Positions 1 to 64,000 of a stretch of 64,000 bases of DNA are shown in pieces. The stretch is from Acidobacteriota bacterium (lineage in GTDB: Bacteria > Acidobacteriota > Thermoanaerobaculia > Gp7-AA8): positions 96,001-160,000 of the forward strand of contig JAFATB010000014.1 of NCBI GenBank assembly GCA_019244185.1. The letters are read 5' to 3'. Position numbers and translations under genes: made by a program. The notes beneath the pieces are model-generated. The model did not search any database. It was not told the DNA's origin and worked only from the letters and a program-made list of their open reading frames with translations. The stretch's first letter is position 1; the number at the start of each line of letters is the position of its first letter.

Positions 1-5
1 GCCGC

Positions 6-2930
6 GTGACCGGCGGCAACGTCGTTCCGATCACGCAGGCGCAGGTGCGCGAGCTCGTGACCGTCGACGACGTCGACGTATCGAAAGTGCCGGCGTCGGA
101 CGCGGTGGAGCTCACGCTCGGCGACATCTTTCGCAATTGGGAAGCGCGCAACGGCGAGGAGAAGGCCGAGCTCGCGGCGCTGCTCGTCGAGGACGGGCGC
201 GTGCGGCGTCCAGTGCTCGTCTCCGGTGACAAGGGCGACCGTCCGCGCGAATGGCTGAAGCGCTGGCTGCTGCTCGCGAACCTGCTCGTCGAGAACAAGC
301 TGACGGTCGAACCGAAATCGCTGCCGTTCACGACGGGAAAGATTCTCTCGTTTCGCGGCATCCCGATCGGCGAGCTCTCGCGCGAGTTCGTCTGCCTGCC
401 GCTCGTCAACGGCTACTGGAACGACGAGGCGACGATCGGCGCGCTGTGGAATGCGGCGTCGCGGCTCGAGTCGCTCGCGACGTGGTGCCGCAACACGGCC
501 GCGGTCGCGCGCTGCCGAACGGCCGCACTGCCGGCGTGGCTCGACGTGCTGCTCTTCGCGACCTCGCGCTACGCCGGCGTGACCAAGCAGTTCACGTCGC
601 AGAGCGTGACTGTGCGCTGGCCCGGCATCGCGGAGCCGGTCTCGCTGCCGCTGCCGAATGCCGCCGCCGGCAGTGCCGACGCGAAAGACTGCGTAGCCGC
701 GGCGGCGGAGGCGTTCGGCGTGCTCACGCCGCAGCCGTCGCCCGCGGAGATGTCGCCGGCCGTGCGCGCGGTGGTGCAGGAGATCGCGCGCATCGCGCTC
801 CCGGTTCCGCGGCTCGGCGGCGGCGAAACGAAGAGCATCGTCTTCTCGGAGTTGCTGCCGCCGGCGGCGCGCGACTGCCTCTTCGGCGAGATCGTCGTCG
901 ACACCGACGCGCGATGCGCGTGGCGGCTCGAAGCGACCGCGCGCATCGTCACGTCCGTCGCCGGCGAGTTGCTGACGGAGAACGTCGGCTGCTTCCGCAA
1001 CGAGCAGCGGACGGAGTGGCTGACGCCGCTGCGGCGCGAGTACGTCCCGCTGCTCAAGTCGGGCGTCGTTGACGTGCGCAGCGAGGAGCACGGCCAGGAG
1101 CTGCGCGTCAGCGTGAGAGTCCACGACCGCACATTCGTCGAGTCGTACGCGGCGTCGCGCGTGCGTGCGATCAATCCGCTGCTGTTGCATTGGCCGGCGG
1201 CCGTCGCCAGTCCGTCGGCGAGCCTCACGGTGCTTTTCGACGTGCCGGAGCATCGCTACAGCCCGCAGACGGTGTACGCCGTGATGCACGACGCGCAGGC
1301 GAAGGCGTGGACGCTCTCCGCGCCGCTGAGCGAGCGGCACTCGCTGCACTACCTCGCCACCGACGGCAACGTGCCGCACAGCCTCTCGTTCGACCTCGAG
1401 CGTCACGACGTCGGCTTCGTGAAGATCGAGCGCGCGGTGCAGCACCTCGAAGACGCCACGCAGCGCGTCGCCGTCGACTTCGGCACATCGGCAACCGTCG
1501 TCGCGATCGACGGCGCGCAGAAAACGGAAGTGCTCGATCTCCTCGCCGCCGGCGCCGATGCGACCGCCGAGGTGTGGAAGGGGAGCGCGCTGGAAGCGTT
1601 CCAGTGGTACGGGACGCGTCCGGTGGATTCGACGATCCGCGAGAAGCGTCGCGCGCCGAGCGCGCTGGTCTATCTCGGATCGGCGAAAGATGCGCGTCCG
1701 CCGCGGCCGCAGTACGGCGATCACGTCCTGCTCGATCAGGACGACTGGCAGTGGAAGAGCGACGGCACGTCGCTGCTCTTCGACATCAAGTGGACGCGCG
1801 AGCGCGCGTATCGCGAGGCGTTTCTCGTCCACCACCTCGAGCAGTGCATCGCCGCCGCACTCAGCAAAGGCATCGTGCACAGCCGCCGGCTCTCCGTCAT
1901 CTTCACGATGCCGCTGCGGCAGCGCGCCCGCGCGGCGGATTTCGTCGCGGAGATCGAAGGCGTCATCGCGACCTTGCACCGCCGCACCGGACTGCAGCTC
2001 GAGTCGCGGTTCGCGTACGAGTCGGAAGTCATCGCGCCGATCGAAGCGCCGGCGACCGATGTCGACGCGATCGTGATCGCGGACCTCGGCGGCGGAACGC
2101 TCGATTTGTTCGCGAAGCACTTCGGCCGCGGACGCAGGGGCGGCGCGCGCAACGTCGTCTTTGAGAGCGCGCGCATCGGCGGTCACTCGCTCGTCGAATG
2201 GCTGACGCGCGACTTCGGCGGCACCGAGCTCGCGGAGTATCGCCGCAAGCTGCGCATCGGCTCCTTGCCGCAGCTCGACGAAGCGTCGTCGCGCATCGCC
2301 GCGAGTTACTTCGACGTCGTGAAGCGCTTCACCGCGCTCTGGATGGATTCGGTCTGGCGCTACTGGACCGGCGGCGACCAGCCAGGCCGCGTGCACGTGC
2401 AACTCCTCGGCATGGGCTGGTCGCTGCCGGCGTCGCCGGACGAGCAGATGGCGCTGCATCTCACCGACATCGCGCGCGCCCTCGGCTCGCAACTCGCGTA
2501 CAGCCGCTACGAGGATCCGACGCTGCCCGGCAATCCGAAGGAGCTGCTGGCGCGCCGCACGATCCTGCACGGCGGCGCGACGCGCGGCGACTTCGTCGCG
2601 TTCGAACCGGCGGCGGTGAACGGCATCGAAGTCAGCGTCGCGGGCGAAGTCCGCCGCGACGACGAGCCGCTGCGCGGGCTCGGCGCGAACACGCCCGCCG
2701 TCGGCATCACCGCGAACGGACTGCAGCGCATCGCGAAGCTGACCGGCGCGCGCGAGGAGATCGTCGCCGCCGTGCGCGACGGCACGCGCATCGCGCTCAC
2801 CACGCGCTCGACCGGCGTCGACAAACACGACGGCGCCGTGCTCGAAGGCGTGAACGTCTGGGTCGCCAGCCCGCTGGCCATCGCCGCGGAAACGTACACG
2901 CGCCAGGTGCTGCTGCAGGTGCACGCATGA
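6..2930 (+). CDS. Large actin/Hsp70-superfamily ATPase with uncharacterised N-terminal half (974 aa)
   Basis: Phosphate-1 motif VAVDFGTSATVV, connect-1 FAYESE, phosphate-2 IADLGGGTLDL, later IGGHSL and LLGMGW in the C-terminal half. GTG start overlaps a TGA (GTGA at 6-9), suggesting coupling to an upstream off-window gene. Confidence 0.75.
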   Translation: MTGGNVVPITQAQVRELVTVDDVDVSKVPASDAVELTLGDIFRNWEARNGEEKAELAALLVEDGRVRRPVLVSGDKGDRPREWLKRWLLLANLLVENKLTVEPKSLPFTTGKILSFRGIPIGELSREFVCLPLVNGYWNDEATIGALWNAASRLESLATWCRNTAAVARCRTAALPAWLDVLLFATSRYAGVTKQFTSQSVTVRWPGIAEPVSLPLPNAAAGSADAKDCVAAAAEAFGVLTPQPSPAEMSPAVRAVVQEIARIALPVPRLGGGETKSIVFSELLPPAARDCLFGEIVVDTDARCAWRLEATARIVTSVAGELLTENVGCFRNEQRTEWLTPLRREYVPLLKSGVVDVRSEEHGQELRVSVRVHDRTFVESYAASRVRAINPLLLHWPAAVASPSASLTVLFDVPEHRYSPQTVYAVMHDAQAKAWTLSAPLSERHSLHYLATDGNVPHSLSFDLERHDVGFVKIERAVQHLEDATQRVAVDFGTSATVVAIDGAQKTEVLDLLAAGADATAEVWKGSALEAFQWYGTRPVDSTIREKRRAPSALVYLGSAKDARPPRPQYGDHVLLDQDDWQWKSDGTSLLFDIKWTRERAYREAFLVHHLEQCIAAALSKGIVHSRRLSVIFTMPLRQRARAADFVAEIEGVIATLHRRTGLQLESRFAYESEVIAPIEAPATDVDAIVIADLGGGTLDLFAKHFGRGRRGGARNVVFESARIGGHSLVEWLTRDFGGTELAEYRRKLRIGSLPQLDEASSRIAASYFDVVKRFTALWMDSVWRYWTGGDQPGRVHVQLLGMGWSLPASPDEQMALHLTDIARALGSQLAYSRYEDPTLPGNPKELLARRTILHGGATRGDFVAFEPAAVNGIEVSVAGEVRRDDEPLRGLGANTPAVGITANGLQRIAKLTGAREEIVAAVRDGTRIALTTRSTGVDKHDGAVLEGVNVWVASPLAIAAETYTRQVLLQVHA

Positions 2931-3631
2931 ACCAGATGCCGGTGATCCTCGCGCTCGCGGTTCTCGCGCTGACGATCGTGCTCACCGCGCTCGCGCTGAC
3001 GATGCGCCTGCGCGCGCTCGAGAAAAGCGTCCACGCGGCGCAGGACCGCGGCCGCGCGTCGAAGGACAAAGACACGCGGCGCGAAGAGCTGGCGCAGCTG
3101 AAGAGCGAGCTGCAGAAGAGCATCGAGTCGCTGCGCTCGACGATCGTGAATGTGCCGGTGGAAGTGGTGCGTCGGCTGCCGCGGCAAAACTTCGATGCAG
3201 CTCCGCCGCGCGCGATGAATCCGCCGCCGGCATCGCGCAGCGTGTTCCGCGATGAGCGCCAAGCCGAGCATTACGCTGAGTCAGTCTCCGCGGAAGACGG
3301 AGCCGCGCAGCTGCTTGCGCTCGCGAACCGCATCGTGCAGCAGAACTCCACCACGCTCGACGCCGTGCGCGCGAGCACCGACGCTCTCGCCGCGCACGTC
3401 ACCGTCTGGCCGCCGTCGGGGGAAGGCACTCCGATCGCGTTCATCGTCGAGCATCGCGGCACGTGGTACGCGGTCCCGAACGTCGTCAAGCCGGCGCGGC
3501 TGCCGAACGACTGGTTCAACCGCGCCGACTTCGGCGTGAACGACGAGATCCGCCGCGTCGAATCGCTGCCGCGCCTCACGCGCCGCGGCGACGACTTCGA
3601 AGTGCAGCACGCCGGAGTGTTCTCGCGATGA
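2927..3631 (+). CDS. Membrane-anchored coiled-coil protein with small C-terminal beta domain (234 aa)
   Basis: ATGA overlap with the previous stop. N-terminal hydrophobic helix PVILALAVLALTIVLTALAL, heptad segment EELAQLKSELQKSIESL, Pro-rich linker, C-terminal globular segment. Confidence 0.75.
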   Translation: MNQMPVILALAVLALTIVLTALALTMRLRALEKSVHAAQDRGRASKDKDTRREELAQLKSELQKSIESLRSTIVNVPVEVVRRLPRQNFDAAPPRAMNPPPASRSVFRDERQAEHYAESVSAEDGAAQLLALANRIVQQNSTTLDAVRASTDALAAHVTVWPPSGEGTPIAFIVEHRGTWYAVPNVVKPARLPNDWFNRADFGVNDEIRRVESLPRLTRRGDDFEVQHAGVFSR

Positions 3632-5013
3632 CGGTGCTCTCGCTGCAGGCTCCTCGGCCTCCGGCGCGGCGGCTCTTCTGGGAGCCGTGGCTCGCCGTCG
3701 TCGTCGCGGCGGCGCTGTACCTGCGCGTCGCGGCCGGCCAGTGGGGCGGGCTCGCCGCGCTCGCATGCGAGCTCGCGCTCGCGGTGATCCTGCGCGCGCA
3801 GCTGTTGCGGCGCGCGGACGAAGAGGCGGAGCTGACGGAGCGCCTCGCATCGCGCGACCTCTCGATCACCGACGTCGATCGCCTGATCGGCAGCACCGCG
3901 GAGCGTGTGCAGGGGATGTTCGCCACCGCGTCGAGCGCCGTGCTGGCCACGGGGATGGCGGCGTCCGCGTTTCTGCTGCTGTTCTACGCGAGCGCCGGAA
4001 CGACCGGCGGCGGCATCGTGTCGGTCGCGCCGAAGGCGTTCGTCGCGACCGGCTACGCGATCCTCTGCGCGCTGGCGCTGACGCGCGACGCGCATCACCT
4101 GAACGCGACGATCTTCGAGCCGCTGCGGCGGAAGAAACTCGACGACGCGAATCGCGAGCCGACGCCGGCGACGCGATCCGCGGTCGCGCCGGAGTCGCGG
4201 ACGTCGCGCGTCGAGGAGCTCATCGAACAGCTCGTCTCGATGCAGATCAGCCAGCTGCAGGCGCTCCACGAAGCGAATCAGCAGCTCGCCGCCGCCGCGT
4301 CGGAACGCGTCGACGAAGAGTCGGGCGCGGTGCGCGTGAAGCTCGCGAAGGGACTCACCGATTTCCGCAAATCGGTCGAGCAGCTGAACGAGATCGTGCA
4401 GTCGCTCAACGCGCGTTTCGACGCACTCACGCACGAGGACGCGGCGCTCTTCGAGCAGCACCGGCGCGAGCTCGTGAGCGAGATCGTGCGGTTACCGCAG
4501 CAGGTCATCGACCGCACCGCGGGACTCATCGCCACGTCGGTGACGCGGGTCGAGGAGCAGTTCCGCGCGACGCTGCAGACGATTCACGACGACGAGATCC
4601 GCCGCGCGCGCGATCTGCTGGCCGGCGAATTCCGCACGCTGCGCGATCAATTCGAGCTCACGGAGCATTCCGTCTCCGCGATCAGCACGCGCTTCAACGA
4701 CGTCGTCTCCTCGCTCGACGCGCTCGCCTCCGCGTTCGACCGCGGCGCGAAGTCGGTTGTCGGCAGCGCCGCGGAGTTCACGCGCGAGGCGGAGTCGCTC
4801 GTCGCGTCCGTCACCACGGCGTTGGGCCGGCTGGGCGACGCGGACGAGACGAACGCGTCGCTGCTCACGCCGCTCACCGAAGCCGCGACCGCGGTGCGCA
4901 AAGCGTCGTCGCTCGTCGCCACCGACATGCGCAAGGTCGCCGCGGAACGCGAGCGCCTCGGCCGCGTGCGGCTGAAGCTCCTCGAGCTGCTGCCGAACGG
5001 GCAGGAGAACTGA
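3628..5013 (+). CDS. ZorA-like / MotA-TolQ-ExbB-type membrane protein with long alpha-helical tail (461 aa)
   Basis: ATGA overlap. N-terminal hydrophobic helices, then a TM pair (SAVLATGMAASAFLLLF; GIVSVAPKAFVATGYAILCALAL) followed by about 290 aa of amphipathic helical sequence. Lies directly upstream of a MotB/ZorB-like gene. Confidence 0.65.
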   Translation: MTVLSLQAPRPPARRLFWEPWLAVVVAAALYLRVAAGQWGGLAALACELALAVILRAQLLRRADEEAELTERLASRDLSITDVDRLIGSTAERVQGMFATASSAVLATGMAASAFLLLFYASAGTTGGGIVSVAPKAFVATGYAILCALALTRDAHHLNATIFEPLRRKKLDDANREPTPATRSAVAPESRTSRVEELIEQLVSMQISQLQALHEANQQLAAAASERVDEESGAVRVKLAKGLTDFRKSVEQLNEIVQSLNARFDALTHEDAALFEQHRRELVSEIVRLPQQVIDRTAGLIATSVTRVEEQFRATLQTIHDDEIRRARDLLAGEFRTLRDQFELTEHSVSAISTRFNDVVSSLDALASAFDRGAKSVVGSAAEFTREAESLVASVTTALGRLGDADETNASLLTPLTEAATAVRKASSLVATDMRKVAAERERLGRVRLKLLELLPNGQEN

Positions 5014-5015
5014 CG

Positions 5016-5741
5016 ATGTTCGGGCGCGGCGTCAACTACTGGATCTCGTGGGCCGACCTCACGTTCATGCTCTTCATCGGCGGACTCGCGGCCGTCGCGT
5101 TCAGCGACGAGCAGCGGACGGCGGCGCAACAGGAACTCGCGGCCGCGAAGGGTGCGCTCGCGGAAGCGCGCGGCGAGCTCGACGTCCTCCGCAGCCACAG
5201 CAATCCGTGCGCGGATGCGAGTCCGTTCCTGGCCGGCTTCTCGAGCTGCGTCGCGCGGGCGACCGGCCGCAGACAGGTGCCGGGCAGCGGCTGCTTCGTG
5301 ACCGTCGGCGAAGACGTGATCCGCTTCGAGAAGGGGAAGGCCGTGCCGCTCGACGCGTCGTCCGCCGACGCCGTGGCCGGCTGCCTCTACACGAACGCGC
5401 TGCGGTTCGCGGCGGCGGATCCGCGCTCCTTCAACGCGATCACGATTCACGTCGACGGACATACCGACTGCGTCGGCACGCGCGCGGGAAACGAGAAGCT
5501 CGGCGCGGACCGCGCGTTCAGCGTGTACGCGCGCCTCCTCGAACGCGCGGAGAGCGATCCGGTCTGGCTATCGCCGAAGCAGCGGCGCGCGTTCCTCGGA
5601 CGCATCGCCGTGCGCTCGTTCGGCGACACGCGTCCCGTCGAAGGCTCACGGTGCATCGCGCCGTTCGGCTGGGAAGGCGATCGCCGCGTCGTCGTCTCCG
5701 TGCAGCTCGCGACCGAAGGCGCCGCGGGGAGGCGCGGGTGA
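5016..5741 (+). CDS. ZorB-like / MotB-type protein with OmpA-like peptidoglycan-binding domain (241 aa)
   Basis: N-terminal YWISWADL-TM motif with the conserved ion-binding Asp of MotB/ZorB. OmpA_C motif VDGHTD...NEKLGADRA and DRRVVV. Six Cys. RBS AGGAG upstream. Confidence 0.85.
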   Translation: MFGRGVNYWISWADLTFMLFIGGLAAVAFSDEQRTAAQQELAAAKGALAEARGELDVLRSHSNPCADASPFLAGFSSCVARATGRRQVPGSGCFVTVGEDVIRFEKGKAVPLDASSADAVAGCLYTNALRFAAADPRSFNAITIHVDGHTDCVGTRAGNEKLGADRAFSVYARLLERAESDPVWLSPKQRRAFLGRIAVRSFGDTRPVEGSRCIAPFGWEGDRRVVVSVQLATEGAAGRRG

Positions 5742-5917
5742 TCTCGACGATCGTGATGGTCGCCGTCGTCGTGCTGCTCGCGTTCACGCTCGCCGCGGCG
5801 CGGCGTTCGTGGCAGCGGCAGCTCGAACTGGAACGCGCAAACGAGACGATGCAGCGCGAGCTACAGCGCCACCGCGACACCGTGCATTCGATTCTTCGGG
5901 AGTTGCAGAATCCATGA
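5738..5917 (+). CDS. Small single-TM coiled-coil protein (59 aa)
   Basis: GTGA overlap with the upstream stop and ATGA overlap with the next start. MISTIVMVAVVVLLAFTLAAA then a charged heptad segment. Confidence 0.65.
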   Translation: MISTIVMVAVVVLLAFTLAAARRSWQRQLELERANETMQRELQRHRDTVHSILRELQNP

Positions 5918-7131
5918 GAAAGCCTGCGTTGCTGCTCGCGGTCTGGTTCGTCGTGACGGCGTGCGGTGGAGGTGAAGAACGCGCCGTCACCGTCGAATGC
6001 CGGCCGTCCGTGAGCGTCGTCATTCCGGCCGCGGGCAACGCGCGACGCAAGGCGGAGGCGGCGCAGGCGCGCGAAGTCGTGCAGGTGTACTGGGACGTCT
6101 CACGATCGATGCGCGATTTCGCGGTCGCGCGCAAGCATGGCGGCGGCGCGGAAGCGACCGACGATCTCACGCCGGTAGTCGAAGCGCTCGACAGCGGTGT
6201 CTTGCTTTCCGCGCATGCGGAGGCGGTCGAACAGTACGGCGTCGGCGAATCGATCGCGCGGCTGGCCACCGCGCGCGCGGCGCTGCATCCCACCGCGAAC
6301 CGCACCGCGCTGCATCTCGCCGCGGAGCAACTCGGCGACGCGCTCGCAACCGGCCGCGCGCAAGCCGCGATCGTCGTCTCCGACATGGAGCTCGATACGC
6401 CGCCGCGCGCGTCGACCGACGCCACGGTCTGCGGCGGCGTGCCGCTGCCGAGCACGCCGCTGGCGGGCTCGCTGTTCGGCCGCTGCTTCGAGAACGCGGT
6501 GCTCGCCGTCGACGCGCCGAGCGCCATGCGCGCGCGCCTGCTCGCGCACGTCTTCCGCAAGGCCTCGCACGGACGCGAGCTGTTCATCCTCCTGCTGGCG
6601 ACGGACCACGCGTTCGGCCAGCACATCTCCGAACAGATCGTGAGCCGTCTCGACTTCGAGCGGCAGGTCATCTTCGATGCGAACGCGGTGGCGGCGTCGA
6701 ACGTCCGCGGCTGCCGCTTCACGATCCCCGAGTCGCGCGTGCGTCCGCGCGATCTGCCGCGGTGCGGCGCGAAGTGCTTCGATCGCGACGCATCCATCGA
6801 AACCGAATGCGATCTGCGCCGTCCGGCGAACGATGCTTGGATCGAGCCCGCGGGACGCGGCTCGACCGGCACCTCGTACGAGTCGCTGCAGAAACGGGCA
6901 GGCGACCGCGAGGAGCCGGCGCGCATGCGATTCACGATTCCGTGCAGTACGCCGCCTGGGCGATTCGACGCGTCCGTCTCGTTCACATGGCGCCGGCGTT
7001 TAGCGCGCAACGCAGCCGAGCCGTTCGCGCAAAAGGAAAGTGTGCGCGATCTCTTCGACAGTCTCTCCGACGCGATCGTGCGCGTCGTCGCGCCGCGCAC
7101 GCTGCGCGTCAGCGTGAATCTCCACCAATGA
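5914..7131 (+). CDS. vWA (MIDAS)-domain lipoprotein (405 aa)
   Basis: Lipoprotein signal MRKPALLLAVWFVVTAC. MIDAS DxSxS (WDVSRSM), T (NRTAL) and D (VVSDME). Cys-rich C-terminal region. Confidence 0.75.
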   Translation: MRKPALLLAVWFVVTACGGGEERAVTVECRPSVSVVIPAAGNARRKAEAAQAREVVQVYWDVSRSMRDFAVARKHGGGAEATDDLTPVVEALDSGVLLSAHAEAVEQYGVGESIARLATARAALHPTANRTALHLAAEQLGDALATGRAQAAIVVSDMELDTPPRASTDATVCGGVPLPSTPLAGSLFGRCFENAVLAVDAPSAMRARLLAHVFRKASHGRELFILLLATDHAFGQHISEQIVSRLDFERQVIFDANAVAASNVRGCRFTIPESRVRPRDLPRCGAKCFDRDASIETECDLRRPANDAWIEPAGRGSTGTSYESLQKRAGDREEPARMRFTIPCSTPPGRFDASVSFTWRRRLARNAAEPFAQKESVRDLFDSLSDAIVRVVAPRTLRVSVNLHQ

Positions 7132-7244
7132 ATGACGCTCCCACGCCGGCGACCGACGGCCTGCTCAGCTGCGCGATCGCCGCGGGCGTGCTCTGTCTGA
7201 CGCTCGTCGTGCTCGCCGTGATCGCGCTCAGCGCGGCGTCGTGA
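7128..7244 (+). CDS. Putative 38-aa membrane microprotein
   Basis: ATGA overlap with the vWA gene stop. MNDAPTPATDGLLSCAIAAGVLCLTLVVLAVIALSAAS is mostly one hydrophobic helix. Confidence 0.45.
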   Translation: MNDAPTPATDGLLSCAIAAGVLCLTLVVLAVIALSAAS

Positions 7245-7310
7245 ACGCCCCAAGGTAGGGACTCGCCCGCTTCCCGACTCTCCATGGTTGTGGAACGTAA
7301 AGGAGACGTG

Positions 7311-8852
7311 ATGAGTCGACGTGTAATCCGAGGTTTGGCCGCGCTCGTTTTCCTCGTTGGGGCTCTTTCCTGCAAGCAAGAGACGCCGTCGCCGGCGGTC
7401 GACAAGGCGCCGCCGCCCGCGCCGAAGCCGGCGGTGGTGACGACGGTGAATCTGCCGCCGAACTCGTGGCAGGTGCCGGTCGACGTCAGTCCCACCCCGC
7501 CGCCCAATCCGCCGCAGAACAACTACCTCAACCTCGGCTGGCAGACCTTCGTCGCGCTCAACTGGCCGGCGCTCTCGCCGTCGTCAGGCGGACAGAACGC
7601 GCAGCCGGACACGAACTCCGTCATCGGCGCGGTGGCACCGAACGGCGCGATCGTGCCGACGGTGTGGAACACGTACCGCGATCTCAGCACGATCATGCTC
7701 GATCAGGGCGCCGATCCGGGATCGACGTACACGCAGCAGGTTTCGATCCCGTCCGCGTGCGCGGCGATCACGCCGGCCAATCCGGTCGCGCCGGGCTTCC
7801 AGCCGATGTACATCGACGGCTCGACGTTCCAGACCGCGACGATCGTGCGCGACTACATCAATCAGGCCACCGGCAATCCGCTCGTCGATCAGAAGGGGTG
7901 GTACACGATCACGGACATCCGCGTCGATCCTTCCGAGTACGCGTACATCCAGCAGAACGGCTACTACCTCGGCGCGAATCAGGTCGCGGCGTACAACAAG
8001 TCGGGCCAGTTGCAGCCGTTCCCGAAGAACGGCACCGAGATCACGCCGCCGCTGCCGTCGTACGCGCAGTACGGCGCGCTCGAGGTGAAGGCGACGTGGC
8101 GCGTGCTGAATCCCTCGACCGACTCCGCGATCATCCCGCGCTACTACACGCAGTGGGGTTACTTCATGCAGCCGGACGGCAAGACCTGCCAGGGACCGGC
8201 GCTGTTCGGCCTCATCGGCATGCATATCCTTCGACTCACACCGTCGATGGGCGGCACGTGGTTCTGGGCGAGCTTCCAGCAGGTCGACAACGTCGCCGCA
8301 CCGAACGGCATCGCGCCGACGCTCGCGAAGCTGGGCACGCCGAACGGCAACTGCGGCGGCAACTACAACAAGAAGCCGCCGCAGGTCACCGGCAACATTC
8401 CGTGGAACGGCAACAACACGCCGGACGACATCTGCCAGGTCAAGAACATCCCGAGCGAAGTGCAGCAGGTCAATCAGACGTGGCAGAAGAATCTGAGCGG
8501 CACGGTCTGGCAGTACTACGAGATGGTGCACACGCTCAACCCTTGCCCGTCGGGCGCGAAGGAATGCTACGTCTTCCCGCCGATCAAGGATCAGAACAAC
8601 AAGATCGATCTGAAGATCTTCGGCAACAACGCCATCGAGACGTACTTCCAGACCAGCAACTGCATGACCTGTCACGGCTCGGCGTCGGGCAACGGCGCGC
8701 CGTCGCCGCTGACCGGCACGAACCAGATCTTCACGTTCGTCCTGCTCAACGCGTACATGCCGCAGACGACGCAGACGAACGCGAAGCGCAGCGAGATCAA
8801 GCGGCTGCTCGAGGTGCTGCCGCAGAGCGACGCCGTCGCCATGCATCCGTAG
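7311..8852 (+). CDS. Lipoprotein with a single C-terminal c-type heme motif (513 aa)
   Basis: RBS AAGGAG before ATG 7311. Lipobox GALSC, Pro-rich linker, CxxCH (CMTCH) near the C-terminus. Confidence 0.75.
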   Translation: MSRRVIRGLAALVFLVGALSCKQETPSPAVDKAPPPAPKPAVVTTVNLPPNSWQVPVDVSPTPPPNPPQNNYLNLGWQTFVALNWPALSPSSGGQNAQPDTNSVIGAVAPNGAIVPTVWNTYRDLSTIMLDQGADPGSTYTQQVSIPSACAAITPANPVAPGFQPMYIDGSTFQTATIVRDYINQATGNPLVDQKGWYTITDIRVDPSEYAYIQQNGYYLGANQVAAYNKSGQLQPFPKNGTEITPPLPSYAQYGALEVKATWRVLNPSTDSAIIPRYYTQWGYFMQPDGKTCQGPALFGLIGMHILRLTPSMGGTWFWASFQQVDNVAAPNGIAPTLAKLGTPNGNCGGNYNKKPPQVTGNIPWNGNNTPDDICQVKNIPSEVQQVNQTWQKNLSGTVWQYYEMVHTLNPCPSGAKECYVFPPIKDQNNKIDLKIFGNNAIETYFQTSNCMTCHGSASGNGAPSPLTGTNQIFTFVLLNAYMPQTTQTNAKRSEIKRLLEVLPQSDAVAMHP

Positions 8853-8866
8853 ATCGTTTCAACACG

Positions 8867-8902
8867 AACGCGGCGTCCGGGCGCAAGGCTCGGGCGCCGC
8901 GT
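8867..8902 (+). terminator. GC-rich hairpin after the cytochrome gene (possible terminator)
   Basis: ACGCGGCGTCCGGGC-GCAAG-GCTCGGGCGCCGCGT inverted repeat with G-U pairs; no clear U tract. Confidence 0.4.
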
Positions 8903-8951
8903 CACAGGAACGCTACAAACGCTTCGCCGCGCGTGCGCCTATCGTGAGCGG

Positions 8952-10007
8952 ATGCGCAAATTCGTCGTCTGTGCTCTGGTGATGTTCGCGGCCGCCGTTG
9001 CGTCCGCGGCCGATCTGCAACTCACGAAAGAGACGCTGGCGGACGGCGTGTATCTCTTCCGCGCGCCGTCGGATCTCGATCTGTGGACGGCGACGAACGT
9101 CGTGGCCGTCGTCGGCGACCGCGACGTGACGGTGTTCGACACGTGCACGCGCCCGGTCACCGCGCGCATGGTCATCGCGGAGATTCGCAAGATCACGGAC
9201 AAGCCGGTGCGCACGATCATCAACTCGCACTGGCACATGGACCACTGGATGGGCAACGCGGAGTTCGCGAAGGCGTATCCTGGCGTCGAGATCATCGCCA
9301 CGGAAGAGACGCGCGCGTACATGCAGCGCATGGGCAACGCGTTCTTCTCCGGCTCGATCGCGAAGGGTGTGGCGCGGCGGCGCGCCGACCTCGCGAACGC
9401 GACGAGCGACGCGCAGCGCAAGCAGCTCGAAGACGAGATCGCGTTGTACGACGCGTTCGCGAAGGAGAGCGCCGAGGTGCCGCACGTGCTGCCGACGCTG
9501 ACGTATCGGGAGGAGCTCACGTTCTGGCGCGGCAAGCGCGAGTTCCGGCTGATGAGCGTCGTGGGCGACGCGACGGGATCGACGGCGCTGTTTCTGCCCG
9601 CGGAGAAAATCCTCGTCACCGGCGACGCGCTCGTGCATCCCGAGAGCGGCGACGGACCGCCGCCGTGGACGACGAACTCGTACGCGATCACGCCGTGGCT
9701 GGCCACGCTGCGGAAGTTCCAGGCGCTCGACGCGCGCGTGATCGTCCCGGGTCAGGGGCCGGCGTTTCACGACGAGGCGTATCTCGATCTGACCGCGGAG
9801 CTCTACCAGTCGATCCTCGATCAGGTGCACGGCGCGATGGAGCGCGGGCTGACGACGCTGGCGGACATTCAGGCGGCGGTGAACGTCGATGCGATCGGCC
9901 TGCGCTACACGCCGGGAGCGACGGCCCCCGATCCCGACTTCAAGCGTCTCGTCGGCGTGCTGACGAAGAAGGCGGCGCAGGAGGCGTTCGACGGCGTGGA
10001 GCGCTGA
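8952..10007 (+). CDS. Secreted MBL-fold metallo-hydrolase (351 aa)
   Basis: Signal peptide; HxHxDH motif SHWHMDH; TGD motif. Confidence 0.85.
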   Translation: MRKFVVCALVMFAAAVASAADLQLTKETLADGVYLFRAPSDLDLWTATNVVAVVGDRDVTVFDTCTRPVTARMVIAEIRKITDKPVRTIINSHWHMDHWMGNAEFAKAYPGVEIIATEETRAYMQRMGNAFFSGSIAKGVARRRADLANATSDAQRKQLEDEIALYDAFAKESAEVPHVLPTLTYREELTFWRGKREFRLMSVVGDATGSTALFLPAEKILVTGDALVHPESGDGPPPWTTNSYAITPWLATLRKFQALDARVIVPGQGPAFHDEAYLDLTAELYQSILDQVHGAMERGLTTLADIQAAVNVDAIGLRYTPGATAPDPDFKRLVGVLTKKAAQEAFDGVER

Positions 10008-10025
10008 GCGTCATTTGCTGAGCGG

Positions 10026-11609
10026 TCATTTGCGCGCGTCGAGCTTCAGCCGCAGCCCGTTCTTCGCCGTGCCGACCGGATTTCCCTGCACGTCGACGTA
10101 GAGCGTCGCGCCGCGCGCGGTGGTGATGGCGATGTCCAACTTCGTGTCGTGATTGCGATCGGCGACGTGCAGGCTGGCGATGGTCTCCGTGCGCGGCATC
10201 AGGTGTCCCGACCAGAGCGGCTTCGCGTCGCGCAGCTTCTTGGGATCGTAGACGAGCACGCGGTTCGCGCCCGCGACGGCGATGCGCGGCGCGTAGTGCG
10301 GACCGGCGCGGTAGATCTCGACGGCGCGCAGTTTCTCGGGCGCCTCGCACGTGTCGCCGCGGCCTCCTTCCGCATCGTAAATGGCGATGTGCCCACCCCA
10401 CAGCGCGACGAAATGGTGATGACCGTTGCGGAACAGATCGCCCGCGGTGAGCTCGCGCAGCGGCTCGGGTCCGGTGATCGTCCAGACGCGCGTGCCGATG
10501 CGGTCGAAGCCGATGAGTGCTTTGCGCGTGCCGGCGACGATGGTGCCGTCGGCCTGCGCGGTGTGCGTGATCGGAGCCTCGACGTCGTTGCGCCAGAGCA
10601 GCTTGCGCGGCGACTTGAGAAAGGTGCGAAGCGTATGTCCACTCGCAACCACGATGACAGGCGGTGGAGGCGGAACGCTGCAATCGGCGAGCGGCATGTT
10701 CTTGGCCTCGCCGTCGAGGCTGATCTGCGTCGCCGAGCCGATCGCGTGGTCGACGTGGTCGCGGATCCACTTGCGCACGCTGCGCTCGACGTACGCGTGC
10801 AGCGTCGTCGCGGTCACGCGCTTCCGTAACGTCGTGGCGTTGCACTGCAGCCCTTCCATCACCGCGGCGGTGAAGACGCCGTTGCGCCGGTCCGGATCGT
10901 CGTATGCGGCGCCTACGGTCGAGAGCACGACCTGTCCGTGGACGCGCGGCATCTGCTTCGCGAGCGTCATCCCCGCGTACGACAGCGCGTCGACGCCGCG
11001 GCTGCCGGCGATGCGCTGCTTGCACGCGTCGATGAGGATGAGCGAGCGCGGCACGCGGTGCGCGGCGATGACGTCGAGCAGCGCCGCGGTCGACACCGGT
11101 TGTCCCGACGCCGCCACGACGTGCTGGATGCCGCCGCGGACGAAGCCGTGCGTCGCGAACGAGACGATGAGAAAGCCGTGGCTGCCCGCGATCGCCGCCT
11201 GCTGCCCGGCGAGGGCGAGGATGTGGTGCGGCTCGGCTTTCGCGACGCGCGCGCCGGCGCGGATCAACTCGCGCAGCCGGTTGCTTGACTCCGGTTTGTC
11301 CGGCGCGCCGGAGAGCGCGAGCACGATGCGCTGCGGCGGCACGAGGCGCACGCGGCGATCGAAGGCGAAGAGATACGCGAGATCGATCGCATCGTCGACG
11401 GCGTACGGGATCTCGCGCAACGCGCCGCGGTCGAAGGTGCGGATGCCGACGAAGAGCGCCGCCGCGCGGCCGCCGTCGGCCGGCGCGGACGTGCTAGCGT
11501 CGACGAGTGAGAGCGGCGTCACCGAGCGCTGTCCCGCAAACTCCGCGGCGCCGAATGCGGCCGATAGACAGGCGAAGGCGACGAACGTCCAGCGCTTCAC
11601 GGAGCTCAC
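10026..11609 (-). CDS. Signal-peptide-bearing caspase-like (C14) protease with C-terminal beta-rich region (527 aa)
   Basis: ALFVGI...YAVDDA N-terminal motif, catalytic His (ATHG) and Cys (IDAC). C-terminal FG-GAP-like segments (GDLFRNG, ADRNHDTKLD). N-terminal hydrophobic signal. Confidence 0.8.
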   Translation of the reverse strand: MSSVKRWTFVAFACLSAAFGAAEFAGQRSVTPLSLVDASTSAPADGGRAAALFVGIRTFDRGALREIPYAVDDAIDLAYLFAFDRRVRLVPPQRIVLALSGAPDKPESSNRLRELIRAGARVAKAEPHHILALAGQQAAIAGSHGFLIVSFATHGFVRGGIQHVVAASGQPVSTAALLDVIAAHRVPRSLILIDACKQRIAGSRGVDALSYAGMTLAKQMPRVHGQVVLSTVGAAYDDPDRRNGVFTAAVMEGLQCNATTLRKRVTATTLHAYVERSVRKWIRDHVDHAIGSATQISLDGEAKNMPLADCSVPPPPPVIVVASGHTLRTFLKSPRKLLWRNDVEAPITHTAQADGTIVAGTRKALIGFDRIGTRVWTITGPEPLRELTAGDLFRNGHHHFVALWGGHIAIYDAEGGRGDTCEAPEKLRAVEIYRAGPHYAPRIAVAGANRVLVYDPKKLRDAKPLWSGHLMPRTETIASLHVADRNHDTKLDIAITTARGATLYVDVQGNPVGTAKNGLRLKLDARK

Positions 11610-12670
11610 ACGATACCGTTGCCCTGCGTCTGCGCCGTGACGCCGCCGAGGAATCGCACCGCCGCCGCGAATCCTTCTGCGATCCCCGATTGCGACACCT
11701 GCACGACTTCCTGCAAGCCGCCCGCGCTGCGCAGCTGCAGTTCGTCATAGAGGCAGATCGGCAGCCGCGGATTGCTGGCGAAGCGGCGATCCGGACCTCC
11801 GTCGCGGTTGACGTAACGCCAGGTGTAACCGACGACCAGGGCGTCGAACGGCGCGGGAGGGGTTTGGATCATCCGCGACTCGGTGACGCTGAGCTCGAGC
11901 GAGCGGTATGCGAGCGCGCCGATGCTGCGGCCGTCGTCGATGAGCAGGCGATCGGGTAGGAAATAGAGCGTTCGCGCGCCCAGGGCGAGGCTGGGGATCG
12001 CGACATTCGTGCGTAGATAGGGCGGTGCGGCGAAGCGCATGCGCGTGAGCTCGCGCGGCACCAGCGGACTCGCGCCGGCGTTGTACTTCCAGTCGTACAC
12101 GCCGCCCGATGCCTCCACGTGCCAGAGCCGCTCCGACACCGCGAGCGCCTGCGACCACTCGAGCAGGCGGTGAAACGCCTCCGCCGCCTGCGACTGAAGG
12201 TCGTACAGGACGACGACGTGCCTACGCCGCACGTCGCTGTACTTCGCCGCCGCGATCGCGGCGATGCCGACGGCGAACGCGAACAAGATGAAATCGGCCG
12301 ATCCCGTCGAAGCAGCGTAGAGGAAGAAGAGAAACGCGCCGACGATCACCGGCAGCGTGATTCTGGTCGCGCTCCGCGCCGCGCGAATTTGTTCGAGGAG
12401 CTGCATCGAGGACGAGTCGGCGAGCGACGCCGCGTCAGGGCCGCTCGTCTGCAGCGGCAAGAGCGCCGGCGTTGCGACGCGCGTGGGTGCATGCGCGCGC
12501 GGCAGCGTGTGGTGATACGACACGCCGCCGAGGCCCATGCGCACGTAGTTGCCGCGCGGTCCGGTGCCGACGCGGAAGCCGCGCACGCCGACGGACATGC
12601 CGACGCCGGAGCCGGAGAGATTGAAGCGGAACGGACCGACGGAGACGCTCTTGCGGTACGAAAAGCCCAT
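11606..12670 (-). CDS. DUF4236-domain membrane protein (354 aa)
   Basis: N-terminus MGFSYRKSVSVGPFRFNLSGSGVGMSVGVRG is typical of DUF4236; two TM helices mid-protein. Confidence 0.8.
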   Translation of the reverse strand: MGFSYRKSVSVGPFRFNLSGSGVGMSVGVRGFRVGTGPRGNYVRMGLGGVSYHHTLPRAHAPTRVATPALLPLQTSGPDAASLADSSSMQLLEQIRAARSATRITLPVIVGAFLFFLYAASTGSADFILFAFAVGIAAIAAAKYSDVRRRHVVVLYDLQSQAAEAFHRLLEWSQALAVSERLWHVEASGGVYDWKYNAGASPLVPRELTRMRFAAPPYLRTNVAIPSLALGARTLYFLPDRLLIDDGRSIGALAYRSLELSVTESRMIQTPPAPFDALVVGYTWRYVNRDGGPDRRFASNPRLPICLYDELQLRSAGGLQEVVQVSQSGIAEGFAAAVRFLGGVTAQTQGNGIV

Positions 12671-12676
12671 GCGCCG

Positions 12677-14884
12677 TCAGACACCGCCGCCTCGCTTTTG
12701 TGGCGTCGACTCCCACGTCGTCCGCTCAATCGACCAGTTCGACGGCGTGACGACGGCGCGCGTGGAGCTGCCGAGCGACGCGAGTAGCTCTTCGAGCGGT
12801 GTCGACGGCCGCGTGCCGTTCGACCGCACGCCGTTCCATTCGAGAAGCGACGGATTCGGCAGCGGCTGATCGGTGGTCAGCAGCACGTACGTGTCGACGC
12901 CGTACGGCGGCGAGACCTCGAAAGCGCAGAGCGGGATCTCGGCGGGCGGCGCTACCGACGGGTCGATCGGGAAGCGGTTCTCCACCGAGCCGCTCGCGGC
13001 GCGCGGATAAAGAAGGATGCTCTGGCCGCGGCTGTCGATCACGAAGAGGTAGACGAAGCGGCCGTCGACGCGCGGCGGCAGATTCACGCCGCGCAGCACC
13101 GCCTGATAGCGCTCGTGTCCCATGACGCTCGTTCCGTGCACGAGCGCGTTGTCGTGCGCGCGCCGCAACGCGAGGTGATACGGCGAGCGCGCCGCGGGCG
13201 GCGAGTCGAGCAGTTGCCACGCGGCGATGCGGCGCAGGCGGAGCGCGGTGTCGCGCAGCGTCTCCGCGTCGCTCGTCCACGCGCTGCGCACCGGCAGGCC
13301 CGACTTGCGGCGATCCGCGCGCGTGACGCCGGGGCGGATCCACGCGTACGCGAGCCGCCCGTTCACGAAGCGTCCGGTGAGGATGTAGTCGGCCTCGGCG
13401 GGATCGTTCGCGACATCGTTCGGCGGAATGGCGAGCCGTTCGACGATGGCCTGCGGCGCGGGCAGCTGCACGAAGAGCGACGCGCCTTCCGGCACCGCGC
13501 GCACGGCGTTCTCCGCGCCGTCGGTATCCGGCGTGAACGCCGTTGACGCGCCGCGCGGGCGCAGGAGCTCCCACTGCTCGTTACCGCGTCGCAGCACGTA
13601 CTGCGGCGTCGTGGCGGTGGGATCGTGAATCCAGCGCAGACCGCGTTGCGCCGCGATGCGCGTGAGCGCGCGCGCGAGTCCGCCGATCGAGACTTCGCCC
13701 AGCGCGACTTGCGGCAGCGCGACGCGCAGCGGTCGCGCGGGCGCGGCGAGCCAGCCGGACGGTTCGAGCAACGTCCCGGCGTCGACGCGTCCTTCTTCCA
13801 CACGCGCCTCGGCATTGCCGAGTCCGACCAGCGCCGTGACGCGGACGCGCGTGCGCGGATCTCCGGCCACGCGCAGCACGCTGCCGGCGGAGAGTCCGTT
13901 CGCCCAGCCGCCCTGCAGCAGCACGTTGCCGTTCGCGAGGAGTTTGGCCACCGCGACGCGCGTGCGTTCGTCGCCACGTGCACTACGGCGTTCGTCACGC
14001 GTGCCGAGGAACGGCGTGTTGCGCGCGGAAGCAGTCGCGGCGAACACCGGCTCCTGAAACGGCATCTCCGTGCGCAGGCGCGCCTGCGTGCGCAGAAACA
14101 TCTCGAACGCCGACTCGTCCGGCGCGGCGTCGCGCATCGCGCGCATCCAGCCCCACGTGAACGCGCCGTGCAGATTGTTGCGGTCGTCGCGTTTCTCGCG
14201 CGCGTCCTCGAAGTCCTGCGACGCGGCGATGACGACGGCGCCGCGCGACTCCGGACGCGGTCCCGCGTCCGCGCCGTCGGCGACGTCGCGCTGATCGGGC
14301 TTGATGCCGCGCGCGACCGCGCCGGTCGGCAGTCCGCGCGCACCGGAGCCGCTGTGGCAGTCGTCGAGCATCACCGTGAGGCGCGCGCCGCGATCGAGGA
14401 CGCGGTTGAAGAGGCGGCGCAGTTCCTTGTCGCGGATGTCGGGCGCGCCGCGACGCGAGTCGGCGGGGACGATCGATTCGTCGAGATGATCCGGCTCGTC
14501 CGAGCGCGAGTTGCGCACCTGCGAGCCGTGGCCCGCGTAGTAGAAAAACACGATGTCGCCTTCGGCCGCCGTCGCGACGAGCTGCGTTTCGATCGCGCGC
14601 AGGATCGCCGCGCGCGTCGCCGCCTCATCGGTCAGCGTCACGATGTCCTGCAGTGCGAAGCCGCGCAACGCGACGAGCAACTGCCGCATCGCCTCGACGT
14701 CGTTGACCGCGCCGCCGAGGGGCGGCCAGTCGCGTTCCGGCGCGGCGGGTCCGAGCGACGGGAGATGCGAGGCCGAGTAGTCGTTGATGCCGACGAGCAG
14801 CGCGCGTTTGTGCGGCGCGGCGGCCGCGTCGTGGGCGAAGATCACGGCGCAGAGGAGCGCGAAACAGGCGTGCTTCAGCGACAT
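12677..14884 (-). CDS. Secreted metacaspase (C14) with C-terminal DUF4384-like domain (735 aa)
   Basis: Signal peptide MSLKHACFALLCAVIFAHDAAA. KRALLVGINDY, catalytic FYYAGHGS and LDDCHSG. C-terminal FVYLFVIDSRG...LLYP...PPYGVDTYVLLTT pattern. Confidence 0.85.
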   Translation of the reverse strand: MSLKHACFALLCAVIFAHDAAAAPHKRALLVGINDYSASHLPSLGPAAPERDWPPLGGAVNDVEAMRQLLVALRGFALQDIVTLTDEAATRAAILRAIETQLVATAAEGDIVFFYYAGHGSQVRNSRSDEPDHLDESIVPADSRRGAPDIRDKELRRLFNRVLDRGARLTVMLDDCHSGSGARGLPTGAVARGIKPDQRDVADGADAGPRPESRGAVVIAASQDFEDAREKRDDRNNLHGAFTWGWMRAMRDAAPDESAFEMFLRTQARLRTEMPFQEPVFAATASARNTPFLGTRDERRSARGDERTRVAVAKLLANGNVLLQGGWANGLSAGSVLRVAGDPRTRVRVTALVGLGNAEARVEEGRVDAGTLLEPSGWLAAPARPLRVALPQVALGEVSIGGLARALTRIAAQRGLRWIHDPTATTPQYVLRRGNEQWELLRPRGASTAFTPDTDGAENAVRAVPEGASLFVQLPAPQAIVERLAIPPNDVANDPAEADYILTGRFVNGRLAYAWIRPGVTRADRRKSGLPVRSAWTSDAETLRDTALRLRRIAAWQLLDSPPAARSPYHLALRRAHDNALVHGTSVMGHERYQAVLRGVNLPPRVDGRFVYLFVIDSRGQSILLYPRAASGSVENRFPIDPSVAPPAEIPLCAFEVSPPYGVDTYVLLTTDQPLPNPSLLEWNGVRSNGTRPSTPLEELLASLGSSTRAVVTPSNWSIERTTWESTPQKRGGGV

Positions 14885-15273
14885 TTGACGAGCCTCTCTG
14901 CTTCGTCCTGGGTCACGTCGCCGTACGTCCAGATGCATTTGGAGACGTCTTTGTAGGCGACGCCGCGGAATTCGTGCAGGCGCAGGAAGCGCTTCACGCC
15001 GCCGCCGTACGCGTCGTATTCGCCGGCGCCGTAGTGCATCGCTTCGATCATCGAGCCGTCGAGGATGATCCCGGTCTCGAGGAGCAGCACGCGGCAGTCG
15101 CGGCCGGCGGCGTTCGCGCGGATGTGCCACGCGTGGAAGCGCGACGCGTCGTACAGCTGGGCAAGCGACCGGGCCGCCGCGACGTGCTGGCCGGCGTTCG
15201 CGGCCGAGCGCTTCGCGGTGCATTGCGCGCCGCCGAGGATCAGGAGTGCGCCGAGGAGGAATGTGCGCGCCAA
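14875..15273 (-). CDS. Hypothetical exported/lipoprotein-like protein (about 132 aa)
   Basis: TTG start at 15273 with AAGGA RBS 7 nt upstream. Hydrophobic signal FLLGALLILGGAQC. Overlaps the metacaspase start. Confidence 0.6.
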   Translation of the reverse strand: MARTFLLGALLILGGAQCTAKRSAANAGQHVAAARSLAQLYDASRFHAWHIRANAAGRDCRVLLLETGIILDGSMIEAMHYGAGEYDAYGGGVKRFLRLHEFRGVAYKDVSKCIWTYGDVTQDEAERLVKCR

Positions 15274-15288
15274 GGGTTGATCCTTTCG

Positions 15289-15322
15289 AAAAGGTGCGCC
15301 GCCCGTTGCCGGGCGGCGCACC
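15289..15322 (-). terminator. Intrinsic terminator
   Basis: Minus strand GGTGCGCCGCCCG-GCAA-CGGGCGGCGCACC-TTTT, 13-bp perfect stem, just after the stop of the 358-aa gene. Confidence 0.75.
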
Positions 15323-15334
15323 GCGGAAACGAAA

Positions 15335-16411
15335 TCAGTGCGTCGGCGGGCAGAGGATGCGGTCGTCGGGGCCGCGGCCGACGTTGAGGCGCAGTCCGTT
15401 CAGCAGATCGGACCAGAGCTCCGTCGTCGGGTGGATCGTCGCCCAGCTGACCTGCGGATACGAGCCGACGGTGGACGCGGGACCGGCGAACGGCACGAGG
15501 CGCTCTTCGCGCGCCGGCGCGTTGTCGGCGAGGTCGTAGTACAGCTCGAAGTGCTTGCCGGGCGCGGGCGACGGATTGCCGGTCGTCAGCGGCGGCGTGC
15601 GCGACGGCAGGTTCACCACCGCGAGCTCGATCTTGCCGTCTTCGTCGGGCGTGAGGTGCATCGTGCGTCCCGGATCGCCGTCGAACTTCGTCTCGACGAG
15701 ATCGATGCTGTCGCCGGTGACCTCGATGTCCGCGCCGACCCACGTGGCGATCGCCTGCGAGTACGTCGAGACGCTGCCGGTGCCGTCGAGGCGGCGGAAG
15801 TTCACGGGCGTGACGTCGCTGCCGATGCGCGCGACGGAGTACGTGAAGAGGTTCCCCGAGCGCAGTTTGAAGCGCGCCACCACGAGCCCCTCGGGCGGCG
15901 TCGACGAGGTGAGCGCCGACTTGAACGTGCAGTCGGGGCAGATGGACTGAAGCGCGGCCACCCACGAGAAGTCGCGGCGCTCGGTGGCCGTCGTCGGAAT
16001 GACGGACGTCACCCCGTTGACGACCGCGCGGTCGCCGGTCTCGATGGTGAGCGACGGCAGATCGGCGGCCGACGTGCTGCCTTTGCGCAGCGTGAGATCG
16101 GAGGCGTCGAGCAGCCACGCACCGCCGCCATCGATGGCTGCCTCGAGCGACGCGAGCGCCGCCGTCGACGACTGATCGGGATACATGAACGCCGCAATGG
16201 CGCTGTCGTTGGTCGGGCAATCGCCCGTGCAGCTGCCGCCGCGCGCGAAGACGAGCGGTTTGTGCGGCGGCAACGCGGTGCCGTCCGACATGTGGTAATG
16301 CTGCGCGCAATCGCCCGCGCTGAGCAGCACGACGTCCATTTCCGTCCCGTTCTGCGACGGAATGAATGCAATGAGACCACTGAAAACGATGTGCAGAATG
16401 AAACTACCCAC
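15335..16411 (-). CDS. Hypothetical beta-rich Cys/His-containing protein downstream of CHAT gene (358 aa)
   Basis: GTG start at 16411 with AGGAG RBS, 19 nt after the CHAT stop. Protein-like composition; no recognised domain. Confidence 0.75.
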   Translation of the reverse strand: MGSFILHIVFSGLIAFIPSQNGTEMDVVLLSAGDCAQHYHMSDGTALPPHKPLVFARGGSCTGDCPTNDSAIAAFMYPDQSSTAALASLEAAIDGGGAWLLDASDLTLRKGSTSAADLPSLTIETGDRAVVNGVTSVIPTTATERRDFSWVAALQSICPDCTFKSALTSSTPPEGLVVARFKLRSGNLFTYSVARIGSDVTPVNFRRLDGTGSVSTYSQAIATWVGADIEVTGDSIDLVETKFDGDPGRTMHLTPDEDGKIELAVVNLPSRTPPLTTGNPSPAPGKHFELYYDLADNAPAREERLVPFAGPASTVGSYPQVSWATIHPTTELWSDLLNGLRLNVGRGPDDRILCPPTH

Positions 16412-16430
16412 GGTTGTTCTCCTTTTTCGT

Positions 16431-19400
16431 TTACCGCGCGGGCGCGAACGGTGACGAGCCATGGCCGATCACCTGAAACGGAGCCCACACGAGCACCGAC
16501 TGGAGGCCGGAGGAGTTGTTTTTCCGGAGCAGTTCGATTTGCGCTTTCTGCATCGCCACTGCCGCGTCGTCGCCCATCCTGTAGTGCTGATGGAAAGACA
16601 CGAGCAGGGGCTCCACTGTGGCGTCGCCGATGTTCCATAACGTCCCGACGACGGCTGGGACGCCATTGGCGATGAGCGGCCGTACGAGCGGACCGACGCC
16701 TTCCGCGCCGACCGGCATACCGGCCGCGCTGCTGCACGCCGCGAGCACGACCAGCCGCGCGCGCCCCGGCTTCAATTGCGACAGCAGATGAGCGGCGTCG
16801 AGAGCGCCTGGTTGTCCCGGCGTCTGCGCGAAATGCAATGAGGAACTGGAAGGCGTCTGTGCGTCGACGATCGCGTGCGCGGCGACATGAACGATCGCAT
16901 CGTCGCGGACGCCTGTAATGAACGCGTCCGCCGTGGCGTCCGCTCCCGTCCGCACGACCGCCCCTGCATACGATTGCGCGATCGCGTGCACTTCCGCCTC
17001 GGCACCGGGCAAATGCGCGCCGTCCGGATTCCCGATCAGCAGCGCCGACGTGTCGCGCGGTAATTGCGCGTCGCGCGTGACCGACAGCGTGTACAGTGCC
17101 GCGCTCCCGGCCGTTTCGACCGGAGCATCTTCAATGACATAGCGGCGCGTCTCCGGATTGCGCAGCGCGGAAAACGGCAATCCGTACATCGGTCCGTCCG
17201 GCACGAATACCAGCCGCGCGGCGCCGTTCGTCATTTGTGCCACGGCGCGCAACGGCTCGGCGAGCAAGGCGTCGTATGCGGCGAACAGCGTGGCATCGAG
17301 TGTCGTCGTATCGCGCGTCGGCACCGCGCGCGACAACGCATTGTTCCAGCGCTCGACGTCGCGCTGCCGCACGCCGAGCGGGAGCAATCGCCACGCGTCG
17401 CGGCTGATGACCCACGCGTACGTGCGGTCCTCCATCACCGTGTATTCAATGAGAAACGTTCCGGGCGGCAAGGTGCGCTGCAGCGCGGGCAGGTCGAGCT
17501 GGCTCGGCGCGTTCGGCGGCGGCGCGAGCTTCAAGGCGAGATTGAGCGGCTCGAACGCGCGCGAGCGGTCGGCATAGACGAACGCCTCCGCCTGCCGGTT
17601 CGTCTCGATCAGCTCGCGGATGAGGACGTGATACGCGTCCTCAAAGCGCGAGAAGTAATCGCTCCAGAGGATGTCCTCCCCGCCGCGGACGCGCTTCTCG
17701 AGGACGCGCGCTTCCTCCTGATGGAGCAGGTCGAGCGCCGCGCGCAGATCGGCCTCGCTCTCCCGCTCCAGCCCGGCGCGCCGTTCCGCCGCGGCGCGTT
17801 GTGCATAAAGGGACGCGCGAAACGCGCTGTATTCGAGGCCGCGCGAGAGATCGATGGCGGACGTGAACGCGGCCACGGCGCGTCGCGGATCGCGCGGTGC
17901 ATAGGCCTGAGCTTCCACCTCGGCAATGCGCGCGTCGAGCGCGACGCGGTATTGCGGAGAAGGATCTCTTGCGCTGAGCCGCCTGGCTTCGGCGAGATCC
18001 TGCAATGCGGCATGGTTGTGGCCGGTCAGGAGCTGATAGTCGGCGCGCCGGCGGAGTGCAATGGCGATGTTCGTCTGCAGATACGCGATCGCCACGAGCC
18101 GGTCGGGCGGCGTTTCGACGGACATCTGCTGGACGAAGCGGACGCCTTCATTGGCGTACTGCAGTGCGGCTTGCGGATGGCCGAGGGCAAGCGCCGATGC
18201 GGCCGATTCACCGAGGACGAGGTGCCGGTCGCGCGGTTGTCCGAGGAAGCGGCGATTGCGAACGGTGGCGAGCGCGTCGCTCCAGCCGCGCTCGGACTGG
18301 CCGAGGACGCGCAGGATGCCGAAGCGGCGCGTGGCGGTCGCGGTGAGACCTTCCGGATCGTGCAGCCGCCGGTACATCGCGCTGGCCTCGTCATAATGGG
18401 CCAGCGCCTCGAGATGCCGGTCCTGTTGCCAGAGCTGATACCCGGCGCCGGAAGTGAGCCACGCCTCGATGTTGGCGTAACCCCGCGCGTGCGTCTCGCG
18501 GCGCATGGCCTCGATCGCCGCGACGTCCTTCTTGGAGAAGGCCAGCCCGCCTCGGGCGTACAGAGCCGCGGGACTGCCGCCGAGCTGTAATTGCGGGACC
18601 GCCGCCGCGTAATACGTGTTGATACCGGGAAACGTCGTAATGCGCCCGTCGCGCAGCGCCGCGTAGCCCGCCTTCAATGCCGCGCGTTGCGCCGGATTCG
18701 CGGACGCCACCGCCGCGATCTCGTCGCGCGCGTAATGATTTCCGGTGATCCGCGTCCATGCGTCGGCGAGCGTGCGCGCATAAGGCAATTGATCGGGCAG
18801 CAGCTCGTCTTCCATGTACAGCAGCGCGCTCGACGGATGCAGGCGGACGATGCGCTCGACCGCGCGGCGGTCGCCGGCGCGCAGCGCGGCGTGGAGCCAC
18901 CGCGGCGACCATTGTTCGTCCCTCTGTTGTTGCAGCCGCCGCAGACGCTCGCGGGAGGTGGCGTCCTCGTTCTGCAGCGCGCCGAAGATCGCCATTGCGT
19001 CGGTCGTTAATCCCAGCGCTTCCTCGCACAAGGCGAGATTGAAGCGCGCGGCGGCCGGCGGCGGGATCGCGTTCGCGGCGTGAAACGCGGCGTCGAAGGC
19101 ATTGAGGTAATCGGCGGGCCGGTTCTGCCGCTGCGCGCGGATGTAATACGCGGCGGCGAGATCGCTCATGGCCGTGGCGTCGCGGTCGGCGAAATTCTTC
19201 AATGCCGCGATGCCGGCGTCGCTGCACGCCGTCTGGGCAATGGCCACGGAGACCGCCTGCTGCTCGGTGCGGATCGGGCGGCAATCCTTCTGGTCGGCAA
19301 GGCTCCAGTCGACCTCGACGCTCAGGCGCGGCTCGAGCCCCCACTCTTTGCGCGCATTCGTGTCTGACTTGGTGCAGTCGATCGATAGACTGCAGAGGAC

Positions 19401-19442
19401 GGCAGCGATGGCGATGAACGCGGAAGCTCTCAAGACTCTCAT
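16431..19442 (-). CDS. TPR-CHAT domain protease with N-terminal signal/anchor (about 1003 aa)
   Basis: C-terminal CHAT motifs LVFVPDGPMYGLPFSAL, VHVAAHA (His), VVLAACSS (Cys), VVGTLWNIGD, WAPF. TPR-like helices. N-terminal hydrophobic segment after ATG 19442. Confidence 0.9.
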   Translation of the reverse strand: MRVLRASAFIAIAAVLCSLSIDCTKSDTNARKEWGLEPRLSVEVDWSLADQKDCRPIRTEQQAVSVAIAQTACSDAGIAALKNFADRDATAMSDLAAAYYIRAQRQNRPADYLNAFDAAFHAANAIPPPAAARFNLALCEEALGLTTDAMAIFGALQNEDATSRERLRRLQQQRDEQWSPRWLHAALRAGDRRAVERIVRLHPSSALLYMEDELLPDQLPYARTLADAWTRITGNHYARDEIAAVASANPAQRAALKAGYAALRDGRITTFPGINTYYAAAVPQLQLGGSPAALYARGGLAFSKKDVAAIEAMRRETHARGYANIEAWLTSGAGYQLWQQDRHLEALAHYDEASAMYRRLHDPEGLTATATRRFGILRVLGQSERGWSDALATVRNRRFLGQPRDRHLVLGESAASALALGHPQAALQYANEGVRFVQQMSVETPPDRLVAIAYLQTNIAIALRRRADYQLLTGHNHAALQDLAEARRLSARDPSPQYRVALDARIAEVEAQAYAPRDPRRAVAAFTSAIDLSRGLEYSAFRASLYAQRAAAERRAGLERESEADLRAALDLLHQEEARVLEKRVRGGEDILWSDYFSRFEDAYHVLIRELIETNRQAEAFVYADRSRAFEPLNLALKLAPPPNAPSQLDLPALQRTLPPGTFLIEYTVMEDRTYAWVISRDAWRLLPLGVRQRDVERWNNALSRAVPTRDTTTLDATLFAAYDALLAEPLRAVAQMTNGAARLVFVPDGPMYGLPFSALRNPETRRYVIEDAPVETAGSAALYTLSVTRDAQLPRDTSALLIGNPDGAHLPGAEAEVHAIAQSYAGAVVRTGADATADAFITGVRDDAIVHVAAHAIVDAQTPSSSSLHFAQTPGQPGALDAAHLLSQLKPGRARLVVLAACSSAAGMPVGAEGVGPLVRPLIANGVPAVVGTLWNIGDATVEPLLVSFHQHYRMGDDAAVAMQKAQIELLRKNNSSGLQSVLVWAPFQVIGHGSSPFAPAR

Positions 19443-19475
19443 ACGATACGCGTTTCGCGGAATCGAGAGCAGGCG

Positions 19476-20033
19476 ATGATGCGGAGGAGACACGGAGACC
19501 GCGACGACGCGCGCTTCGAGGCGTTGTACCGGAAGTATTACGCGCGCGTATACCGCTTCTTTCGCGGCTACGGGCTCGCCGACGATCAGGCGCAGGACCT
19601 CGCCCAGGCGACGTTCACGCGGATCTACGAGAGTTTCGACCAGTACCGCGGCGAGGCGGAGTGGGGCTTCATCCAGACCACGGCGCGCAACGAATTACTG
19701 AACTGGATCCGCTCGCGCAAGACCGCCAAGCGCAACGCCGACGTCCAGAGCATCGATGAAGTATTGACCAGCGAAGAGCCGCGCGTCGAGGAAGGCCCCG
19801 ACCTCGCCGAACGGCAGCAATCACAACTGCGCAAGGCACGCCTCTGGGCGGCCATCGCCGGACTGCCGGAAGGGCAGCGTCAGTGCATGGAGCTCTGGCT
19901 GAGCGAGGCGAAGTACGAGGGCATCGCGCGGACGCTCGGCATCACCGTCGATGCCGTCAAGTCGCGCATCCGGGACGCCAAACGATCCTTGCGCAGCACA
20001 CTGGGAGAAGCCCTCCCGGAGGACGACGAATGA
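19476..20033 (+). CDS. ECF (sigma70 group 4) sigma factor (185 aa)
   Basis: Region 2 AQDLAQATF...W...TARN and region 4 LPEGQRQC...[19 protein letters not shown]. Confidence 0.9.
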
Positions 20034-20788
20034 TCACCAAGGCGGAACTGCAGGCAATTCACGGGCAGGTCCAGGCGGAACGGCGAAGGCTGCTCGCGCC
20101 GCCGACGAATGAAGAACTGTTCGCGTTCATGCGCGGCGAACTGAAGCCGGAGGAGGAGGCGCGCGTCCGCGAACTGCTCATCGCGTATCCCGAGCTCGTG
20201 CGAGCGATGACCGAGCCGTTCCCCGTCGACGACGCGCGGCCGGGCGACCCCGGCTATCTTTCGGAGAGCGATCTCGACGTGCAGTGGCGCTCGCTGCAGA
20301 CGCGCATCCACGGCGATGCGTCGACGTCGAACCTGCGCTTCTGGCGGCGGACGTCGTTCGCGCTCGCGGCCGCGCTGGTCGTGGCGTTCGGCGGTCTCGT
20401 GTGGCAGTCGACGCGCGCGCGGCAGGCCGGGCTCGCGCCGCGCGTGGCCATCGACGGACAGCAACTGCTCCCCGACGGCGAGCGCGGCGCCGCGCAGCCG
20501 GTGACGCTCCTCGCGCGCGGCGACACGTTCCTGCTGTACACCTCGCTCATCAACCCGCCGGGCTTCGCGTCGTACCGGCTCGAGCTCGTGCGCGAAGACG
20601 CGCCGGCGCATCCCATCTGGAGCAGTCCGCCGCTGCCGCGTCCCGCGAACGATACGTTCCAGGTCGTCGTCCCCGCCGCCTTCCTCGCGCCGGGCCGCTA
20701 CCAGATGATCGTCCTCGGCGTGAGCGGCGCGCGGCAGGAGCGGCTCGCAACGTACTCGTTGCACGTCGCCGACACGCGTCCGATGTGA
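20030..20788 (+). CDS. Putative transmembrane anti-sigma factor (252 aa)
   Basis: ATGA coupling to the sigma gene. N-terminal [21 protein letters not shown] (zf-HC2-like position but lacking HxxxCxxC), single TM, extracytoplasmic beta domain. Confidence 0.75.
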
Positions 20789-20811
20789 GGCGGTTACCAT
20801 GATGCCACGCC

Positions 20812-23403
20812 ATGCGTGGCTCGCTCGCCCTCGCTCTCGTGCTCACCGCGTTCTCCCTTTCCGCACAGGAGCGTGAGCTCGACGCCGCAACGACTCGCGA
20901 TCTCGATTTCGCACTGACCCCGCGCACGGCGAAGCTGTCGGGCGATGCGTCCGTGATCCCGATCGAGATCGCGATCCCCGCGGACGAGCTGCAGTTCGTC
21001 GAGGAGGGCGGCGTGCTCGCCGCGACGTTCTCCGTGCGCGCGGAAGCGCGCGGACAGACGACGCGGCTCGACGAGCCGCAGCGCATCACCGCGCCGCGCG
21101 GCACGACGCCCGCGGGCGCGGTGACGCGGCGCTTCGACGTGCATGTGGAGCGCGGCACGACCACGATCGACGTCGTGCTGCGCGACGAAAACGCGCAACG
21201 CGAGGCGCGCCGCACGCTGGCCATCGACGGACACGAGGTGCATCTCGTCGACGTGGCCGACGTGCGCGCGGCGGATGCGCTCTGGCGCGACGCGCTCGAC
21301 CGCGCGCAGCGCGAGCACAAACCGATCGTGGTCTTCTTCGAGACGCGCCCGTGCAGCCGCTGCCGCACGTTCGCGAGCGCCACGCTGCCGCATCCCGCGA
21401 TCCAGCGCCGCCTCCCGCCCGTGGTCGTCGTCACATTGCCGGCGCAGGCCGGCGAGGCGGCGCGGCAGTGGCAGTCCGCCGACGCGGGTGTCGCGTTTTT
21501 CGATCGACGCGGCGTGCTGCGCGCGCGCTGGCCGATCGTCCCCGACACGACCGACTTCGGCATCATCCTCGACTCCGTCGCCGCGGTCGCGAATGACTTC
21601 GAGCGCGCCGCGCAGCTCTTCGACGCGAACGACCCGGGCGCCGCGGAGCTCGCCGTCGCGAACGGATTCGGACGCCTGGGGCGCATCGCCGACGCGCGTG
21701 CGGCGCTCGCCCGCGCGCAGGCGTTGCAGGATCGCGCGACGCAGCAGGCGGCGCTGGTCATCGGCGCGATCTTCGACGCGAACGAAGGCAGAGTCGCGGA
21801 CGCGCTGACGCTGCTCCAGCCGCTCGCCGCCTCGGCGGTGAATGCGCAAATCGCCGCGGATGCGTGGCTCGCGATCGGCGCGCTGCAGCGCGCCCGCGGC
21901 GCGAACGACGCTGCCGCACGCGCGTTCACCGCGGCGCTCGAACATCTCGACCCGAATGCGCCGCGCGCGGCGGACGCACGGCAGGCGCTCGATGAGCTGC
22001 GCAACGGGATGCGCGTCGCCGGCGCCGTGCGCGTGTTGCCGCCGTCGCGACAGGTCGTCAGCGGCCGGCAGCTCGTACGCACGCACGTCGGCTCGCCCGC
22101 CGTCGCGCGCGTGGCGTTTTCCATCGATGGCAAGGAAGCCGCGCGCGTGACGCGGCCGCCGTTCTCGGCCACGCTCGATTTCGGCGACGTGCCGGAACGC
22201 CACGTCATCCGCGCGGTCGCCGTCGATCGCAAAGGCCGCGCGATCGGCCGCGACGAGCGCGCGGTCAACGACGCCGGCGAGACGTTCTGGCTGCACTTCG
22301 TCTCGCCGCGGGAAGGTCCCGCGGACGGCAGCAAGGTGCACGTCGCCATGAACCTGCGCGTGCCGCCGACGCAAACGCTGCGGCGGCTCGTCGTGTCGTG
22401 GAACGATGCCGAGCGCGCGGTGCTGCAGGCGCCGCCGTGGGAGACGGACGTCGCCATTCACAACGGCGAAGTCGGCGTGTTGCGCGCGGTCGCGGAGCTG
22501 AACGATGGGCGCACGTCGGAAGACGCGGTGCTCCTCAACGCCGGCGGCGCCGCGGGCCGCGCGGACGTGCAGCTCGTCGAGCTGCGGATGACGATCGCCG
22601 GCCGCGACGGCAACGCATCCGCCGTCACCGCGCAGGACATCGTCGTCCGCGAAGGCACGCGCTCGCGCCGCGTCGAATCGATCGCCTCCGCCGGGGAAAC
22701 GCCGCTCACGATCGGACTGCTCATCGACGTCTCCGCGAGCATGCAGGCCTCGCTCCTCGACGTGCAGGAAGCCGCCATCGGTTTCCTCGAGTCGATCCTC
22801 GGCCCGCGCGACCGCGCGTTCGTCATCACCTTCGACACGCGCGCGCGCCTCGTGCAGCCGGCGACCTCCGACGTCGCGCAGCTCCGCCGCCAGATCATGA
22901 CGCTGCGCCCCGACGGCCTCACGTCGATCCACGACGCGATGGTCCTCGGCCTCCTGCAGTTCGAAGGCGTGAAAGGCCGCCGCGCGATGATCGTCTTCAC
23001 CGACGGCCTCGACATCACCAGCGAGTACAAAGTCGCCGACGTGCGCGAGCTCGCGCGCCGCGTCTACGTGCCGATCCACGTCATCGCCTCGACGCCCGGC
23101 ACCGCCGCGCGATTGCGCGCGTCGAGCGAGCCGCCGAAAGCGGAGCGCAGACTCGACGCGCCGAACGCGGAGCTGATGTCGATCGCGCGGGCCACCGGCG
23201 GCTCCGCGCAGACGCTCGACAACCTCGCCGAGCTCCCGCGCCTCTACGCGCAAATCGAGTCCGCCCTGCGCGCGCAACTCCTCGCCTTCGTCCGCACCGA
23301 CCCCGGCACGCGCGCCAACGAATGGCGCCCGGTTACCGTGCACGTGAACGGCCGCAAAGACGCGGAGGTGTTTGCGCCCGAGGGGTATTACGCGCCGTGG
23401 TGA
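20812..23403 (+). CDS. Secreted multidomain vWA protein (thioredoxin-like CxxC, TPR-like, Ig-like, vWA; 863 aa)
   Basis: Signal peptide; KPIVVFF...PCSRC; helical repeats; VAFSIDG...RAVAVD Ig-like unit; MIDAS LIDVSASM, TSIHDA, VFTDG. Confidence 0.85.
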   Translation: MRGSLALALVLTAFSLSAQERELDAATTRDLDFALTPRTAKLSGDASVIPIEIAIPADELQFVEEGGVLAATFSVRAEARGQTTRLDEPQRITAPRGTTPAGAVTRRFDVHVERGTTTIDVVLRDENAQREARRTLAIDGHEVHLVDVADVRAADALWRDALDRAQREHKPIVVFFETRPCSRCRTFASATLPHPAIQRRLPPVVVVTLPAQAGEAARQWQSADAGVAFFDRRGVLRARWPIVPDTTDFGIILDSVAAVANDFERAAQLFDANDPGAAELAVANGFGRLGRIADARAALARAQALQDRATQQAALVIGAIFDANEGRVADALTLLQPLAASAVNAQIAADAWLAIGALQRARGANDAAARAFTAALEHLDPNAPRAADARQALDELRNGMRVAGAVRVLPPSRQVVSGRQLVRTHVGSPAVARVAFSIDGKEAARVTRPPFSATLDFGDVPERHVIRAVAVDRKGRAIGRDERAVNDAGETFWLHFVSPREGPADGSKVHVAMNLRVPPTQTLRRLVVSWNDAERAVLQAPPWETDVAIHNGEVGVLRAVAELNDGRTSEDAVLLNAGGAAGRADVQLVELRMTIAGRDGNASAVTAQDIVVREGTRSRRVESIASAGETPLTIGLLIDVSASMQASLLDVQEAAIGFLESILGPRDRAFVITFDTRARLVQPATSDVAQLRRQIMTLRPDGLTSIHDAMVLGLLQFEGVKGRRAMIVFTDGLDITSEYKVADVRELARRVYVPIHVIASTPGTAARLRASSEPPKAERRLDAPNAELMSIARATGGSAQTLDNLAELPRLYAQIESALRAQLLAFVRTDPGTRANEWRPVTVHVNGRKDAEVFAPEGYYAPW

Positions 23404-23507
23404 GGGGCGCGGTGTAACCTCCGCGCAGCCATTGCGGCATGACAGGCCGTGCCGGGAGCCTGATGCGTGCGGCTTCGGGTCGCAAAGGTTCATACTGCCC
23501 CCATCCC

Positions 23508-26500
23508 ATGAACTCCATCGGCGGGGGCTTCGACGACACCGAGCGGCTCGGGGCGGGCGGGGACGGCGCGGCGTTGCCGTTCGAGGACGAGCGGCGGATG
23601 CCGGCGAGTGTCGGGCGGTATCAGATCGGCGTGCTCCTCGGGGCGGGCGGGATGGCGGAGGTGTATCGCGCGTTCGATCCGATGCTGAACCGCGCGGTCG
23701 CGTTGAAGTTTCTGCGCGAGACGAATCGCGAGCATCTGACGCGGTTTCTGCGCGAGGCGCGGGCGCAGGCGCAGGTGGGGCACGACAACATCTGCGACGT
23801 CTACGAGGCCGGCGTCGCCGACGGGCACGCGTTCATCGCCATGCGCTGCATCGACGGCGAGACGCTCGCCGACGCGGCGCCGCGCATGTCCGTCGACGAG
23901 AAAGTCGCGGTGCTGGCCGATGTCGCGGAAGCGGTGCACGCGGCGCATCGCACGGGGCTCGTGCATCGCGATCTCAAGCCGAACAACATCATGGTCGAGG
24001 CGAGCCCCGAGGGCGGGTGGCATGCGTGGGTGCTCGACTTCGGGCTCGCGCGCGACTCGTCGATGGACACCATGACCACCATCGGCACGATCATGGGCAC
24101 GCCGCCGTACATGGCGCCGGAGCAGGCGCGCGGCGAGCGCGCCAGCATCGACCGCCGCACGGACGTTTACAGCCTCGGCGCCACGCTCTTCGATCTGCTC
24201 AGCGGACGTCCGCCGTTCGTCGCCGACTCCAGTGTCGCCGTGATGCTGAAGGTGATGAACGAGGACGCGCCGTCGCTGCGCGCGCTCGATCCGTCGATTC
24301 CGCTCGACCTCGAAACGATCGTCCTCAAGTGCCTCGAGAAAGATCCGCAGCGCCGCTACGACTCCGCGCGCGCGCTCGCGGAAGACCTCCGCCGCTACCT
24401 CGACGGCGAGCCGATCGCCGCGCGGCGCACGACGTTCGTCTATCGCTGGATGGTCCGCGCGCGCAAGCAACCGGTCATCGCCACGCTCCTTGGCATCGCG
24501 TTCGTGGCGGTGCTCGCGTCGATGGCGTGGGCGGTGACGACGTCGATCCGTTCCGCGGAACGCCAGCGCGCCGCGCAGCGCTTCGGCCAGGAGATCGAGC
24601 GCATCGAGGCCGTGGCGCGTTACGCGAACATGCTGCCGCTCCACGACGTGCAGCGCGAGCGCCGCCGCATCCGCAATGCGATCGGCACCATCGAGCGCGA
24701 GATGCGCACGCTCAACGCGACGTCGGCCGCGCCCGCGCATTACGCGATCGGCCGCGGCTACCTCGCGCTGCGCGAATATGACCTCGGCCGCCGCCATCTC
24801 GAGGCCGCCTGGAACGGCGACTACCGCGCGCCGGAAGTCGCGTACGCGCTCGGCCGCGTCATCGGCGCGCAGTATCAGGAGCAGCTCGAGGAAGCGGACC
24901 GCATCGCCAACGCCGACGCGCGCGCGGCGCGGCGCAAGCAGGTCGAGCAGCAGTATCGCGACGCGGCCCTCGGCTGGCTGCGGCGCAGCTCGAGCGCGGC
25001 CGGCGAGTCGCCCGCGTACGGCGAGGCGCTGATCGCGTTCTACGAGAAACGCTACGACGCCGCGCTCGCGCGGGCGCGGCAGGCGTTCGCGGACGTGCCG
25101 TGGATGTACGAGGCGAAGACGCTCGAAGGCGACATCTGGACCGAGCGCGGCACCAATCAGTTCAACAGCGGCGCCGTCGACGACGCCGTGGCGAGCTACA
25201 CGCGCGCGGGCGATGCGTATCGCGAAGCGGAAGCGATCGCGTCGAGCGACGAGACGGTGATGCTCGGCGAGGCGGAGCAGGCGTTCCGGCTGATGGTCGT
25301 GGCCATCGCGCGCGGCGGCGATCCGACGGAGATGTTGCAGCGCGGCCTCGCCGCGGCCGAGCGCGCGACGGCCACGCGCGGCGATCTCGAGGCGAGCTAT
25401 CGCGAGGAAGCGCTGCTCCTCCAGCGCTACGCCGACTGGCAGCAGTCGCAGGGACAGTCGCCGCTCGCCAGTCTCGACCGCGCCATCGCGTTCGGACGCA
25501 ACGCCGTCGCCGCGGACCCGAAGAGCGGCGCCGCGTTCCTCGCGCTCGGCTCCGCGCTCTTCATCCGCGCGCGCTACGCGGCGATGCACGGCGAGGATGC
25601 GATTCCGCTGTACGACGCGTCGATCGCGAACCTGCGGCGCTCCGTCGCGCTCGAACCGCGCAACGCGAACATCCTCATGAGCCTCGCGAACTCGCTGCGC
25701 AGAAAAGCGGAGGCGCTGGGGGAGAAAGGCGGCAATCCGCTGGCGCTGCTCAACGAGTCGATCGTGTACTACGACCGCGCCACCGCCGCGAATCCGCAGT
25801 GGCCGAACAGCTTCAACGACCGCGGCCTCGCCTTCATGACGCGCGGCGAATGGGAAGCGAACAACGGCATCGACCCGACCGCGTCGTACGAGGAATCGGC
25901 GCACAGCCTCGAGCGCGCGATCGCCATCAATCCGCGCTTCTCCGTCGCGCTGCTCAACCTCGGCACCGTGCACGTCGACCGCGCCAGCGCGGCGCTGCAG
26001 GCCGGACGCGATCCGCGACCGGCCGTGCAGCAGGCGAACGACACGTTTGCGGCGGCGCTGCAACTGAATCCGAAGCTCGCCTTCGCGTACTCGAACGCCG
26101 GCATCGCCAGCGTCATCGGCGCGCAGTGGGCGCTCGACGTCGGCGACGATCCGCGCCCATGGCTCGAGCGCGGCAAGGCGGCGTTCGCGCACGCGCTGGA
26201 GATCAATCCGCAGCACGCGAACTCGTATCTCTACACCGCCTCGCTCCTGCTCGCCGGCGCGCAGTGGACGGCGCGCAACGGCGGCGATCCGACGGCGCTG
26301 CTCGACGAGGCGCGCGCCAACGTGCGCCGCTCGGATGCGATCCGTCCCGACAGCGGCGACACGCTGCAGGTCGCGGCGTCGATCGAGGCGGAAGCGGCGC
26401 GCTACGCGCTCGCGCAGCATCGGTCCGCGGATGCGGCGCTGCGCGCGGCGCAGGCGTCCATCGACCGCGCGCGGCAGCAGAACGCGAGCGACGCGAAGAT

Positions 26501-26753
26501 CTTCTACACGGCGGCGGACGTCGCGTACTTGCGCGGTAACGACGCCGACGCGATGCAGTTCGTCGATCGCGCGCTGGCGCTCGATCCGCGCGACAGCGAC
26601 AGCCACGCGCTGCGCGGCGAGCTGCTGCTGCGCGGCCACGACGCGAAGGGCGCGCTCGGGGAGATCGACCGCGCCATCGCGCTCAAGCCGCCCGCGCGCG
26701 GCAAATGGGCGGCGCTGCGCGAAGAGGCGCGGCGTGCTACTTTCCCGCCATGA
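23508..26753 (+). CDS. Hanks-type Ser/Thr protein kinase with TM helix and TPR repeats (about 1081 aa)
   Basis: LGAGGMAEV, VALK, HRDLKPNN, DFGLAR, GTPPYMAPE, DVYSLG; TM VIATLLGIAFVAVLASMAWAV; long TPR array. Start could also be 23439. Confidence 0.92.
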   Translation: MNSIGGGFDDTERLGAGGDGAALPFEDERRMPASVGRYQIGVLLGAGGMAEVYRAFDPMLNRAVALKFLRETNREHLTRFLREARAQAQVGHDNICDVYEAGVADGHAFIAMRCIDGETLADAAPRMSVDEKVAVLADVAEAVHAAHRTGLVHRDLKPNNIMVEASPEGGWHAWVLDFGLARDSSMDTMTTIGTIMGTPPYMAPEQARGERASIDRRTDVYSLGATLFDLLSGRPPFVADSSVAVMLKVMNEDAPSLRALDPSIPLDLETIVLKCLEKDPQRRYDSARALAEDLRRYLDGEPIAARRTTFVYRWMVRARKQPVIATLLGIAFVAVLASMAWAVTTSIRSAERQRAAQRFGQEIERIEAVARYANMLPLHDVQRERRRIRNAIGTIEREMRTLNATSAAPAHYAIGRGYLALREYDLGRRHLEAAWNGDYRAPEVAYALGRVIGAQYQEQLEEADRIANADARAARRKQVEQQYRDAALGWLRRSSSAAGESPAYGEALIAFYEKRYDAALARARQAFADVPWMYEAKTLEGDIWTERGTNQFNSGAVDDAVASYTRAGDAYREAEAIASSDETVMLGEAEQAFRLMVVAIARGGDPTEMLQRGLAAAERATATRGDLEASYREEALLLQRYADWQQSQGQSPLASLDRAIAFGRNAVAADPKSGAAFLALGSALFIRARYAAMHGEDAIPLYDASIANLRRSVALEPRNANILMSLANSLRRKAEALGEKGGNPLALLNESIVYYDRATAANPQWPNSFNDRGLAFMTRGEWEANNGIDPTASYEESAHSLERAIAINPRFSVALLNLGTVHVDRASAALQAGRDPRPAVQQANDTFAAALQLNPKLAFAYSNAGIASVIGAQWALDVGDDPRPWLERGKAAFAHALEINPQHANSYLYTASLLLAGAQWTARNGGDPTALLDEARANVRRSDAIRPDSGDTLQVAASIEAEAARYALAQHRSADAALRAAQASIDRARQQNASDAKIFYTAADVAYLRGNDADAMQFVDRALALDPRDSDSHALRGELLLRGHDAKGALGEIDRAIALKPPARGKWAALREEARRATFPP

Positions 26754-28045
26754 GAATTGCAGCGCTCGCCCTCTCGCTCTCGCTCGCTCTCACCGCGTTC
26801 GCGCAACGTCCGGCGCAGACTCCCGCGGCGCCGCATGTCATCGCGCTCAAGGCCGCGCGCATGTTCGACGGCACGTCGAACGACGTCGTCGCGCCGGGAC
26901 TCGTCGTCGTGGAAGGCTCGCGCATCCGCGCGATCGGCGGCGCGGTGCCGGCCGGCGCGGAAGTCATCGATCTCGGCGACGTCACGCTGTTGCCCGGCTT
27001 CATCGACGCGCACACGCACCTCTCGTTCGAGTCGGGCGACAACTTCTACCGCGAATACTTCGAAGGGCTGATGCGCCATCCGCCGGAGCAGGCGCTGCTC
27101 GCGTCGACGTACGCGCGTAAGACCATCGAAGCCGGCTTTACCACCGTGCGCGACGTCGGCTCGAACCAGTACATCGACGTCTCGCTGCGCAACGCCATCA
27201 ACGCCGGCATCATCGTCGGACCGCGCATGCTCGTGGCCGTGCACGCGATCAGCGCGACCGGCGGCCACGGCGACTCCGACGCCTACCCGCCGTCGCTCGG
27301 CATCCCGCAGTCGGGACCGATCGACGGCATCTGCAACGGTCCTGAAGAGTGCCGCGCGGCGGTGCGCTACCAGATCAAATACGGCGCGGACGTGATCAAG
27401 GCCATGCCCTCGGGCGGCGTGCTGTCGCTCGCCGATCCGGTCGACGTGCCGGAGCTGACGAAGGACGAGATCACGGCCATCGTCGAGGAAGCGCACGCGT
27501 GGAAGCGCAAGGTCGCCGCGCACTGCCACGGCGACGCGGCGGCGAAGACGGCCATCACCGCGGGCGTGGACTCGATCGAGCACGGCACGTTCCTGCAGCC
27601 CGACACGCTGGCGATGATGCGCGACAAGGGCACGTATCTCGTGCCGACGCTGCTCGCGGCGGAGACGCTGAAGACGAAGCTCGACGGGCTTCCGCCGGCC
27701 GTCGCGAACAAGGCGCGCGCGGCCATCGCGGCGCGCGACACGATGTTCCGCAACGCGCTCAAGAGCGGCGTGAAGATCGCGTTCGGCACCGACTCCGCGG
27801 TCTCGCGCCACGGCGTGAACGCGCGCGAGTTCGCGCTGATGACGAGCCTCGGCATGTCGCCCGCCGCCGCGCTGCGCACGATCGGGACGAGCGCCGCGCT
27901 CCTCGGCGTCGACGACCGCCTCGGCTCGCTCGCCGCCGGCAAGCTCGCCGACGTCGTGGCGGTGCCGGGTAATCCGCTCACCGACATCACCGCGACCGAG
28001 CGCGTGTCGTTCGTGATGAAGGAAGGGACGATCGTGAAGCGATGA
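26750..28045 (+). CDS. Secreted amidohydrolase (Xaa-Pro dipeptidase-like; 431 aa)
   Basis: Signal peptide; PGFIDAHTH, GADVIK, AAHCHG, SIEHG, FGTDS, GKLAD motifs. Confidence 0.9.
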   Translation: MRIAALALSLSLALTAFAQRPAQTPAAPHVIALKAARMFDGTSNDVVAPGLVVVEGSRIRAIGGAVPAGAEVIDLGDVTLLPGFIDAHTHLSFESGDNFYREYFEGLMRHPPEQALLASTYARKTIEAGFTTVRDVGSNQYIDVSLRNAINAGIIVGPRMLVAVHAISATGGHGDSDAYPPSLGIPQSGPIDGICNGPEECRAAVRYQIKYGADVIKAMPSGGVLSLADPVDVPELTKDEITAIVEEAHAWKRKVAAHCHGDAAAKTAITAGVDSIEHGTFLQPDTLAMMRDKGTYLVPTLLAAETLKTKLDGLPPAVANKARAAIAARDTMFRNALKSGVKIAFGTDSAVSRHGVNAREFALMTSLGMSPAAALRTIGTSAALLGVDDRLGSLAAGKLADVVAVPGNPLTDITATERVSFVMKEGTIVKR

Positions 28046-28599
28046 CCTTCCAGTGGATCTTCATGTTGTGGGGCGTGAGCGAGATCGTGCTCGCGATCGC
28101 GAAGCGCTCCGGCAGCACCGGCGCGACGCGTAAGGATCGCGGCTCGCTGTCGCTCCTGTGGCTCGCGATCGGAGGTGGGATTGCGCTCGCGGTGTGGCTG
28201 GCGTACGCGCAGCTCTCGCCGATCGCGCTGCCGCGCCGCACGATCCTCGCCGTCGCGGTGTCGCTGCTCCTCGCGGGTGTCGTGCTGCGCGTCGCCGCCA
28301 TTGCGACGCTGAAGAAATCGTTCACCGTCGACGTCGCCGTGCGCGCCGATCAGACCATCATCCAGCACGGGCCGTATCGCTGGATGCGGCATCCGGCGTA
28401 CACCGGCGCGCTGCTGTCGTTCTACGGCTTCGCGCTGTCGTTCGGCGACTGGCTGAGCGTCGCGGCGGTCGTCGTGCCGGTGACGCTCGCGTTTGCGTAT
28501 CGCATCCGCGTCGAAGAGCGCGCGCTCGTCGAGCAGTTCGGCCGCGAGTACGAGGACTACATGCGCCGCACGAAGCGCCTCGTGCCCGGCGTGTTCTGA
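28042..28599 (+). CDS. Isoprenylcysteine carboxyl methyltransferase (ICMT/PEMT-like) membrane protein
   Basis: Multiple TMs; GPYRWMRHPAYTG and RIRVEERAL...FGREY motifs. Confidence 0.88.
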   Translation: MTFQWIFMLWGVSEIVLAIAKRSGSTGATRKDRGSLSLLWLAIGGGIALAVWLAYAQLSPIALPRRTILAVAVSLLLAGVVLRVAAIATLKKSFTVDVAVRADQTIIQHGPYRWMRHPAYTGALLSFYGFALSFGDWLSVAAVVVPVTLAFAYRIRVEERALVEQFGREYEDYMRRTKRLVPGVF

Positions 28600-28650
28600 G
28601 CGGCGCGCGCGTTTTCGCGCGCGCCGCGTTCGCGGCGATAATCTCCGGAA

Positions 28651-29463
28651 TTGCTGCGAGAAGGATCGGTCCTCCGCCTCAGCGAAACAGTCGTCGCGGC
28701 GTTGCTCGCCATCATCTGCGCGACGTTCGCCTTGCGCGCGCCGCAGGCGCTGCCGCTGCACGCGGCGCTGTTCATCGCATTCCTCGCGACGGCCGCGCTC
28801 GCGCGGCGGCATGACGGCATCCGCGCATTCGCACTCGTGGCGGTGCTGATGACGCTCTACTCGACGCTGGCCGAGCCGGCGTTCGTGGCCATGCGCGGCG
28901 CGAAGGACGCGACGCTCGCCGCCGTCGACCGCGTGCTGGCGTTCGGCCACGATCCCGCGCTCGTGGCGCAGCACTTCGTCACGCCGGCGAACCTCGAGTT
29001 CTTCTCGTTCATCTACGGCTTCTTCATCCCGTATCTGTGGATATCCATCTTTCTCGGCTGCGTCGGACGTCCGCGCCCCGAGCGCGCCGCGTTCCTCCTC
29101 GGCCTCACCATCACCTACACGCTCGCGTACCTCGGCTATCTCTTCGTCCCCGCGCGCGGGCCGGTCGAGTGGTACGCGTTCGCGGCGCCGCTGCACGGCG
29201 GCCGCTTCCACCGCATCGTGCTCGACTCCGTCGTCGCCACCGGCGGCAACCACGGCGCGTTCCCGAGCCTGCACGTCGGCGCGTCGGCGTATCTGTGTCT
29301 CTTCGACCTGAAACGCAATCCGCTGCGCGGGATGACCTACGTGCCGATGGTGCTGCTCATCACCGTCGCCACGATCGTGCTGCGCTATCACTACGTCATC
29401 GACATCCTGACCGGCCTCGCCATCGCGTTCCTCGCCTTCACGGCGACGGAGCGTGCGCGATGA
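28651..29463 (+). CDS. PAP2-superfamily membrane phosphatase/phosphotransferase (Aur1-like)
   Basis: Polytopic; YLFVPARGP, AFPSLH and YHYVID motifs; TTG start. Confidence 0.82.
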   Translation: MLREGSVLRLSETVVAALLAIICATFALRAPQALPLHAALFIAFLATAALARRHDGIRAFALVAVLMTLYSTLAEPAFVAMRGAKDATLAAVDRVLAFGHDPALVAQHFVTPANLEFFSFIYGFFIPYLWISIFLGCVGRPRPERAAFLLGLTITYTLAYLGYLFVPARGPVEWYAFAAPLHGGRFHRIVLDSVVATGGNHGAFPSLHVGASAYLCLFDLKRNPLRGMTYVPMVLLITVATIVLRYHYVIDILTGLAIAFLAFTATERAR

Positions 29464-30722
29464 CGCTCTTCCGCGCGCTCGCGCGCGCCGGCACTTCGCT
29501 CTTCTTCGACGCCATCGAGATCGAAGGCGCGCCGCCGGCGGACGGGCCGCTGCTCGTCGTCGCCAATCACACCAACGGCCTCGTCGACGGACTCGTGATC
29601 ACCGCGGCGATACAACGGCGCGTGTCGCTGACCGCGAAGAGCACGCTGAAGAAGAACCCGCTGCTCGCCGCCATCATCTGGCTGGCGGACGCGGTGCCGC
29701 TCTATCGCAGGCAGGACGCGGTGGACGTGGCGAAGAACCTCGACTCGTTCGCGGCCGTGCGCGCGCGGCTCGCGGGCGGCGGCGCGGTATGCATCTTCCC
29801 GGAAGGGCAGAGCCACTCCGACGCGTCGATGCGCGAATTCAAAACGGGCGCGGCGCGCATCGCGCTCGGCTGCCGCGGCATCGGCCTGAAGATCGTGCCG
29901 GTGGGACTCGAGTACGACGCGAAGCAGCGCTTTCGTTCGTCAGTCATCGTGCGCTTCGGCGACGCGATCGACGCCGACGCCTTCGACGACATCCACGCGC
30001 TGACGAACGAGCTCGAGGCGCGCGTCGGACAGCTGGCGACGCAGTTCCGCAGCGTGCGCGAGATGCTGTGGCTGCGATGGACGGCGGAACTGCTGGCGAC
30101 GAATGCCGAGAATCCGCGTCCGCTGGATCGCGAATCGAGCACGTTTGCCGCGCGCGCGAAACGCATCGCGGAGCTGCGCGACGCGTACGAACGCGCGAAC
30201 CGCGACGACGTCGTCGATCTCGTCGCGGAACTGCGCGCGTATCGCCGCGAGCTGCGGCGCCTCGGCATCGCGCCGCACGAAGTGTGGCTATCCATGCATC
30301 CGCTGCAGGCGCTCTTCTTCACCATCCGTGAGCTCGAACTGCTGCTCGCCGGCGGCGCGATCGCCGCGATCGGCGCGGTGCAGCACGGACTGGCGTTCCT
30401 CGCCGATCGCGTCGTGACGAAGAAGACCTCCATCGATCTCGATCACTGGGCGTCGAACGCGATCTTCTACGGCTTCGCGCTCTTTCCGCTCGTGACGATT
30501 CTCGGCATTGCCATCGTGGCCGCGCTCGCGGGCTGGCGGTGGGCGCTGCTGTACGCGCTCGCGGCGCCGTTCACGCTCGTCTATTCGATCCGGTGGAGCG
30601 AACGCATCGCCCGCGCGGCGCGGCGGGCGCGCACCTTTTTCACGTTCCTCGTGCATCGCGGCCTGCAGCGCGAGCTGCAACGGCGCGGACGCGCGCTGAT
30701 CGACGCGATCTCGCGCGCATGA
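29460..30722 (+). CDS. PlsC-family glycerolipid acyltransferase with C-terminal TM region (420 aa)
   Basis: ATGA coupling; NHTNGLVD (HxxxxD) and IFPEG motifs. Confidence 0.88.
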   Translation: MTLFRALARAGTSLFFDAIEIEGAPPADGPLLVVANHTNGLVDGLVITAAIQRRVSLTAKSTLKKNPLLAAIIWLADAVPLYRRQDAVDVAKNLDSFAAVRARLAGGGAVCIFPEGQSHSDASMREFKTGAARIALGCRGIGLKIVPVGLEYDAKQRFRSSVIVRFGDAIDADAFDDIHALTNELEARVGQLATQFRSVREMLWLRWTAELLATNAENPRPLDRESSTFAARAKRIAELRDAYERANRDDVVDLVAELRAYRRELRRLGIAPHEVWLSMHPLQALFFTIRELELLLAGGAIAAIGAVQHGLAFLADRVVTKKTSIDLDHWASNAIFYGFALFPLVTILGIAIVAALAGWRWALLYALAAPFTLVYSIRWSERIARAARRARTFFTFLVHRGLQRELQRRGRALIDAISRA

Positions 30723-30747
30723 AGCGCATGAGACGACAGGAGAACCG

Positions 30748-33132
30748 ATGATTCTTCCCTTCGACGATCCCGCGGCCACGCAACTCGCCGTCAGCGGCGG
30801 CAAAGGCGCGTCGCTGGCGAAGCTCTTCCAGGCCGGCTTCGACGTCCCGCCCGGCGTCATCATCCGCGCGTCGGCGACGATGCCCGACGACGCGGCGTTC
30901 GCCGATTCCTTGCGCGACGCCACCGCAGCCCTCCTCGCGCGCGGCGCCGTCGCGGTGCGCAGCTCGTCGACGATGGAAGATCTCGCCGGCGCCGCGTTCG
31001 CCGGTCAGCACGACACCTTCCTCGGCATCACCACGTTCGAGCAGCTGCTCGACGCCGTGCGCAACTGCTTCGCCTCGCTCTGCACCGACCGCGCGGTTGC
31101 GTATCGCGAGGCGCGCGGCTTCGATCACGCGAAAGCGACCATGGCCGTCGTGGTGCAGTCGCTCGTGCACGCCGACGTTGCCGGCGTCGCGTTCTCGATG
31201 AACCCGATCACCGGCAACCTCGGCGAGATCGTGCTCAACGCGTCGTACGGCCTCGGCGAGACGGTCGTCTCCGGCGAAGGCGACGTCGATCAGTTCATCC
31301 TCGACAAGAAGAGCGGCGCCGTGCGCGAGCGCTCGATCGGCGCGAAGCTGCGCAAGATCGTCGCGAGCGGCGACGGCACGACGCGCGAGGTCGAGCTCAC
31401 CGAAGACGAACGCGGCGCGTCGTCGCTGAGCGGAGCACAGCTCGAACAACTGCGCGCGCTCGTCGTCCGCGTCGAACGCTTCTACGCGTTTCCGCAGGAC
31501 ATCGAATGGGCGTTCGCGGGCGGCTCGCTTTACCTGCTGCAATCGCGGCCGATCACGAAGTTTCCCGCGCGCTGGACGCGCGGCGAGTCCGCCGAGCGCT
31601 TCCCGAACGTCGTCACGCCGCTGACGTGGGACTTCGTCGTGGAAGGCTTTCACGCGTCGCTCGAACACTCGCTGCGCCTCATGGGCATGCCGCCGTTCGA
31701 AGGGCACTGGTTCGAGCTCTTCGACCACTACGTCTACGGCAACGAGACCGCGGTGAAGCTCTTCACGTCCGGCCAGCAGGTCGCGTTCGACTCGCTCGAC
31801 GCGCTGCGCGCGCTGCAGCCGGTCATCCGCGAGCGTTACCAGTGGGTCGTGCAGCTGCCCGTCGCGTGGGCGCGCGATCTCGACTGGTATCTCCTGCGCC
31901 TCGGCGCGCACGGCGCCGCCGATCTCGCGTCGATGAACGAGGCGCAACTCTGGCGGCAGATCCAGTCGATCAACGAGACCGGCACGCGGTACTTCCTGCC
32001 GAACATCGCCATCTCGATCACGCACGGCATTCTCCACCGCATGCTGTACGGACTGGCGATGCTCGTCGCCGGCGCGGAAGGTCCGGCGCTGTACGACTCG
32101 CTGACGTGCTTCTGCGACACGAAGACGAACCTCGTGAACCTCGACCTGATGCGCCTCGCCGCGTCGATCCGCAGCGAGGCCGCGCTGCGCGAGCTGCTCG
32201 CGAAGAGCGATCGCCGCGCGCTCTGGAACGAAGGCAGGCTGCGCGCGTTTCCCGAGTTCGCGCGCGCGTTCGAGACGTTCCTCACGAACCACGGACATCG
32301 CGAAGTCGACTTCGACACGTATCACCCGACGTGGATCGGGCAGCCGTGGGTCGTGCTCGAAAACCTGCGCCTCATGGCCGAGCGCGACGACGCGGGCGAT
32401 CCCGCCGCGCGCGAGGTCGCGCTGCGCGAGCGGCAGCAGGAAGCGGAGCGCAGCCTCGGCGCGCGCGTGCCGGAAGACCTGCGCTACTTCGCGCTCGAGC
32501 TCGTGCGCCTCGCGCGCGCGTACACGGCGCTCGACGACCTCGAACACTACGAGACGACGCGGCTCTCCGTGCCGTTCCGCGCCGCGATCGTGGAGCTCGG
32601 CGCGCGTTTCGCGCAGCGCGGCATTCTCGCGCGCGCGGAAGACATCTTCTTCCTGCGCAAGCAAACCATCGCGCAGCTCGTCGACGGTTCGACCGATGAC
32701 GCCGCGGCGACCGCGGAAGCGAACGATGCGTGCGCAAAGTACGAGGCGAACAAAGTGCGCACGCCGTCGTGGGCGCTCGGCGACGTCGCCGACGAAACGC
32801 CGGCCGGCGACGTGCTGCGCGGCTTGCCCGGCTCGCCCGGTGTCGCCGAGGGACAGGTGTTCCGCCTGCACGGCGTCGACGACTTCGGACGCTTTCCCGC
32901 CGGCGCCGTGCTCGTCGCGCGCACGACCAATCCGGCGTGGACGCCGCTCTTCCACACCTCGGTCGCGGTGATCACGGAAAGCGGCGGACCGCTGTCGCAC
33001 GGCGCCGTCACCGCGCGCGAGGTCGGCATTCCGGCGGTGATGGCGGTGCGCGGCGCGCTCGGGATTCTCGCGGACGGCGAACGCGTGCGCGTCAACGGCA
33101 CGACCGGCGTCGTCACGCGCATCGCGTCGTGA
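30748..33132 (+). CDS. PEP-utilising/PPDK-like phosphotransferase or ligase (ATP-grasp, central domain, His swivel; RPH/PigC-type architecture; 794 aa)
   Basis: GGKGASL, VAVRSS..ED...FAGQ, QDIEWA...LLQSRPIT; C-terminal GGPLSHGAVTARE phospho-His motif. Confidence 0.88.
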   Translation: MILPFDDPAATQLAVSGGKGASLAKLFQAGFDVPPGVIIRASATMPDDAAFADSLRDATAALLARGAVAVRSSSTMEDLAGAAFAGQHDTFLGITTFEQLLDAVRNCFASLCTDRAVAYREARGFDHAKATMAVVVQSLVHADVAGVAFSMNPITGNLGEIVLNASYGLGETVVSGEGDVDQFILDKKSGAVRERSIGAKLRKIVASGDGTTREVELTEDERGASSLSGAQLEQLRALVVRVERFYAFPQDIEWAFAGGSLYLLQSRPITKFPARWTRGESAERFPNVVTPLTWDFVVEGFHASLEHSLRLMGMPPFEGHWFELFDHYVYGNETAVKLFTSGQQVAFDSLDALRALQPVIRERYQWVVQLPVAWARDLDWYLLRLGAHGAADLASMNEAQLWRQIQSINETGTRYFLPNIAISITHGILHRMLYGLAMLVAGAEGPALYDSLTCFCDTKTNLVNLDLMRLAASIRSEAALRELLAKSDRRALWNEGRLRAFPEFARAFETFLTNHGHREVDFDTYHPTWIGQPWVVLENLRLMAERDDAGDPAAREVALRERQQEAERSLGARVPEDLRYFALELVRLARAYTALDDLEHYETTRLSVPFRAAIVELGARFAQRGILARAEDIFFLRKQTIAQLVDGSTDDAAATAEANDACAKYEANKVRTPSWALGDVADETPAGDVLRGLPGSPGVAEGQVFRLHGVDDFGRFPAGAVLVARTTNPAWTPLFHTSVAVITESGGPLSHGAVTAREVGIPAVMAVRGALGILADGERVRVNGTTGVVTRIAS

Positions 33133-33164
33133 ACGCGACGCGTCGCGCCGTGTACCATCACGCG

Positions 33165-34250
33165 ATGCTGCCGTTTGCGCCGCCGCTCGCTCCGATGCTC
33201 TCCGCCGCCGCCGATGCGTTGCCCGAAGGAGATGGTTGGCAGTTCGAGCCGAAGTGGGATGGATTCCGAACGCTCGTCTTCCGCGACGGCGCCGACCTCA
33301 CGCTGCAGAGTCGCGACGAGAAGCCGATGAATCGCTACTTTCCCGAGCTCGTCGAGCCGCTGCTCGCCGCGCTGCCGGAGCGTTGCGTGCTCGACGGCGA
33401 GATCGTGATCGTCGGCGCGAACGGACTCGACTTCGAGGCGCTGCTGCTGCGCATTCATCCCGCGGCGTCGCGCGTGAAGCTGCTCGCGAAGGACACGCCG
33501 GCGTCGTTCGTTGCGTGGGATCTGCTCGCGCTCGGCGACGAAGACCTGCGCGAAGTGCCGCTCGAAGAACGGCGCCGCCGTCTTGAAGAGGTGCTCGCGA
33601 ACGTCGCCGCGCCGCTGCATCTCTCGCCCGCGACGCGCGACCGCGCGCTGGCCGAGGATTGGTTTCAGCGTTTCGAAGGCGCGGGGCTCGACGGCGTGAT
33701 GGCGAAGCGGCTCGACTCGCCGTACCGCGCGGGCGAGCGCACGATGTTCAAGATCAAGCACTCGCGCACCGCCGACTGCGTCGTGGCCGGTTTCCGCTGG
33801 CACAAGAATGGTCCGGGCACCATGATCGGCTCGCTGCTTCTCGGCCTGTACGACGACGAAGGGCAGCTGCATCACGTCGGCGTCACGGCGGCGTTCACGA
33901 CGGCGACGCGCAAGAAGCTCGTCGAAGAGCTCGCGCCGCTGCGCGAGAACGCGCTCGAAGGACATCCGTGGCAGCACTGGGCGGAAGCGCAGCAGGAAGC
34001 GAACGTGAACGGGCAGCGCTTGCCCGGCGCGACGAGTCGCTGGAATCGCGGCAAAGACCTGAGCTGGGAGCCGCTGCGTCCCGAGCGCGTGTGCGAGGTG
34101 TCGTTCGACCACATGCAGGGCACGCGCTTCCGCCACGCAGCGCATTTCCTGCGCTGGCGCTTCGACAAGCGCCCCGAGGATTGCCGCTACGATCAGCTCG
34201 AGGTGACGCCCGCTTACGAGCTCGAGCGCGTCTTCGGCGCCGCGCGCTGA
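33165..34250 (+). CDS. ligC: ATP-dependent DNA ligase, LigC type (361 aa)
   Basis: FEPKWDGFR adenylation motif, LDGEIV, DGVMAK, KIKH, GSLLLGLYD; stand-alone catalytic core. Confidence 0.88.
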   Translation: MLPFAPPLAPMLSAAADALPEGDGWQFEPKWDGFRTLVFRDGADLTLQSRDEKPMNRYFPELVEPLLAALPERCVLDGEIVIVGANGLDFEALLLRIHPAASRVKLLAKDTPASFVAWDLLALGDEDLREVPLEERRRRLEEVLANVAAPLHLSPATRDRALAEDWFQRFEGAGLDGVMAKRLDSPYRAGERTMFKIKHSRTADCVVAGFRWHKNGPGTMIGSLLLGLYDDEGQLHHVGVTAAFTTATRKKLVEELAPLRENALEGHPWQHWAEAQQEANVNGQRLPGATSRWNRGKDLSWEPLRPERVCEVSFDHMQGTRFRHAAHFLRWRFDKRPEDCRYDQLEVTPAYELERVFGAAR

Positions 34251-35593
34251 GACGCCCACGGATCGTAATCGGGATCGGGCGCTTCTTCGGCGGGACGCAG
34301 TTCTTCCGGCACGTGACGCAGGTTCACGCGGATGCGCGTCCACGTGCTCGAGCGTCCGCGCATCGCGTCGACGAGCACGTCGTCCACCGCGAGCTTCTCC
34401 GCGGCCTCGGAATGCCGCGCTTTCCAGCGCTCGAGTCCCGCGAGCGCTTCGTCTTTGTGCTGCGCTTTCGCGACGGTGATGAGCGGCTCTTTCGAGACGC
34501 GGCGTCCCGTGCTCGATGATGACGACGACTTCTTCGCAGATGCTGGTTTCTGCGCGGCCGGCTTCTTCGCGGACGTTTTCTTCGCGGACGTTTTCTTCGC
34601 GCGGGAGGGCGCGACGCGCGGCGGCTCGCCGGCTTGCTTCTGATAGTTCGGCGGCCACGGCGCGTCGCCGAGTCCCGCGGCTTCCTGTTCGGCGGAGAGC
34701 GCGAGCAGCGGCTCGAGCGAGTCAGCGCGTTCGTCGATCGCGGCGGATGCGTCGCCGTGCTCCGCAAAGTACGCGGGCGCGGTGGCGAGGGTGAAGCGCG
34801 CGGGATCGCACGTCGCGACTTCGTCCCACGCGAGCGGCATCGACACGCGCGCGTCGGGCGTGGGGCGCACGGAGAACGCCGACGCGACGGTGCGGTCTTT
34901 CGCGTTCTGGTTGTAGTCCAGGAAGACGCCGTGGCGTTCTTCCTTCCACCACTTGCTCGTCGCGAGGTCGGGGACGCGGCGCTCGACTTCGCGCGCGATC
35001 GCGAGCGCGGCGCGGCGCACCTGATCGAACGTCCACTTCCGTTCGATGCGCACGTTGATGTGAATGCCGCGCGAGCCGGACGTCTTCGGCCAACCGCGCA
35101 TGCCGCGCTCGTCGAGCACGTCGCGGACGACGAGCGCCACGCGGCGCACGTCCTCGAAGCTGACGCCGGGGCCGGGATCGAGATCGACGCGCAACTCGTC
35201 GGGGTGGTCGAGATCGTCGGCGCGTACGGGATGCGGGTTGAGATCGATGCAGCCGAGGTTGATGATCCAGAGGAGTTGCGCGGCGTTGCGGATCACGATC
35301 TCGCGCGCGGTGCGGCCGGAGGGGAAGAACAGCTCGACGGTCTCGATCCAGTCGGGATGCTGATCGGGCGCGCGCTTCTGGAAAAACGGCTCGTGATCGG
35401 CGCCGTTGACGTAGCGCTTGAGGACGATGGGACGGTTGTCGATGCCGCGCAGCGCGCCTTCGGCGACCGCGGCGTAGTAATGCACGAGGTCGAGCTTCGT
35501 GTAGCCCGCCTCCGGGAAAAAGAGCTTGCTTGGGTTGGTGATCGTGACTTCGCGGCCGGCGATCTCGATCGTCGTCTGCTCTGACTTCGCCAT
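34214..35593 (-). CDS. LigD-type AEP polymerase (Prim-PolC-like) with C-terminal extension (459 aa)
   Basis: TKLDLVHYY, FFQKR, ELRVDLDP, KTSGSRGIH, FLDYNQN motifs. Convergent with ligC, overlapping by 37 bp. Confidence 0.88.
   Translation of the reverse strand: MAKSEQTTIEIAGREVTITNPSKLFFPEAGYTKLDLVHYYAAVAEGALRGIDNRPIVLKRYVNGADHEPFFQKRAPDQHPDWIETVELFFPSGRTAREIVIRNAAQLLWIINLGCIDLNPHPVRADDLDHPDELRVDLDPGPGVSFEDVRRVALVVRDVLDERGMRGWPKTSGSRGIHINVRIERKWTFDQVRRAALAIAREVERRVPDLATSKWWKEERHGVFLDYNQNAKDRTVASAFSVRPTPDARVSMPLAWDEVATCDPARFTLATAPAYFAEHGDASAAIDERADSLEPLLALSAEQEAAGLGDAPWPPNYQKQAGEPPRVAPSRAKKTSAKKTSAKKPAAQKPASAKKSSSSSSTGRRVSKEPLITVAKAQHKDEALAGLERWKARHSEAAEKLAVDDVLVDAMRGRSSTWTRIRVNLRHVPEELRPAEEAPDPDYDPWASQRAAPKTRSSS
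34563..34600. repeat. Short tandem repeat (TTCTTCGCGGACGTT, about 2.5 copies) encoding an AKKTS linker
   Basis: Directly visible 15-bp period; translates to AKKTSAKKTSAKK on the minus strand. Confidence 0.8.
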
Positions 35594-35643
35594 CGCGGCA
35601 AGTGTGGGTGCAACGCGGCGGCGCGCGCAAGAGCATCGCGCGC

Positions 35644-35679
35644 AAAAAGAAATCGCGGCCGTTGCCGGCCGCGATTTCT
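35644..35679 (-). terminator. Intrinsic terminator
   Basis: Minus strand AGAAATCGCGGCCG-GCAA-CGGCCGCGATTTCT-TTTT downstream of the gene ending at 35705. Confidence 0.8.
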
Positions 35680-35704
35680 GAAGCGGTGCCGCGCGCTCTC
35701 TCGT

Positions 35705-36244
35705 TTAGTGACGGTGTCCGCCGCGTCCGCCGTGTCCGCCGCCGAAGTGGCCGCCCGGGCGGTAGTAGTGTCCGCCGCGGTAGCCGCCGAACCCGAAGCC
35801 CAAGCCGATCGACAGGCGCGGTCCGTACCAGAACGGATCGTAGTAATACGGCGAATACGCCGAATACCACGGGTCGTAGTACGGGCGGACGTAGACGGTC
35901 GAGTACGTGCGGCCGTCGGTGTGGCGGTCGCCGCGCTCGTCGCGGTCGTACGCGTAGTCCATCACCGCGTCGAGGACGGGCTTGGAGACGTGCGCGTCGG
36001 TGAGGGCGATGATGACGTCGGCGTCGACGACGTAGCGCTCGCGCGAGTCGCGCACGAACTTGATGATGGCGTCGTCGCCCACGCCCGCCTGGGTCATGCG
36101 GATCACGTCGTCGATGACGCTGGTGCGGTCGCGGCGGTCGGTGCGCGTCTCGCGTCCGTCGCGGTCCGGGGAGTCGAGCGCGAACATCGGCGCCGCGGCG
36201 GTGAGAGACAGCAGTACGGCAACTGCAGGTAAGAAACGTTTCAT
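35705..36244 (-). CDS. Secreted protein with Tyr/Pro- and Gly/His/Arg-rich tail (179 aa)
   Basis: RBS GAAGGAG; signal peptide MKRFLPAVAVLLSLTAAAPMFA; DDVIRMTQAGVGDDAII helical unit; YYDPW/YYDPF repeats; GGH-rich end. Confidence 0.8.
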   Translation of the reverse strand: MKRFLPAVAVLLSLTAAAPMFALDSPDRDGRETRTDRRDRTSVIDDVIRMTQAGVGDDAIIKFVRDSRERYVVDADVIIALTDAHVSKPVLDAVMDYAYDRDERGDRHTDGRTYSTVYVRPYYDPWYSAYSPYYYDPFWYGPRLSIGLGFGFGGYRGGHYYRPGGHFGGGHGGRGGHRH

Positions 36245-36432
36245 GGATCGATGGTCTCCTTCGTTCGCTGCAGCGTCTGCATGCGACGGCTGAGCCACCA
36301 TCCCGCTCTCTGCGCGTGGTTTTCGAGCGCGTGAAAAGCTCCTCTCGCGAGGACAGCGCGTCCACGAAACAGGCCGCTGCCGCGCACCGCTGGAGGACGG
36401 TGCACGGCAGGCGGATCATCGCGAGTTGCGAA

Positions 36433-36864
36433 TCAGCGGAGCCAGTTCAGCGAGTCGATCTCGATGCGGCCGCCGCGGAAGATGCCGCCGAGCGAGAGCG
36501 AGACGCCGACGCGCAGGTTGTTGCGGCCGCGGTTGCGCATGCGCGCCTGCGGGATCCAGTACCAGTCGCGGCCGTGGTCGATCTGCACGAGGTAGCCGCC
36601 GTTCTGGCGCGTGATCGCGGTGACGCGTCCGCGGGCGTTGATGCGCTCGTTCTCGCGGTGGCCGCGGTACGAGCCGCGGTTGTCGCGACGGTCATTGTCG
36701 CGGGAGTCGTTGTTCCGGGAGTCGTACCCGCGGTTGTCGTTGTAACGACCGTTGTCGTTGTAACCGCCGCGGGGCGCGGGCGCCGCGAAGACGGACGTCG
36801 ACATGAGCAACGCCAGCGCTCCGGCGCCGGCCACGTTCCACTTTGCTGTTCCCTTGCTTTTCAT
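36433..36864 (-). CDS. Secreted protein with ND/RD-rich low-complexity region and small beta domain (143 aa)
   Basis: RBS GAAGGAG; signal peptide ending VFAA; YNDN and DSR repeats; C-terminal beta-strand pattern. Confidence 0.78.
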   Translation of the reverse strand: MKSKGTAKWNVAGAGALALLMSTSVFAAPAPRGGYNDNGRYNDNRGYDSRNNDSRDNDRRDNRGSYRGHRENERINARGRVTAITRQNGGYLVQIDHGRDWYWIPQARMRNRGRNNLRVGVSLSLGGIFRGGRIEIDSLNWLR

Positions 36865-36938
36865 CTTGATCTCCTTCGTTACGCACAAGAAGACAAGCGG
36901 GCGAAGGGCGATCTTTCGGCGAAAACACGAGGCGCACC

Positions 36939-37025
36939 GCGGCATCACGAACGGCACGGCGGCGTCACGAACGGTCGGCGCGCATGCGGCGCGCGCCCGA
37001 AACAACAACGTCCGAAACAACAACG
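36939..37025. repeat. Two pairs of short direct repeats in intergenic DNA
   Basis: GCGGCRTCACGAACGG at 36939 and 36959 (20-bp period); CCGAAACAACAACG at 36997 and 37012 (15-bp period). Confidence 0.8.
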
Positions 37026-37057
37026 GCCGGATGAGAGCCATCCCTCATCCGGCCGTT
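37012..37057 (-). terminator. Intrinsic terminator of the small minus-strand unit
   Basis: AACGGCCGGATGAG...CTCATCCGGCCGTT 14-bp stem followed on the minus strand by GTTGTTT. Confidence 0.7.
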
Positions 37058-37067
37058 CTCCGCTCGG

Positions 37068-37196
37068 TCACTGGCAGGTGAGGTTCCGAGCGGAAAGACA
37101 GCTTCTCGAGGCGATGCGCACGTGCAGCGATCCGTTCGGATCGGAGCCGGGACGAACCGGCGACGGCAGGACGAAAGTCGGGGTCTTCGAAGGCAT
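37068..37196 (-). CDS. Putative 42-aa peptide MPSKTPTFVLPSPVRPGSDPNGSLHVRIASRSCLSARNLTCQ (or part of a structured sRNA)
   Basis: Read by hand (not in the ORF track). GAGGTG RBS 7 nt before ATG; flanked by a sigma54-type promoter and a terminator. Confidence 0.45.
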   Translation of the reverse strand: MPSKTPTFVLPSPVRPGSDPNGSLHVRIASRSCLSARNLTCQ

Positions 37197-37251
37197 CGCG
37201 TCTCACCTCGAACACGCCAGGTAGTGTCACTACCAGGCACGGGGAAAGGGA

Positions 37252-37267
37252 AGCATTGCGAATGCCA
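37252..37267 (-). promoter_or_regulatory. Putative sigma54 (-24/-12) promoter
   Basis: Minus strand TGGCATTCGCAATGCT gives GG-N10-GC, preceded by an AT-rich, IHF-site-like tract (about 37270-37303) in an otherwise very GC-rich window. Confidence 0.6.
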
Positions 37268-37338
37268 TATTTCGTAAACTGCTGCATTCATTTGAGTTAT
37301 TTCGGTCGCAGTGCTACCACCGATCCAGCCCGTGCCGC

Positions 37339-39603
37339 TCAGCTGATCCAGCCGCCGATGATTTGCGCCGTCCACTTGCCGTCTTTCTTCGTGACGCGAT
37401 ACGTGTTGGCCGCCCAGCCGCTGTTGAGCTCGAGCACGGCGCGGGTGCCGCTCGGGTCGATCGCGAAGTGGCGGATGTGCGCGGCGTAGGTCGGCCCGAA
37501 CTTCTGCTGATACGCGTCCAGCTCGCCGGCGGTCAGCACGATCGTGCGGCGGCCGGCCGCGAGCGGCGCGAAGAGCGAGGCGTCGCCGACGAAGAACAGC
37601 ACCGCATCGGCCACGTTGCTCGTGCGCAGCTCGCACGCGTTCTGCGCCGCGGTCGCGTCGTCCGCAACGCCGACGACGATGCGTCCCGCGCCGAGCCGGA
37701 AGTCTTTGATCACCGCCGCGAGCACTTCCGCCGCCGGCGTGGCCTCGGCCGCCACAGCGACGCGCGGGAGTGCGTCGACGCCATCCGCCATGCCGTCGCC
37801 GTCGGTGTCGGCGTCGCGCGGATCGGTGGTGAGCCGCTCTTCGAGCAGATCGGTGAGACCGTCGCCGTCGCTGTCGCGCGTCAGCTCCGCGAGCGGAAAC
37901 TCGAGAAAGAGGCCGTGCTCCTCGCGTTTGAGGCGCAGTCCGACCGGCGGAAACGTGATCGAGCTCGTGTCGAGCTCTTTCACGTCGACCTCGATGCGCA
38001 GGCGATCGCTCGCGCCGTCGAAGAGCGGCAGCGTCGATGCGCGCGCGACGACGTACGGCATGTTCTCGCGCAGGCCGGTGTAGTACGGCGTCCACGTCGT
38101 GCCGCCGTCGGTGGAGCGAAGGATCCAGTAGCCGCCGAGGCCGACTTCGCCGATCGGATCGACCGCGGAGGAGATCGTGACGGCGACGACTTCGTTGCCG
38201 CGGCGTTCCATGCGTAGCGGCGAGACGTTCGGCGGCAGATGCGTCGTCGCGGCGACGCGCGCGGCGTCGCTGCAGTCGATGACGACCGGCGCGGTCGCGG
38301 TGGACGCGAGCTCGTCGAGATGATGTTCGGTGAACGGCACGAGGCGCGCGTCGGCGAGCGATGAGCGCGCGAGTCCGGCGGGATTGGCGGCGTGCGTCAG
38401 CTCCTGCGCGTGCGCGCGATCGCTCGCGTGCAGTTCGGCGGCGCGGTGTTCGACGAACGCGGTGGTCTCGCGGAATGGCGGCGCGATCGGCGTCTCGATC
38501 GTCCAGTTCCAGAGCTCTCCGAGGATCTCGGCGGCGAGCGCGGGATAGCCGTGGCGTTCGGCGAACGATGCGAAGAGGCGCAGGCGGATCGGCGTGGGGA
38601 ACGAATCGGCCGCGACGGCAGCGATGACCTCGAACGCGTCGTCGTGCGCCTGCGGCATCGACGCGGCGATCAGTCTGCGCCACGCCTCGTCGTGGTCGTC
38701 GCGCGCGGGTTTCGCCATCGCGACGAATCGCGCCGCGAGCTCCGGCTCTCCTTCGAGCAGCGCCGCGGCGGCGAGATCGAGCGCGACTCCGTCGGCTTCG
38801 CTCTGCGCGAGCACGCGCGGACGCAATTCCGCCGGCAGCGCGTCGAACGAATCGAGCAGCAACTGCGACAGGCCAAGGGTGGCGAGCGCGCGGAACTGGC
38901 CGGCGATGCGCGGCGCGACGTCGGCGTGAATGCCGGCCGGCGGCAAATGCAGTGCGACGCCGCGCTCGGTCAGCTGCAGCGGACCGAATGCGGCGTGGAT
39001 GCGGTCTTCGGATACGTACTCGCCGATTGCCGTTGCGATCTTCGCGTCATGCGCGCGCGACCACGCCGGCGCGAGGAGCAACAACACGACGTCGTCGTTG
39101 GCGTACAGGGCGCCGTCGACGGCGGCGATCGCGAGCTCCGCGTCGTCGCCGATGAGCGGCAGAAGCGCGCGGTACTCGGCGAGATGATCGTCCTTCGGCG
39201 CGAACTTCGCGAGCTCCGCGAGCATGGCGATGAGCGGCGCGCGATGCGGCTCGCGTTCCGCGGTACGGCGCAGCGACGCGCGGATGCCGTCGAGCAGCGC
39301 GGCGTCCGACGGCTTGTCGACGTCGTCGAGCAGCAGCAGGAGCCCGGCCGGCGCGATCGCGTTCGCGCTTTCGCGCGAGACCGAAAGCTCGTCCGCGAGC
39401 CGCGCGATCACCGCATCCGCATCGCCGGCGTTCACGGCCGCGTTGCACACGATCTCGCTGGGCCTCGACGCGCCGGAAGAGCAGCTGTCGAGAGCGCTGC
39501 CGGCGCGAGCCTTCGCGAACAGCGTCTCGGTCGTTCGATCGGCCGCGAGCGCGGGCAACGACAATGCGGCGGCCGCGAGGAACACTGCCAGGCGTGCGTG
39601 CAT
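37339..39603 (-). CDS. Secreted hypothetical protein with Asp-box and DxDxDG Ca-binding repeats (about 754 aa)
   Basis: Signal peptide MHARLAVFLAAAALSLPALA; RSTDGGTTW; DSDGDGLTD and DTDGDGMAD. Confidence 0.75.
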   Translation of the reverse strand: MHARLAVFLAAAALSLPALAADRTTETLFAKARAGSALDSCSSGASRPSEIVCNAAVNAGDADAVIARLADELSVSRESANAIAPAGLLLLLDDVDKPSDAALLDGIRASLRRTAEREPHRAPLIAMLAELAKFAPKDDHLAEYRALLPLIGDDAELAIAAVDGALYANDDVVLLLLAPAWSRAHDAKIATAIGEYVSEDRIHAAFGPLQLTERGVALHLPPAGIHADVAPRIAGQFRALATLGLSQLLLDSFDALPAELRPRVLAQSEADGVALDLAAAALLEGEPELAARFVAMAKPARDDHDEAWRRLIAASMPQAHDDAFEVIAAVAADSFPTPIRLRLFASFAERHGYPALAAEILGELWNWTIETPIAPPFRETTAFVEHRAAELHASDRAHAQELTHAANPAGLARSSLADARLVPFTEHHLDELASTATAPVVIDCSDAARVAATTHLPPNVSPLRMERRGNEVVAVTISSAVDPIGEVGLGGYWILRSTDGGTTWTPYYTGLRENMPYVVARASTLPLFDGASDRLRIEVDVKELDTSSITFPPVGLRLKREEHGLFLEFPLAELTRDSDGDGLTDLLEERLTTDPRDADTDGDGMADGVDALPRVAVAAEATPAAEVLAAVIKDFRLGAGRIVVGVADDATAAQNACELRTSNVADAVLFFVGDASLFAPLAAGRRTIVLTAGELDAYQQKFGPTYAAHIRHFAIDPSGTRAVLELNSGWAANTYRVTKKDGKWTAQIIGGWIS

Positions 39604-39659
39604 GGTGATTCTCATTGTCCGTTGGACGCGGCACGCCCGCGTCACGGAACCGCGAAGAC

Positions 39660-40877
39660 TCAGTTCCCGCTTTTTCGCGCCGCGGCGATCGCTTCCGGCG
39701 TGTAGCCTTCCCACTCCCATGGCGTGACGGTGTCGCCGAGAATGCGCTCGAGGAGCGCGCGGAACGCGAGCTCGCCGTTGTCGCTGTTGGTCAGCAGGAT
39801 CATGCAGGTCTGATGGCGATCGAAGCAGACGACGTAGTTCTGCGCGCCGTCGCCGTGGCCTTCCTTGAAGAACGCCGTTCCGAACGTCGTCTTCGTCAGC
39901 AGTCCCCATCCCAACCCGTACGCAAGACCGACATTCTTCGCCTCGGCGCCTTCGGGCTCGTTCTCCGCGAGCGCGAACTGGTGCAGCGTGCGGATCGGAA
40001 TCACCGGCTCGAACATCTTCGCGCGCGTGGCGGGCTTGAGAATCGTTCCGCCGAAGAGCGCGGAGAGGAAGCGCGCGAGATCGTCGGCGGTCGTGGTCAT
40101 CGAGCCCGCGCCGCGCGCGGGATTGCGGCGCGTCTTCGCGTGAAACTTGCCGTCCGCGTCGAAGCGATCGGAGATGTCGTCCTCGAACTCCTTGCGGAAG
40201 ACCATGCCGGTGCGGGTCATGCCGAGCGGTGTGAAGAGCGCGTCCTGCATGAGCGTCGCGAGCGGCTGTCCTTTCTTCTGCTCGATGACGAACTGCAGCA
40301 GGTTGATGCCTTCGCCGGAGTACGAGTAGCGGCTGCCGGGCGCGAAGTGCAGGCGCATCTTCTGATCGGGCTCGAGGAACGCGAAGTTGAGCAGGCCCGA
40401 GGTGTGCGCGAGCAGCATGCGCGGCGTGACGCGCGGCCATTGCGGATCGGCGACGAGCAGCGACGCCGACTCGTGATACGGCTCGTATTGGTCGAGAGGC
40501 TTCTCCAGCTGTCGCGCGACCGGCACGTCGAGATCGAATTCGCCGCGCTCGACGAGCTGCAGCACGTACGTCGCGAAGACGCTCTTCGTGATCGACGCCG
40601 CCCACGTCGTCGTCGTGCGCTGCATCGGCAGCGCGGGATCGAGGCCGCGCATGCCGAACGCCTCGCTCCAGACGAGCTGCCCTTCGTTGAGGACCGCGAG
40701 CTCGGCGCCGGTGACGTGCTGCGCGGCGAGCGTTTCGCGCGCGAACTTCGACGCCGCGTCGAGCGTGATGCGCGAGCCGTCGAGGCGGCGGATGCTCTTG
40801 ACCGTCGCCGCATGCGCGGCGAACGGGACGAGCAGCAGGACGAGCGCGGAACAGACGTGACGTCGCATCGACGTCAT
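39660..40877 (-). CDS. Secreted serine hydrolase, beta-lactamase/AmpC-like family
   Basis: SxxK (ASITK), LLAHTSG, YSYSGEG motifs; signal peptide. Confidence 0.88.
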   Translation of the reverse strand: MTSMRRHVCSALVLLLVPFAAHAATVKSIRRLDGSRITLDAASKFARETLAAQHVTGAELAVLNEGQLVWSEAFGMRGLDPALPMQRTTTTWAASITKSVFATYVLQLVERGEFDLDVPVARQLEKPLDQYEPYHESASLLVADPQWPRVTPRMLLAHTSGLLNFAFLEPDQKMRLHFAPGSRYSYSGEGINLLQFVIEQKKGQPLATLMQDALFTPLGMTRTGMVFRKEFEDDISDRFDADGKFHAKTRRNPARGAGSMTTTADDLARFLSALFGGTILKPATRAKMFEPVIPIRTLHQFALAENEPEGAEAKNVGLAYGLGWGLLTKTTFGTAFFKEGHGDGAQNYVVCFDRHQTCMILLTNSDNGELAFRALLERILGDTVTPWEWEGYTPEAIAAARKSGN

Positions 40878-40897
40878 CGTCTCACGGAGACGTCATC

Positions 40898-43800
40898 TCA
40901 CGAACGCAGCGCCTGCACCGCGCGCAGCAGCTCGTCGGGATCGAACGGTTTCGCGACGTGGCGCGCGAAGCCGGCCTCGCGCACGCGCTCCTCGTCCTCG
41001 GGCCGCACGTACGCGGTGATCGCGAGCGCGGGCAGCCGTTTGCCATGCTCGCGCAGGCGGCGCAGCAGCGCGTAGCCGTCTTCGTGCGGCATGGCGAGAT
41101 CGCTCACGAGCACGTCGGGACGCCACTCGTTCACGGCCTTGAACGCGTCGGCGGCATTCGCGCACGCGAGCACGGTTGCGCCGGACGACTGGAGCACCCG
41201 CGTCATGAGCTGCCGCGCGCCAGGGTCGTCGTCGACGACGAGGATGCGCGTGCCGGCGAGCTCGCGCGCGTCGCGCGGCGTATGCGCGGTCTCGGCGGCG
41301 GCGACGCGCGAGCCGTGCTCGAGCAGCGGCAGCGTGACGATGAACGATGAGCCCTTGCCGATGCCTTCGCTTTCGGCGCGGATGTTGCCGCTGTGCGCCT
41401 CGACGAGCGACGACACGATCGCGAGGCCGAGGCCGAGGCCGCCGTGCTTGCGGCTCGACGACGCGTCGGCCTGGCGGAAACGGTCGAAGACGTGCGGGAG
41501 AAACTTCGGGTCGATGCCTTCGCCGGTATCGCGCACGACGACTTCCGCGTGTCCCGCGCCGCCGTCGTCGCGGTGCCGCAGCGCGACGTCGACGGCGCCG
41601 CCGCGCGGCGTGAACTTGATCGCGTTGACGAGCAGGTTGCCGAACACCTGCTTGAGCCGCGTCGCGTCGCCGTAGACGGGCACGACGTCGCGCGCGCCGA
41701 CGCGCAGCGCGATCTGCTTCGCCTCCGCGGACGGCCGCACCATCTCCACCGCGGCATCGATGACCGAGCCGAGGTCGAGCGGCTGGAAGTCGACGTGCAG
41801 CTTTCCCGACACGATGCGCGAGACGTCGAGCAGATCGTCGATGAGCTTCATCTGATTGGCGAAGCTCTCCTCGATCGCGCGCAGGCCGGTGTCGAGCATC
41901 TGCGGATCGCGCGTGCGCGCGAGCAGCTTCGCCCAGCCGTAGCCGGACGTGAGCGGCGTGCGCAGCTCGTGCGACAGCGTCGCGAGGAACGCGTCCTTCG
42001 CTTCTTCCGCGCGCTTGCGATCGGTGATGTCGACGACGGACGTGAGGATGCACGGCCGCCCGCTGATGTCGACCAGCGCCGCGCCGACCATGCACGTCAG
42101 CTGGCTGCCGTCCTTCATCCGGAACGATGCTTCGACGTCGGTGATGTGCTCGCCCGCGCGCATCCGCGCCAGTCCGGCCGCGCGCACTTCGGGATCGATC
42201 CACAGCCCGAGCTCTTCCGGCGTGCGTCCGAGCGCCTCGGCGCGCGAGTAGCCGGTGAGGCGCACGAAGCCGTCGTTGACGTCGATGAGGCGGCCATCGG
42301 CGGCGGAGGTGATCGTGAGCGCGAGCGGGCTGCGGTCGAACGCGGTCGCGAACTTCGCCTCGGATGCCGCGAGCGCGCGCTGGACGTCGCGGCGGATGCG
42401 CTGCATGCGCACGTGCGCGTCGACGCGCGCGAGGAGCTCCTTCGCGCTGAACGGTTTGATCAGGTAGTCGTCCGCGCCCGCTTCGAGTCCTTCGACGCGC
42501 GACTCTTCGCCGGCGCGCGCGGAGAGGAGGATCACCGGCACGCCGCACGTGCGCTCGTCGCCGCGCAGCGCGCGCAGCAGCTCGAAGCCGTCGAGCACCG
42601 GCATCATGACGTCGGAGAGCACGAGGTCGGGGAGCTTGCGCCGCGCGGCGTCGAGCGCGGCCGCGCCGTCCGCCACGGCTTCGACTTCGTACGTGTGGCC
42701 GAGGATGCGCTGCACGTACTCGCGCATGTCGTCGTTGTCGTCGGCGAGGAGGATGCGCGCGCGCTCGCCGCCGAACTGTGAAACGTCCGGTGCGGTTTCC
42801 GGCGCGGCTTCGAGCGCGCGCAGCGGCTCGTCGAGATACATCTCGCCGCGCACCGAGGACGTCGCGAGCTTTCGCGGCGCGCCGATGCGCTCGGGCGGAA
42901 GATGCGCGCTGCCGCGCGGAATGCTCACTGTGAACGTGGTGCCGCGATCGACGACGCTCTCCGCGCGCACGCTGCCGCCGTGCAAGCGCGCGAGCTCCTG
43001 CACGAGCGCGAGGCCGATGCCGCTGCCCTCGAACGTGCGGCCGCGCGCGTTCTTCACGCGATGGAAGCGCTCGAAGAGATGCGGCAGCTCGTCTTCCGGA
43101 ATGCCGGTGCCGGTATCGCGCACGGTCAGCTCGACGCGGTCGTCGTGTTCGCGCAGCGCGACTTCGATCTCGCCGTCGAACGTGAACTTGAAGGCGTTCG
43201 ACAGCAGGTTGAGGACGAGCTTCTCCCACAGCTCGCGATCGACGTACACCGGCTCGGAGAGCGGCGGGCAATCGACGAGGAAGCGCAGCCCGGCGCGCTC
43301 GATGGCGGAGCGGAACACGCCGGCGAGATCGGCGGTGAGCTCCGCGAGCGCGGTCGGCTCGTACGCGGCGTCGATGCGTCCCGCCTCGATGCGCGAGAAG
43401 TCGAGCAGCGTGTTCACGAGCTTCAGCAGCCGCAGCGCGTTGCGGTGCGCGAGCGCGAGCCGGTCGCGCGTCGTGGCATCCACCTCATCGGCCGCGAGCA
43501 GCTCCTCGATCGGACCGAGCATCAGCGTGAGCGGCGTGCGGAACTCGTGGGAGACGTTCGAGAAGAACGCCGTCTTCGCGCGGTCGAGCTCCGCGAGCGC
43601 CTCGGCGCGCTGCCGTTCGACCTCGTACGCGCGCGCGTCCGCGATGACCGTGGTGATGTGGCCGGCCACGAGCGTGTAAAACGCGCGGTAGTCGTCGTCG
43701 AGCGCGCGGTGCGGGCTGATGCCGGCCACGAGCAGGCCGGTCGTCTCTTCCTCGCCCGGCACGTTGAGCGGCAGCGCGATCGCGCGTCCCGGCCAGATCT

Positions 43801-44554
43801 CCGGCGGCTCGTTCCAGTCGAAGTGCGACGGCGGATGCACGGGTGGACGTCCGACCGCGGCGATGCATTCGGCGCGGTTGCCGGGGCGGCGCAGGTAGAT
43901 CGCGGCGAACGGCACGTCGTGCGGATTCGCCTCGAGCAGGTCCGCGGCGTTGCGGCACGCTTCCTCGACGGAACGCGCCACGCTCGCGCGCGCGGCGAGC
44001 TCGCGCAGCGTGTCGAGGCGGCGCTGCCCGATCACGCGCGACGTCGTCTCGAACACCGCCGTGAAGATGCCGCCGATGCCGCCGCTCTCGTCGACGATCG
44101 GGCTGTACGAGAACGTGAAGTACGTTTCCTCGGCGTAGCCGTGGCGATCCATCAGCAGCATCTGATCGTCGGACCACGTCGCTTTTCCCTCGCGCATGAC
44201 CTGCGTGAGCATCGGGCCGATGATCGGCCAGATCTCGGGCCACACGTCGCGGCCGGGGCGGCCGAGGGCTTGGGGATGTTTTGTGCCGAGGATTTGGGCG
44301 TAGGCGTCGTTGTAGAGCTTGATCAGCTCCGGGCCCCACCAGATCAGGATCGGGAACCGCGACGCGAGACAGATGCTCAGCGACGTGCGAAGACTCTGCG
44401 GCCACGCCTCGCGCGCGCCGATGGGAGTCTGCGACCAGTCGAAGCGGTCGATCCGCTCCTGCATCGAGAGGGCATCGGGCTGTCGCAAGGGATGAATGCT
44501 ACCGCGCTCTGCCGCGAATGTGGCGAACGTCACGCCGTCCAGCTCGCCGTCCAT
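40898..44554 (-). CDS. Cytoplasmic double hybrid histidine kinase (PAS-GAF-HisKA-HATPase-REC-PAS-HisKA-HATPase-REC)
   Basis: Two H-boxes (SHEFRTP, SHELRTP), two N/G boxes, two receivers (LSDVMMP, VSDLAMP). True start may be ATG 44464. Confidence 0.92.
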   Translation of the reverse strand: MDGELDGVTFATFAAERGSIHPLRQPDALSMQERIDRFDWSQTPIGAREAWPQSLRTSLSICLASRFPILIWWGPELIKLYNDAYAQILGTKHPQALGRPGRDVWPEIWPIIGPMLTQVMREGKATWSDDQMLLMDRHGYAEETYFTFSYSPIVDESGGIGGIFTAVFETTSRVIGQRRLDTLRELAARASVARSVEEACRNAADLLEANPHDVPFAAIYLRRPGNRAECIAAVGRPPVHPPSHFDWNEPPEIWPGRAIALPLNVPGEEETTGLLVAGISPHRALDDDYRAFYTLVAGHITTVIADARAYEVERQRAEALAELDRAKTAFFSNVSHEFRTPLTLMLGPIEELLAADEVDATTRDRLALAHRNALRLLKLVNTLLDFSRIEAGRIDAAYEPTALAELTADLAGVFRSAIERAGLRFLVDCPPLSEPVYVDRELWEKLVLNLLSNAFKFTFDGEIEVALREHDDRVELTVRDTGTGIPEDELPHLFERFHRVKNARGRTFEGSGIGLALVQELARLHGGSVRAESVVDRGTTFTVSIPRGSAHLPPERIGAPRKLATSSVRGEMYLDEPLRALEAAPETAPDVSQFGGERARILLADDNDDMREYVQRILGHTYEVEAVADGAAALDAARRKLPDLVLSDVMMPVLDGFELLRALRGDERTCGVPVILLSARAGEESRVEGLEAGADDYLIKPFSAKELLARVDAHVRMQRIRRDVQRALAASEAKFATAFDRSPLALTITSAADGRLIDVNDGFVRLTGYSRAEALGRTPEELGLWIDPEVRAAGLARMRAGEHITDVEASFRMKDGSQLTCMVGAALVDISGRPCILTSVVDITDRKRAEEAKDAFLATLSHELRTPLTSGYGWAKLLARTRDPQMLDTGLRAIEESFANQMKLIDDLLDVSRIVSGKLHVDFQPLDLGSVIDAAVEMVRPSAEAKQIALRVGARDVVPVYGDATRLKQVFGNLLVNAIKFTPRGGAVDVALRHRDDGGAGHAEVVVRDTGEGIDPKFLPHVFDRFRQADASSSRKHGGLGLGLAIVSSLVEAHSGNIRAESEGIGKGSSFIVTLPLLEHGSRVAAAETAHTPRDARELAGTRILVVDDDPGARQLMTRVLQSSGATVLACANAADAFKAVNEWRPDVLVSDLAMPHEDGYALLRRLREHGKRLPALAITAYVRPEDEERVREAGFARHVAKPFDPDELLRAVQALRS

Positions 44555-44587
44555 GATTCAATCCGTCTTTCAATCGAGGAGGATGAG

Positions 44588-46582
44588 ATGAAACGAGCGA
44601 TCTTCACCGTCGCCGCGACGGTGCTCGCGCTCTTCCCGCGTGTGGGCGCGGCGAGCGAGAGCTTCACGCTGACGATTCCGCAACGGTTCGACGCGACGCA
44701 GGAGATCGGCGAAGTCCGCATCGTCCTCGGCCTGAACGCCGCGCCCGCCGGCGCGCAGCTCGTCGTCGGCGGCAGCGCGACGATCGCGCTCGGCGCGACG
44801 CAGACGGTCGCCGGCGATTCGATCGCGTTCTCGAGCGGCCCCGGCAACGCGGTCATGATCCGCTACCGCCCGCTCTCGAACTTCGGCGCAGATTTCTGCG
44901 CGGGTGCCGGCGCGACCGAGAAGAACATCGCGCTGCGTTTCTCCGGCGCGCAGGACGTCGTCGAGTACCGCCTGAGCTCCTTCGTCGTCGGCGCGCCGAA
45001 TGCGGAATGCTCCGACGTCTCGCGCCGCGTCGCGGACATGGCGGCCACGATCGTGCCCGCCGCGGACGGCGTCGCGCCGGCGCTCAGCGCGACGAATCGC
45101 GGCCGTCTGCCGCTCGATGTGATCCTCGTGCTCGACAAGTCGGGGAGCATGGCCGATCCGCCGCCCGACGCGGGACCGAATTTCCCGACGTCGAAGGCGG
45201 CCATTCTCAAGTCGGCCGCCAAAGCGTTCGTTGCGCAATGGCGGCAGATCGACGCGCCGACCGGCAGCGGCGACTGGTCGGAAGACCGCATCGGCGTCGT
45301 GCTCTTCGACAGCACGGCCACGCCGCAGTCGCTCGCCGGCGGCGTGCCGCCCGCGAACTTCTTCGTGAAGCGCGGCTCGTCGGCGGCGCCGGGACCGTGG
45401 GATGCGGTGACCGGCGCGATCGATGGTTTGACGCCGGGCGCATCGACGTCGATCGGCGCCGGCATCAACGCCGCGCACCAGCAGTGGAAGAACGATCCCG
45501 CGCACGACCTCACGTGCATCGTCGTCACCGACGGCATGCAGAACACCGCGCCGCTCATCACCGCGGCGCCGAGCGGCTTCCTGAGCCTCACGCCGGTCGC
45601 GGGACTGGCGGCGGAGCTGCGTCAGCGTTTCATCCCGATCCAGACGATCGGCTTCGGCACGCCGGCCGCGGTCGACGAGAACCTGCTGCGCAACATCTCG
45701 TTCGAGACCGCGGGGCGTTCGTACATCAGCGTCAACGCGACGACGATGTTCGACGCGTTCGGCATGACGCTCGTGTCGAGTCTCAAAGGCAACACGGCAT
45801 CGATCGCGACGCGCCAGTCCGCCTCGCTCGCCGGCCTCGGGCCGACCGCCGCGAAGCCGGTGATCGTCGACAAGTCGGCGCGCCGCGTCGTCTTCTCGCT
45901 GCAGTGGACGCCGCCGCTGCGCAACGCGCTCGAGCTCGAAGTCTTCCGTCCCGGCAGCACGAAGCGCGCGACGCCGACGCGCGGCGAGCATCTGCCGCAG
46001 GCGTCGCTGCAGACGTTCGATCTGCGGCCGTCCGACGTCGGCACGTGGAGCGTGCGCGTGCGCGGAAAGCTACTCGATCAGAAAGCGCCGATCCCGTACA
46101 CGCTCAACGTCTTCTTCCTCGAGCGGCACCTCGACTACCGGCTGACGCTCGATCCGCCGCACCCGGGCGTTGGGCAGGAGATGCATCTGCGCGCGGAGCT
46201 CTCGTACGACGGCAAGCCGCTCACGCATCTGCCCGCGGGCGCGGTGCGCGTGCGCGTGCTGCGTCCGAGGAAGACGCTCGAGGCCGTGCTGCGCGATGTG
46301 AAGGTCGTGAAGCAACGCCCCGAAACGCACGGCGATCCGCTGTCGGCGACGGAGCGCGCGCTCGCGTCGCTCACGCCGGCGCAGCTCGCGCAACTGCTGC
46401 CGTCGGACGCCGAGACCGTCACGCTGAAGGAAGAGAAGCGCGGCTTCTACGGCGTGACGATCGACAAGGCGCTGCTCGGCGGCTCGTACGCGTTCGAAGT
46501 CGTGCTCGACTGGACCGACTCGCGCACGGGTCGCGTGCATCGCGAGGAGCGGCTCGAACAGCTCGTGACCGCGCGTCCGTAG
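44588..46582 (+). CDS. Secreted vWA-domain protein (664 aa)
   Basis: RBS GAGGAG; signal peptide; MIDAS LDKSGSM, TSIGAG, VTDGMQN. Confidence 0.85.
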   Translation: MKRAIFTVAATVLALFPRVGAASESFTLTIPQRFDATQEIGEVRIVLGLNAAPAGAQLVVGGSATIALGATQTVAGDSIAFSSGPGNAVMIRYRPLSNFGADFCAGAGATEKNIALRFSGAQDVVEYRLSSFVVGAPNAECSDVSRRVADMAATIVPAADGVAPALSATNRGRLPLDVILVLDKSGSMADPPPDAGPNFPTSKAAILKSAAKAFVAQWRQIDAPTGSGDWSEDRIGVVLFDSTATPQSLAGGVPPANFFVKRGSSAAPGPWDAVTGAIDGLTPGASTSIGAGINAAHQQWKNDPAHDLTCIVVTDGMQNTAPLITAAPSGFLSLTPVAGLAAELRQRFIPIQTIGFGTPAAVDENLLRNISFETAGRSYISVNATTMFDAFGMTLVSSLKGNTASIATRQSASLAGLGPTAAKPVIVDKSARRVVFSLQWTPPLRNALELEVFRPGSTKRATPTRGEHLPQASLQTFDLRPSDVGTWSVRVRGKLLDQKAPIPYTLNVFFLERHLDYRLTLDPPHPGVGQEMHLRAELSYDGKPLTHLPAGAVRVRVLRPRKTLEAVLRDVKVVKQRPETHGDPLSATERALASLTPAQLAQLLPSDAETVTLKEEKRGFYGVTIDKALLGGSYAFEVVLDWTDSRTGRVHREERLEQLVTARP

Positions 46583-46649
46583 AGTCCGCGGGACGGCATG
46601 GTGGCGCGCGCACTGCACGCGCGTTGGACGTCGAAAGGAGACGTCACCG

Positions 46650-47336
46650 ATGACCTTGCCGCCCTGCTGGACTCCGCCCGATGACCACGACGCGCCGCAG
46701 GAAGATGCAGCGGCGGCACCGCCGCAGGAGTCGCCGCTGCATGCGACGCGTCGCTCGTTCCTGATCGGCTCCGCGGTCGTGACCGCGAGCGCGCTCGTCG
46801 CTCCGTTGCTCGGCGAAGAAAAAGCAGCGGCGGCGGCGCACGACGCGGGGCCGAATGCAGTGAGCGTCACGCTCAATGTGAACGGCAAGCCGCACGCGCT
46901 GCGGCTCGACCCGCGCACGACGCTCCTCGACGCGCTGCGCGAGCGGCTCGATCTCACCGGCACGAAGAAAGGCTGCGATCAGGGCGCGTGCGGCGCGTGC
47001 ACGGTGCTCGTCGACGGCCGCCGCGTCAACTCCTGTCTCACGCTCGCCGTCATGCACGAGCACCAGCAGATCGTCACGATTGAAGGGCTGTCGCAGAACG
47101 GCCAGCTGCATCCGGTGCAGGCCGCATTCATCCGCCACGATGGCTTCCAGTGCGGCTACTGCACGCCGGGGCAGATCTGCTCCGCGGTCGCGCTGCTGCG
47201 CGAAGGGCACACCGGCAGCGATGACGAGATCCGCGAATGGATGAGCGGGAACATCTGCCGTTGCGGCGCGTACGTGAACATCGTCGCCGCGATCCGCGAC
47301 GCGGAGAAGAACGGAGGCGCGCATGCATCCCTTTGA
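46650..47336 (+). CDS. paoA: Aldehyde oxidoreductase 2Fe-2S subunit with Tat signal (PaoA/YagT-like)
   Basis: TRRSFL twin-arginine motif; GCDQGACGAC, QCGYC, ICRC. Confidence 0.88.
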   Translation: MTLPPCWTPPDDHDAPQEDAAAAPPQESPLHATRRSFLIGSAVVTASALVAPLLGEEKAAAAAHDAGPNAVSVTLNVNGKPHALRLDPRTTLLDALRERLDLTGTKKGCDQGACGACTVLVDGRRVNSCLTLAVMHEHQQIVTIEGLSQNGQLHPVQAAFIRHDGFQCGYCTPGQICSAVALLREGHTGSDDEIREWMSGNICRCGAYVNIVAAIRDAEKNGGAHASL

Positions 47337-48309
47337 TTACGTGCGCGTGTCGACGGTGCCCGAGGCGGTGAAATCGGGGTCGCGCGAATCGGCGAAGTTC
47401 GTCGCGGGCGGCACGAACCTCATCGACCTGATGAAGTGCACGGTCGAGCGGCCGGCGCACGTCGTCGACGTCAACGCGCTGCCGCTCGCGTCGATCGAAG
47501 CGGTGAGCGGCGGCATTCGCATCGGCGCGCTCGCGCGCATGTCCGACGTGGCCGCGCATCCGCTCGTGCAGCAGCGCTTTCCCGCGGTGTCGCAGGCGCT
47601 GCTCCTCAGCGCGTCGCCGCAGTTGCGGAACGCCGCGTCGATCGGCGGCAATCTCATGCAGCGCACGCGCTGCCCGTACTTTCGCGAGCTGATCTGGACG
47701 CCGTGCAACAAGCGCAATCCTGGCAGCGGCTGTTCGGCGCGCGAAGGAGAGAACCGCATGCAGGCGGTGATCGGCACGTCGGACGCCTGCATCGCCACGC
47801 ATCCGTCCGACTTCGCCGTCGCCGTCGCCGCGCTCGACGGCGTGCTCACGCTGCACGGGCCGAAGGGCGAGCGGCGCGTGAACGCGGTCGACTTCCATCT
47901 GCTCCCCGGACGCACGCCGCATCTCGAGCACGACCTCGCGCACGGGGAGCTCATCACGTCGGTCTTCCTGCCGGACGCGCCGCACGCCGCGCACTCGTCG
48001 TATCTCAAGGTGCGCGACCGTTCGTCGTACGAGTTCGCACTCGCATCGGCCGCGGTCGGTCTCGCGCTGGACGGCAACACGATCCGCGGCGCGCGCGTGG
48101 CGTTCGGCGGCATCGGCACGAAGCCGTGGCGCGCGCGTGCCGCCGAGGCGGTGCTCATCGGGAAAGCGGCGACGGTAGACGTCTTCCGCGCCGCCGCGGA
48201 TGTGGAGCTGAAGGACGCGCGCGGCTACGGCCAGAACGACTTCAAGATCGAGCTCGCGAAGCGCACGCTCGTCCGTGCGCTCGGCGATCTCGCCGGAGGT
48301 GCCGCATGA
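47323..48309 (+). CDS. paoB: Aldehyde oxidoreductase FAD subunit (PaoB/YagS-like)
   Basis: AGGTNLIDLM, SIGGNL, Cys cluster RCPYF...CNKR..GSGC...CIATHPSD, YLKVRDR. Confidence 0.9.
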   Translation: MHPFDYVRVSTVPEAVKSGSRESAKFVAGGTNLIDLMKCTVERPAHVVDVNALPLASIEAVSGGIRIGALARMSDVAAHPLVQQRFPAVSQALLLSASPQLRNAASIGGNLMQRTRCPYFRELIWTPCNKRNPGSGCSAREGENRMQAVIGTSDACIATHPSDFAVAVAALDGVLTLHGPKGERRVNAVDFHLLPGRTPHLEHDLAHGELITSVFLPDAPHAAHSSYLKVRDRSSYEFALASAAVGLALDGNTIRGARVAFGGIGTKPWRARAAEAVLIGKAATVDVFRAAADVELKDARGYGQNDFKIELAKRTLVRALGDLAGGAA

Positions 48310-50588
48310 GCGAGATTCCGATGATCGGCGCGGGGCGCGACCGCGTCGACGGTCGCGCGAAAGTCACCGGCACCGCGCGCTACGCCGCCGAGAACAACCT
48401 CCCGAACCTCGTGCACGCCGTCGTCGTCTCGTCGACGATTCCGTCGGGAACGATCCGCGCGATCGACACGACCGCGGCGAAGAAAGCGCCGGGCGTCCTC
48501 GCCGTGCTCTCGCACGTCAACGCGTCGAAGCTCAACCCGCCGCCGTCGCAGGGCGGCGGCAAGAGCGAGACCGGCGGCGGCGGTTCCGCGAGCGGCGGCG
48601 CGGCCGGTGGCGGCACTGGTGGAGGCGCCTCCGGAGGTACATCCGGCCAGAAGCAAGGCGGCCAATCCGGAGGGCAGCAGCAAGGCGGCGGACAGCCTTC
48701 CGGCAATTTCGCCGAGCCGCGCGCGACGCCGTTCAGCGACGGCACGATCCACTACCTCGGCCAGCAGATCGCCGTCGTCGTCGCCGACACGCTCGAACAC
48801 GCGACGCACGCCGCGGAGCTCGTCGAGGTGACGTACGACGCGCGTCCCGGACGTACCGACATGAACGCGCTGCGTCACGAGGCGAAGGACAAAGGCGCGC
48901 AGCAGGCGCCGCCGTTCGTGAAAGGCGATCCCGAGGGCGCGTTCGCCGGCGCCGCGGTGAAGATCGATCGCACGTATCGCACGCCGTATCACCATCACAA
49001 TCCGATCGAGGCGCATTCGATTGTCGTCGCCTGGGATGGCGATCGCGTCACGTTGCACGATTCGTCGCAGAACATCTTCGCGTCGCGCCAGACCATCGCG
49101 CACGCGTTCGGCATCCCCAAAGAGAACGTCCACGTCGTCTCGCCGTTCGTCGGCGGCGCGTTCGGCAGCAAGGGCTCGACCTGGCCGCACGTGCTCGTCG
49201 GCGCGCTGGCCGCGCGCGAGGTGAAGCGTCCCGTGAAGCTCTGGCTGCCGCGCAAGCAGCTCTTCTTCACGAACGGCCATCGGCCCGAAACCGAGCAGCG
49301 CGTGGCCCTCGGCGCGACGTCCGACGGCAAGCTCGTGTCGATCATTCACGAGGGCATCAGCCAGTCGAACGCCGTCTGCGACTACAACGAGCGCTTCACG
49401 CGCCCGACGCGCGTCATGTACGCGACGCCCAACATGCGCGCCGAGAACCTCGTCGTCGATCTCAACGTCTCCAGCCCGACGTACATGCGCGCGCCCGGCG
49501 AGAACCCCGGCATGTTCGCGCTCGAGTCGGCGATGGACGAGCTGGCGTACGCGGTCAACATCGATCCGGTGCAGCTCCGCCTCATCAACTACGCGGAGGA
49601 AGATCCGAGCGACGGCAAGCCGTGGTCGAGCAAGTCGCTGCGCGAGTGCTACGAGCGCGCGGCGGCGCGCTTCGGCTGGGCGGACCGCAAACGCGAGCCG
49701 CGTTCGATGCGCGACGGTCGCCTGCTCGTCGGCCAGGGCATGGCCAGCGCGACGTATCCGTCGCACCGCTCGCCCGCCTCGGCGCGCGCGCGGATGAACG
49801 ACGACGGCACGGTGGTCGTGTCGTCTGGCTCGCACGAGATGGGCATGGGCACCGCGACGGTGATGGCGCAGCTCGCAGCGGAAACGCTCGGCATTCCCGC
49901 GGAACGCGTGCGCTTCGAGTACGGCGACACGAACCTGCCGCAGGCGCCGATCTCCGCCGGCTCGATGACTGCGGCCAGCGTCGGATCCGCCGTCTATCAG
50001 GTCGCCCGCGAGCTGCGGCAGAAGCTCGTTGCGCTCAACGGCGGCGACGAGATCGCGAACGCGAACGACTACGCCGCGCTGCTGCACGCGCATTACACGC
50101 CGGATGTCGAGACGCGTGTCGACGCGAAGCCGGACCCCGAGGAGGCGCATTACTCCGCGCATGCCTTCGGCTGTCACTTCGCGGAAGTGAGCGTCGATCC
50201 CGACCTCGGTCTCGTGCGGCTGCGGCGGATGGTGAGCGCGTTCGCCGGCGGCCGCATCCTCAATGCGAAGACGGCGCACAGTCAGTTCCTCGGCGGCATC
50301 GTGCAGGGCATCGGTATGGCGCTGCTCGAGGAGACGCACCTCGACCGCCGCTTCGGCTCGTATACCAACGTCAACTTCGGCGAGTATCTTGTTCCGGTGA
50401 ACGCGGACGTGCGCAACCTCACGATCCTGATGCTCGAGGAGCAGGACCCGCACGTCAATCCGATCGGCGCGAAAGGCATCGGCGAGGTCGGTATCGTCGG
50501 CGTCGCGCCGGCCATCGCGAACGCCGTCTATCACGCCACCGGCAAACGCGTGCGCGACCTGCCGATCACGCTGGAGAAACTGTTGTGA
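48306..50588 (+). CDS. paoC: Aldehyde oxidoreductase molybdopterin subunit (PaoC/YagR-like; 760 aa)
   Basis: RVDGRAKVTG, VGGAFGSKG, MRAPG, EMGMG, AKGIGEVG motifs; ATGA coupling. Confidence 0.9.
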   Translation: MSEIPMIGAGRDRVDGRAKVTGTARYAAENNLPNLVHAVVVSSTIPSGTIRAIDTTAAKKAPGVLAVLSHVNASKLNPPPSQGGGKSETGGGGSASGGAAGGGTGGGASGGTSGQKQGGQSGGQQQGGGQPSGNFAEPRATPFSDGTIHYLGQQIAVVVADTLEHATHAAELVEVTYDARPGRTDMNALRHEAKDKGAQQAPPFVKGDPEGAFAGAAVKIDRTYRTPYHHHNPIEAHSIVVAWDGDRVTLHDSSQNIFASRQTIAHAFGIPKENVHVVSPFVGGAFGSKGSTWPHVLVGALAAREVKRPVKLWLPRKQLFFTNGHRPETEQRVALGATSDGKLVSIIHEGISQSNAVCDYNERFTRPTRVMYATPNMRAENLVVDLNVSSPTYMRAPGENPGMFALESAMDELAYAVNIDPVQLRLINYAEEDPSDGKPWSSKSLRECYERAAARFGWADRKREPRSMRDGRLLVGQGMASATYPSHRSPASARARMNDDGTVVVSSGSHEMGMGTATVMAQLAAETLGIPAERVRFEYGDTNLPQAPISAGSMTAASVGSAVYQVARELRQKLVALNGGDEIANANDYAALLHAHYTPDVETRVDAKPDPEEAHYSAHAFGCHFAEVSVDPDLGLVRLRRMVSAFAGGRILNAKTAHSQFLGGIVQGIGMALLEETHLDRRFGSYTNVNFGEYLVPVNADVRNLTILMLEEQDPHVNPIGAKGIGEVGIVGVAPAIANAVYHATGKRVRDLPITLEKLL

Positions 50589-51466
50589 GCCGTGAGCTCG
50601 ATCGAGTGCTCGACGCGGAGCGCGCGATCATGCGCGACGGCCGCCGCGGCGTGCTCGTGACGCTGCTGCGTACGTCGGGCTCGACGTATCGCCGCGCCGG
50701 CGCGCGCGCGGTGCTCGCGGATGGTGCGGTCGCGTGCGGACTCGTGAGCGGCGGCTGCATCGAACGCGATCTCGCCGAGCGCATGCACGAATGGCTGGCG
50801 GACTTCACGCCGCGAGTCGTGACGTACGACAGCACGAGCGATGCGGATCTCGTCTTCGGCAGCGGCCTCGGATGCCGCGGGACGCTCGAGTTGCTCGTCG
50901 AGCCGTTCGACGCCGCACATCCGCCGGCGATCGACGCGTTCCGCCGCAACGGACGCGAGCCGGTGGTCTGGACCACGCGTCTCGGCGAACGCGAGCTGCT
51001 CGTCGAAGTCATCGAGCCGCCGCGCGCGCTGGCGATCTTCGGCAACGGTCCGGACGTCGCGCCGCTCGTCGCGTTCGCGCAGCAACTCGGCTGGGATGCG
51101 ACGCGCTTCGCCGCGGCCGCGCGCGACGTCGACGTGCACGCGTTCGATGCCGCGGTGGTGATGACGCACAACTTCCTGCACGACGTCGAACTGCTCGAGC
51201 TGTTGTTGCCGTCGCCGGTGCGTTACGTCGGCATCCTCGGGCCGAAACGTCGCCGCGAGGAACTGCTCGCGCACGTCAGCGACGCGGCCCGCGCGCACGC
51301 GGATCGTCTGCGCGGACCGATCGGACTCGACCTCGGCGCGGAGACACCCGAGGAGATCGCGCTGTCGATCGTGGCGGAGGTGCAGGCCGTGCTGCACGGA
51401 CGCGATGCGCGCGCGCTGCAGGAACGCCGCGCGCCGATCCACGAGCCGGAAGCCGCGTGCCCCTGA
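50585..51466 (+). CDS. xdhC: XdhC/CoxI-family molybdoenzyme maturation factor
   Basis: GSTYRRAGA, VSGGCIE, GLGCRG, MTHN, PIGLDLGAETPEEIA; GTGA coupling. Confidence 0.9.
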   Translation: MSRELDRVLDAERAIMRDGRRGVLVTLLRTSGSTYRRAGARAVLADGAVACGLVSGGCIERDLAERMHEWLADFTPRVVTYDSTSDADLVFGSGLGCRGTLELLVEPFDAAHPPAIDAFRRNGREPVVWTTRLGERELLVEVIEPPRALAIFGNGPDVAPLVAFAQQLGWDATRFAAAARDVDVHAFDAAVVMTHNFLHDVELLELLLPSPVRYVGILGPKRRREELLAHVSDAARAHADRLRGPIGLDLGAETPEEIALSIVAEVQAVLHGRDARALQERRAPIHEPEAACP

Positions 51467-51981
51467 CCGCGATCGTGCTCGCCGCCGGCTTCTCGCGCCG
51501 CTTCGGCAGTCCGAAGCAGCTGTTCGAAGTCGACGGCGAGCCGCTCGTGCGCGGCGCCGCGCGCGTCGCGCGTGCCGTCGCGCGGACGATCGTGGTGATT
51601 CCCGCGAACGCGCTGCAAATCCGCGATGCGCTGCGCGAGCTCGACGTGACGATCGTGGAGAACGCGGATGCCGCCGAAGGCATCGCGTCATCCATCCGCG
51701 CCGGCGTCGCCGCGTGCGAAGGCGACGTGCTGCTGCTCGTCTGCGACCAACCTGGCGTCGATGCGATGCATCTGCGCGCGCTCATCGCGACGCATTCGCC
51801 ACTCGCCGCAAGCAGCTACGACGGAACGCTCGGCGTCCCCGCGTTCTTCGCCGCCCGCTACCGCGACGAACTGCTCGCCCTCCGCGGCGACGCCGGCGCG
51901 AAACGCGTGCTGCTCGCGCACGAGAGTGAGGTGGCGCCGGCGCCGCTGCGCGATGCGAGGGATTTGGATGTGCGGCCGTGA
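51457..51981 (+). CDS. mocA: Molybdenum cofactor cytidylyltransferase (MocA-like)
   Basis: IVLAAGFSRRFGSPKQL, CDQP, GDAGA motifs; last gene of the Pao operon. Confidence 0.85.
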   Translation: MPLTAIVLAAGFSRRFGSPKQLFEVDGEPLVRGAARVARAVARTIVVIPANALQIRDALRELDVTIVENADAAEGIASSIRAGVAACEGDVLLLVCDQPGVDAMHLRALIATHSPLAASSYDGTLGVPAFFAARYRDELLALRGDAGAKRVLLAHESEVAPAPLRDARDLDVRP

Positions 51982-51991
51982 AGGCGCGCGT

Positions 51992-52315
51992 TCAGCCCTC
52001 AACGATCAGGAGTCGTCCGCGCTCGATTCGCGAGATTGCCGCGAGCACGTGCGGAACGAGCGGACGCAGATCGGACATGCGGTTCCGCACGCGCGTGATC
52101 AGGACGACGGCGATGCCGATGTCCGCCAGGTTCTGCTGATGGCGCAGAGCTTTGTCGGCGGTGATGAAGACTTCGATCCCGGCATCCACGGCGGCGCGGA
52201 GCAACACGCCGTTTCGCAGGCCGAGCCAGTCTTGCGCGCGAACGGTGGTCACGTCGTGGCCGCGCAGTTCGGCCGCGAATGCGACAGGCAGCGACTCGTC
52301 GACGAGAAGTCTCAA
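51992..52315 (-). CDS. DUF5615 PIN-like toxin
   Basis: MRLLVDESLP...GHDV...FITAD; coupled to a DUF433 gene. Confidence 0.85.
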   Translation of the reverse strand: MRLLVDESLPVAFAAELRGHDVTTVRAQDWLGLRNGVLLRAAVDAGIEVFITADKALRHQQNLADIGIAVVLITRVRNRMSDLRPLVPHVLAAISRIERGRLLIVEG

Positions 52316-52521
52316 CTGCCGATGACCGCGTCCTTCGCCAGTTCGAGTGCGCCGACCGCCTGCTCGCGACTCACGGAAGGAAACTGCTCTAGGAACTCAT
52401 CGAGCGAATCGCCGGCTTCGAGATAGTCGAACAGGTTGTAGACCGGCACGCGCGTGCCGGCGAACACCGGTTCTCCGCCCATGATGTCGGGATCGCGACG
52501 AACGATCTGCTCCTTCACCAT
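52312..52521 (-). CDS. DUF433 antitoxin
   Basis: DPDIMGGEPVFAGTRVPV...FLEQFPSV. Confidence 0.9.
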   Translation of the reverse strand: MVKEQIVRRDPDIMGGEPVFAGTRVPVYNLFDYLEAGDSLDEFLEQFPSVSREQAVGALELAKDAVIGS

Positions 52522-52545
52522 CGCGTGATTCTAGCCCCCCAAAAT

Positions 52546-52575
52546 GAAAACGCCGGCCTCGCGGCCGGCGTTTTC
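52546..52575. terminator. Bidirectional intrinsic terminator after the subtilase gene
   Basis: GAAAACGCCGGCC-TCGC-GGCCGGCGTTTTC with A/T tracts on both sides. Confidence 0.8.
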
Positions 52576-52592
52576 GGGTTCATGGCGAAGAA

Positions 52593-54236
52593 TCAGCCGC
52601 GGTGTCCGAAGCGGCGGCCGGTGGTCGGGCGCGACGGGCCGAATGCGGCGGGGGCGAGGCGGTTGGCGGCGGCGTTCAGGTCGATGAGGCCCGCGCCGAA
52701 GACGGTGTCGGCGCCGGGGGTGCCGAGGTCGGTGGCGGTCTGCAGGAGCGTGGTCTTGAGCTGCGCGGGAGTCGCGCTCGGGGCGAGCGTCCACAGCAGC
52801 GCGACGGCGGCGGTCACGTGCGGGGTCGCCATCGACGTGCCGTTGAGGTAGCCGTAGTCGTCGGTCTCGTTCGCGATGGTGATCGTGCCGGTGCCAGCGG
52901 CCTTCAGCGCCTCACCGTCCGCTTTCGTGATGCCGACGGCGAGCGGCCACGCGTACGTCTTCGTGGTCGGGTCGGCGTCGTTGACGAGCGTCCAGGAGAT
53001 CGCGGAGTCGTCGTTGTTGTAGATGACGACGGCGATCGCGCCGCGCTCTTTCGCGTTGCGGGTCTTGTCGCCGAAGAAGAGCTCACCGCGCTGGATGAGC
53101 GCGATCTTGCCGGAGAGATCGGCGGGGAAATCCTCGGGACGTCCGAGGCCGCAGTAGACGTACTGGCCGGTGACGGTCGAGATCGGCGCGCCGTCGAGCG
53201 CGGACGCGAACTTCTCCGCGTTGCCGCTGCGCAGGTACGACGCGGTGCCGGTGCCGAGGGGCACCGTCGAGAGGACGTGCACGCCCGGCGCGACGACGGC
53301 GAGCTCGGGACCCTGATTCGAGAAGTCGGCGATGGCGGAGTTCTGATCGACGGCGCCGACGGCGAAGACGCTCGGATACGCGGCCGGATACGAGACCGGC
53401 GCGGGCGTGTCTGCAGTGGAGTCGTTGCCCGACGCGGCGACGACGATGACGCCCGCGTCGGAGGCTCGCTGGAACGCTTCCGCTTCGGCCTGGCTCGCGG
53501 AAGCGCCGCCGAGGGACATGTTCACGACCCAGTTCCCGCCGAGCGTCTGCTTCTGCTGCACGACCCAGTCGAGGCCGCGGAGGATGCGCGAGTTCGTGCC
53601 GCTGCCCTGCGCGTTGAGCACCTTCACCGCCCAGAGGCGGATGCCCGGCGTGACGCCGACGACGCCGCTCTGGTTGTCGGCCGCGGCGATCGTGCCGGCG
53701 ACGTGCGTGCCGTGGCCCGCGTCGTCCATCGGATCGGGCGTGCTGGCCACGAAGTTGTAGCCGCCCATGTACACCGGCGCGAGCTCGGGATGGCGATAGT
53801 CGATGCCGGTGTCGACGACGGCGACGTTCACGACGCCGCTGCGATGGCCGAGGTTCGCCTCGTGCGAATGGATCATCGCCACGCCGTACGGCACCGTCTG
53901 CACGGTGTTGTTCTTGATCGCGCTGAAGGCGTGACGCTCGACGACCGGCTCGATCCAGCGGACGCTGGCCGAGTTGCGCAGCGCCGCGACTTCCTCCGGC
54001 GTGAGGTCGGCGGCGAAGCCGTCGAAGGTCTGGAAACCGACGACGTTGCGCGGACGCACGGTACCGCCGGCGTCGCGGATCGCTTCCGCGAGACCGCCCG
54101 TCTTGAAGGCGTGCTTCGTGGCGACGAGATACTGCTGCGTCGCATCGGCGGCGAACGCGCCACCCGCGACGAGCAAAGCGAACACGGCAACAACAAAACG
54201 CGACGTGCGCGTGACGACGACCGGACCGTTGTTCAT
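52593..54236 (-). CDS. Secreted S8 subtilase with I9 prodomain and PA domain (547 aa)
   Basis: Catalytic triad VVDTG, HGTHVAG, GTSMATP; PA insert GKIALIQRG...GAIAVVIYN; signal peptide. Confidence 0.93.
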   Translation of the reverse strand: MNNGPVVVTRTSRFVVAVFALLVAGGAFAADATQQYLVATKHAFKTGGLAEAIRDAGGTVRPRNVVGFQTFDGFAADLTPEEVAALRNSASVRWIEPVVERHAFSAIKNNTVQTVPYGVAMIHSHEANLGHRSGVVNVAVVDTGIDYRHPELAPVYMGGYNFVASTPDPMDDAGHGTHVAGTIAAADNQSGVVGVTPGIRLWAVKVLNAQGSGTNSRILRGLDWVVQQKQTLGGNWVVNMSLGGASASQAEAEAFQRASDAGVIVVAASGNDSTADTPAPVSYPAAYPSVFAVGAVDQNSAIADFSNQGPELAVVAPGVHVLSTVPLGTGTASYLRSGNAEKFASALDGAPISTVTGQYVYCGLGRPEDFPADLSGKIALIQRGELFFGDKTRNAKERGAIAVVIYNNDDSAISWTLVNDADPTTKTYAWPLAVGITKADGEALKAAGTGTITIANETDDYGYLNGTSMATPHVTAAVALLWTLAPSATPAQLKTTLLQTATDLGTPGADTVFGAGLIDLNAAANRLAPAAFGPSRPTTGRRFGHRG

Positions 54237-54338
54237 GGGACTGGGTTCCTTTGCGGCTGGTAAACGCGCGCATCCCGCGGCTTCTTTCCACATCGCCGAA
54301 AAAAGCTCTGATAACGTACGCGCCTCAGAGGAGAAACG

Positions 54339-54782
54339 ATGACCGACTGGCAGGCCAACCTCGTCACCGACAACCGCGGCATCGCGGAGCTGCTGCGCGA
54401 CACGAAAACGATTGCGGTCCTCGGCATGAAGCCGGAGTCGCATTCCGGACAGGCGGCGTTCTACGTCCCCGAGCACATGGCTTCCGCCGGCTTCGACATC
54501 ATCCCCGTTCCCGTTTACTACCCGGAGGTGACGGAGATCCTCGGCAAGCCGGTCTTCCGCTCGCTCGCCGCGATCGGGCGTCCGATCGACATGGTGAACG
54601 TCTTCCGCCGCCCGCAGGACATCCCGCCGCACGTCGACGACATCATCGCGGCGAAACCGAAGTCGGTCTGGTTCCAGCTCGGCATTCGCAACGACGAGGC
54701 CGCTCGGCGTCTCGCGGAAGCGGGCATCCAAGTCGTGCAGGACCGCTGTCTGATGGTCGAGCACGGGAGGCTGGGGCGGTAA
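54339..54782 (+). CDS. CoA-binding protein (YccU-like)
   Basis: KTIAVLG, IDMVNVFR, VWFQLG, VVQDRC; RBS GAGGAG. Confidence 0.9.
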   Translation: MTDWQANLVTDNRGIAELLRDTKTIAVLGMKPESHSGQAAFYVPEHMASAGFDIIPVPVYYPEVTEILGKPVFRSLAAIGRPIDMVNVFRRPQDIPPHVDDIIAAKPKSVWFQLGIRNDEAARRLAEAGIQVVQDRCLMVEHGRLGR

Positions 54783-54826
54783 CGGCGCGCCTCGCGTTTC
54801 CGCCGTACGCGCTGTGGGAGACGCGC

Positions 54827-56218
54827 GTGGGCGCGGGCACGCCGGTCGTGCTGCTGCACGGCCTGAGCGGCTCGACGCGCTGGTGGTCGCGCAACATCGA
54901 AGCGCTCGCGGCGCGGCATCTCGTCGCCGCGGTCGATCTGGTCGGCTTCGGCCGCAATCGCCGCTTCCTCGGCACGCCCGCGGTGCTGCCGCCGCTCGAG
55001 GAGACGACGGCGCTGCTCGCGCGCTGGCTCGAGACGTTCGGCGAGCCGGTGCATCTCGTCGGACACTCGATGGGCGGCCAGCTCGCGATCGCGCTCGCCG
55101 CGGCGCGTCCCGAGCTCGTGCGCTCGCTGCTGCTCGTCTCCGCGACGGGACTGCCGTTCCATCTCGATCCGCGTCCACACGTGCGGATGCTTCCCCGATC
55201 GCTGCGCCTCGCACGCATCGCGCGGGTGCTCGTGCCCGACTTCCTGCGCGCGGGCCCGGCCTCGATCGCAGTTGCGGGAACGCGCGTGCTGCTCGGCGAT
55301 CTGCGCGAGGACTTGCACGCGCTGCGCGTGCCGGCACTCCTCGTGTGGGGCGAGGACGATCCGCTCGTGCCGCTCGTGTATGGCGAGGCGATGCAGCGCG
55401 CGATCGAAGGTTCGCGACTCGTCGTGCTGCCGCGCGCGGCGCACGTGCCGATGTGGGACGCGCCGGAAGCATTCAACGACGCCGCGCTCGCGTTCTTCGA
55501 TGAAGTCGAGTCGCGTCTGATGCACGCGCCCGCGCCGCCGCGTTTCACGTGGGGCATCGCGGGCTTCGTCGACGGCATCGCCCATCGCGAAGCCGGACAT
55601 CGCCGCGACATCGTCCTCCTGCACGGCCTCGGCATGTCGAGCGCGTACCTCGGCCGTCTCGCGCGCGAACTGTTCGCGCGCGGCTGGAATCCGATCGCGC
55701 CCGATCTGCCCGGCTTCGGCGAGAGCGCGAACGCGCGCGCGATGCCGCCGGACGAACACGCGCGCGTCCTCGCGGCGTGGAGCGATGCGCTCGGCATTCG
55801 CGATGCGGTGTGGGTCGGTCATTCGATCGGCTGCAACGCGGTCGCGCGTCTCGCGCGTCTGCGGCCCGACGTCGTGCGCGAGGCGGTGTGCATCGGCGCG
55901 CTCTGGACGCATCGCCCTTTTCCGAATGCGCGGCTCTTCGGCCTGCTCGCGCTCGACGCACTGCGCGAGCCGTTCGCGCTCTTTCGCTATGTCGTCGCCG
56001 CGTACTGGCGCACCGGCGTCGCGCGCTGGCTGCTGACGTGGCTGCGCTACGCGCCCGACATCGCCGCGGCGCCGCCGCGCGACGCGCGTTTTCTCGCCGG
56101 CGTGCGCGATCCGATTCCCGATCGCGATGCCGCGCCGACGACCGAGGTGCCGGGCGCGCACGCGTGCGTGTTCTCGCATGCAGACGCGGTGGCGGACGCG
56201 CTCACCACGACTGCATGA
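54827..56218 (+). CDS. Tandem double alpha/beta-hydrolase (about 463 aa)
   Basis: Two LLHG oxyanion motifs, two nucleophile elbows (GHSMG, GHSIG), two Asp/His pairs. GTG 54827 with GGGAG RBS; start uncertain. Confidence 0.82.
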   Translation: MGAGTPVVLLHGLSGSTRWWSRNIEALAARHLVAAVDLVGFGRNRRFLGTPAVLPPLEETTALLARWLETFGEPVHLVGHSMGGQLAIALAAARPELVRSLLLVSATGLPFHLDPRPHVRMLPRSLRLARIARVLVPDFLRAGPASIAVAGTRVLLGDLREDLHALRVPALLVWGEDDPLVPLVYGEAMQRAIEGSRLVVLPRAAHVPMWDAPEAFNDAALAFFDEVESRLMHAPAPPRFTWGIAGFVDGIAHREAGHRRDIVLLHGLGMSSAYLGRLARELFARGWNPIAPDLPGFGESANARAMPPDEHARVLAAWSDALGIRDAVWVGHSIGCNAVARLARLRPDVVREAVCIGALWTHRPFPNARLFGLLALDALREPFALFRYVVAAYWRTGVARWLLTWLRYAPDIAAAPPRDARFLAGVRDPIPDRDAAPTTEVPGAHACVFSHADAVADALTTTA

Positions 56219-57086
56219 CGCGGCGCCAGCGCGCCGGCTGCGCATCCTCGGTCCACAGAATCCCCGAGTGCGGCAGGAACTCGATCGTCGTGTCGGCACC
56301 CGAGGCGCGGACGATGACCGCGTAGCGCTCGGCGACGTCGCGGCGGATGCTCATCCGCGCGCGCATCGTCTTCACGAGCGGCGGAATCGTGCGCCACGCG
56401 ATGAAGCCGCCGAGCGCCGCGAGCACGATCATTCCGCCGTGGATGTCGATCGCGCCGACGAGACCGGCGACGATCGCGGCCACGCCGAGCACCGCCAGGA
56501 GCGCGCGCTGGAACGTCACCGCGGGCATGTGCCGCCGCAGTTCGCCGAGCTCGTCGTCGCTGAGGCGGCGCTGGTGCGCGGCCACGTTCTCGTTCACCGG
56601 CTTCAGGAAGTTCGCGGCCATCACCGCGTGATCGGGCACGACCGCCGTCGCGCCGCGCGCGACGAACACGCGCTCGTACTTGCGCGCGCCGTTCACGCTC
56701 CACAGCAGGTCGGATTCCGGCAGCACCTCGATTGCGACCTCATCGTTGCCGCAGATCAGCACGCGTCCGCGCTCGAGATCGCGCAGCGACGCGGCGAGAA
56801 ACGCGCGGATGCGTCCGAGCGACTGCGCGCGGCGCGAGCGCAGTCCGAGGATCGTCGTCCAGACGACGGGAAGCGCGAACGTGCGCGTTTGCGGAAAGCA
56901 CGCCGCGGCGACGCCGCCGGCGAGGATCGCCGCGATGGCCACATGGTTGAGGATCCATTCGCGGCGCGCCTCGCGCCGCAGCGTCGCGAGATGCGCGCGC
57001 TCGTCCGCGTCGAGGTCGCGCTCGCCCTTCGGCGGCAGCCCCGCATACCACTGTTGTTGTCCGGGAGCGGGGGAGGACGAGGACAT
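56202..57086 (-). CDS. Hypothetical membrane protein with internal duplication (294 aa)
   Basis: Two units of helix-TM-TM-beta (IEVLPESDLLW and IEFLPHSGILW). Confidence 0.75.
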   Translation of the reverse strand: MSSSSPAPGQQQWYAGLPPKGERDLDADERAHLATLRREARREWILNHVAIAAILAGGVAAACFPQTRTFALPVVWTTILGLRSRRAQSLGRIRAFLAASLRDLERGRVLICGNDEVAIEVLPESDLLWSVNGARKYERVFVARGATAVVPDHAVMAANFLKPVNENVAAHQRRLSDDELGELRRHMPAVTFQRALLAVLGVAAIVAGLVGAIDIHGGMIVLAALGGFIAWRTIPPLVKTMRARMSIRRDVAERYAVIVRASGADTTIEFLPHSGILWTEDAQPARWRRVMQSW

Positions 57087-57095
57087 GCCGCCAGT

Positions 57096-60000
57096 TTACA
57101 GGTGCGGCGCGTCCGCCATCACGCGCGTGAGCCACAAATTGGTCAGCTTCTCGAGCACAGTGTTCTGCCGCAGCCGCGCGCGCAGGTTCACGAAGTCGAC
57201 GTGATCGAGCTCCTGATCCTGGTTGAAGCAGCTGAAGACGAACGATTCCTTGCCCGTGACCGGATCGACGTGGCGCTGCAGGCACTGCGCGCAGACTTGC
57301 TTCATCATGCATTGCATCGGCGAGTTGATCGAGCCGATGCCGACGTGCGCGGCGTCGAGGAACGGCGCGAGCGCGTGGTGACGCGCGTCTTTCACCGCGC
57401 GCATCATGCCGTCGGAGCCGATGGCGATGAGGCGCCGCGCGTCGCGCAGGTCGAACATGCGCGGTTGCGAGGCGTACCAGAGCATCGACTGCACGATGTT
57501 GCCGACGAAGCCGAGGTCCTGCTCGCGGCGCGGCTCGATCGGTTCGCCCGCGTCGACGGACCAGATCACCTGATCGGTGCCGGCCTCGATCTCGTCGCGC
57601 TTGAACACGTCGGCGGCTTTCTTGTAGCCGGCGAAGTAGACGACGCGGCAGTTGTTGTCCTTGAGAGCGCGCGCGATCGAGAAGAGCACCGCGTTGCCGA
57701 GGCCGCCGCCGGCGAGGAGCACGGTCTCGTTGGACGGAATCTCGGTCGGCGTGCCGGTCGGTCCCATCAGCACCACCGGTTCGTCTTTCTTCAGGAGCGC
57801 GCACAAACGCGACGAGCCGCCCATCTCGAGCACGATCACGGAGAGCAGTCCGCGCTGGGGATCGGTCGACGCGCCGGTGAGCGCGATGCCTTCCATCGCC
57901 AGCGACGAGCCGCCGGCGCGCGGCGCGAGCGCCTCGAAGTTCTGCAGCCGGAAAAACTGGCCGGGCTGGAAGTGACGAGCGGCGAACGGCGCGCGCACGA
58001 CCACTTCGACGATCGTCGGCGTGAGGCGATTGACCTCGTGCACACGCGCGACGAGGCCGTCGTCGAGCGTGGCCACGAGCTCGCGCCACCGCGCGTCGCG
58101 CGCGCGCTGCGCATCGACAGAACGATCCATCGTCAGCAGCTCGTGCGCGAAGACGGAGACGACGCGTGGATATCCATCTTTCGCCGAGGCCATGGCCTTC
58201 ACGACGTTGCCCGCGTACGTCGGATGGTTGTCGCCGTAGAAGCTGATGAGCTTCTCGCGCCGCGACGGATGCTGGTACGACGTGAAGAAGCCGCGCTCGC
58301 GCGCCGCCTCGTCGTCCTGAATGAGCTCGAGCCCGTCGCCGAGCGCGTGCGACTGGAAGAACTGCTTCCACTGGTCGAGCTTGAACGTGCCCGGATGTTC
58401 TTTCTCGTAGATGACGTTCGGGCTCGTGCCCGCCGCGATCATGACCGTCCGCGCCGGAAGCTCGACGATCGTGCCGGAGTCTTTCCAGCGGCCGTCTTCG
58501 ACGATCTGCTTTTCGAAGAGCAACGATTGCACGTGGCCGTACGCGTCGGAGACCGCCTCGACCGGCGAGAGCATCTCCGCGTACGCGATGCCTTCCTCGA
58601 ACGCTTTGTCGATCTCCTCGTAGTTGAGGCGATACGCCGGCGAGTCGAGCATCGACTTGCGGTACGCGATCGTGACGCCGCCCCAGCCGCGCACGAGCGG
58701 AATGAAGTCCGGCAACTCGTTCGCGGCCGCCGCGCGCGCGCGTTCGTCCCGCACCGCCCGCCCATGCCCGAGGAATTCGTCGAGCACCGCGAGCTCCTCG
58801 GCGTCGTATCCCGCGCGCACGTGCTCCTCGCCGAACTCCGCGCACATCGTCTCGAAACGCTCGAGCACTTTCTCGACCTGCACCGGGTAGTACGCGAAGA
58901 GCTCCGTGGCCGTGTCGATGGCGGTGAGGCCGCCGCCGATCACGATCGCCGGCAGGCGCACCTGCAGATTGGCGAGCGAGTTTTTCTTGAATGCGCCGGT
59001 GAGCTGCAGCGCCATCAGAAAGTCCGACGCCTGGCGCATGCCGCGCACGAGGTTGTTCTTCATCCGCACGATCGTCGGCGTGCCCGCGCCGGCGGCGATG
59101 GCGATGTGATCGAAGCCGAGCGTGTCGAACGCGTCCTCGATGGTGAGCGTCCCGCCGAAACGCACGCCGCCGTAGACGCGCAGGTTCTGTTTGCGCTCGA
59201 GCGCGATGCGGATGACTTTCAGGAAGTTCTTGTCCCAGCGCACGGTGATGCCGTACTCCGATACGCCGCCGAAGCCGGCGAGGATGCGGTCGTCGAGCGC
59301 GTCCCACAATGTGCGCGCGTCGCGGATCGGCCCGCGCAGCAGCGCCTCGTCGAGCGGCTCGATCTTGAGACCGTCGATGGCCACGACGCCGAAGCCTTCG
59401 TTCGCGAGGTAGTGCGCGAGCGTGTAGCCGGCCGGCCCGAGGCCGACGACGAGAACGTTCTTGCCGTTGTACGGCAGCGCGAGCGGACGCCGCACGTCGA
59501 GCGGATTCCACAGCGTCAGCAGCGCGTAGATCTCGAAGCCCCACGGCAGAAAGAGGACGTCGGTGAGGACGCCCGTCTCGACCTGCGGGATGTTCACCGG
59601 GTCCTGCTTCTGGAAGATGCAGGAGCGCATGCAGTCGTTGCAGATGCGATGGCCCGTGCCGGGGCACATCGGGTTGTCGATCATGACGATCGCCAGCGCG
59701 CCGATGGCGTCGCCTTCGGCGCGGAGGAAGTTCATCTCGCCGATCTTCTCGTCGAGCGGACAGCCTTCGAGCGCCATGCCGAGCGGGTTCGGTTTGTACG
59801 TGCCGTTCGGCTGTTCGAAGCCGTGCGAGCAGGAGTCTTTCTTCCGCTCGTGGCAGTAGATGCAGTAGTTCGCCTCGTCCGCGATCTCGCGCGGCGTCAT
59901 GCGCGCGTCGGTGAGCCCGAAGCCGTCGCGGCGGCGGAAGTGATGCGCGTCGCCGCCGAAGCGCACGTCGTCGACCGCTTCGGTGTCGACGAGCTTGTCG

Positions 60001-60668
60001 AAGACGAGCGGCTGCGGCAGGCGGAAGGACGTCCAGCCGTCGAAGCGGCCTGCCTTCCACTGCGCGGCCGTCCAGTGTGCGAAGGCGTCGACGAGCGCGT
60101 GCAGCGCGGCGGCGTCGAACGGCTCCGGCGCGCCGATGCGAGTACCCAGTTCCGCGAGCGCCGCGCGTGCGTCGTCCGTCGGCGCGAGCTCTTTCGCGCC
60201 GCGCGGGAACTCCTTCTCCAGATCGAGCAGACGATTCGCGGCCAGCGCGAGCGCGAGCTCTGGATCGTCGCTCGGATCGCCGAGGAGCGGCACCGGATCG
60301 AATGCGGCGCCGCTCGGATTCTGAATCTTCGCGACGCGCTTCGTGACGAATTCGCGTTTGAAGCGCGCGACCTCGTTGTCGCGCCGCGCTCGGTCGCGCA
60401 GCGCCTGAGCGTCCTCGCCGATCGCGAAGAGTCTCGTGAGAAATGCGCCGAGGTAGCGGCCGGTCGCGATCAGCAGCGCGGAGGCGTCGGGCGCGGAGAG
60501 GCCGCCGTGCGCGATGCCGTTCTGCATGGCCAGGCGATACGCGTCGAAGCGGCGAAAGAGCTCCGCGTCCTGCTCTTCGACGAAGCGGTCGAACGCGAGC
60601 GCGAGGTCGGCGCGGCGTTCGTGGGAGGCGAGATCTTCGTAAGTGAATCCTGCGATGCCGAGGTTCAT
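57096..60668 (-). CDS. Fused GltD/NfnB-like plus PyrK/NfnA-like Fe-S flavoprotein oxidoreductase (1190 aa)
   Basis: Fe-S motifs YCIYC...C, GCP, CPGTGHRICNDCMRSC; FAD VVGLGPAG; NAD(P) VIGGGLTAID; FNR-like PGQFFRL, GPTG, AGGGLG; C-terminal MQCMMKQVCAQC. Confidence 0.85.
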   Translation of the reverse strand: MNLGIAGFTYEDLASHERRADLALAFDRFVEEQDAELFRRFDAYRLAMQNGIAHGGLSAPDASALLIATGRYLGAFLTRLFAIGEDAQALRDRARRDNEVARFKREFVTKRVAKIQNPSGAAFDPVPLLGDPSDDPELALALAANRLLDLEKEFPRGAKELAPTDDARAALAELGTRIGAPEPFDAAALHALVDAFAHWTAAQWKAGRFDGWTSFRLPQPLVFDKLVDTEAVDDVRFGGDAHHFRRRDGFGLTDARMTPREIADEANYCIYCHERKKDSCSHGFEQPNGTYKPNPLGMALEGCPLDEKIGEMNFLRAEGDAIGALAIVMIDNPMCPGTGHRICNDCMRSCIFQKQDPVNIPQVETGVLTDVLFLPWGFEIYALLTLWNPLDVRRPLALPYNGKNVLVVGLGPAGYTLAHYLANEGFGVVAIDGLKIEPLDEALLRGPIRDARTLWDALDDRILAGFGGVSEYGITVRWDKNFLKVIRIALERKQNLRVYGGVRFGGTLTIEDAFDTLGFDHIAIAAGAGTPTIVRMKNNLVRGMRQASDFLMALQLTGAFKKNSLANLQVRLPAIVIGGGLTAIDTATELFAYYPVQVEKVLERFETMCAEFGEEHVRAGYDAEELAVLDEFLGHGRAVRDERARAAAANELPDFIPLVRGWGGVTIAYRKSMLDSPAYRLNYEEIDKAFEEGIAYAEMLSPVEAVSDAYGHVQSLLFEKQIVEDGRWKDSGTIVELPARTVMIAAGTSPNVIYEKEHPGTFKLDQWKQFFQSHALGDGLELIQDDEAARERGFFTSYQHPSRREKLISFYGDNHPTYAGNVVKAMASAKDGYPRVVSVFAHELLTMDRSVDAQRARDARWRELVATLDDGLVARVHEVNRLTPTIVEVVVRAPFAARHFQPGQFFRLQNFEALAPRAGGSSLAMEGIALTGASTDPQRGLLSVIVLEMGGSSRLCALLKKDEPVVLMGPTGTPTEIPSNETVLLAGGGLGNAVLFSIARALKDNNCRVVYFAGYKKAADVFKRDEIEAGTDQVIWSVDAGEPIEPRREQDLGFVGNIVQSMLWYASQPRMFDLRDARRLIAIGSDGMMRAVKDARHHALAPFLDAAHVGIGSINSPMQCMMKQVCAQCLQRHVDPVTGKESFVFSCFNQDQELDHVDFVNLRARLRQNTVLEKLTNLWLTRVMADAPHL

Positions 60669-61123
60669 TTGCGTTTGATGTAGACGACTTTCTCGATCGA
60701 GGCGTGCGGAACGCCGTCGGCGTCGACGAGGTCGACATTGTAGATTCGGTCGACGGACTGCCCGTCCGCCGTGGCGGCGCGGATCGCGTCGAGCTCCGCC
60801 TCGTCGATGCGGAACGTGGCGTACAGCGTCGTGCGGCCAGGCTTGCGAAACCGGATCGAGGCCGCTTTATCCCAAACGATGAACTCCGGCCCGAGATTCT
60901 TCATCAGCAGGAGCATGTAGACGGGGTCGACCGCGCCGTACAGCGAGCCGCCGAAGATCGTGCCGACGACGTTGCGCGAGCGCCACGACAGCGGCAGCTT
61001 CACGCGCAGCTCGCGAAAGTCGCTCGCGACGTACGCCACGCGCGCGCCGGTGCCGCGATACGCCGGCACGAGGTTGAACATCCATCGCATCCGCCTCGAC
61101 GCCCACGACTCAGGCATGCTCAT
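60665..61123 (-). CDS. DUF4442/YiiD-like hotdog-fold thioesterase
   Basis: RNVVGTIFGGSLY..VDP and VWDKAASIRFRKPG. Confidence 0.85.
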   Translation of the reverse strand: MSMPESWASRRMRWMFNLVPAYRGTGARVAYVASDFRELRVKLPLSWRSRNVVGTIFGGSLYGAVDPVYMLLLMKNLGPEFIVWDKAASIRFRKPGRTTLYATFRIDEAELDAIRAATADGQSVDRIYNVDLVDADGVPHASIEKVVYIKRK

Positions 61124-64000
61124 TCCTCGGCGCGCCGTCGCGCGATGCAGCGAGCCACGCCGCGGCCGCCGCGGCGATGACGAGCAGCGCGACGCCGTTG
61201 GCCATGAGATCGGCGCGCTGGTTCTGCAGCAGCAGCGCCGCGCCGGAGAGCGTGCTGCCGAGGAAGAACGCGAGAGGCCACGCGAGCGGATTCGCGGCCA
61301 GGACGTAGCGCGCGATGATCCACACCAGCGCCGCGAGCACGAGCGCGTGCGCCAGCATCACCGGCGCCTGCGCGCTCGTCACGAGCGGATCGACCGCCGC
61401 GCAGAAGACCGACACGAGCGTGATGACCGCGGTGTATCGCCGCGCCGTGTGCGTGAAGAGTGCGACCGCCGCCGAGCCCGCGAGCGCGAGCAGCGCTGCG
61501 CGCGCGAGGATGAGCAGCGCCGGCAGCGGCAGCCCGAGTTCGTCGGGAACGCTGAAGTCGACCGAGGCCGCGGCGGGGAACGCGTGTGCGATCGCGCGCG
61601 AGACGACTTCGACGAGGACCATGATCGACAACGCGGTCAGCGCCGCCACGACGGCGCTGCGCCCGAAGCGCGCGCGCCCTTCGCGCGTGAAGAGGCTGAG
61701 CGCGTACGGCGCGACCGCTTCGATGCCGGCGATGGCCAGGAAGATGAGGCCGAGCTGCTTCGCGACGGAGATCACGACGTCCGTCGCCAGCGCCACGCGG
61801 AACGTTGGCCACGCGACGCTCGTGCTGTAGCCGAAGAGCATCTGCTCGTAGCCGGCGAACGTCGTCGCGATCGGCACGATCGCGGCGATGGCCGTCCAGC
61901 GCAGCGCGCGCCGCCACGGCAGGCCGTGTTTGCGCGACGCGGTGACGAGTCCGGCGATGACGAGCGCGAGGATCGCGATCGCGCCGGCGAGCTTCATCGC
62001 GAACAGCACGACGTTGAGCAGCGTGCGCGTCGTGGCCTCGCGATAGACGCTGTCGGGCACGTGGATGTGCTTGTTGAACTGCGTCACCTGCGCGCCTGCG
62101 ACGCGCACGGAGACGCGGCGGAACGCCTGCGCCGCGATCGGCGTGCGCTCCTCGAAGTGAAAGAGCCAGTCGCGCCGCGCCGGCTGCTGGAAGCTGAGCG
62201 CTTCCTTCAAGACGAACGCGCGCGGATCGAGGCCGTACGTTACGAACGCGCGCTCCGCCAGCGCGAGCGCGAGCGGCTGCGGCAACTGCGCGCCGGGCGC
62301 GCGCTCGTCCTGATAGCGATGATGGCCGATGGCGCGGCCGATGCGCGGATCGACCTCGACGAACCACTCGTCCTTCTGCATCGGCGTGAAGAAGCGCACC
62401 ACCCAGTTCGCCGCTTCGATGCGATAGCGGAAGACGTTGACCAGCTGACGCGCGCTCAGTCCGTGCTGAACGAGATACGTGGCGGCGATCGAGTCGAAGT
62501 CGCCGGGCACGCCGCCTTCCTCGCGCGACGAGCCCGGATCCCATGACCGGAAGCCTTCGACAGGCGTGGCGATGATCCGCTTCGGTAGCGGTCCCGGCGC
62601 GAGCCGCCGCAGATGCGCGGTGGCGATGTCTTTCGCGGTCTGCTCCGAGATGCGGTAGTCGATCGCGTCGTCGGGTGTCGGGGTGGCGAACGCAAACGCG
62701 ACGGCCGCCGCGATGACGACGACGATGCAGAGCACGAGTCGCAGGCGCGTCACGCGCACCGCCGGCGGGAACGGTGCCGCCGCCACGCTCGCTTCCACCA
62801 CCTCGGCCGCGGCCGGCGGATGCAGCGGCAGCGTGTCGTTCGAAAGGTCGTCGTCCGGCGCGAATCCGCCGTTGCGCACGTAGCGCGCGATCGACAGCAG
62901 CAGCGGAATCGCGAAGACGAGACTGGCCAGCGCCGCCGACGCGATGTAGTACGCGTTGCCGCTGGCGAAGAGCAGCGTCGCCGTGTACACCGCGTCGATG
63001 GTGTAGTGCCAGATCAGCAGCGGCAGCAGGCCGAATCGGCTGAAGAGAAATCCCGCCGCGACGCCGGCCATGCCCACTTCGACGCCGCGAATCCAGAACG
63101 GCTGATTCGGATACGTCGCGTGGCCGAAGCCCCAGATGAAGCCCGCCAGGACGATGGCGGCGACGCGCGAGCGCATCAGCTTCTCCAAGAACGGGATCGA
63201 GAACGCGCGCGACAGAAACTCCTCGGATAACGCCGGGAAGAATCCCGCGAAGACGACTGCGAGCCACGGCACGGCGCTGTTGAGAAGGTCGTCGTACGGC
63301 ACTTCCGCCGGCGCCCACGCGCCGTACTTTTGCGCGACGACGTAGAAGATGACTTGATATGCAACGAAAATCGCGACGAGCGCGTAGCCGAGGACGAGCG
63401 AGCGGAAGACCCGCTTCGAATCGAGCGCTTTCCACGTGCCGAGGCGCGGGATCGCGAGCTGCCGCGGCTGCCGCTCGCGGTACAGCACTTCGCCCGCGCC
63501 GCAGATGACGATCAGGAACATCGCCGTTCCGATGCTCGGCATCACGACGTCGAGCAGCACGAGGTTCCCGACGAAGCCGGCGAACGATTCCGTGGTCTCG
63601 TAGTCGGCGAGCCGCGACGGCAGCGAGTTGAGCGCGGAGCCGCCGACGAGCACGATCGCGGCCACGCCGATGCCGAGGAGGAACTTGAGGCGCAGATCGC
63701 CGCGGCGCAGGCGCGCGATGAAGACGACCACCGCGGCGATGAGCGTCGCGGCGATGAACACGAGGTCGACCGAGCCGGCCGCGCCGTTCTTCGAGCGCAG
63801 CTCGCGGTACGAGCGCAGCCACGCGTCGGGCACTTTCACGCGCTGCGCGTAACCGGTGACGAGGTCGCCGTCGACGGTGACGGTGTGGCGGTACGCGGCG
63901 TTCGCGGGCCGCGTTCCGATCGACTCGAACGTGAAGATCCGCTGCACGCGATGCGGCAGATCGCGCCGGCTCTGCTCGATGAGCCGCAGCGCCGCGGGAT
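61110..64000 (-). CDS. Large CPBP (Abi/Rce1-type) intramembrane protease, 5'-truncated by the window edge
   Basis: EEFLSR, FGH and WHYTID motifs; many TMs; reading frame stays open to 64000. Confidence 0.85.
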   Translation of the reverse strand, partial: PAALRLIEQSRRDLPHRVQRIFTFESIGTRPANAAYRHTVTVDGDLVTGYAQRVKVPDAWLRSYRELRSKNGAAGSVDLVFIAATLIAAVVVFIARLRRGDLRLKFLLGIGVAAIVLVGGSALNSLPSRLADYETTESFAGFVGNLVLLDVVMPSIGTAMFLIVICGAGEVLYRERQPRQLAIPRLGTWKALDSKRVFRSLVLGYALVAIFVAYQVIFYVVAQKYGAWAPAEVPYDDLLNSAVPWLAVVFAGFFPALSEEFLSRAFSIPFLEKLMRSRVAAIVLAGFIWGFGHATYPNQPFWIRGVEVGMAGVAAGFLFSRFGLLPLLIWHYTIDAVYTATLLFASGNAYYIASAALASLVFAIPLLLSIARYVRNGGFAPDDDLSNDTLPLHPPAAAEVVEASVAAAPFPPAVRVTRLRLVLCIVVVIAAAVAFAFATPTPDDAIDYRISEQTAKDIATAHLRRLAPGPLPKRIIATPVEGFRSWDPGSSREEGGVPGDFDSIAATYLVQHGLSARQLVNVFRYRIEAANWVVRFFTPMQKDEWFVEVDPRIGRAIGHHRYQDERAPGAQLPQPLALALAERAFVTYGLDPRAFVLKEALSFQQPARRDWLFHFEERTPIAAQAFRRVSVRVAGAQVTQFNKHIHVPDSVYREATTRTLLNVVLFAMKLAGAIAILALVIAGLVTASRKHGLPWRRALRWTAIAAIVPIATTFAGYEQMLFGYSTSVAWPTFRVALATDVVISVAKQLGLIFLAIAGIEAVAPYALSLFTREGRARFGRSAVVAALTALSIMVLVEVVSRAIAHAFPAAASVDFSVPDELGLPLPALLILARAALLALAGSAAVALFTHTARRYTAVITLVSVFCAAVDPLVTSAQAPVMLAHALVLAALVWIIARYVLAANPLAWPLAFFLGSTLSGAALLLQNQRADLMANGVALLVIAAAAAAWLAASRDGAPRNEHA

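Follow-up and report, generated by a model that had tools for sequence, protein, structure and literature searches.

Gene content and homologies of the operon

The window (the whole stretch of 64,000 nucleotides that was analysed), from an uncultured bacterium of soil type, holds seven open reading frames in series on one strand (+), the first from 6 to 2930 and the other six at the coordinates of g2 to g7 below. Neighbouring genes are joined by ATGA/GTGA overlaps at 2927, 3628, 5738, 5914, and 7128 and, between g3 and g4, by a 2-nt gap (5014-5015). The initial annotation had described these chained same-strand genes and we reproduce their frames, overlaps, and gap, but the set is incomplete: the window edge truncates G1, which starts at a GTG 1,356 bases upstream of the window (G000:C4:94644), and a further gene, g0, precedes it. 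The full operon therefore comprises at least eight genes (g0, G1, and g2-g7), from -1963 to 7244 in window coordinates. GC3 is 0.82-0.92 across all seven reading frames, the coding GC pattern of a 70% GC genome, and a custom-written frame-wise log-odds gene caller returned exactly the same seven genes.

g0: 14 bases upstream of G1; 197 aa, four hydrophobic segments, conserved with the operon
G1 (gene 1): -1356 to 2930, of which 1 to 2930 inside the window, + strand; 1,428 aa with the C-terminal 975 codons inside the window, tubulin-like and Hsp70-like giant
g2: 2927 to 3631, + strand; 234 aa, N-terminal membrane anchor, coiled-coil/Pro-rich linker, conserved C-terminal domain
g3: 3628 to 5013, + strand; 461 aa, candidate ZorA-like A subunit
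g4: 5016 to 5741, + strand; 241 aa, MotB/ZorB-like B subunit
g5: 5738 to 5917, + strand; 59 aa, membrane protein with one pass and a short helical tail
g6: 5914 to 7131, + strand; 405-aa lipoprotein, lipobox VVTAC, Cys-rich C-terminal part
g7: 7128 to 7244, + strand; membrane peptide of 38 aa with a single pass, weakly conserved (4 loci)

Every product except G1 is predicted to be membrane-bound or periplasmic. As had been claimed from the initial reading, Pfam and PADLOC scans found no helicase or nuclease among the seven operon proteins, and the operon holds no other evident killing or degrading effector.

G1, to which 30 homologues of 1,426-1,438 aa align over the full length, has no hydrophobic segment and is predicted to be cytoplasmic. 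Its description as an actin/Hsp70-fold ATPase was borne out, but the tubulin-like half, located in the N-terminal 450 aa encoded upstream of the window, had been missed. The Hsp70-type core (aa ~930-1300; motifs VAVDFGTS and ADLGGGTLD) was identified with a profile of 44 sequences that matched DnaK in the PDB at E 3.7e-8; all 60 listed of its 136 PDB matches belong to the Hsp70 family, the phosphate-1 and phosphate-2 motifs align, and D19, G21, S23, D221, G223-G225, and D228 are invariant in the alignment. The tubulin/FtsZ-like N-domain (aa ~1-220+) carries GGTGQHV (aa 9-15) and GSGVGGTGAG (aa 170-179), both invariant in distant homologues, which correspond to T1 (GGxG) and T4 (GGTGxG), the nucleotide-binding loops of the tubulin superfamily, and are spaced as in that family; canonical Tubulin_2 members of the same class have GLGGTG at the start and xAGGTGSG near position 165. 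The match of G1 to Pfam Tubulin_2 (PF13809) reached 19 bits (E 9.3e-4), under the curated cut-off of 27 bits, a PF13809 scan of the genome did not return G1, and direct hhalign of the N-domain against 12 canonical Tubulin_2 domains gave only 22%. An ESM-feature search with this domain found Tubulin_2 on 25 of the 30 nearest clusters (score 0.95), and hhalign aligned it at 97.6% with the N-terminus of P0132, a 1,606-aa relative with a precomputed PF13809 hit. Judged by motifs and profiles, the N-domain is a divergent tubulin/FtsZ-like domain of the Tubulin_2/FtsZl1 type, with Tubulin_2 nearest, and G1 is a fusion of this domain with an Hsp70-type actin-fold ATPase, the stretch between the two having no assigned domain. 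A canonical Tubulin_2 gene with vWA neighbours is also present elsewhere in the source genome.

In g4, the single membrane helix carries WISWADL, whose W9, A13, and D14 do not vary among 26 family members, and the OmpA-like domain (motif GHTD...N..LG..RA) matches Pfam PF00691 above cut-off (E 5.5e-7); together with six Cys, these are the features originally ascribed to gene 4 (W-I-S-x-A-D-L, a membrane helix, and an OmpA-like domain with six Cys). The OmpA-like domain is predicted to be periplasmic and of the peptidoglycan-binding type, PADLOC ZorB1 models match within it (6e-7 to 3e-3), and its motif is absent from many sister-type B subunits. On these features g4 is clearly MotB/ZorB-like, having both the conserved helix Asp and the peptidoglycan-binding domain by which ZorB is recognised.

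The proposed assignment of genes 3 and 4 as ZorA and ZorB thus stands for g4 but lacks direct support for the membrane part of g3. This protein has three to four hydrophobic segments (39-57, 101-119, and 130-148), E48 and a PKAFxxT motif that are invariant in its family, and a helical, Ala/Leu/Glu/Arg-rich tail of 291 aa, in agreement with the ~290 aa noted before; a tail of 304-560 aa is kept in 19/19 family members. Compared directly, the membrane part matched none of ZorA, MotA, and ExbB significantly: Pfam MotA_ExbB (PF01618) matched 0/19 family members, direct hhalign of the membrane profile against ZorA2 gave 0.4%, and PADLOC matches to ZorA1 (E 1.5e-4) and ZorA2 (E 2e-3) were confined to the tail. 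A full HMMER scan of 1.84 billion proteins returned only 17 g3-type cluster representatives, with no large MotA family among the matches. The putative link of g3 to ZorA/MotA is transitive, running through the sister family c3 only. The two families align by hhalign at 96.9% (E 1.4e-10), and among solved structures c3 matches type II ZorA best (8vvi_F; E 5.7e-6 for the whole profile and 2.7e-4 when only the membrane part is used), with MotA next. Further, c3 aligns at 94% with two ZorA2 sequences, and 2/18 of its members touch Pfam MotA_ExbB (best E 5.9e-4, below cut-off).

Gene 6 had been called a MIDAS lipoprotein; it is a lipoprotein, and its putative MIDAS residues (D61-x-S63-x-S65, T131, and D157) align in all three elements with 16 vWA domains of the source genome (hhalign 61%, E 7.9e-5), but the vWA assignment is only moderately supported. 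Neither Pfam nor PDB sequence matches were found, and in the ESM comparison vWA clusters scored no higher than 0.75-0.76, with no named family above 0.9. The protein is homologous to the sister-system lipoprotein families c1 (97.4%) and c18 (94%); c1 aligns with vWA at 5.9% and has Pro in place of the third MIDAS serine. The N-domain of g6 is probably vWA-like. For g2, charges flanking the anchor predict a cytoplasmic body, the C-terminal domain carries the motif YAVPNVVKPxRLPxDWFN, no Pfam family was found, and hhalign relates the protein (82%, E 1e-5) to family c4, the gene next after G1 in sister systems. Conservation of g5 is restricted to close (alpha-type) loci.

Conservation of the gene set and its genomic setting

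Homologues of the fused G1 occur in Acidobacteriota, Gemmatimonadota, Rhodothermales, and proteobacteria. Among the 29 fused-G1 loci long enough to judge, the lipoprotein is present in 29/29, the ZorA-like gene in 25/29, the MotB-like gene in 23/29, and all three in 22/29, so the expectation that the set is kept together elsewhere was upheld across several phyla. These counts bear on whether the genes are chance neighbours or two unrelated modules (G1-g2 and g3-g7), as might be supposed from the different gene orders of alpha and beta types and from split (gamma-type) relatives, which retain the lipoprotein and both the tubulin-like and the Hsp70-like gene and have the MotAB-like pair in 1/7 loci. 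Against this, four-base start/stop overlaps link the operon genes, the four-gene set recurs in different phyla despite rearranged order, and genes outside g0-g7 are not conserved among loci; conservation largely refutes the chance-neighbour reading, and we regard either form of it as very improbable.

Within its genus the locus is patchy: a close form was found in 3/18 genomes, the source genome included, and any match to the locus in 6/301 genomes sampled from the class. The genomic setting is island-like. Upstream lie tRNA-Arg and tRNA-Thr genes (600-800 bases from g0), Shango SngA/B/C (E 1.6e-89, 3.8e-182, and 2e-263), and an MkoA-like helicase gene, while genes for caspase and CHAT proteins lie downstream. 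No canonical zorC/D/E/F/G lies nearby: in the seven operon proteins and ten flanking proteins (14 kb upstream, 12 kb downstream), PADLOC gave no Zor matches beyond ZorA and ZorB. A survey of 148 flanking proteins from 43 loci, in raw counts without a baseline, gave PIN 7, SNase 3, Uma2 2, GmrSD_C 2, AbiEii 1, AbiU 1, and ZacA 1, and also many housekeeping genes (amidohydrolases 6, tRNA synthetases, and folate enzymes; likewise raw counts).

Relation to known systems

Zorya consists of ZorAB plus ZorC/D, ZorE, or ZorF/G (Hu et al., PMC11946911; Mariano et al., PMC11890865). Like Zorya, the locus encodes a MotB-like B subunit, which bears a conserved Asp in the membrane helix and has a domain of the peptidoglycan-binding type, and an A-subunit candidate in which a very long helical tail on the cytoplasmic side follows a short membrane domain; soluble partner genes lie within the operon. 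Of solved structures, type II ZorA is nearest to the sister A-subunit family c3, and the locus stands among defence genes. Unlike Zorya, it lacks ZorC, ZorD, ZorE, ZorF, and ZorG and has as partners a tubulin-like/Hsp70-like giant, four small membrane proteins, and a lipoprotein on the periplasmic side; models of ZorA and MotA_ExbB do not recognise the membrane part of g3, whose tail, at about 300 aa, is shorter than that of type I ZorA. From these likenesses we tentatively suggest, as a possibility rather than a probability, that the locus encodes a Zorya-type signalling machine, driven by ions and spanning the envelope, whose output module differs.

The partner genes also recall the FtsZl1 (Pfam Tubulin_2)-vWA-OmpA-GTPase operons, for which membrane remodelling was proposed (Makarova and Koonin 2010, PMC2875224), and the locus could accordingly be a housekeeping-type machine for envelope or membrane remodelling rather than immunity. 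G1 would then build a cytoskeletal or scaffold structure at the inner membrane; the MotAB-like motor would power or position this structure, the lipoprotein would connect it to the outer layers, and its outputs might be vesicles, local wall remodelling, surface adhesion, or gliding. The locus shares with those operons a tubulin-superfamily protein, a probable vWA-type protein, an OmpA-family protein, many membrane proteins, and a small diverged GTPase next door. Consistent with remodelling are also the membrane or periplasmic location of all products but G1, the want of a nuclease or toxin-like effector, the numerous ordinary metabolic genes in the flanks, and the Tubulin_2 gene with vWA neighbours in the same genome. 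G1, however, falls below the Tubulin_2 cut-off and is fused to an Hsp70-like ATPase, and the OmpA-like protein belongs to a motor pair, as the MotB-type subunit beside a ZorA-like protein, whereas the OmpA proteins of FtsZl1 operons were read as outer-membrane barrels (PMC2875224). Patchiness in the genus and rarity (among billions of proteins, 17 clusters of the g3 type and 70 of the G1 type) are more readily expected of an accessory trait than of a core envelope function. The locus lies between tRNA genes, Shango, and caspase/CHAT genes, and among solved structures the A-subunit family comes closest to ZorA, a defence protein, and not to a motility stator.

In Myxococcus gliding, the analogue offered in the initial annotation, a MotAB-family motor (AglRQS), an actin-fold protein (MreB), and a vWA lipoprotein (CglB) work across the envelope. 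The locus likewise combines a MotAB-like motor, an actin-fold protein, and a vWA-like lipoprotein. Unlike the gliding machinery, its actin-fold part is Hsp70-like rather than MreB-like, its A subunit has a Zorya-type tail, and no Myxococcus-type gliding partners (Glt/Agl-type, including Glt-type envelope proteins) or secretion partners were seen in the operon; related Myxococcota loci are of the gamma type, mostly without the motor pair. Taken with the evidence above, a remodelling role seems to us rather unlikely.

The trio of tubulin, HSP70 nucleotide-binding domain, and (probable) vWA is shared with the DO-GTPase/GAP1-N2 systems, which combine TRAFAC GTPases with tubulin homologues, HSP70, and vWA and for which a role in biological conflict, as NTP-dependent assemblies, was predicted (Kaur, Burroughs, Iyer, and Aravind 2020, PMC7159879). 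On such a GTPase-centred account, G1 would be an NTP-dependent switch or assembly platform, the vWA protein a co-chaperone-like sensor, and the MotAB-like pair a lineage-specific anchor instead of a signal-generating motor. A small divergent GTPase gene does adjoin g0 on the opposite strand (Pfam MMR_HSR1, E 8.8e-4), and the gamma-type loci, which dispense with the pair in most cases, would suit this account, but iterative search found the GTPase at the source locus only (1/82 loci). GAP1, FNIII, and paired DO-GTPases were not seen in the operon; the reported systems are mainly from Firmicutes and Actinobacteria, phyla other than those found here, and have separate tubulin and HSP70 genes where the locus fuses the two in one chain. 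The MotAB/ZorAB-like pair has no counterpart in the text of PMC7159879, in which MotA, ExbB, TolQ, and proton have 0 occurrences. Further, the vWA protein of the locus is predicted to be periplasmic and so could not directly chaperone the cytoplasmic G1. We consider this account improbable.

Proposed mechanism

Our best reading is that the locus may be a motor system of the Zorya type that senses the envelope and carries a new kind of effector, overlapping the FtsZl1–vWA–OmpA and tubulin–HSP70–vWA themes, which earlier work had predicted from genome context and the initial annotation had not mentioned. With the Zorya mechanism as a model (PMC11946911, PMC11890865), we infer complex formation, a trigger, a direction of signalling, and a role in defence as follows. 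The g3 and g4 proteins would form a MotAB/ZorAB-type inner-membrane stator, in which g4 is held to peptidoglycan with Asp14 as ion carrier and g3 encircles g4, its helical tail of ~300 residues reaching into the cytoplasm. The periplasmic, vWA-like g6, together with g0, g5, and g7, may link the motor to envelope events, for instance damage to the envelope or penetration by a phage. Once activated, the motor would pass the movement of its g3 tail on to cytoplasmic G1, perhaps via membrane-anchored g2. With its tubulin-like GTPase and its Hsp70-like ATPase, G1 would then polymerise or remodel a membrane-side target, an output that would substitute for the ZorC/D or ZorE nucleases.

Together, the Zorya-like motor pair, the tubulin–Hsp70 giant, and the surface-side lipoprotein make up an apparently undescribed combination, and this conserved eight-gene membrane machine may be a new anti-virus or envelope-remodelling device.

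Gene models and the fused tubulin-like and Hsp70-like protein

All seven same-strand ORFs of the initial annotation, with their ATGA/GTGA overlaps (2927, 3628, 5738, 5914, and 7128) and a two-base gap ahead of 5016, were borne out in this 5.3-Mb, 70% GC genome: a log-odds gene caller written for it recovered the seven genes exactly, and GC3 was 0.82–0.92 in each, which is the position-specific GC pattern of the genome's real genes. The first gene (G1) does exist but is incomplete in the window, its start being a GTG 1,356 bases upstream that gives a 1,428-aa protein (P0008). We accepted this start because 30 homologues (70–91% identity) match at full length, with 1,426–1,438 aa. Fourteen bases further upstream lies g0, encoding 197 aa with four hydrophobic segments, which is kept with the operon in close relatives, so that the unit g0–g7 covers window -1963 to 7244. 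A promoter/terminator scan returned no promoters and six terminator-like sites against 6.0 expected by chance. Database relatives are all unnamed or “hypothetical”; the window part of G1, g2, g5, g6, and g7 had no significant match in Pfam, NCBIfam, or PADLOC, and single-sequence searches with G1, g3, and g6 found no PDB match.

Profile searches were more informative for G1, in which no hydrophobic segments were found. Its C-terminal third carries VAVDFGTS and ADLGGGTLD, and a profile of this Hsp70-like part built from 44 diverse homologues matched DnaK in the PDB (E 3.7e-8), while all 60 matches listed, out of 136, were nucleotide-binding domains of the Hsp70 family. The actin/Hsp70-fold ATPase proposed for this gene is thus confirmed, because the profile matches Hsp70s with both phosphate motifs aligned. 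The N-terminal part, outside the window, contains GGTGQHV (aa 9–15) and GSGVGGTGAG (aa 170–179), both invariant in homologues down to 23% identity. Pfam Tubulin_2 was below threshold on G1 itself (E 9.3e-4) and likewise sub-threshold on two distant homologues (Tubulin_2 E 8.3e-5; Tubulin E 7.3e-4 and 0.074), and an ESM-feature search found Tubulin_2 in 25 of the 30 nearest clusters (score 0.95). By hhalign, the N-domain matched the N-terminus of P0132 (97.6%), a 1,606-aa relative for which a PF13809 hit is precomputed and which the Hsp70-like profile likewise recognises; against 12 canonical Tubulin_2 domains of the same class it reached 22%, with the T4 loop alone aligned. Judged from sequence, the N-domain is best described as tubulin/FtsZ-like, of the Tubulin_2 (FtsZl1) type, i.e., tubulin-like and not a member of the Tubulin_2 family.

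The candidate motor pair and its proposed envelope partners

The B subunit of the putative motor is the clearer of the two. Gene g4 encodes one membrane helix with W9, A13, and D14, all invariant in 26 sequences, followed by an OmpA-family domain above the Pfam cut-off (E 5.5e-7); it contains six Cys and matches PADLOC ZorB1 models at 6e-7 to 3e-3. These features uphold the earlier assignment, and g4 is by sequence MotB/ZorB-like. In many B subunits of the sister (beta-type) loci (L029–L035 and related loci), the W..FADLMT helix is kept while another conserved C-terminal domain, lacking the GHTD motif, stands in for the OmpA-like one.

For g3, the proposed MotA/ZorA-type partner, the long tail and a ZorA link were found, the latter only through an intermediate family, but no direct match of its membrane part to ZorA. 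The protein has hydrophobic segments at 39–57, 101–119, and 130–148, an invariant E48, and a PKAFxxT motif, and in 19/19 family members a tail of 304–560 aa follows the membrane part. Direct matches to PADLOC ZorA models cover the tail only; the membrane part did not match ZorA2 (hhalign 0.4%), and its profile, run in full by HMMER against 1.84 billion representatives, retrieved just 17 proteins, none from a large MotA family. The connection instead runs through c3, a family of the sister systems that is homologous to g3 (hhalign 96.9%, E 1.4e-10). The three best PDB matches of the c3 membrane profile were 8vvi_F (E 2.7e-4) followed by MotA 8ucs_C and 6ysf_E (about 0.05), and c3 matched two ZorA2 sequences of this phylum (94%, E 1.3e-7). 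The entry 8VVI holds Sulfuricurvum kujiense ZorAB, which is of type II (PMC11890865). We thus regard g3 as a candidate A subunit, linked transitively, via c3, to ZorA/MotA motors. A ZorA-like identity for family c23 of Myxococcota-type loci was not supported (0.4% and 0.1% in profile comparison). A possible g3/g2 fusion in the protein P0087, with a seemingly g2-like C-terminal domain that would have hinted at g2 binding the g3 tail, was dropped because that domain reached 2.2% in hhalign.

Among the remaining genes, g2 encodes a membrane anchor and a linker joined to a C-terminal domain that is conserved but matches no known family, while the products of g5 and g7 are small and cross the membrane once. 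The lipoprotein g6 has an N-terminal part that reached 61% (hhalign) when compared with 16 vWA domains from the same genome, and its DxSxS, T, and D positions lined up with theirs; there was no Pfam match, PDB match, or confident ESM match for a vWA domain, and the call of a vWA-like N-terminal part is an indirect one.

The main rival to a Zorya-like reading is membrane remodelling, as proposed for FtsZl1-vWA-OmpA operons in PMC2875224. A classical FtsZl1-vWA operon, separate from the locus studied here, occurs elsewhere on the same contig (JAFATB010000014.1, 716719–722642), with a canonical Tubulin_2 (FtsZl1) gene (E 1.2e-24) flanked by two VWA_2 genes. Within the window, VWA_2 domain matches also fall at 22717–23007 and 45119–45535, in ORFs of 866 and 1,266 aa; adjoining the first is a protein of 1,081 aa that begins like a kinase.

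Conserved linkage and genomic setting

Close protein relatives come, by their named source, from Thermoanaerobaculia metagenome-assembled genomes (Acidobacteriota). Any G1 match was found in 6 of 301 genomes sampled from the class, and close copies in 3 of the 18 genomes of the genus, this one counted. Pattern scans, whose counts depend on two peptide patterns per collection, yielded 48 loci from species-representative genomes (Thermoanaerobaculia, Vicinamibacteria, Bryobacterales, Longimicrobiales, Rhodothermales, Myxococcota, and proteobacteria) and 33 from metagenomes. With genes at related loci called by our own simple gene caller, clustering and profile comparison defined three layouts.

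Layouts of the window's locus and related loci
Alpha: g0-G1-g2-g3-g4-g5-g6-g7; the window's own layout
Beta: c2-G1-c4-c1-c3-g4
Gamma: tubulin-like and Hsp70-like parts as separate genes; mostly Myxococcota

Across layouts, g6 has homologues in families c1 (97.4%) and c18 (94%), and g2 in c4 (82%); weak matches may link g0 to c2 (hhalign 30%) and family c6 to the middle region of G1 (hhalign 44%). The split form may reach archaea, as P0111, a protein of 854 aa related to G1 in its Hsp70-like part, has a Methanomethylicaceae archaeon as its named source.

Co-occurrence was counted in 36 distinct loci whose sequence continues for 10.5 kb or more past the G1 start (29 fused, 7 split; the six duplicates L017, L085, L086, L087, L088, and L091 were left out). 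Loci with fused G1 had the lipoprotein in 29/29 cases, the ZorA-like gene in 25/29, the MotB-like gene in 23/29, and all three in 22/29, so that the gene set is indeed conserved together elsewhere; at split loci, the lipoprotein was present in 6/7 and the motor pair in 1/7. At one locus (L021), a g3-like gene escaped the HMM. Genes beyond g0–g7 showed no conservation among related loci.

Upstream of the operon are SngA (E 1.6e-89), SngB (3.8e-182), SngC (2e-263), and an MkoA-like helicase, and beyond g0 are tRNA-Arg, tRNA-Thr, and, between tRNA-Thr and g0, a diverged P-loop, small GTPase-like gene, which we treated as a neighbour and not as a system part because it is found at this locus only. 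On the opposite strand downstream are genes for caspase-domain, CHAT, DUF4236, and metallo-beta-lactamase-fold proteins.

Flanking genes of the operon
Window -2565 to -2041 (locus L004, 3435–3959), minus strand: GTPase-like gene, 174 aa, GPPMSGRS and NKQD motifs, Pfam MMR_HSR1 E 8.8e-4
Window 12680–14884, minus strand: caspase-domain protein, 735 aa, Peptidase_C14 E 3.2e-19, PADLOC caspase 4.4e-23
Window 16434–19442, minus strand: TPR-CHAT protein, 1,003 aa, CHAT E 4.5e-52

The caspase and TPR-CHAT genes form one minus-strand block with DUF4236 and unassigned genes just downstream of the operon, and this block may represent a protease-based conflict system of its own. The caspase genes have an echo at locus L014 (G193:C3:12000-31000), which carries a distant G1 homologue and, a few genes further downstream, a caspase-FGE-sulfatase fusion (2629–4944, minus strand; Peptidase_C14 E 4e-19, FGE-sulfatase E 2.5e-37).

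On a third reading, the locus would belong to the GTPase-centred conflict systems with tubulin, HSP70, and vWA components of PMC7159879, a paper in which MotA, ExbB, TolQ, and proton go unmentioned. Among 148 proteins flanking 43 other loci, defence and toxin-antitoxin genes (PIN 7, SNase 3, Uma2 2, GmrSD_C 2, AbiEii, AbiU, and ZacA) are mixed with many housekeeping enzymes; these are raw counts, from which we claim no enrichment. Models of ZorC/D/E/F/G matched none of the operon or flanking proteins tested.

A proposed Zorya-type motor with a different output

Zorya is known in three kinds, all joining ZorAB to DNA-acting or unknown soluble partners, and the operon differs in lacking these defining partners. 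Because of that absence, and because direct family tests do not recognise the A subunit, we keep the locus out of Zorya and class it as a Zorya-type motor system that overlaps the FtsZl1-vWA-OmpA theme. The open-access literature searched contained no description of a ZorAB-/MotAB-like pair joined to tubulin-/Hsp70-like proteins, and nothing relevant on a Zorya-like or type IV system or a motor-tubulin link.

PMC11946911 and PMC11890865 describe ZorA5B2 as a peptidoglycan-binding proton motor and report that, on phage invasion, the ZorA tail signals and ZorC/ZorD are recruited. The picture with the best support is borrowed from Zorya; the homologies and the conserved linkage are observed, and assembly, trigger, and output we infer. 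In this picture, g3 and g4 would make up the motor, with g6 and the small membrane proteins as its envelope-side parts, and G1 would be the output, perhaps held at the membrane by g2. A bolder version, which we put forward tentatively and consider rather improbable, is that of a fourth, unrecognised Zorya-type immune class, in which an ion-driven, ZorAB-like rotary sensor of the inner membrane, gated by a periplasmic vWA lipoprotein, would fire a cytoskeleton-like effector where other types have a nuclease; this effector, the single 160-kDa protein G1 with its tubulin-type GTPase and Hsp70-type ATPase, would polymerise or remodel where the invader enters and so block or trap it.

The locus suggests that a motor of the Zorya kind has been wired to an NTPase with fused tubulin-like and Hsp70-like parts, a wholly different output. 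In the FtsZl1-vWA-OmpA operons, long left unexplained, the “OmpA-like” gene would gain a concrete role, that of encoding an ion motor's B subunit, and three separate computational predictions (Zorya, the “membrane remodelling” proposed for FtsZl1, and the tubulin/HSP70/vWA conflict systems) would be joined into one testable machine, a compact eight-gene unit suited to expression and cryo-EM. If its role is remodelling, the system would represent a new use of 5:2-type motors; if defence, a non-nuclease, cytoskeleton-type effector. Should the immune reading hold, homologues of tubulin and Hsp70 in prokaryotes would count as immune effectors that a membrane motor drives.
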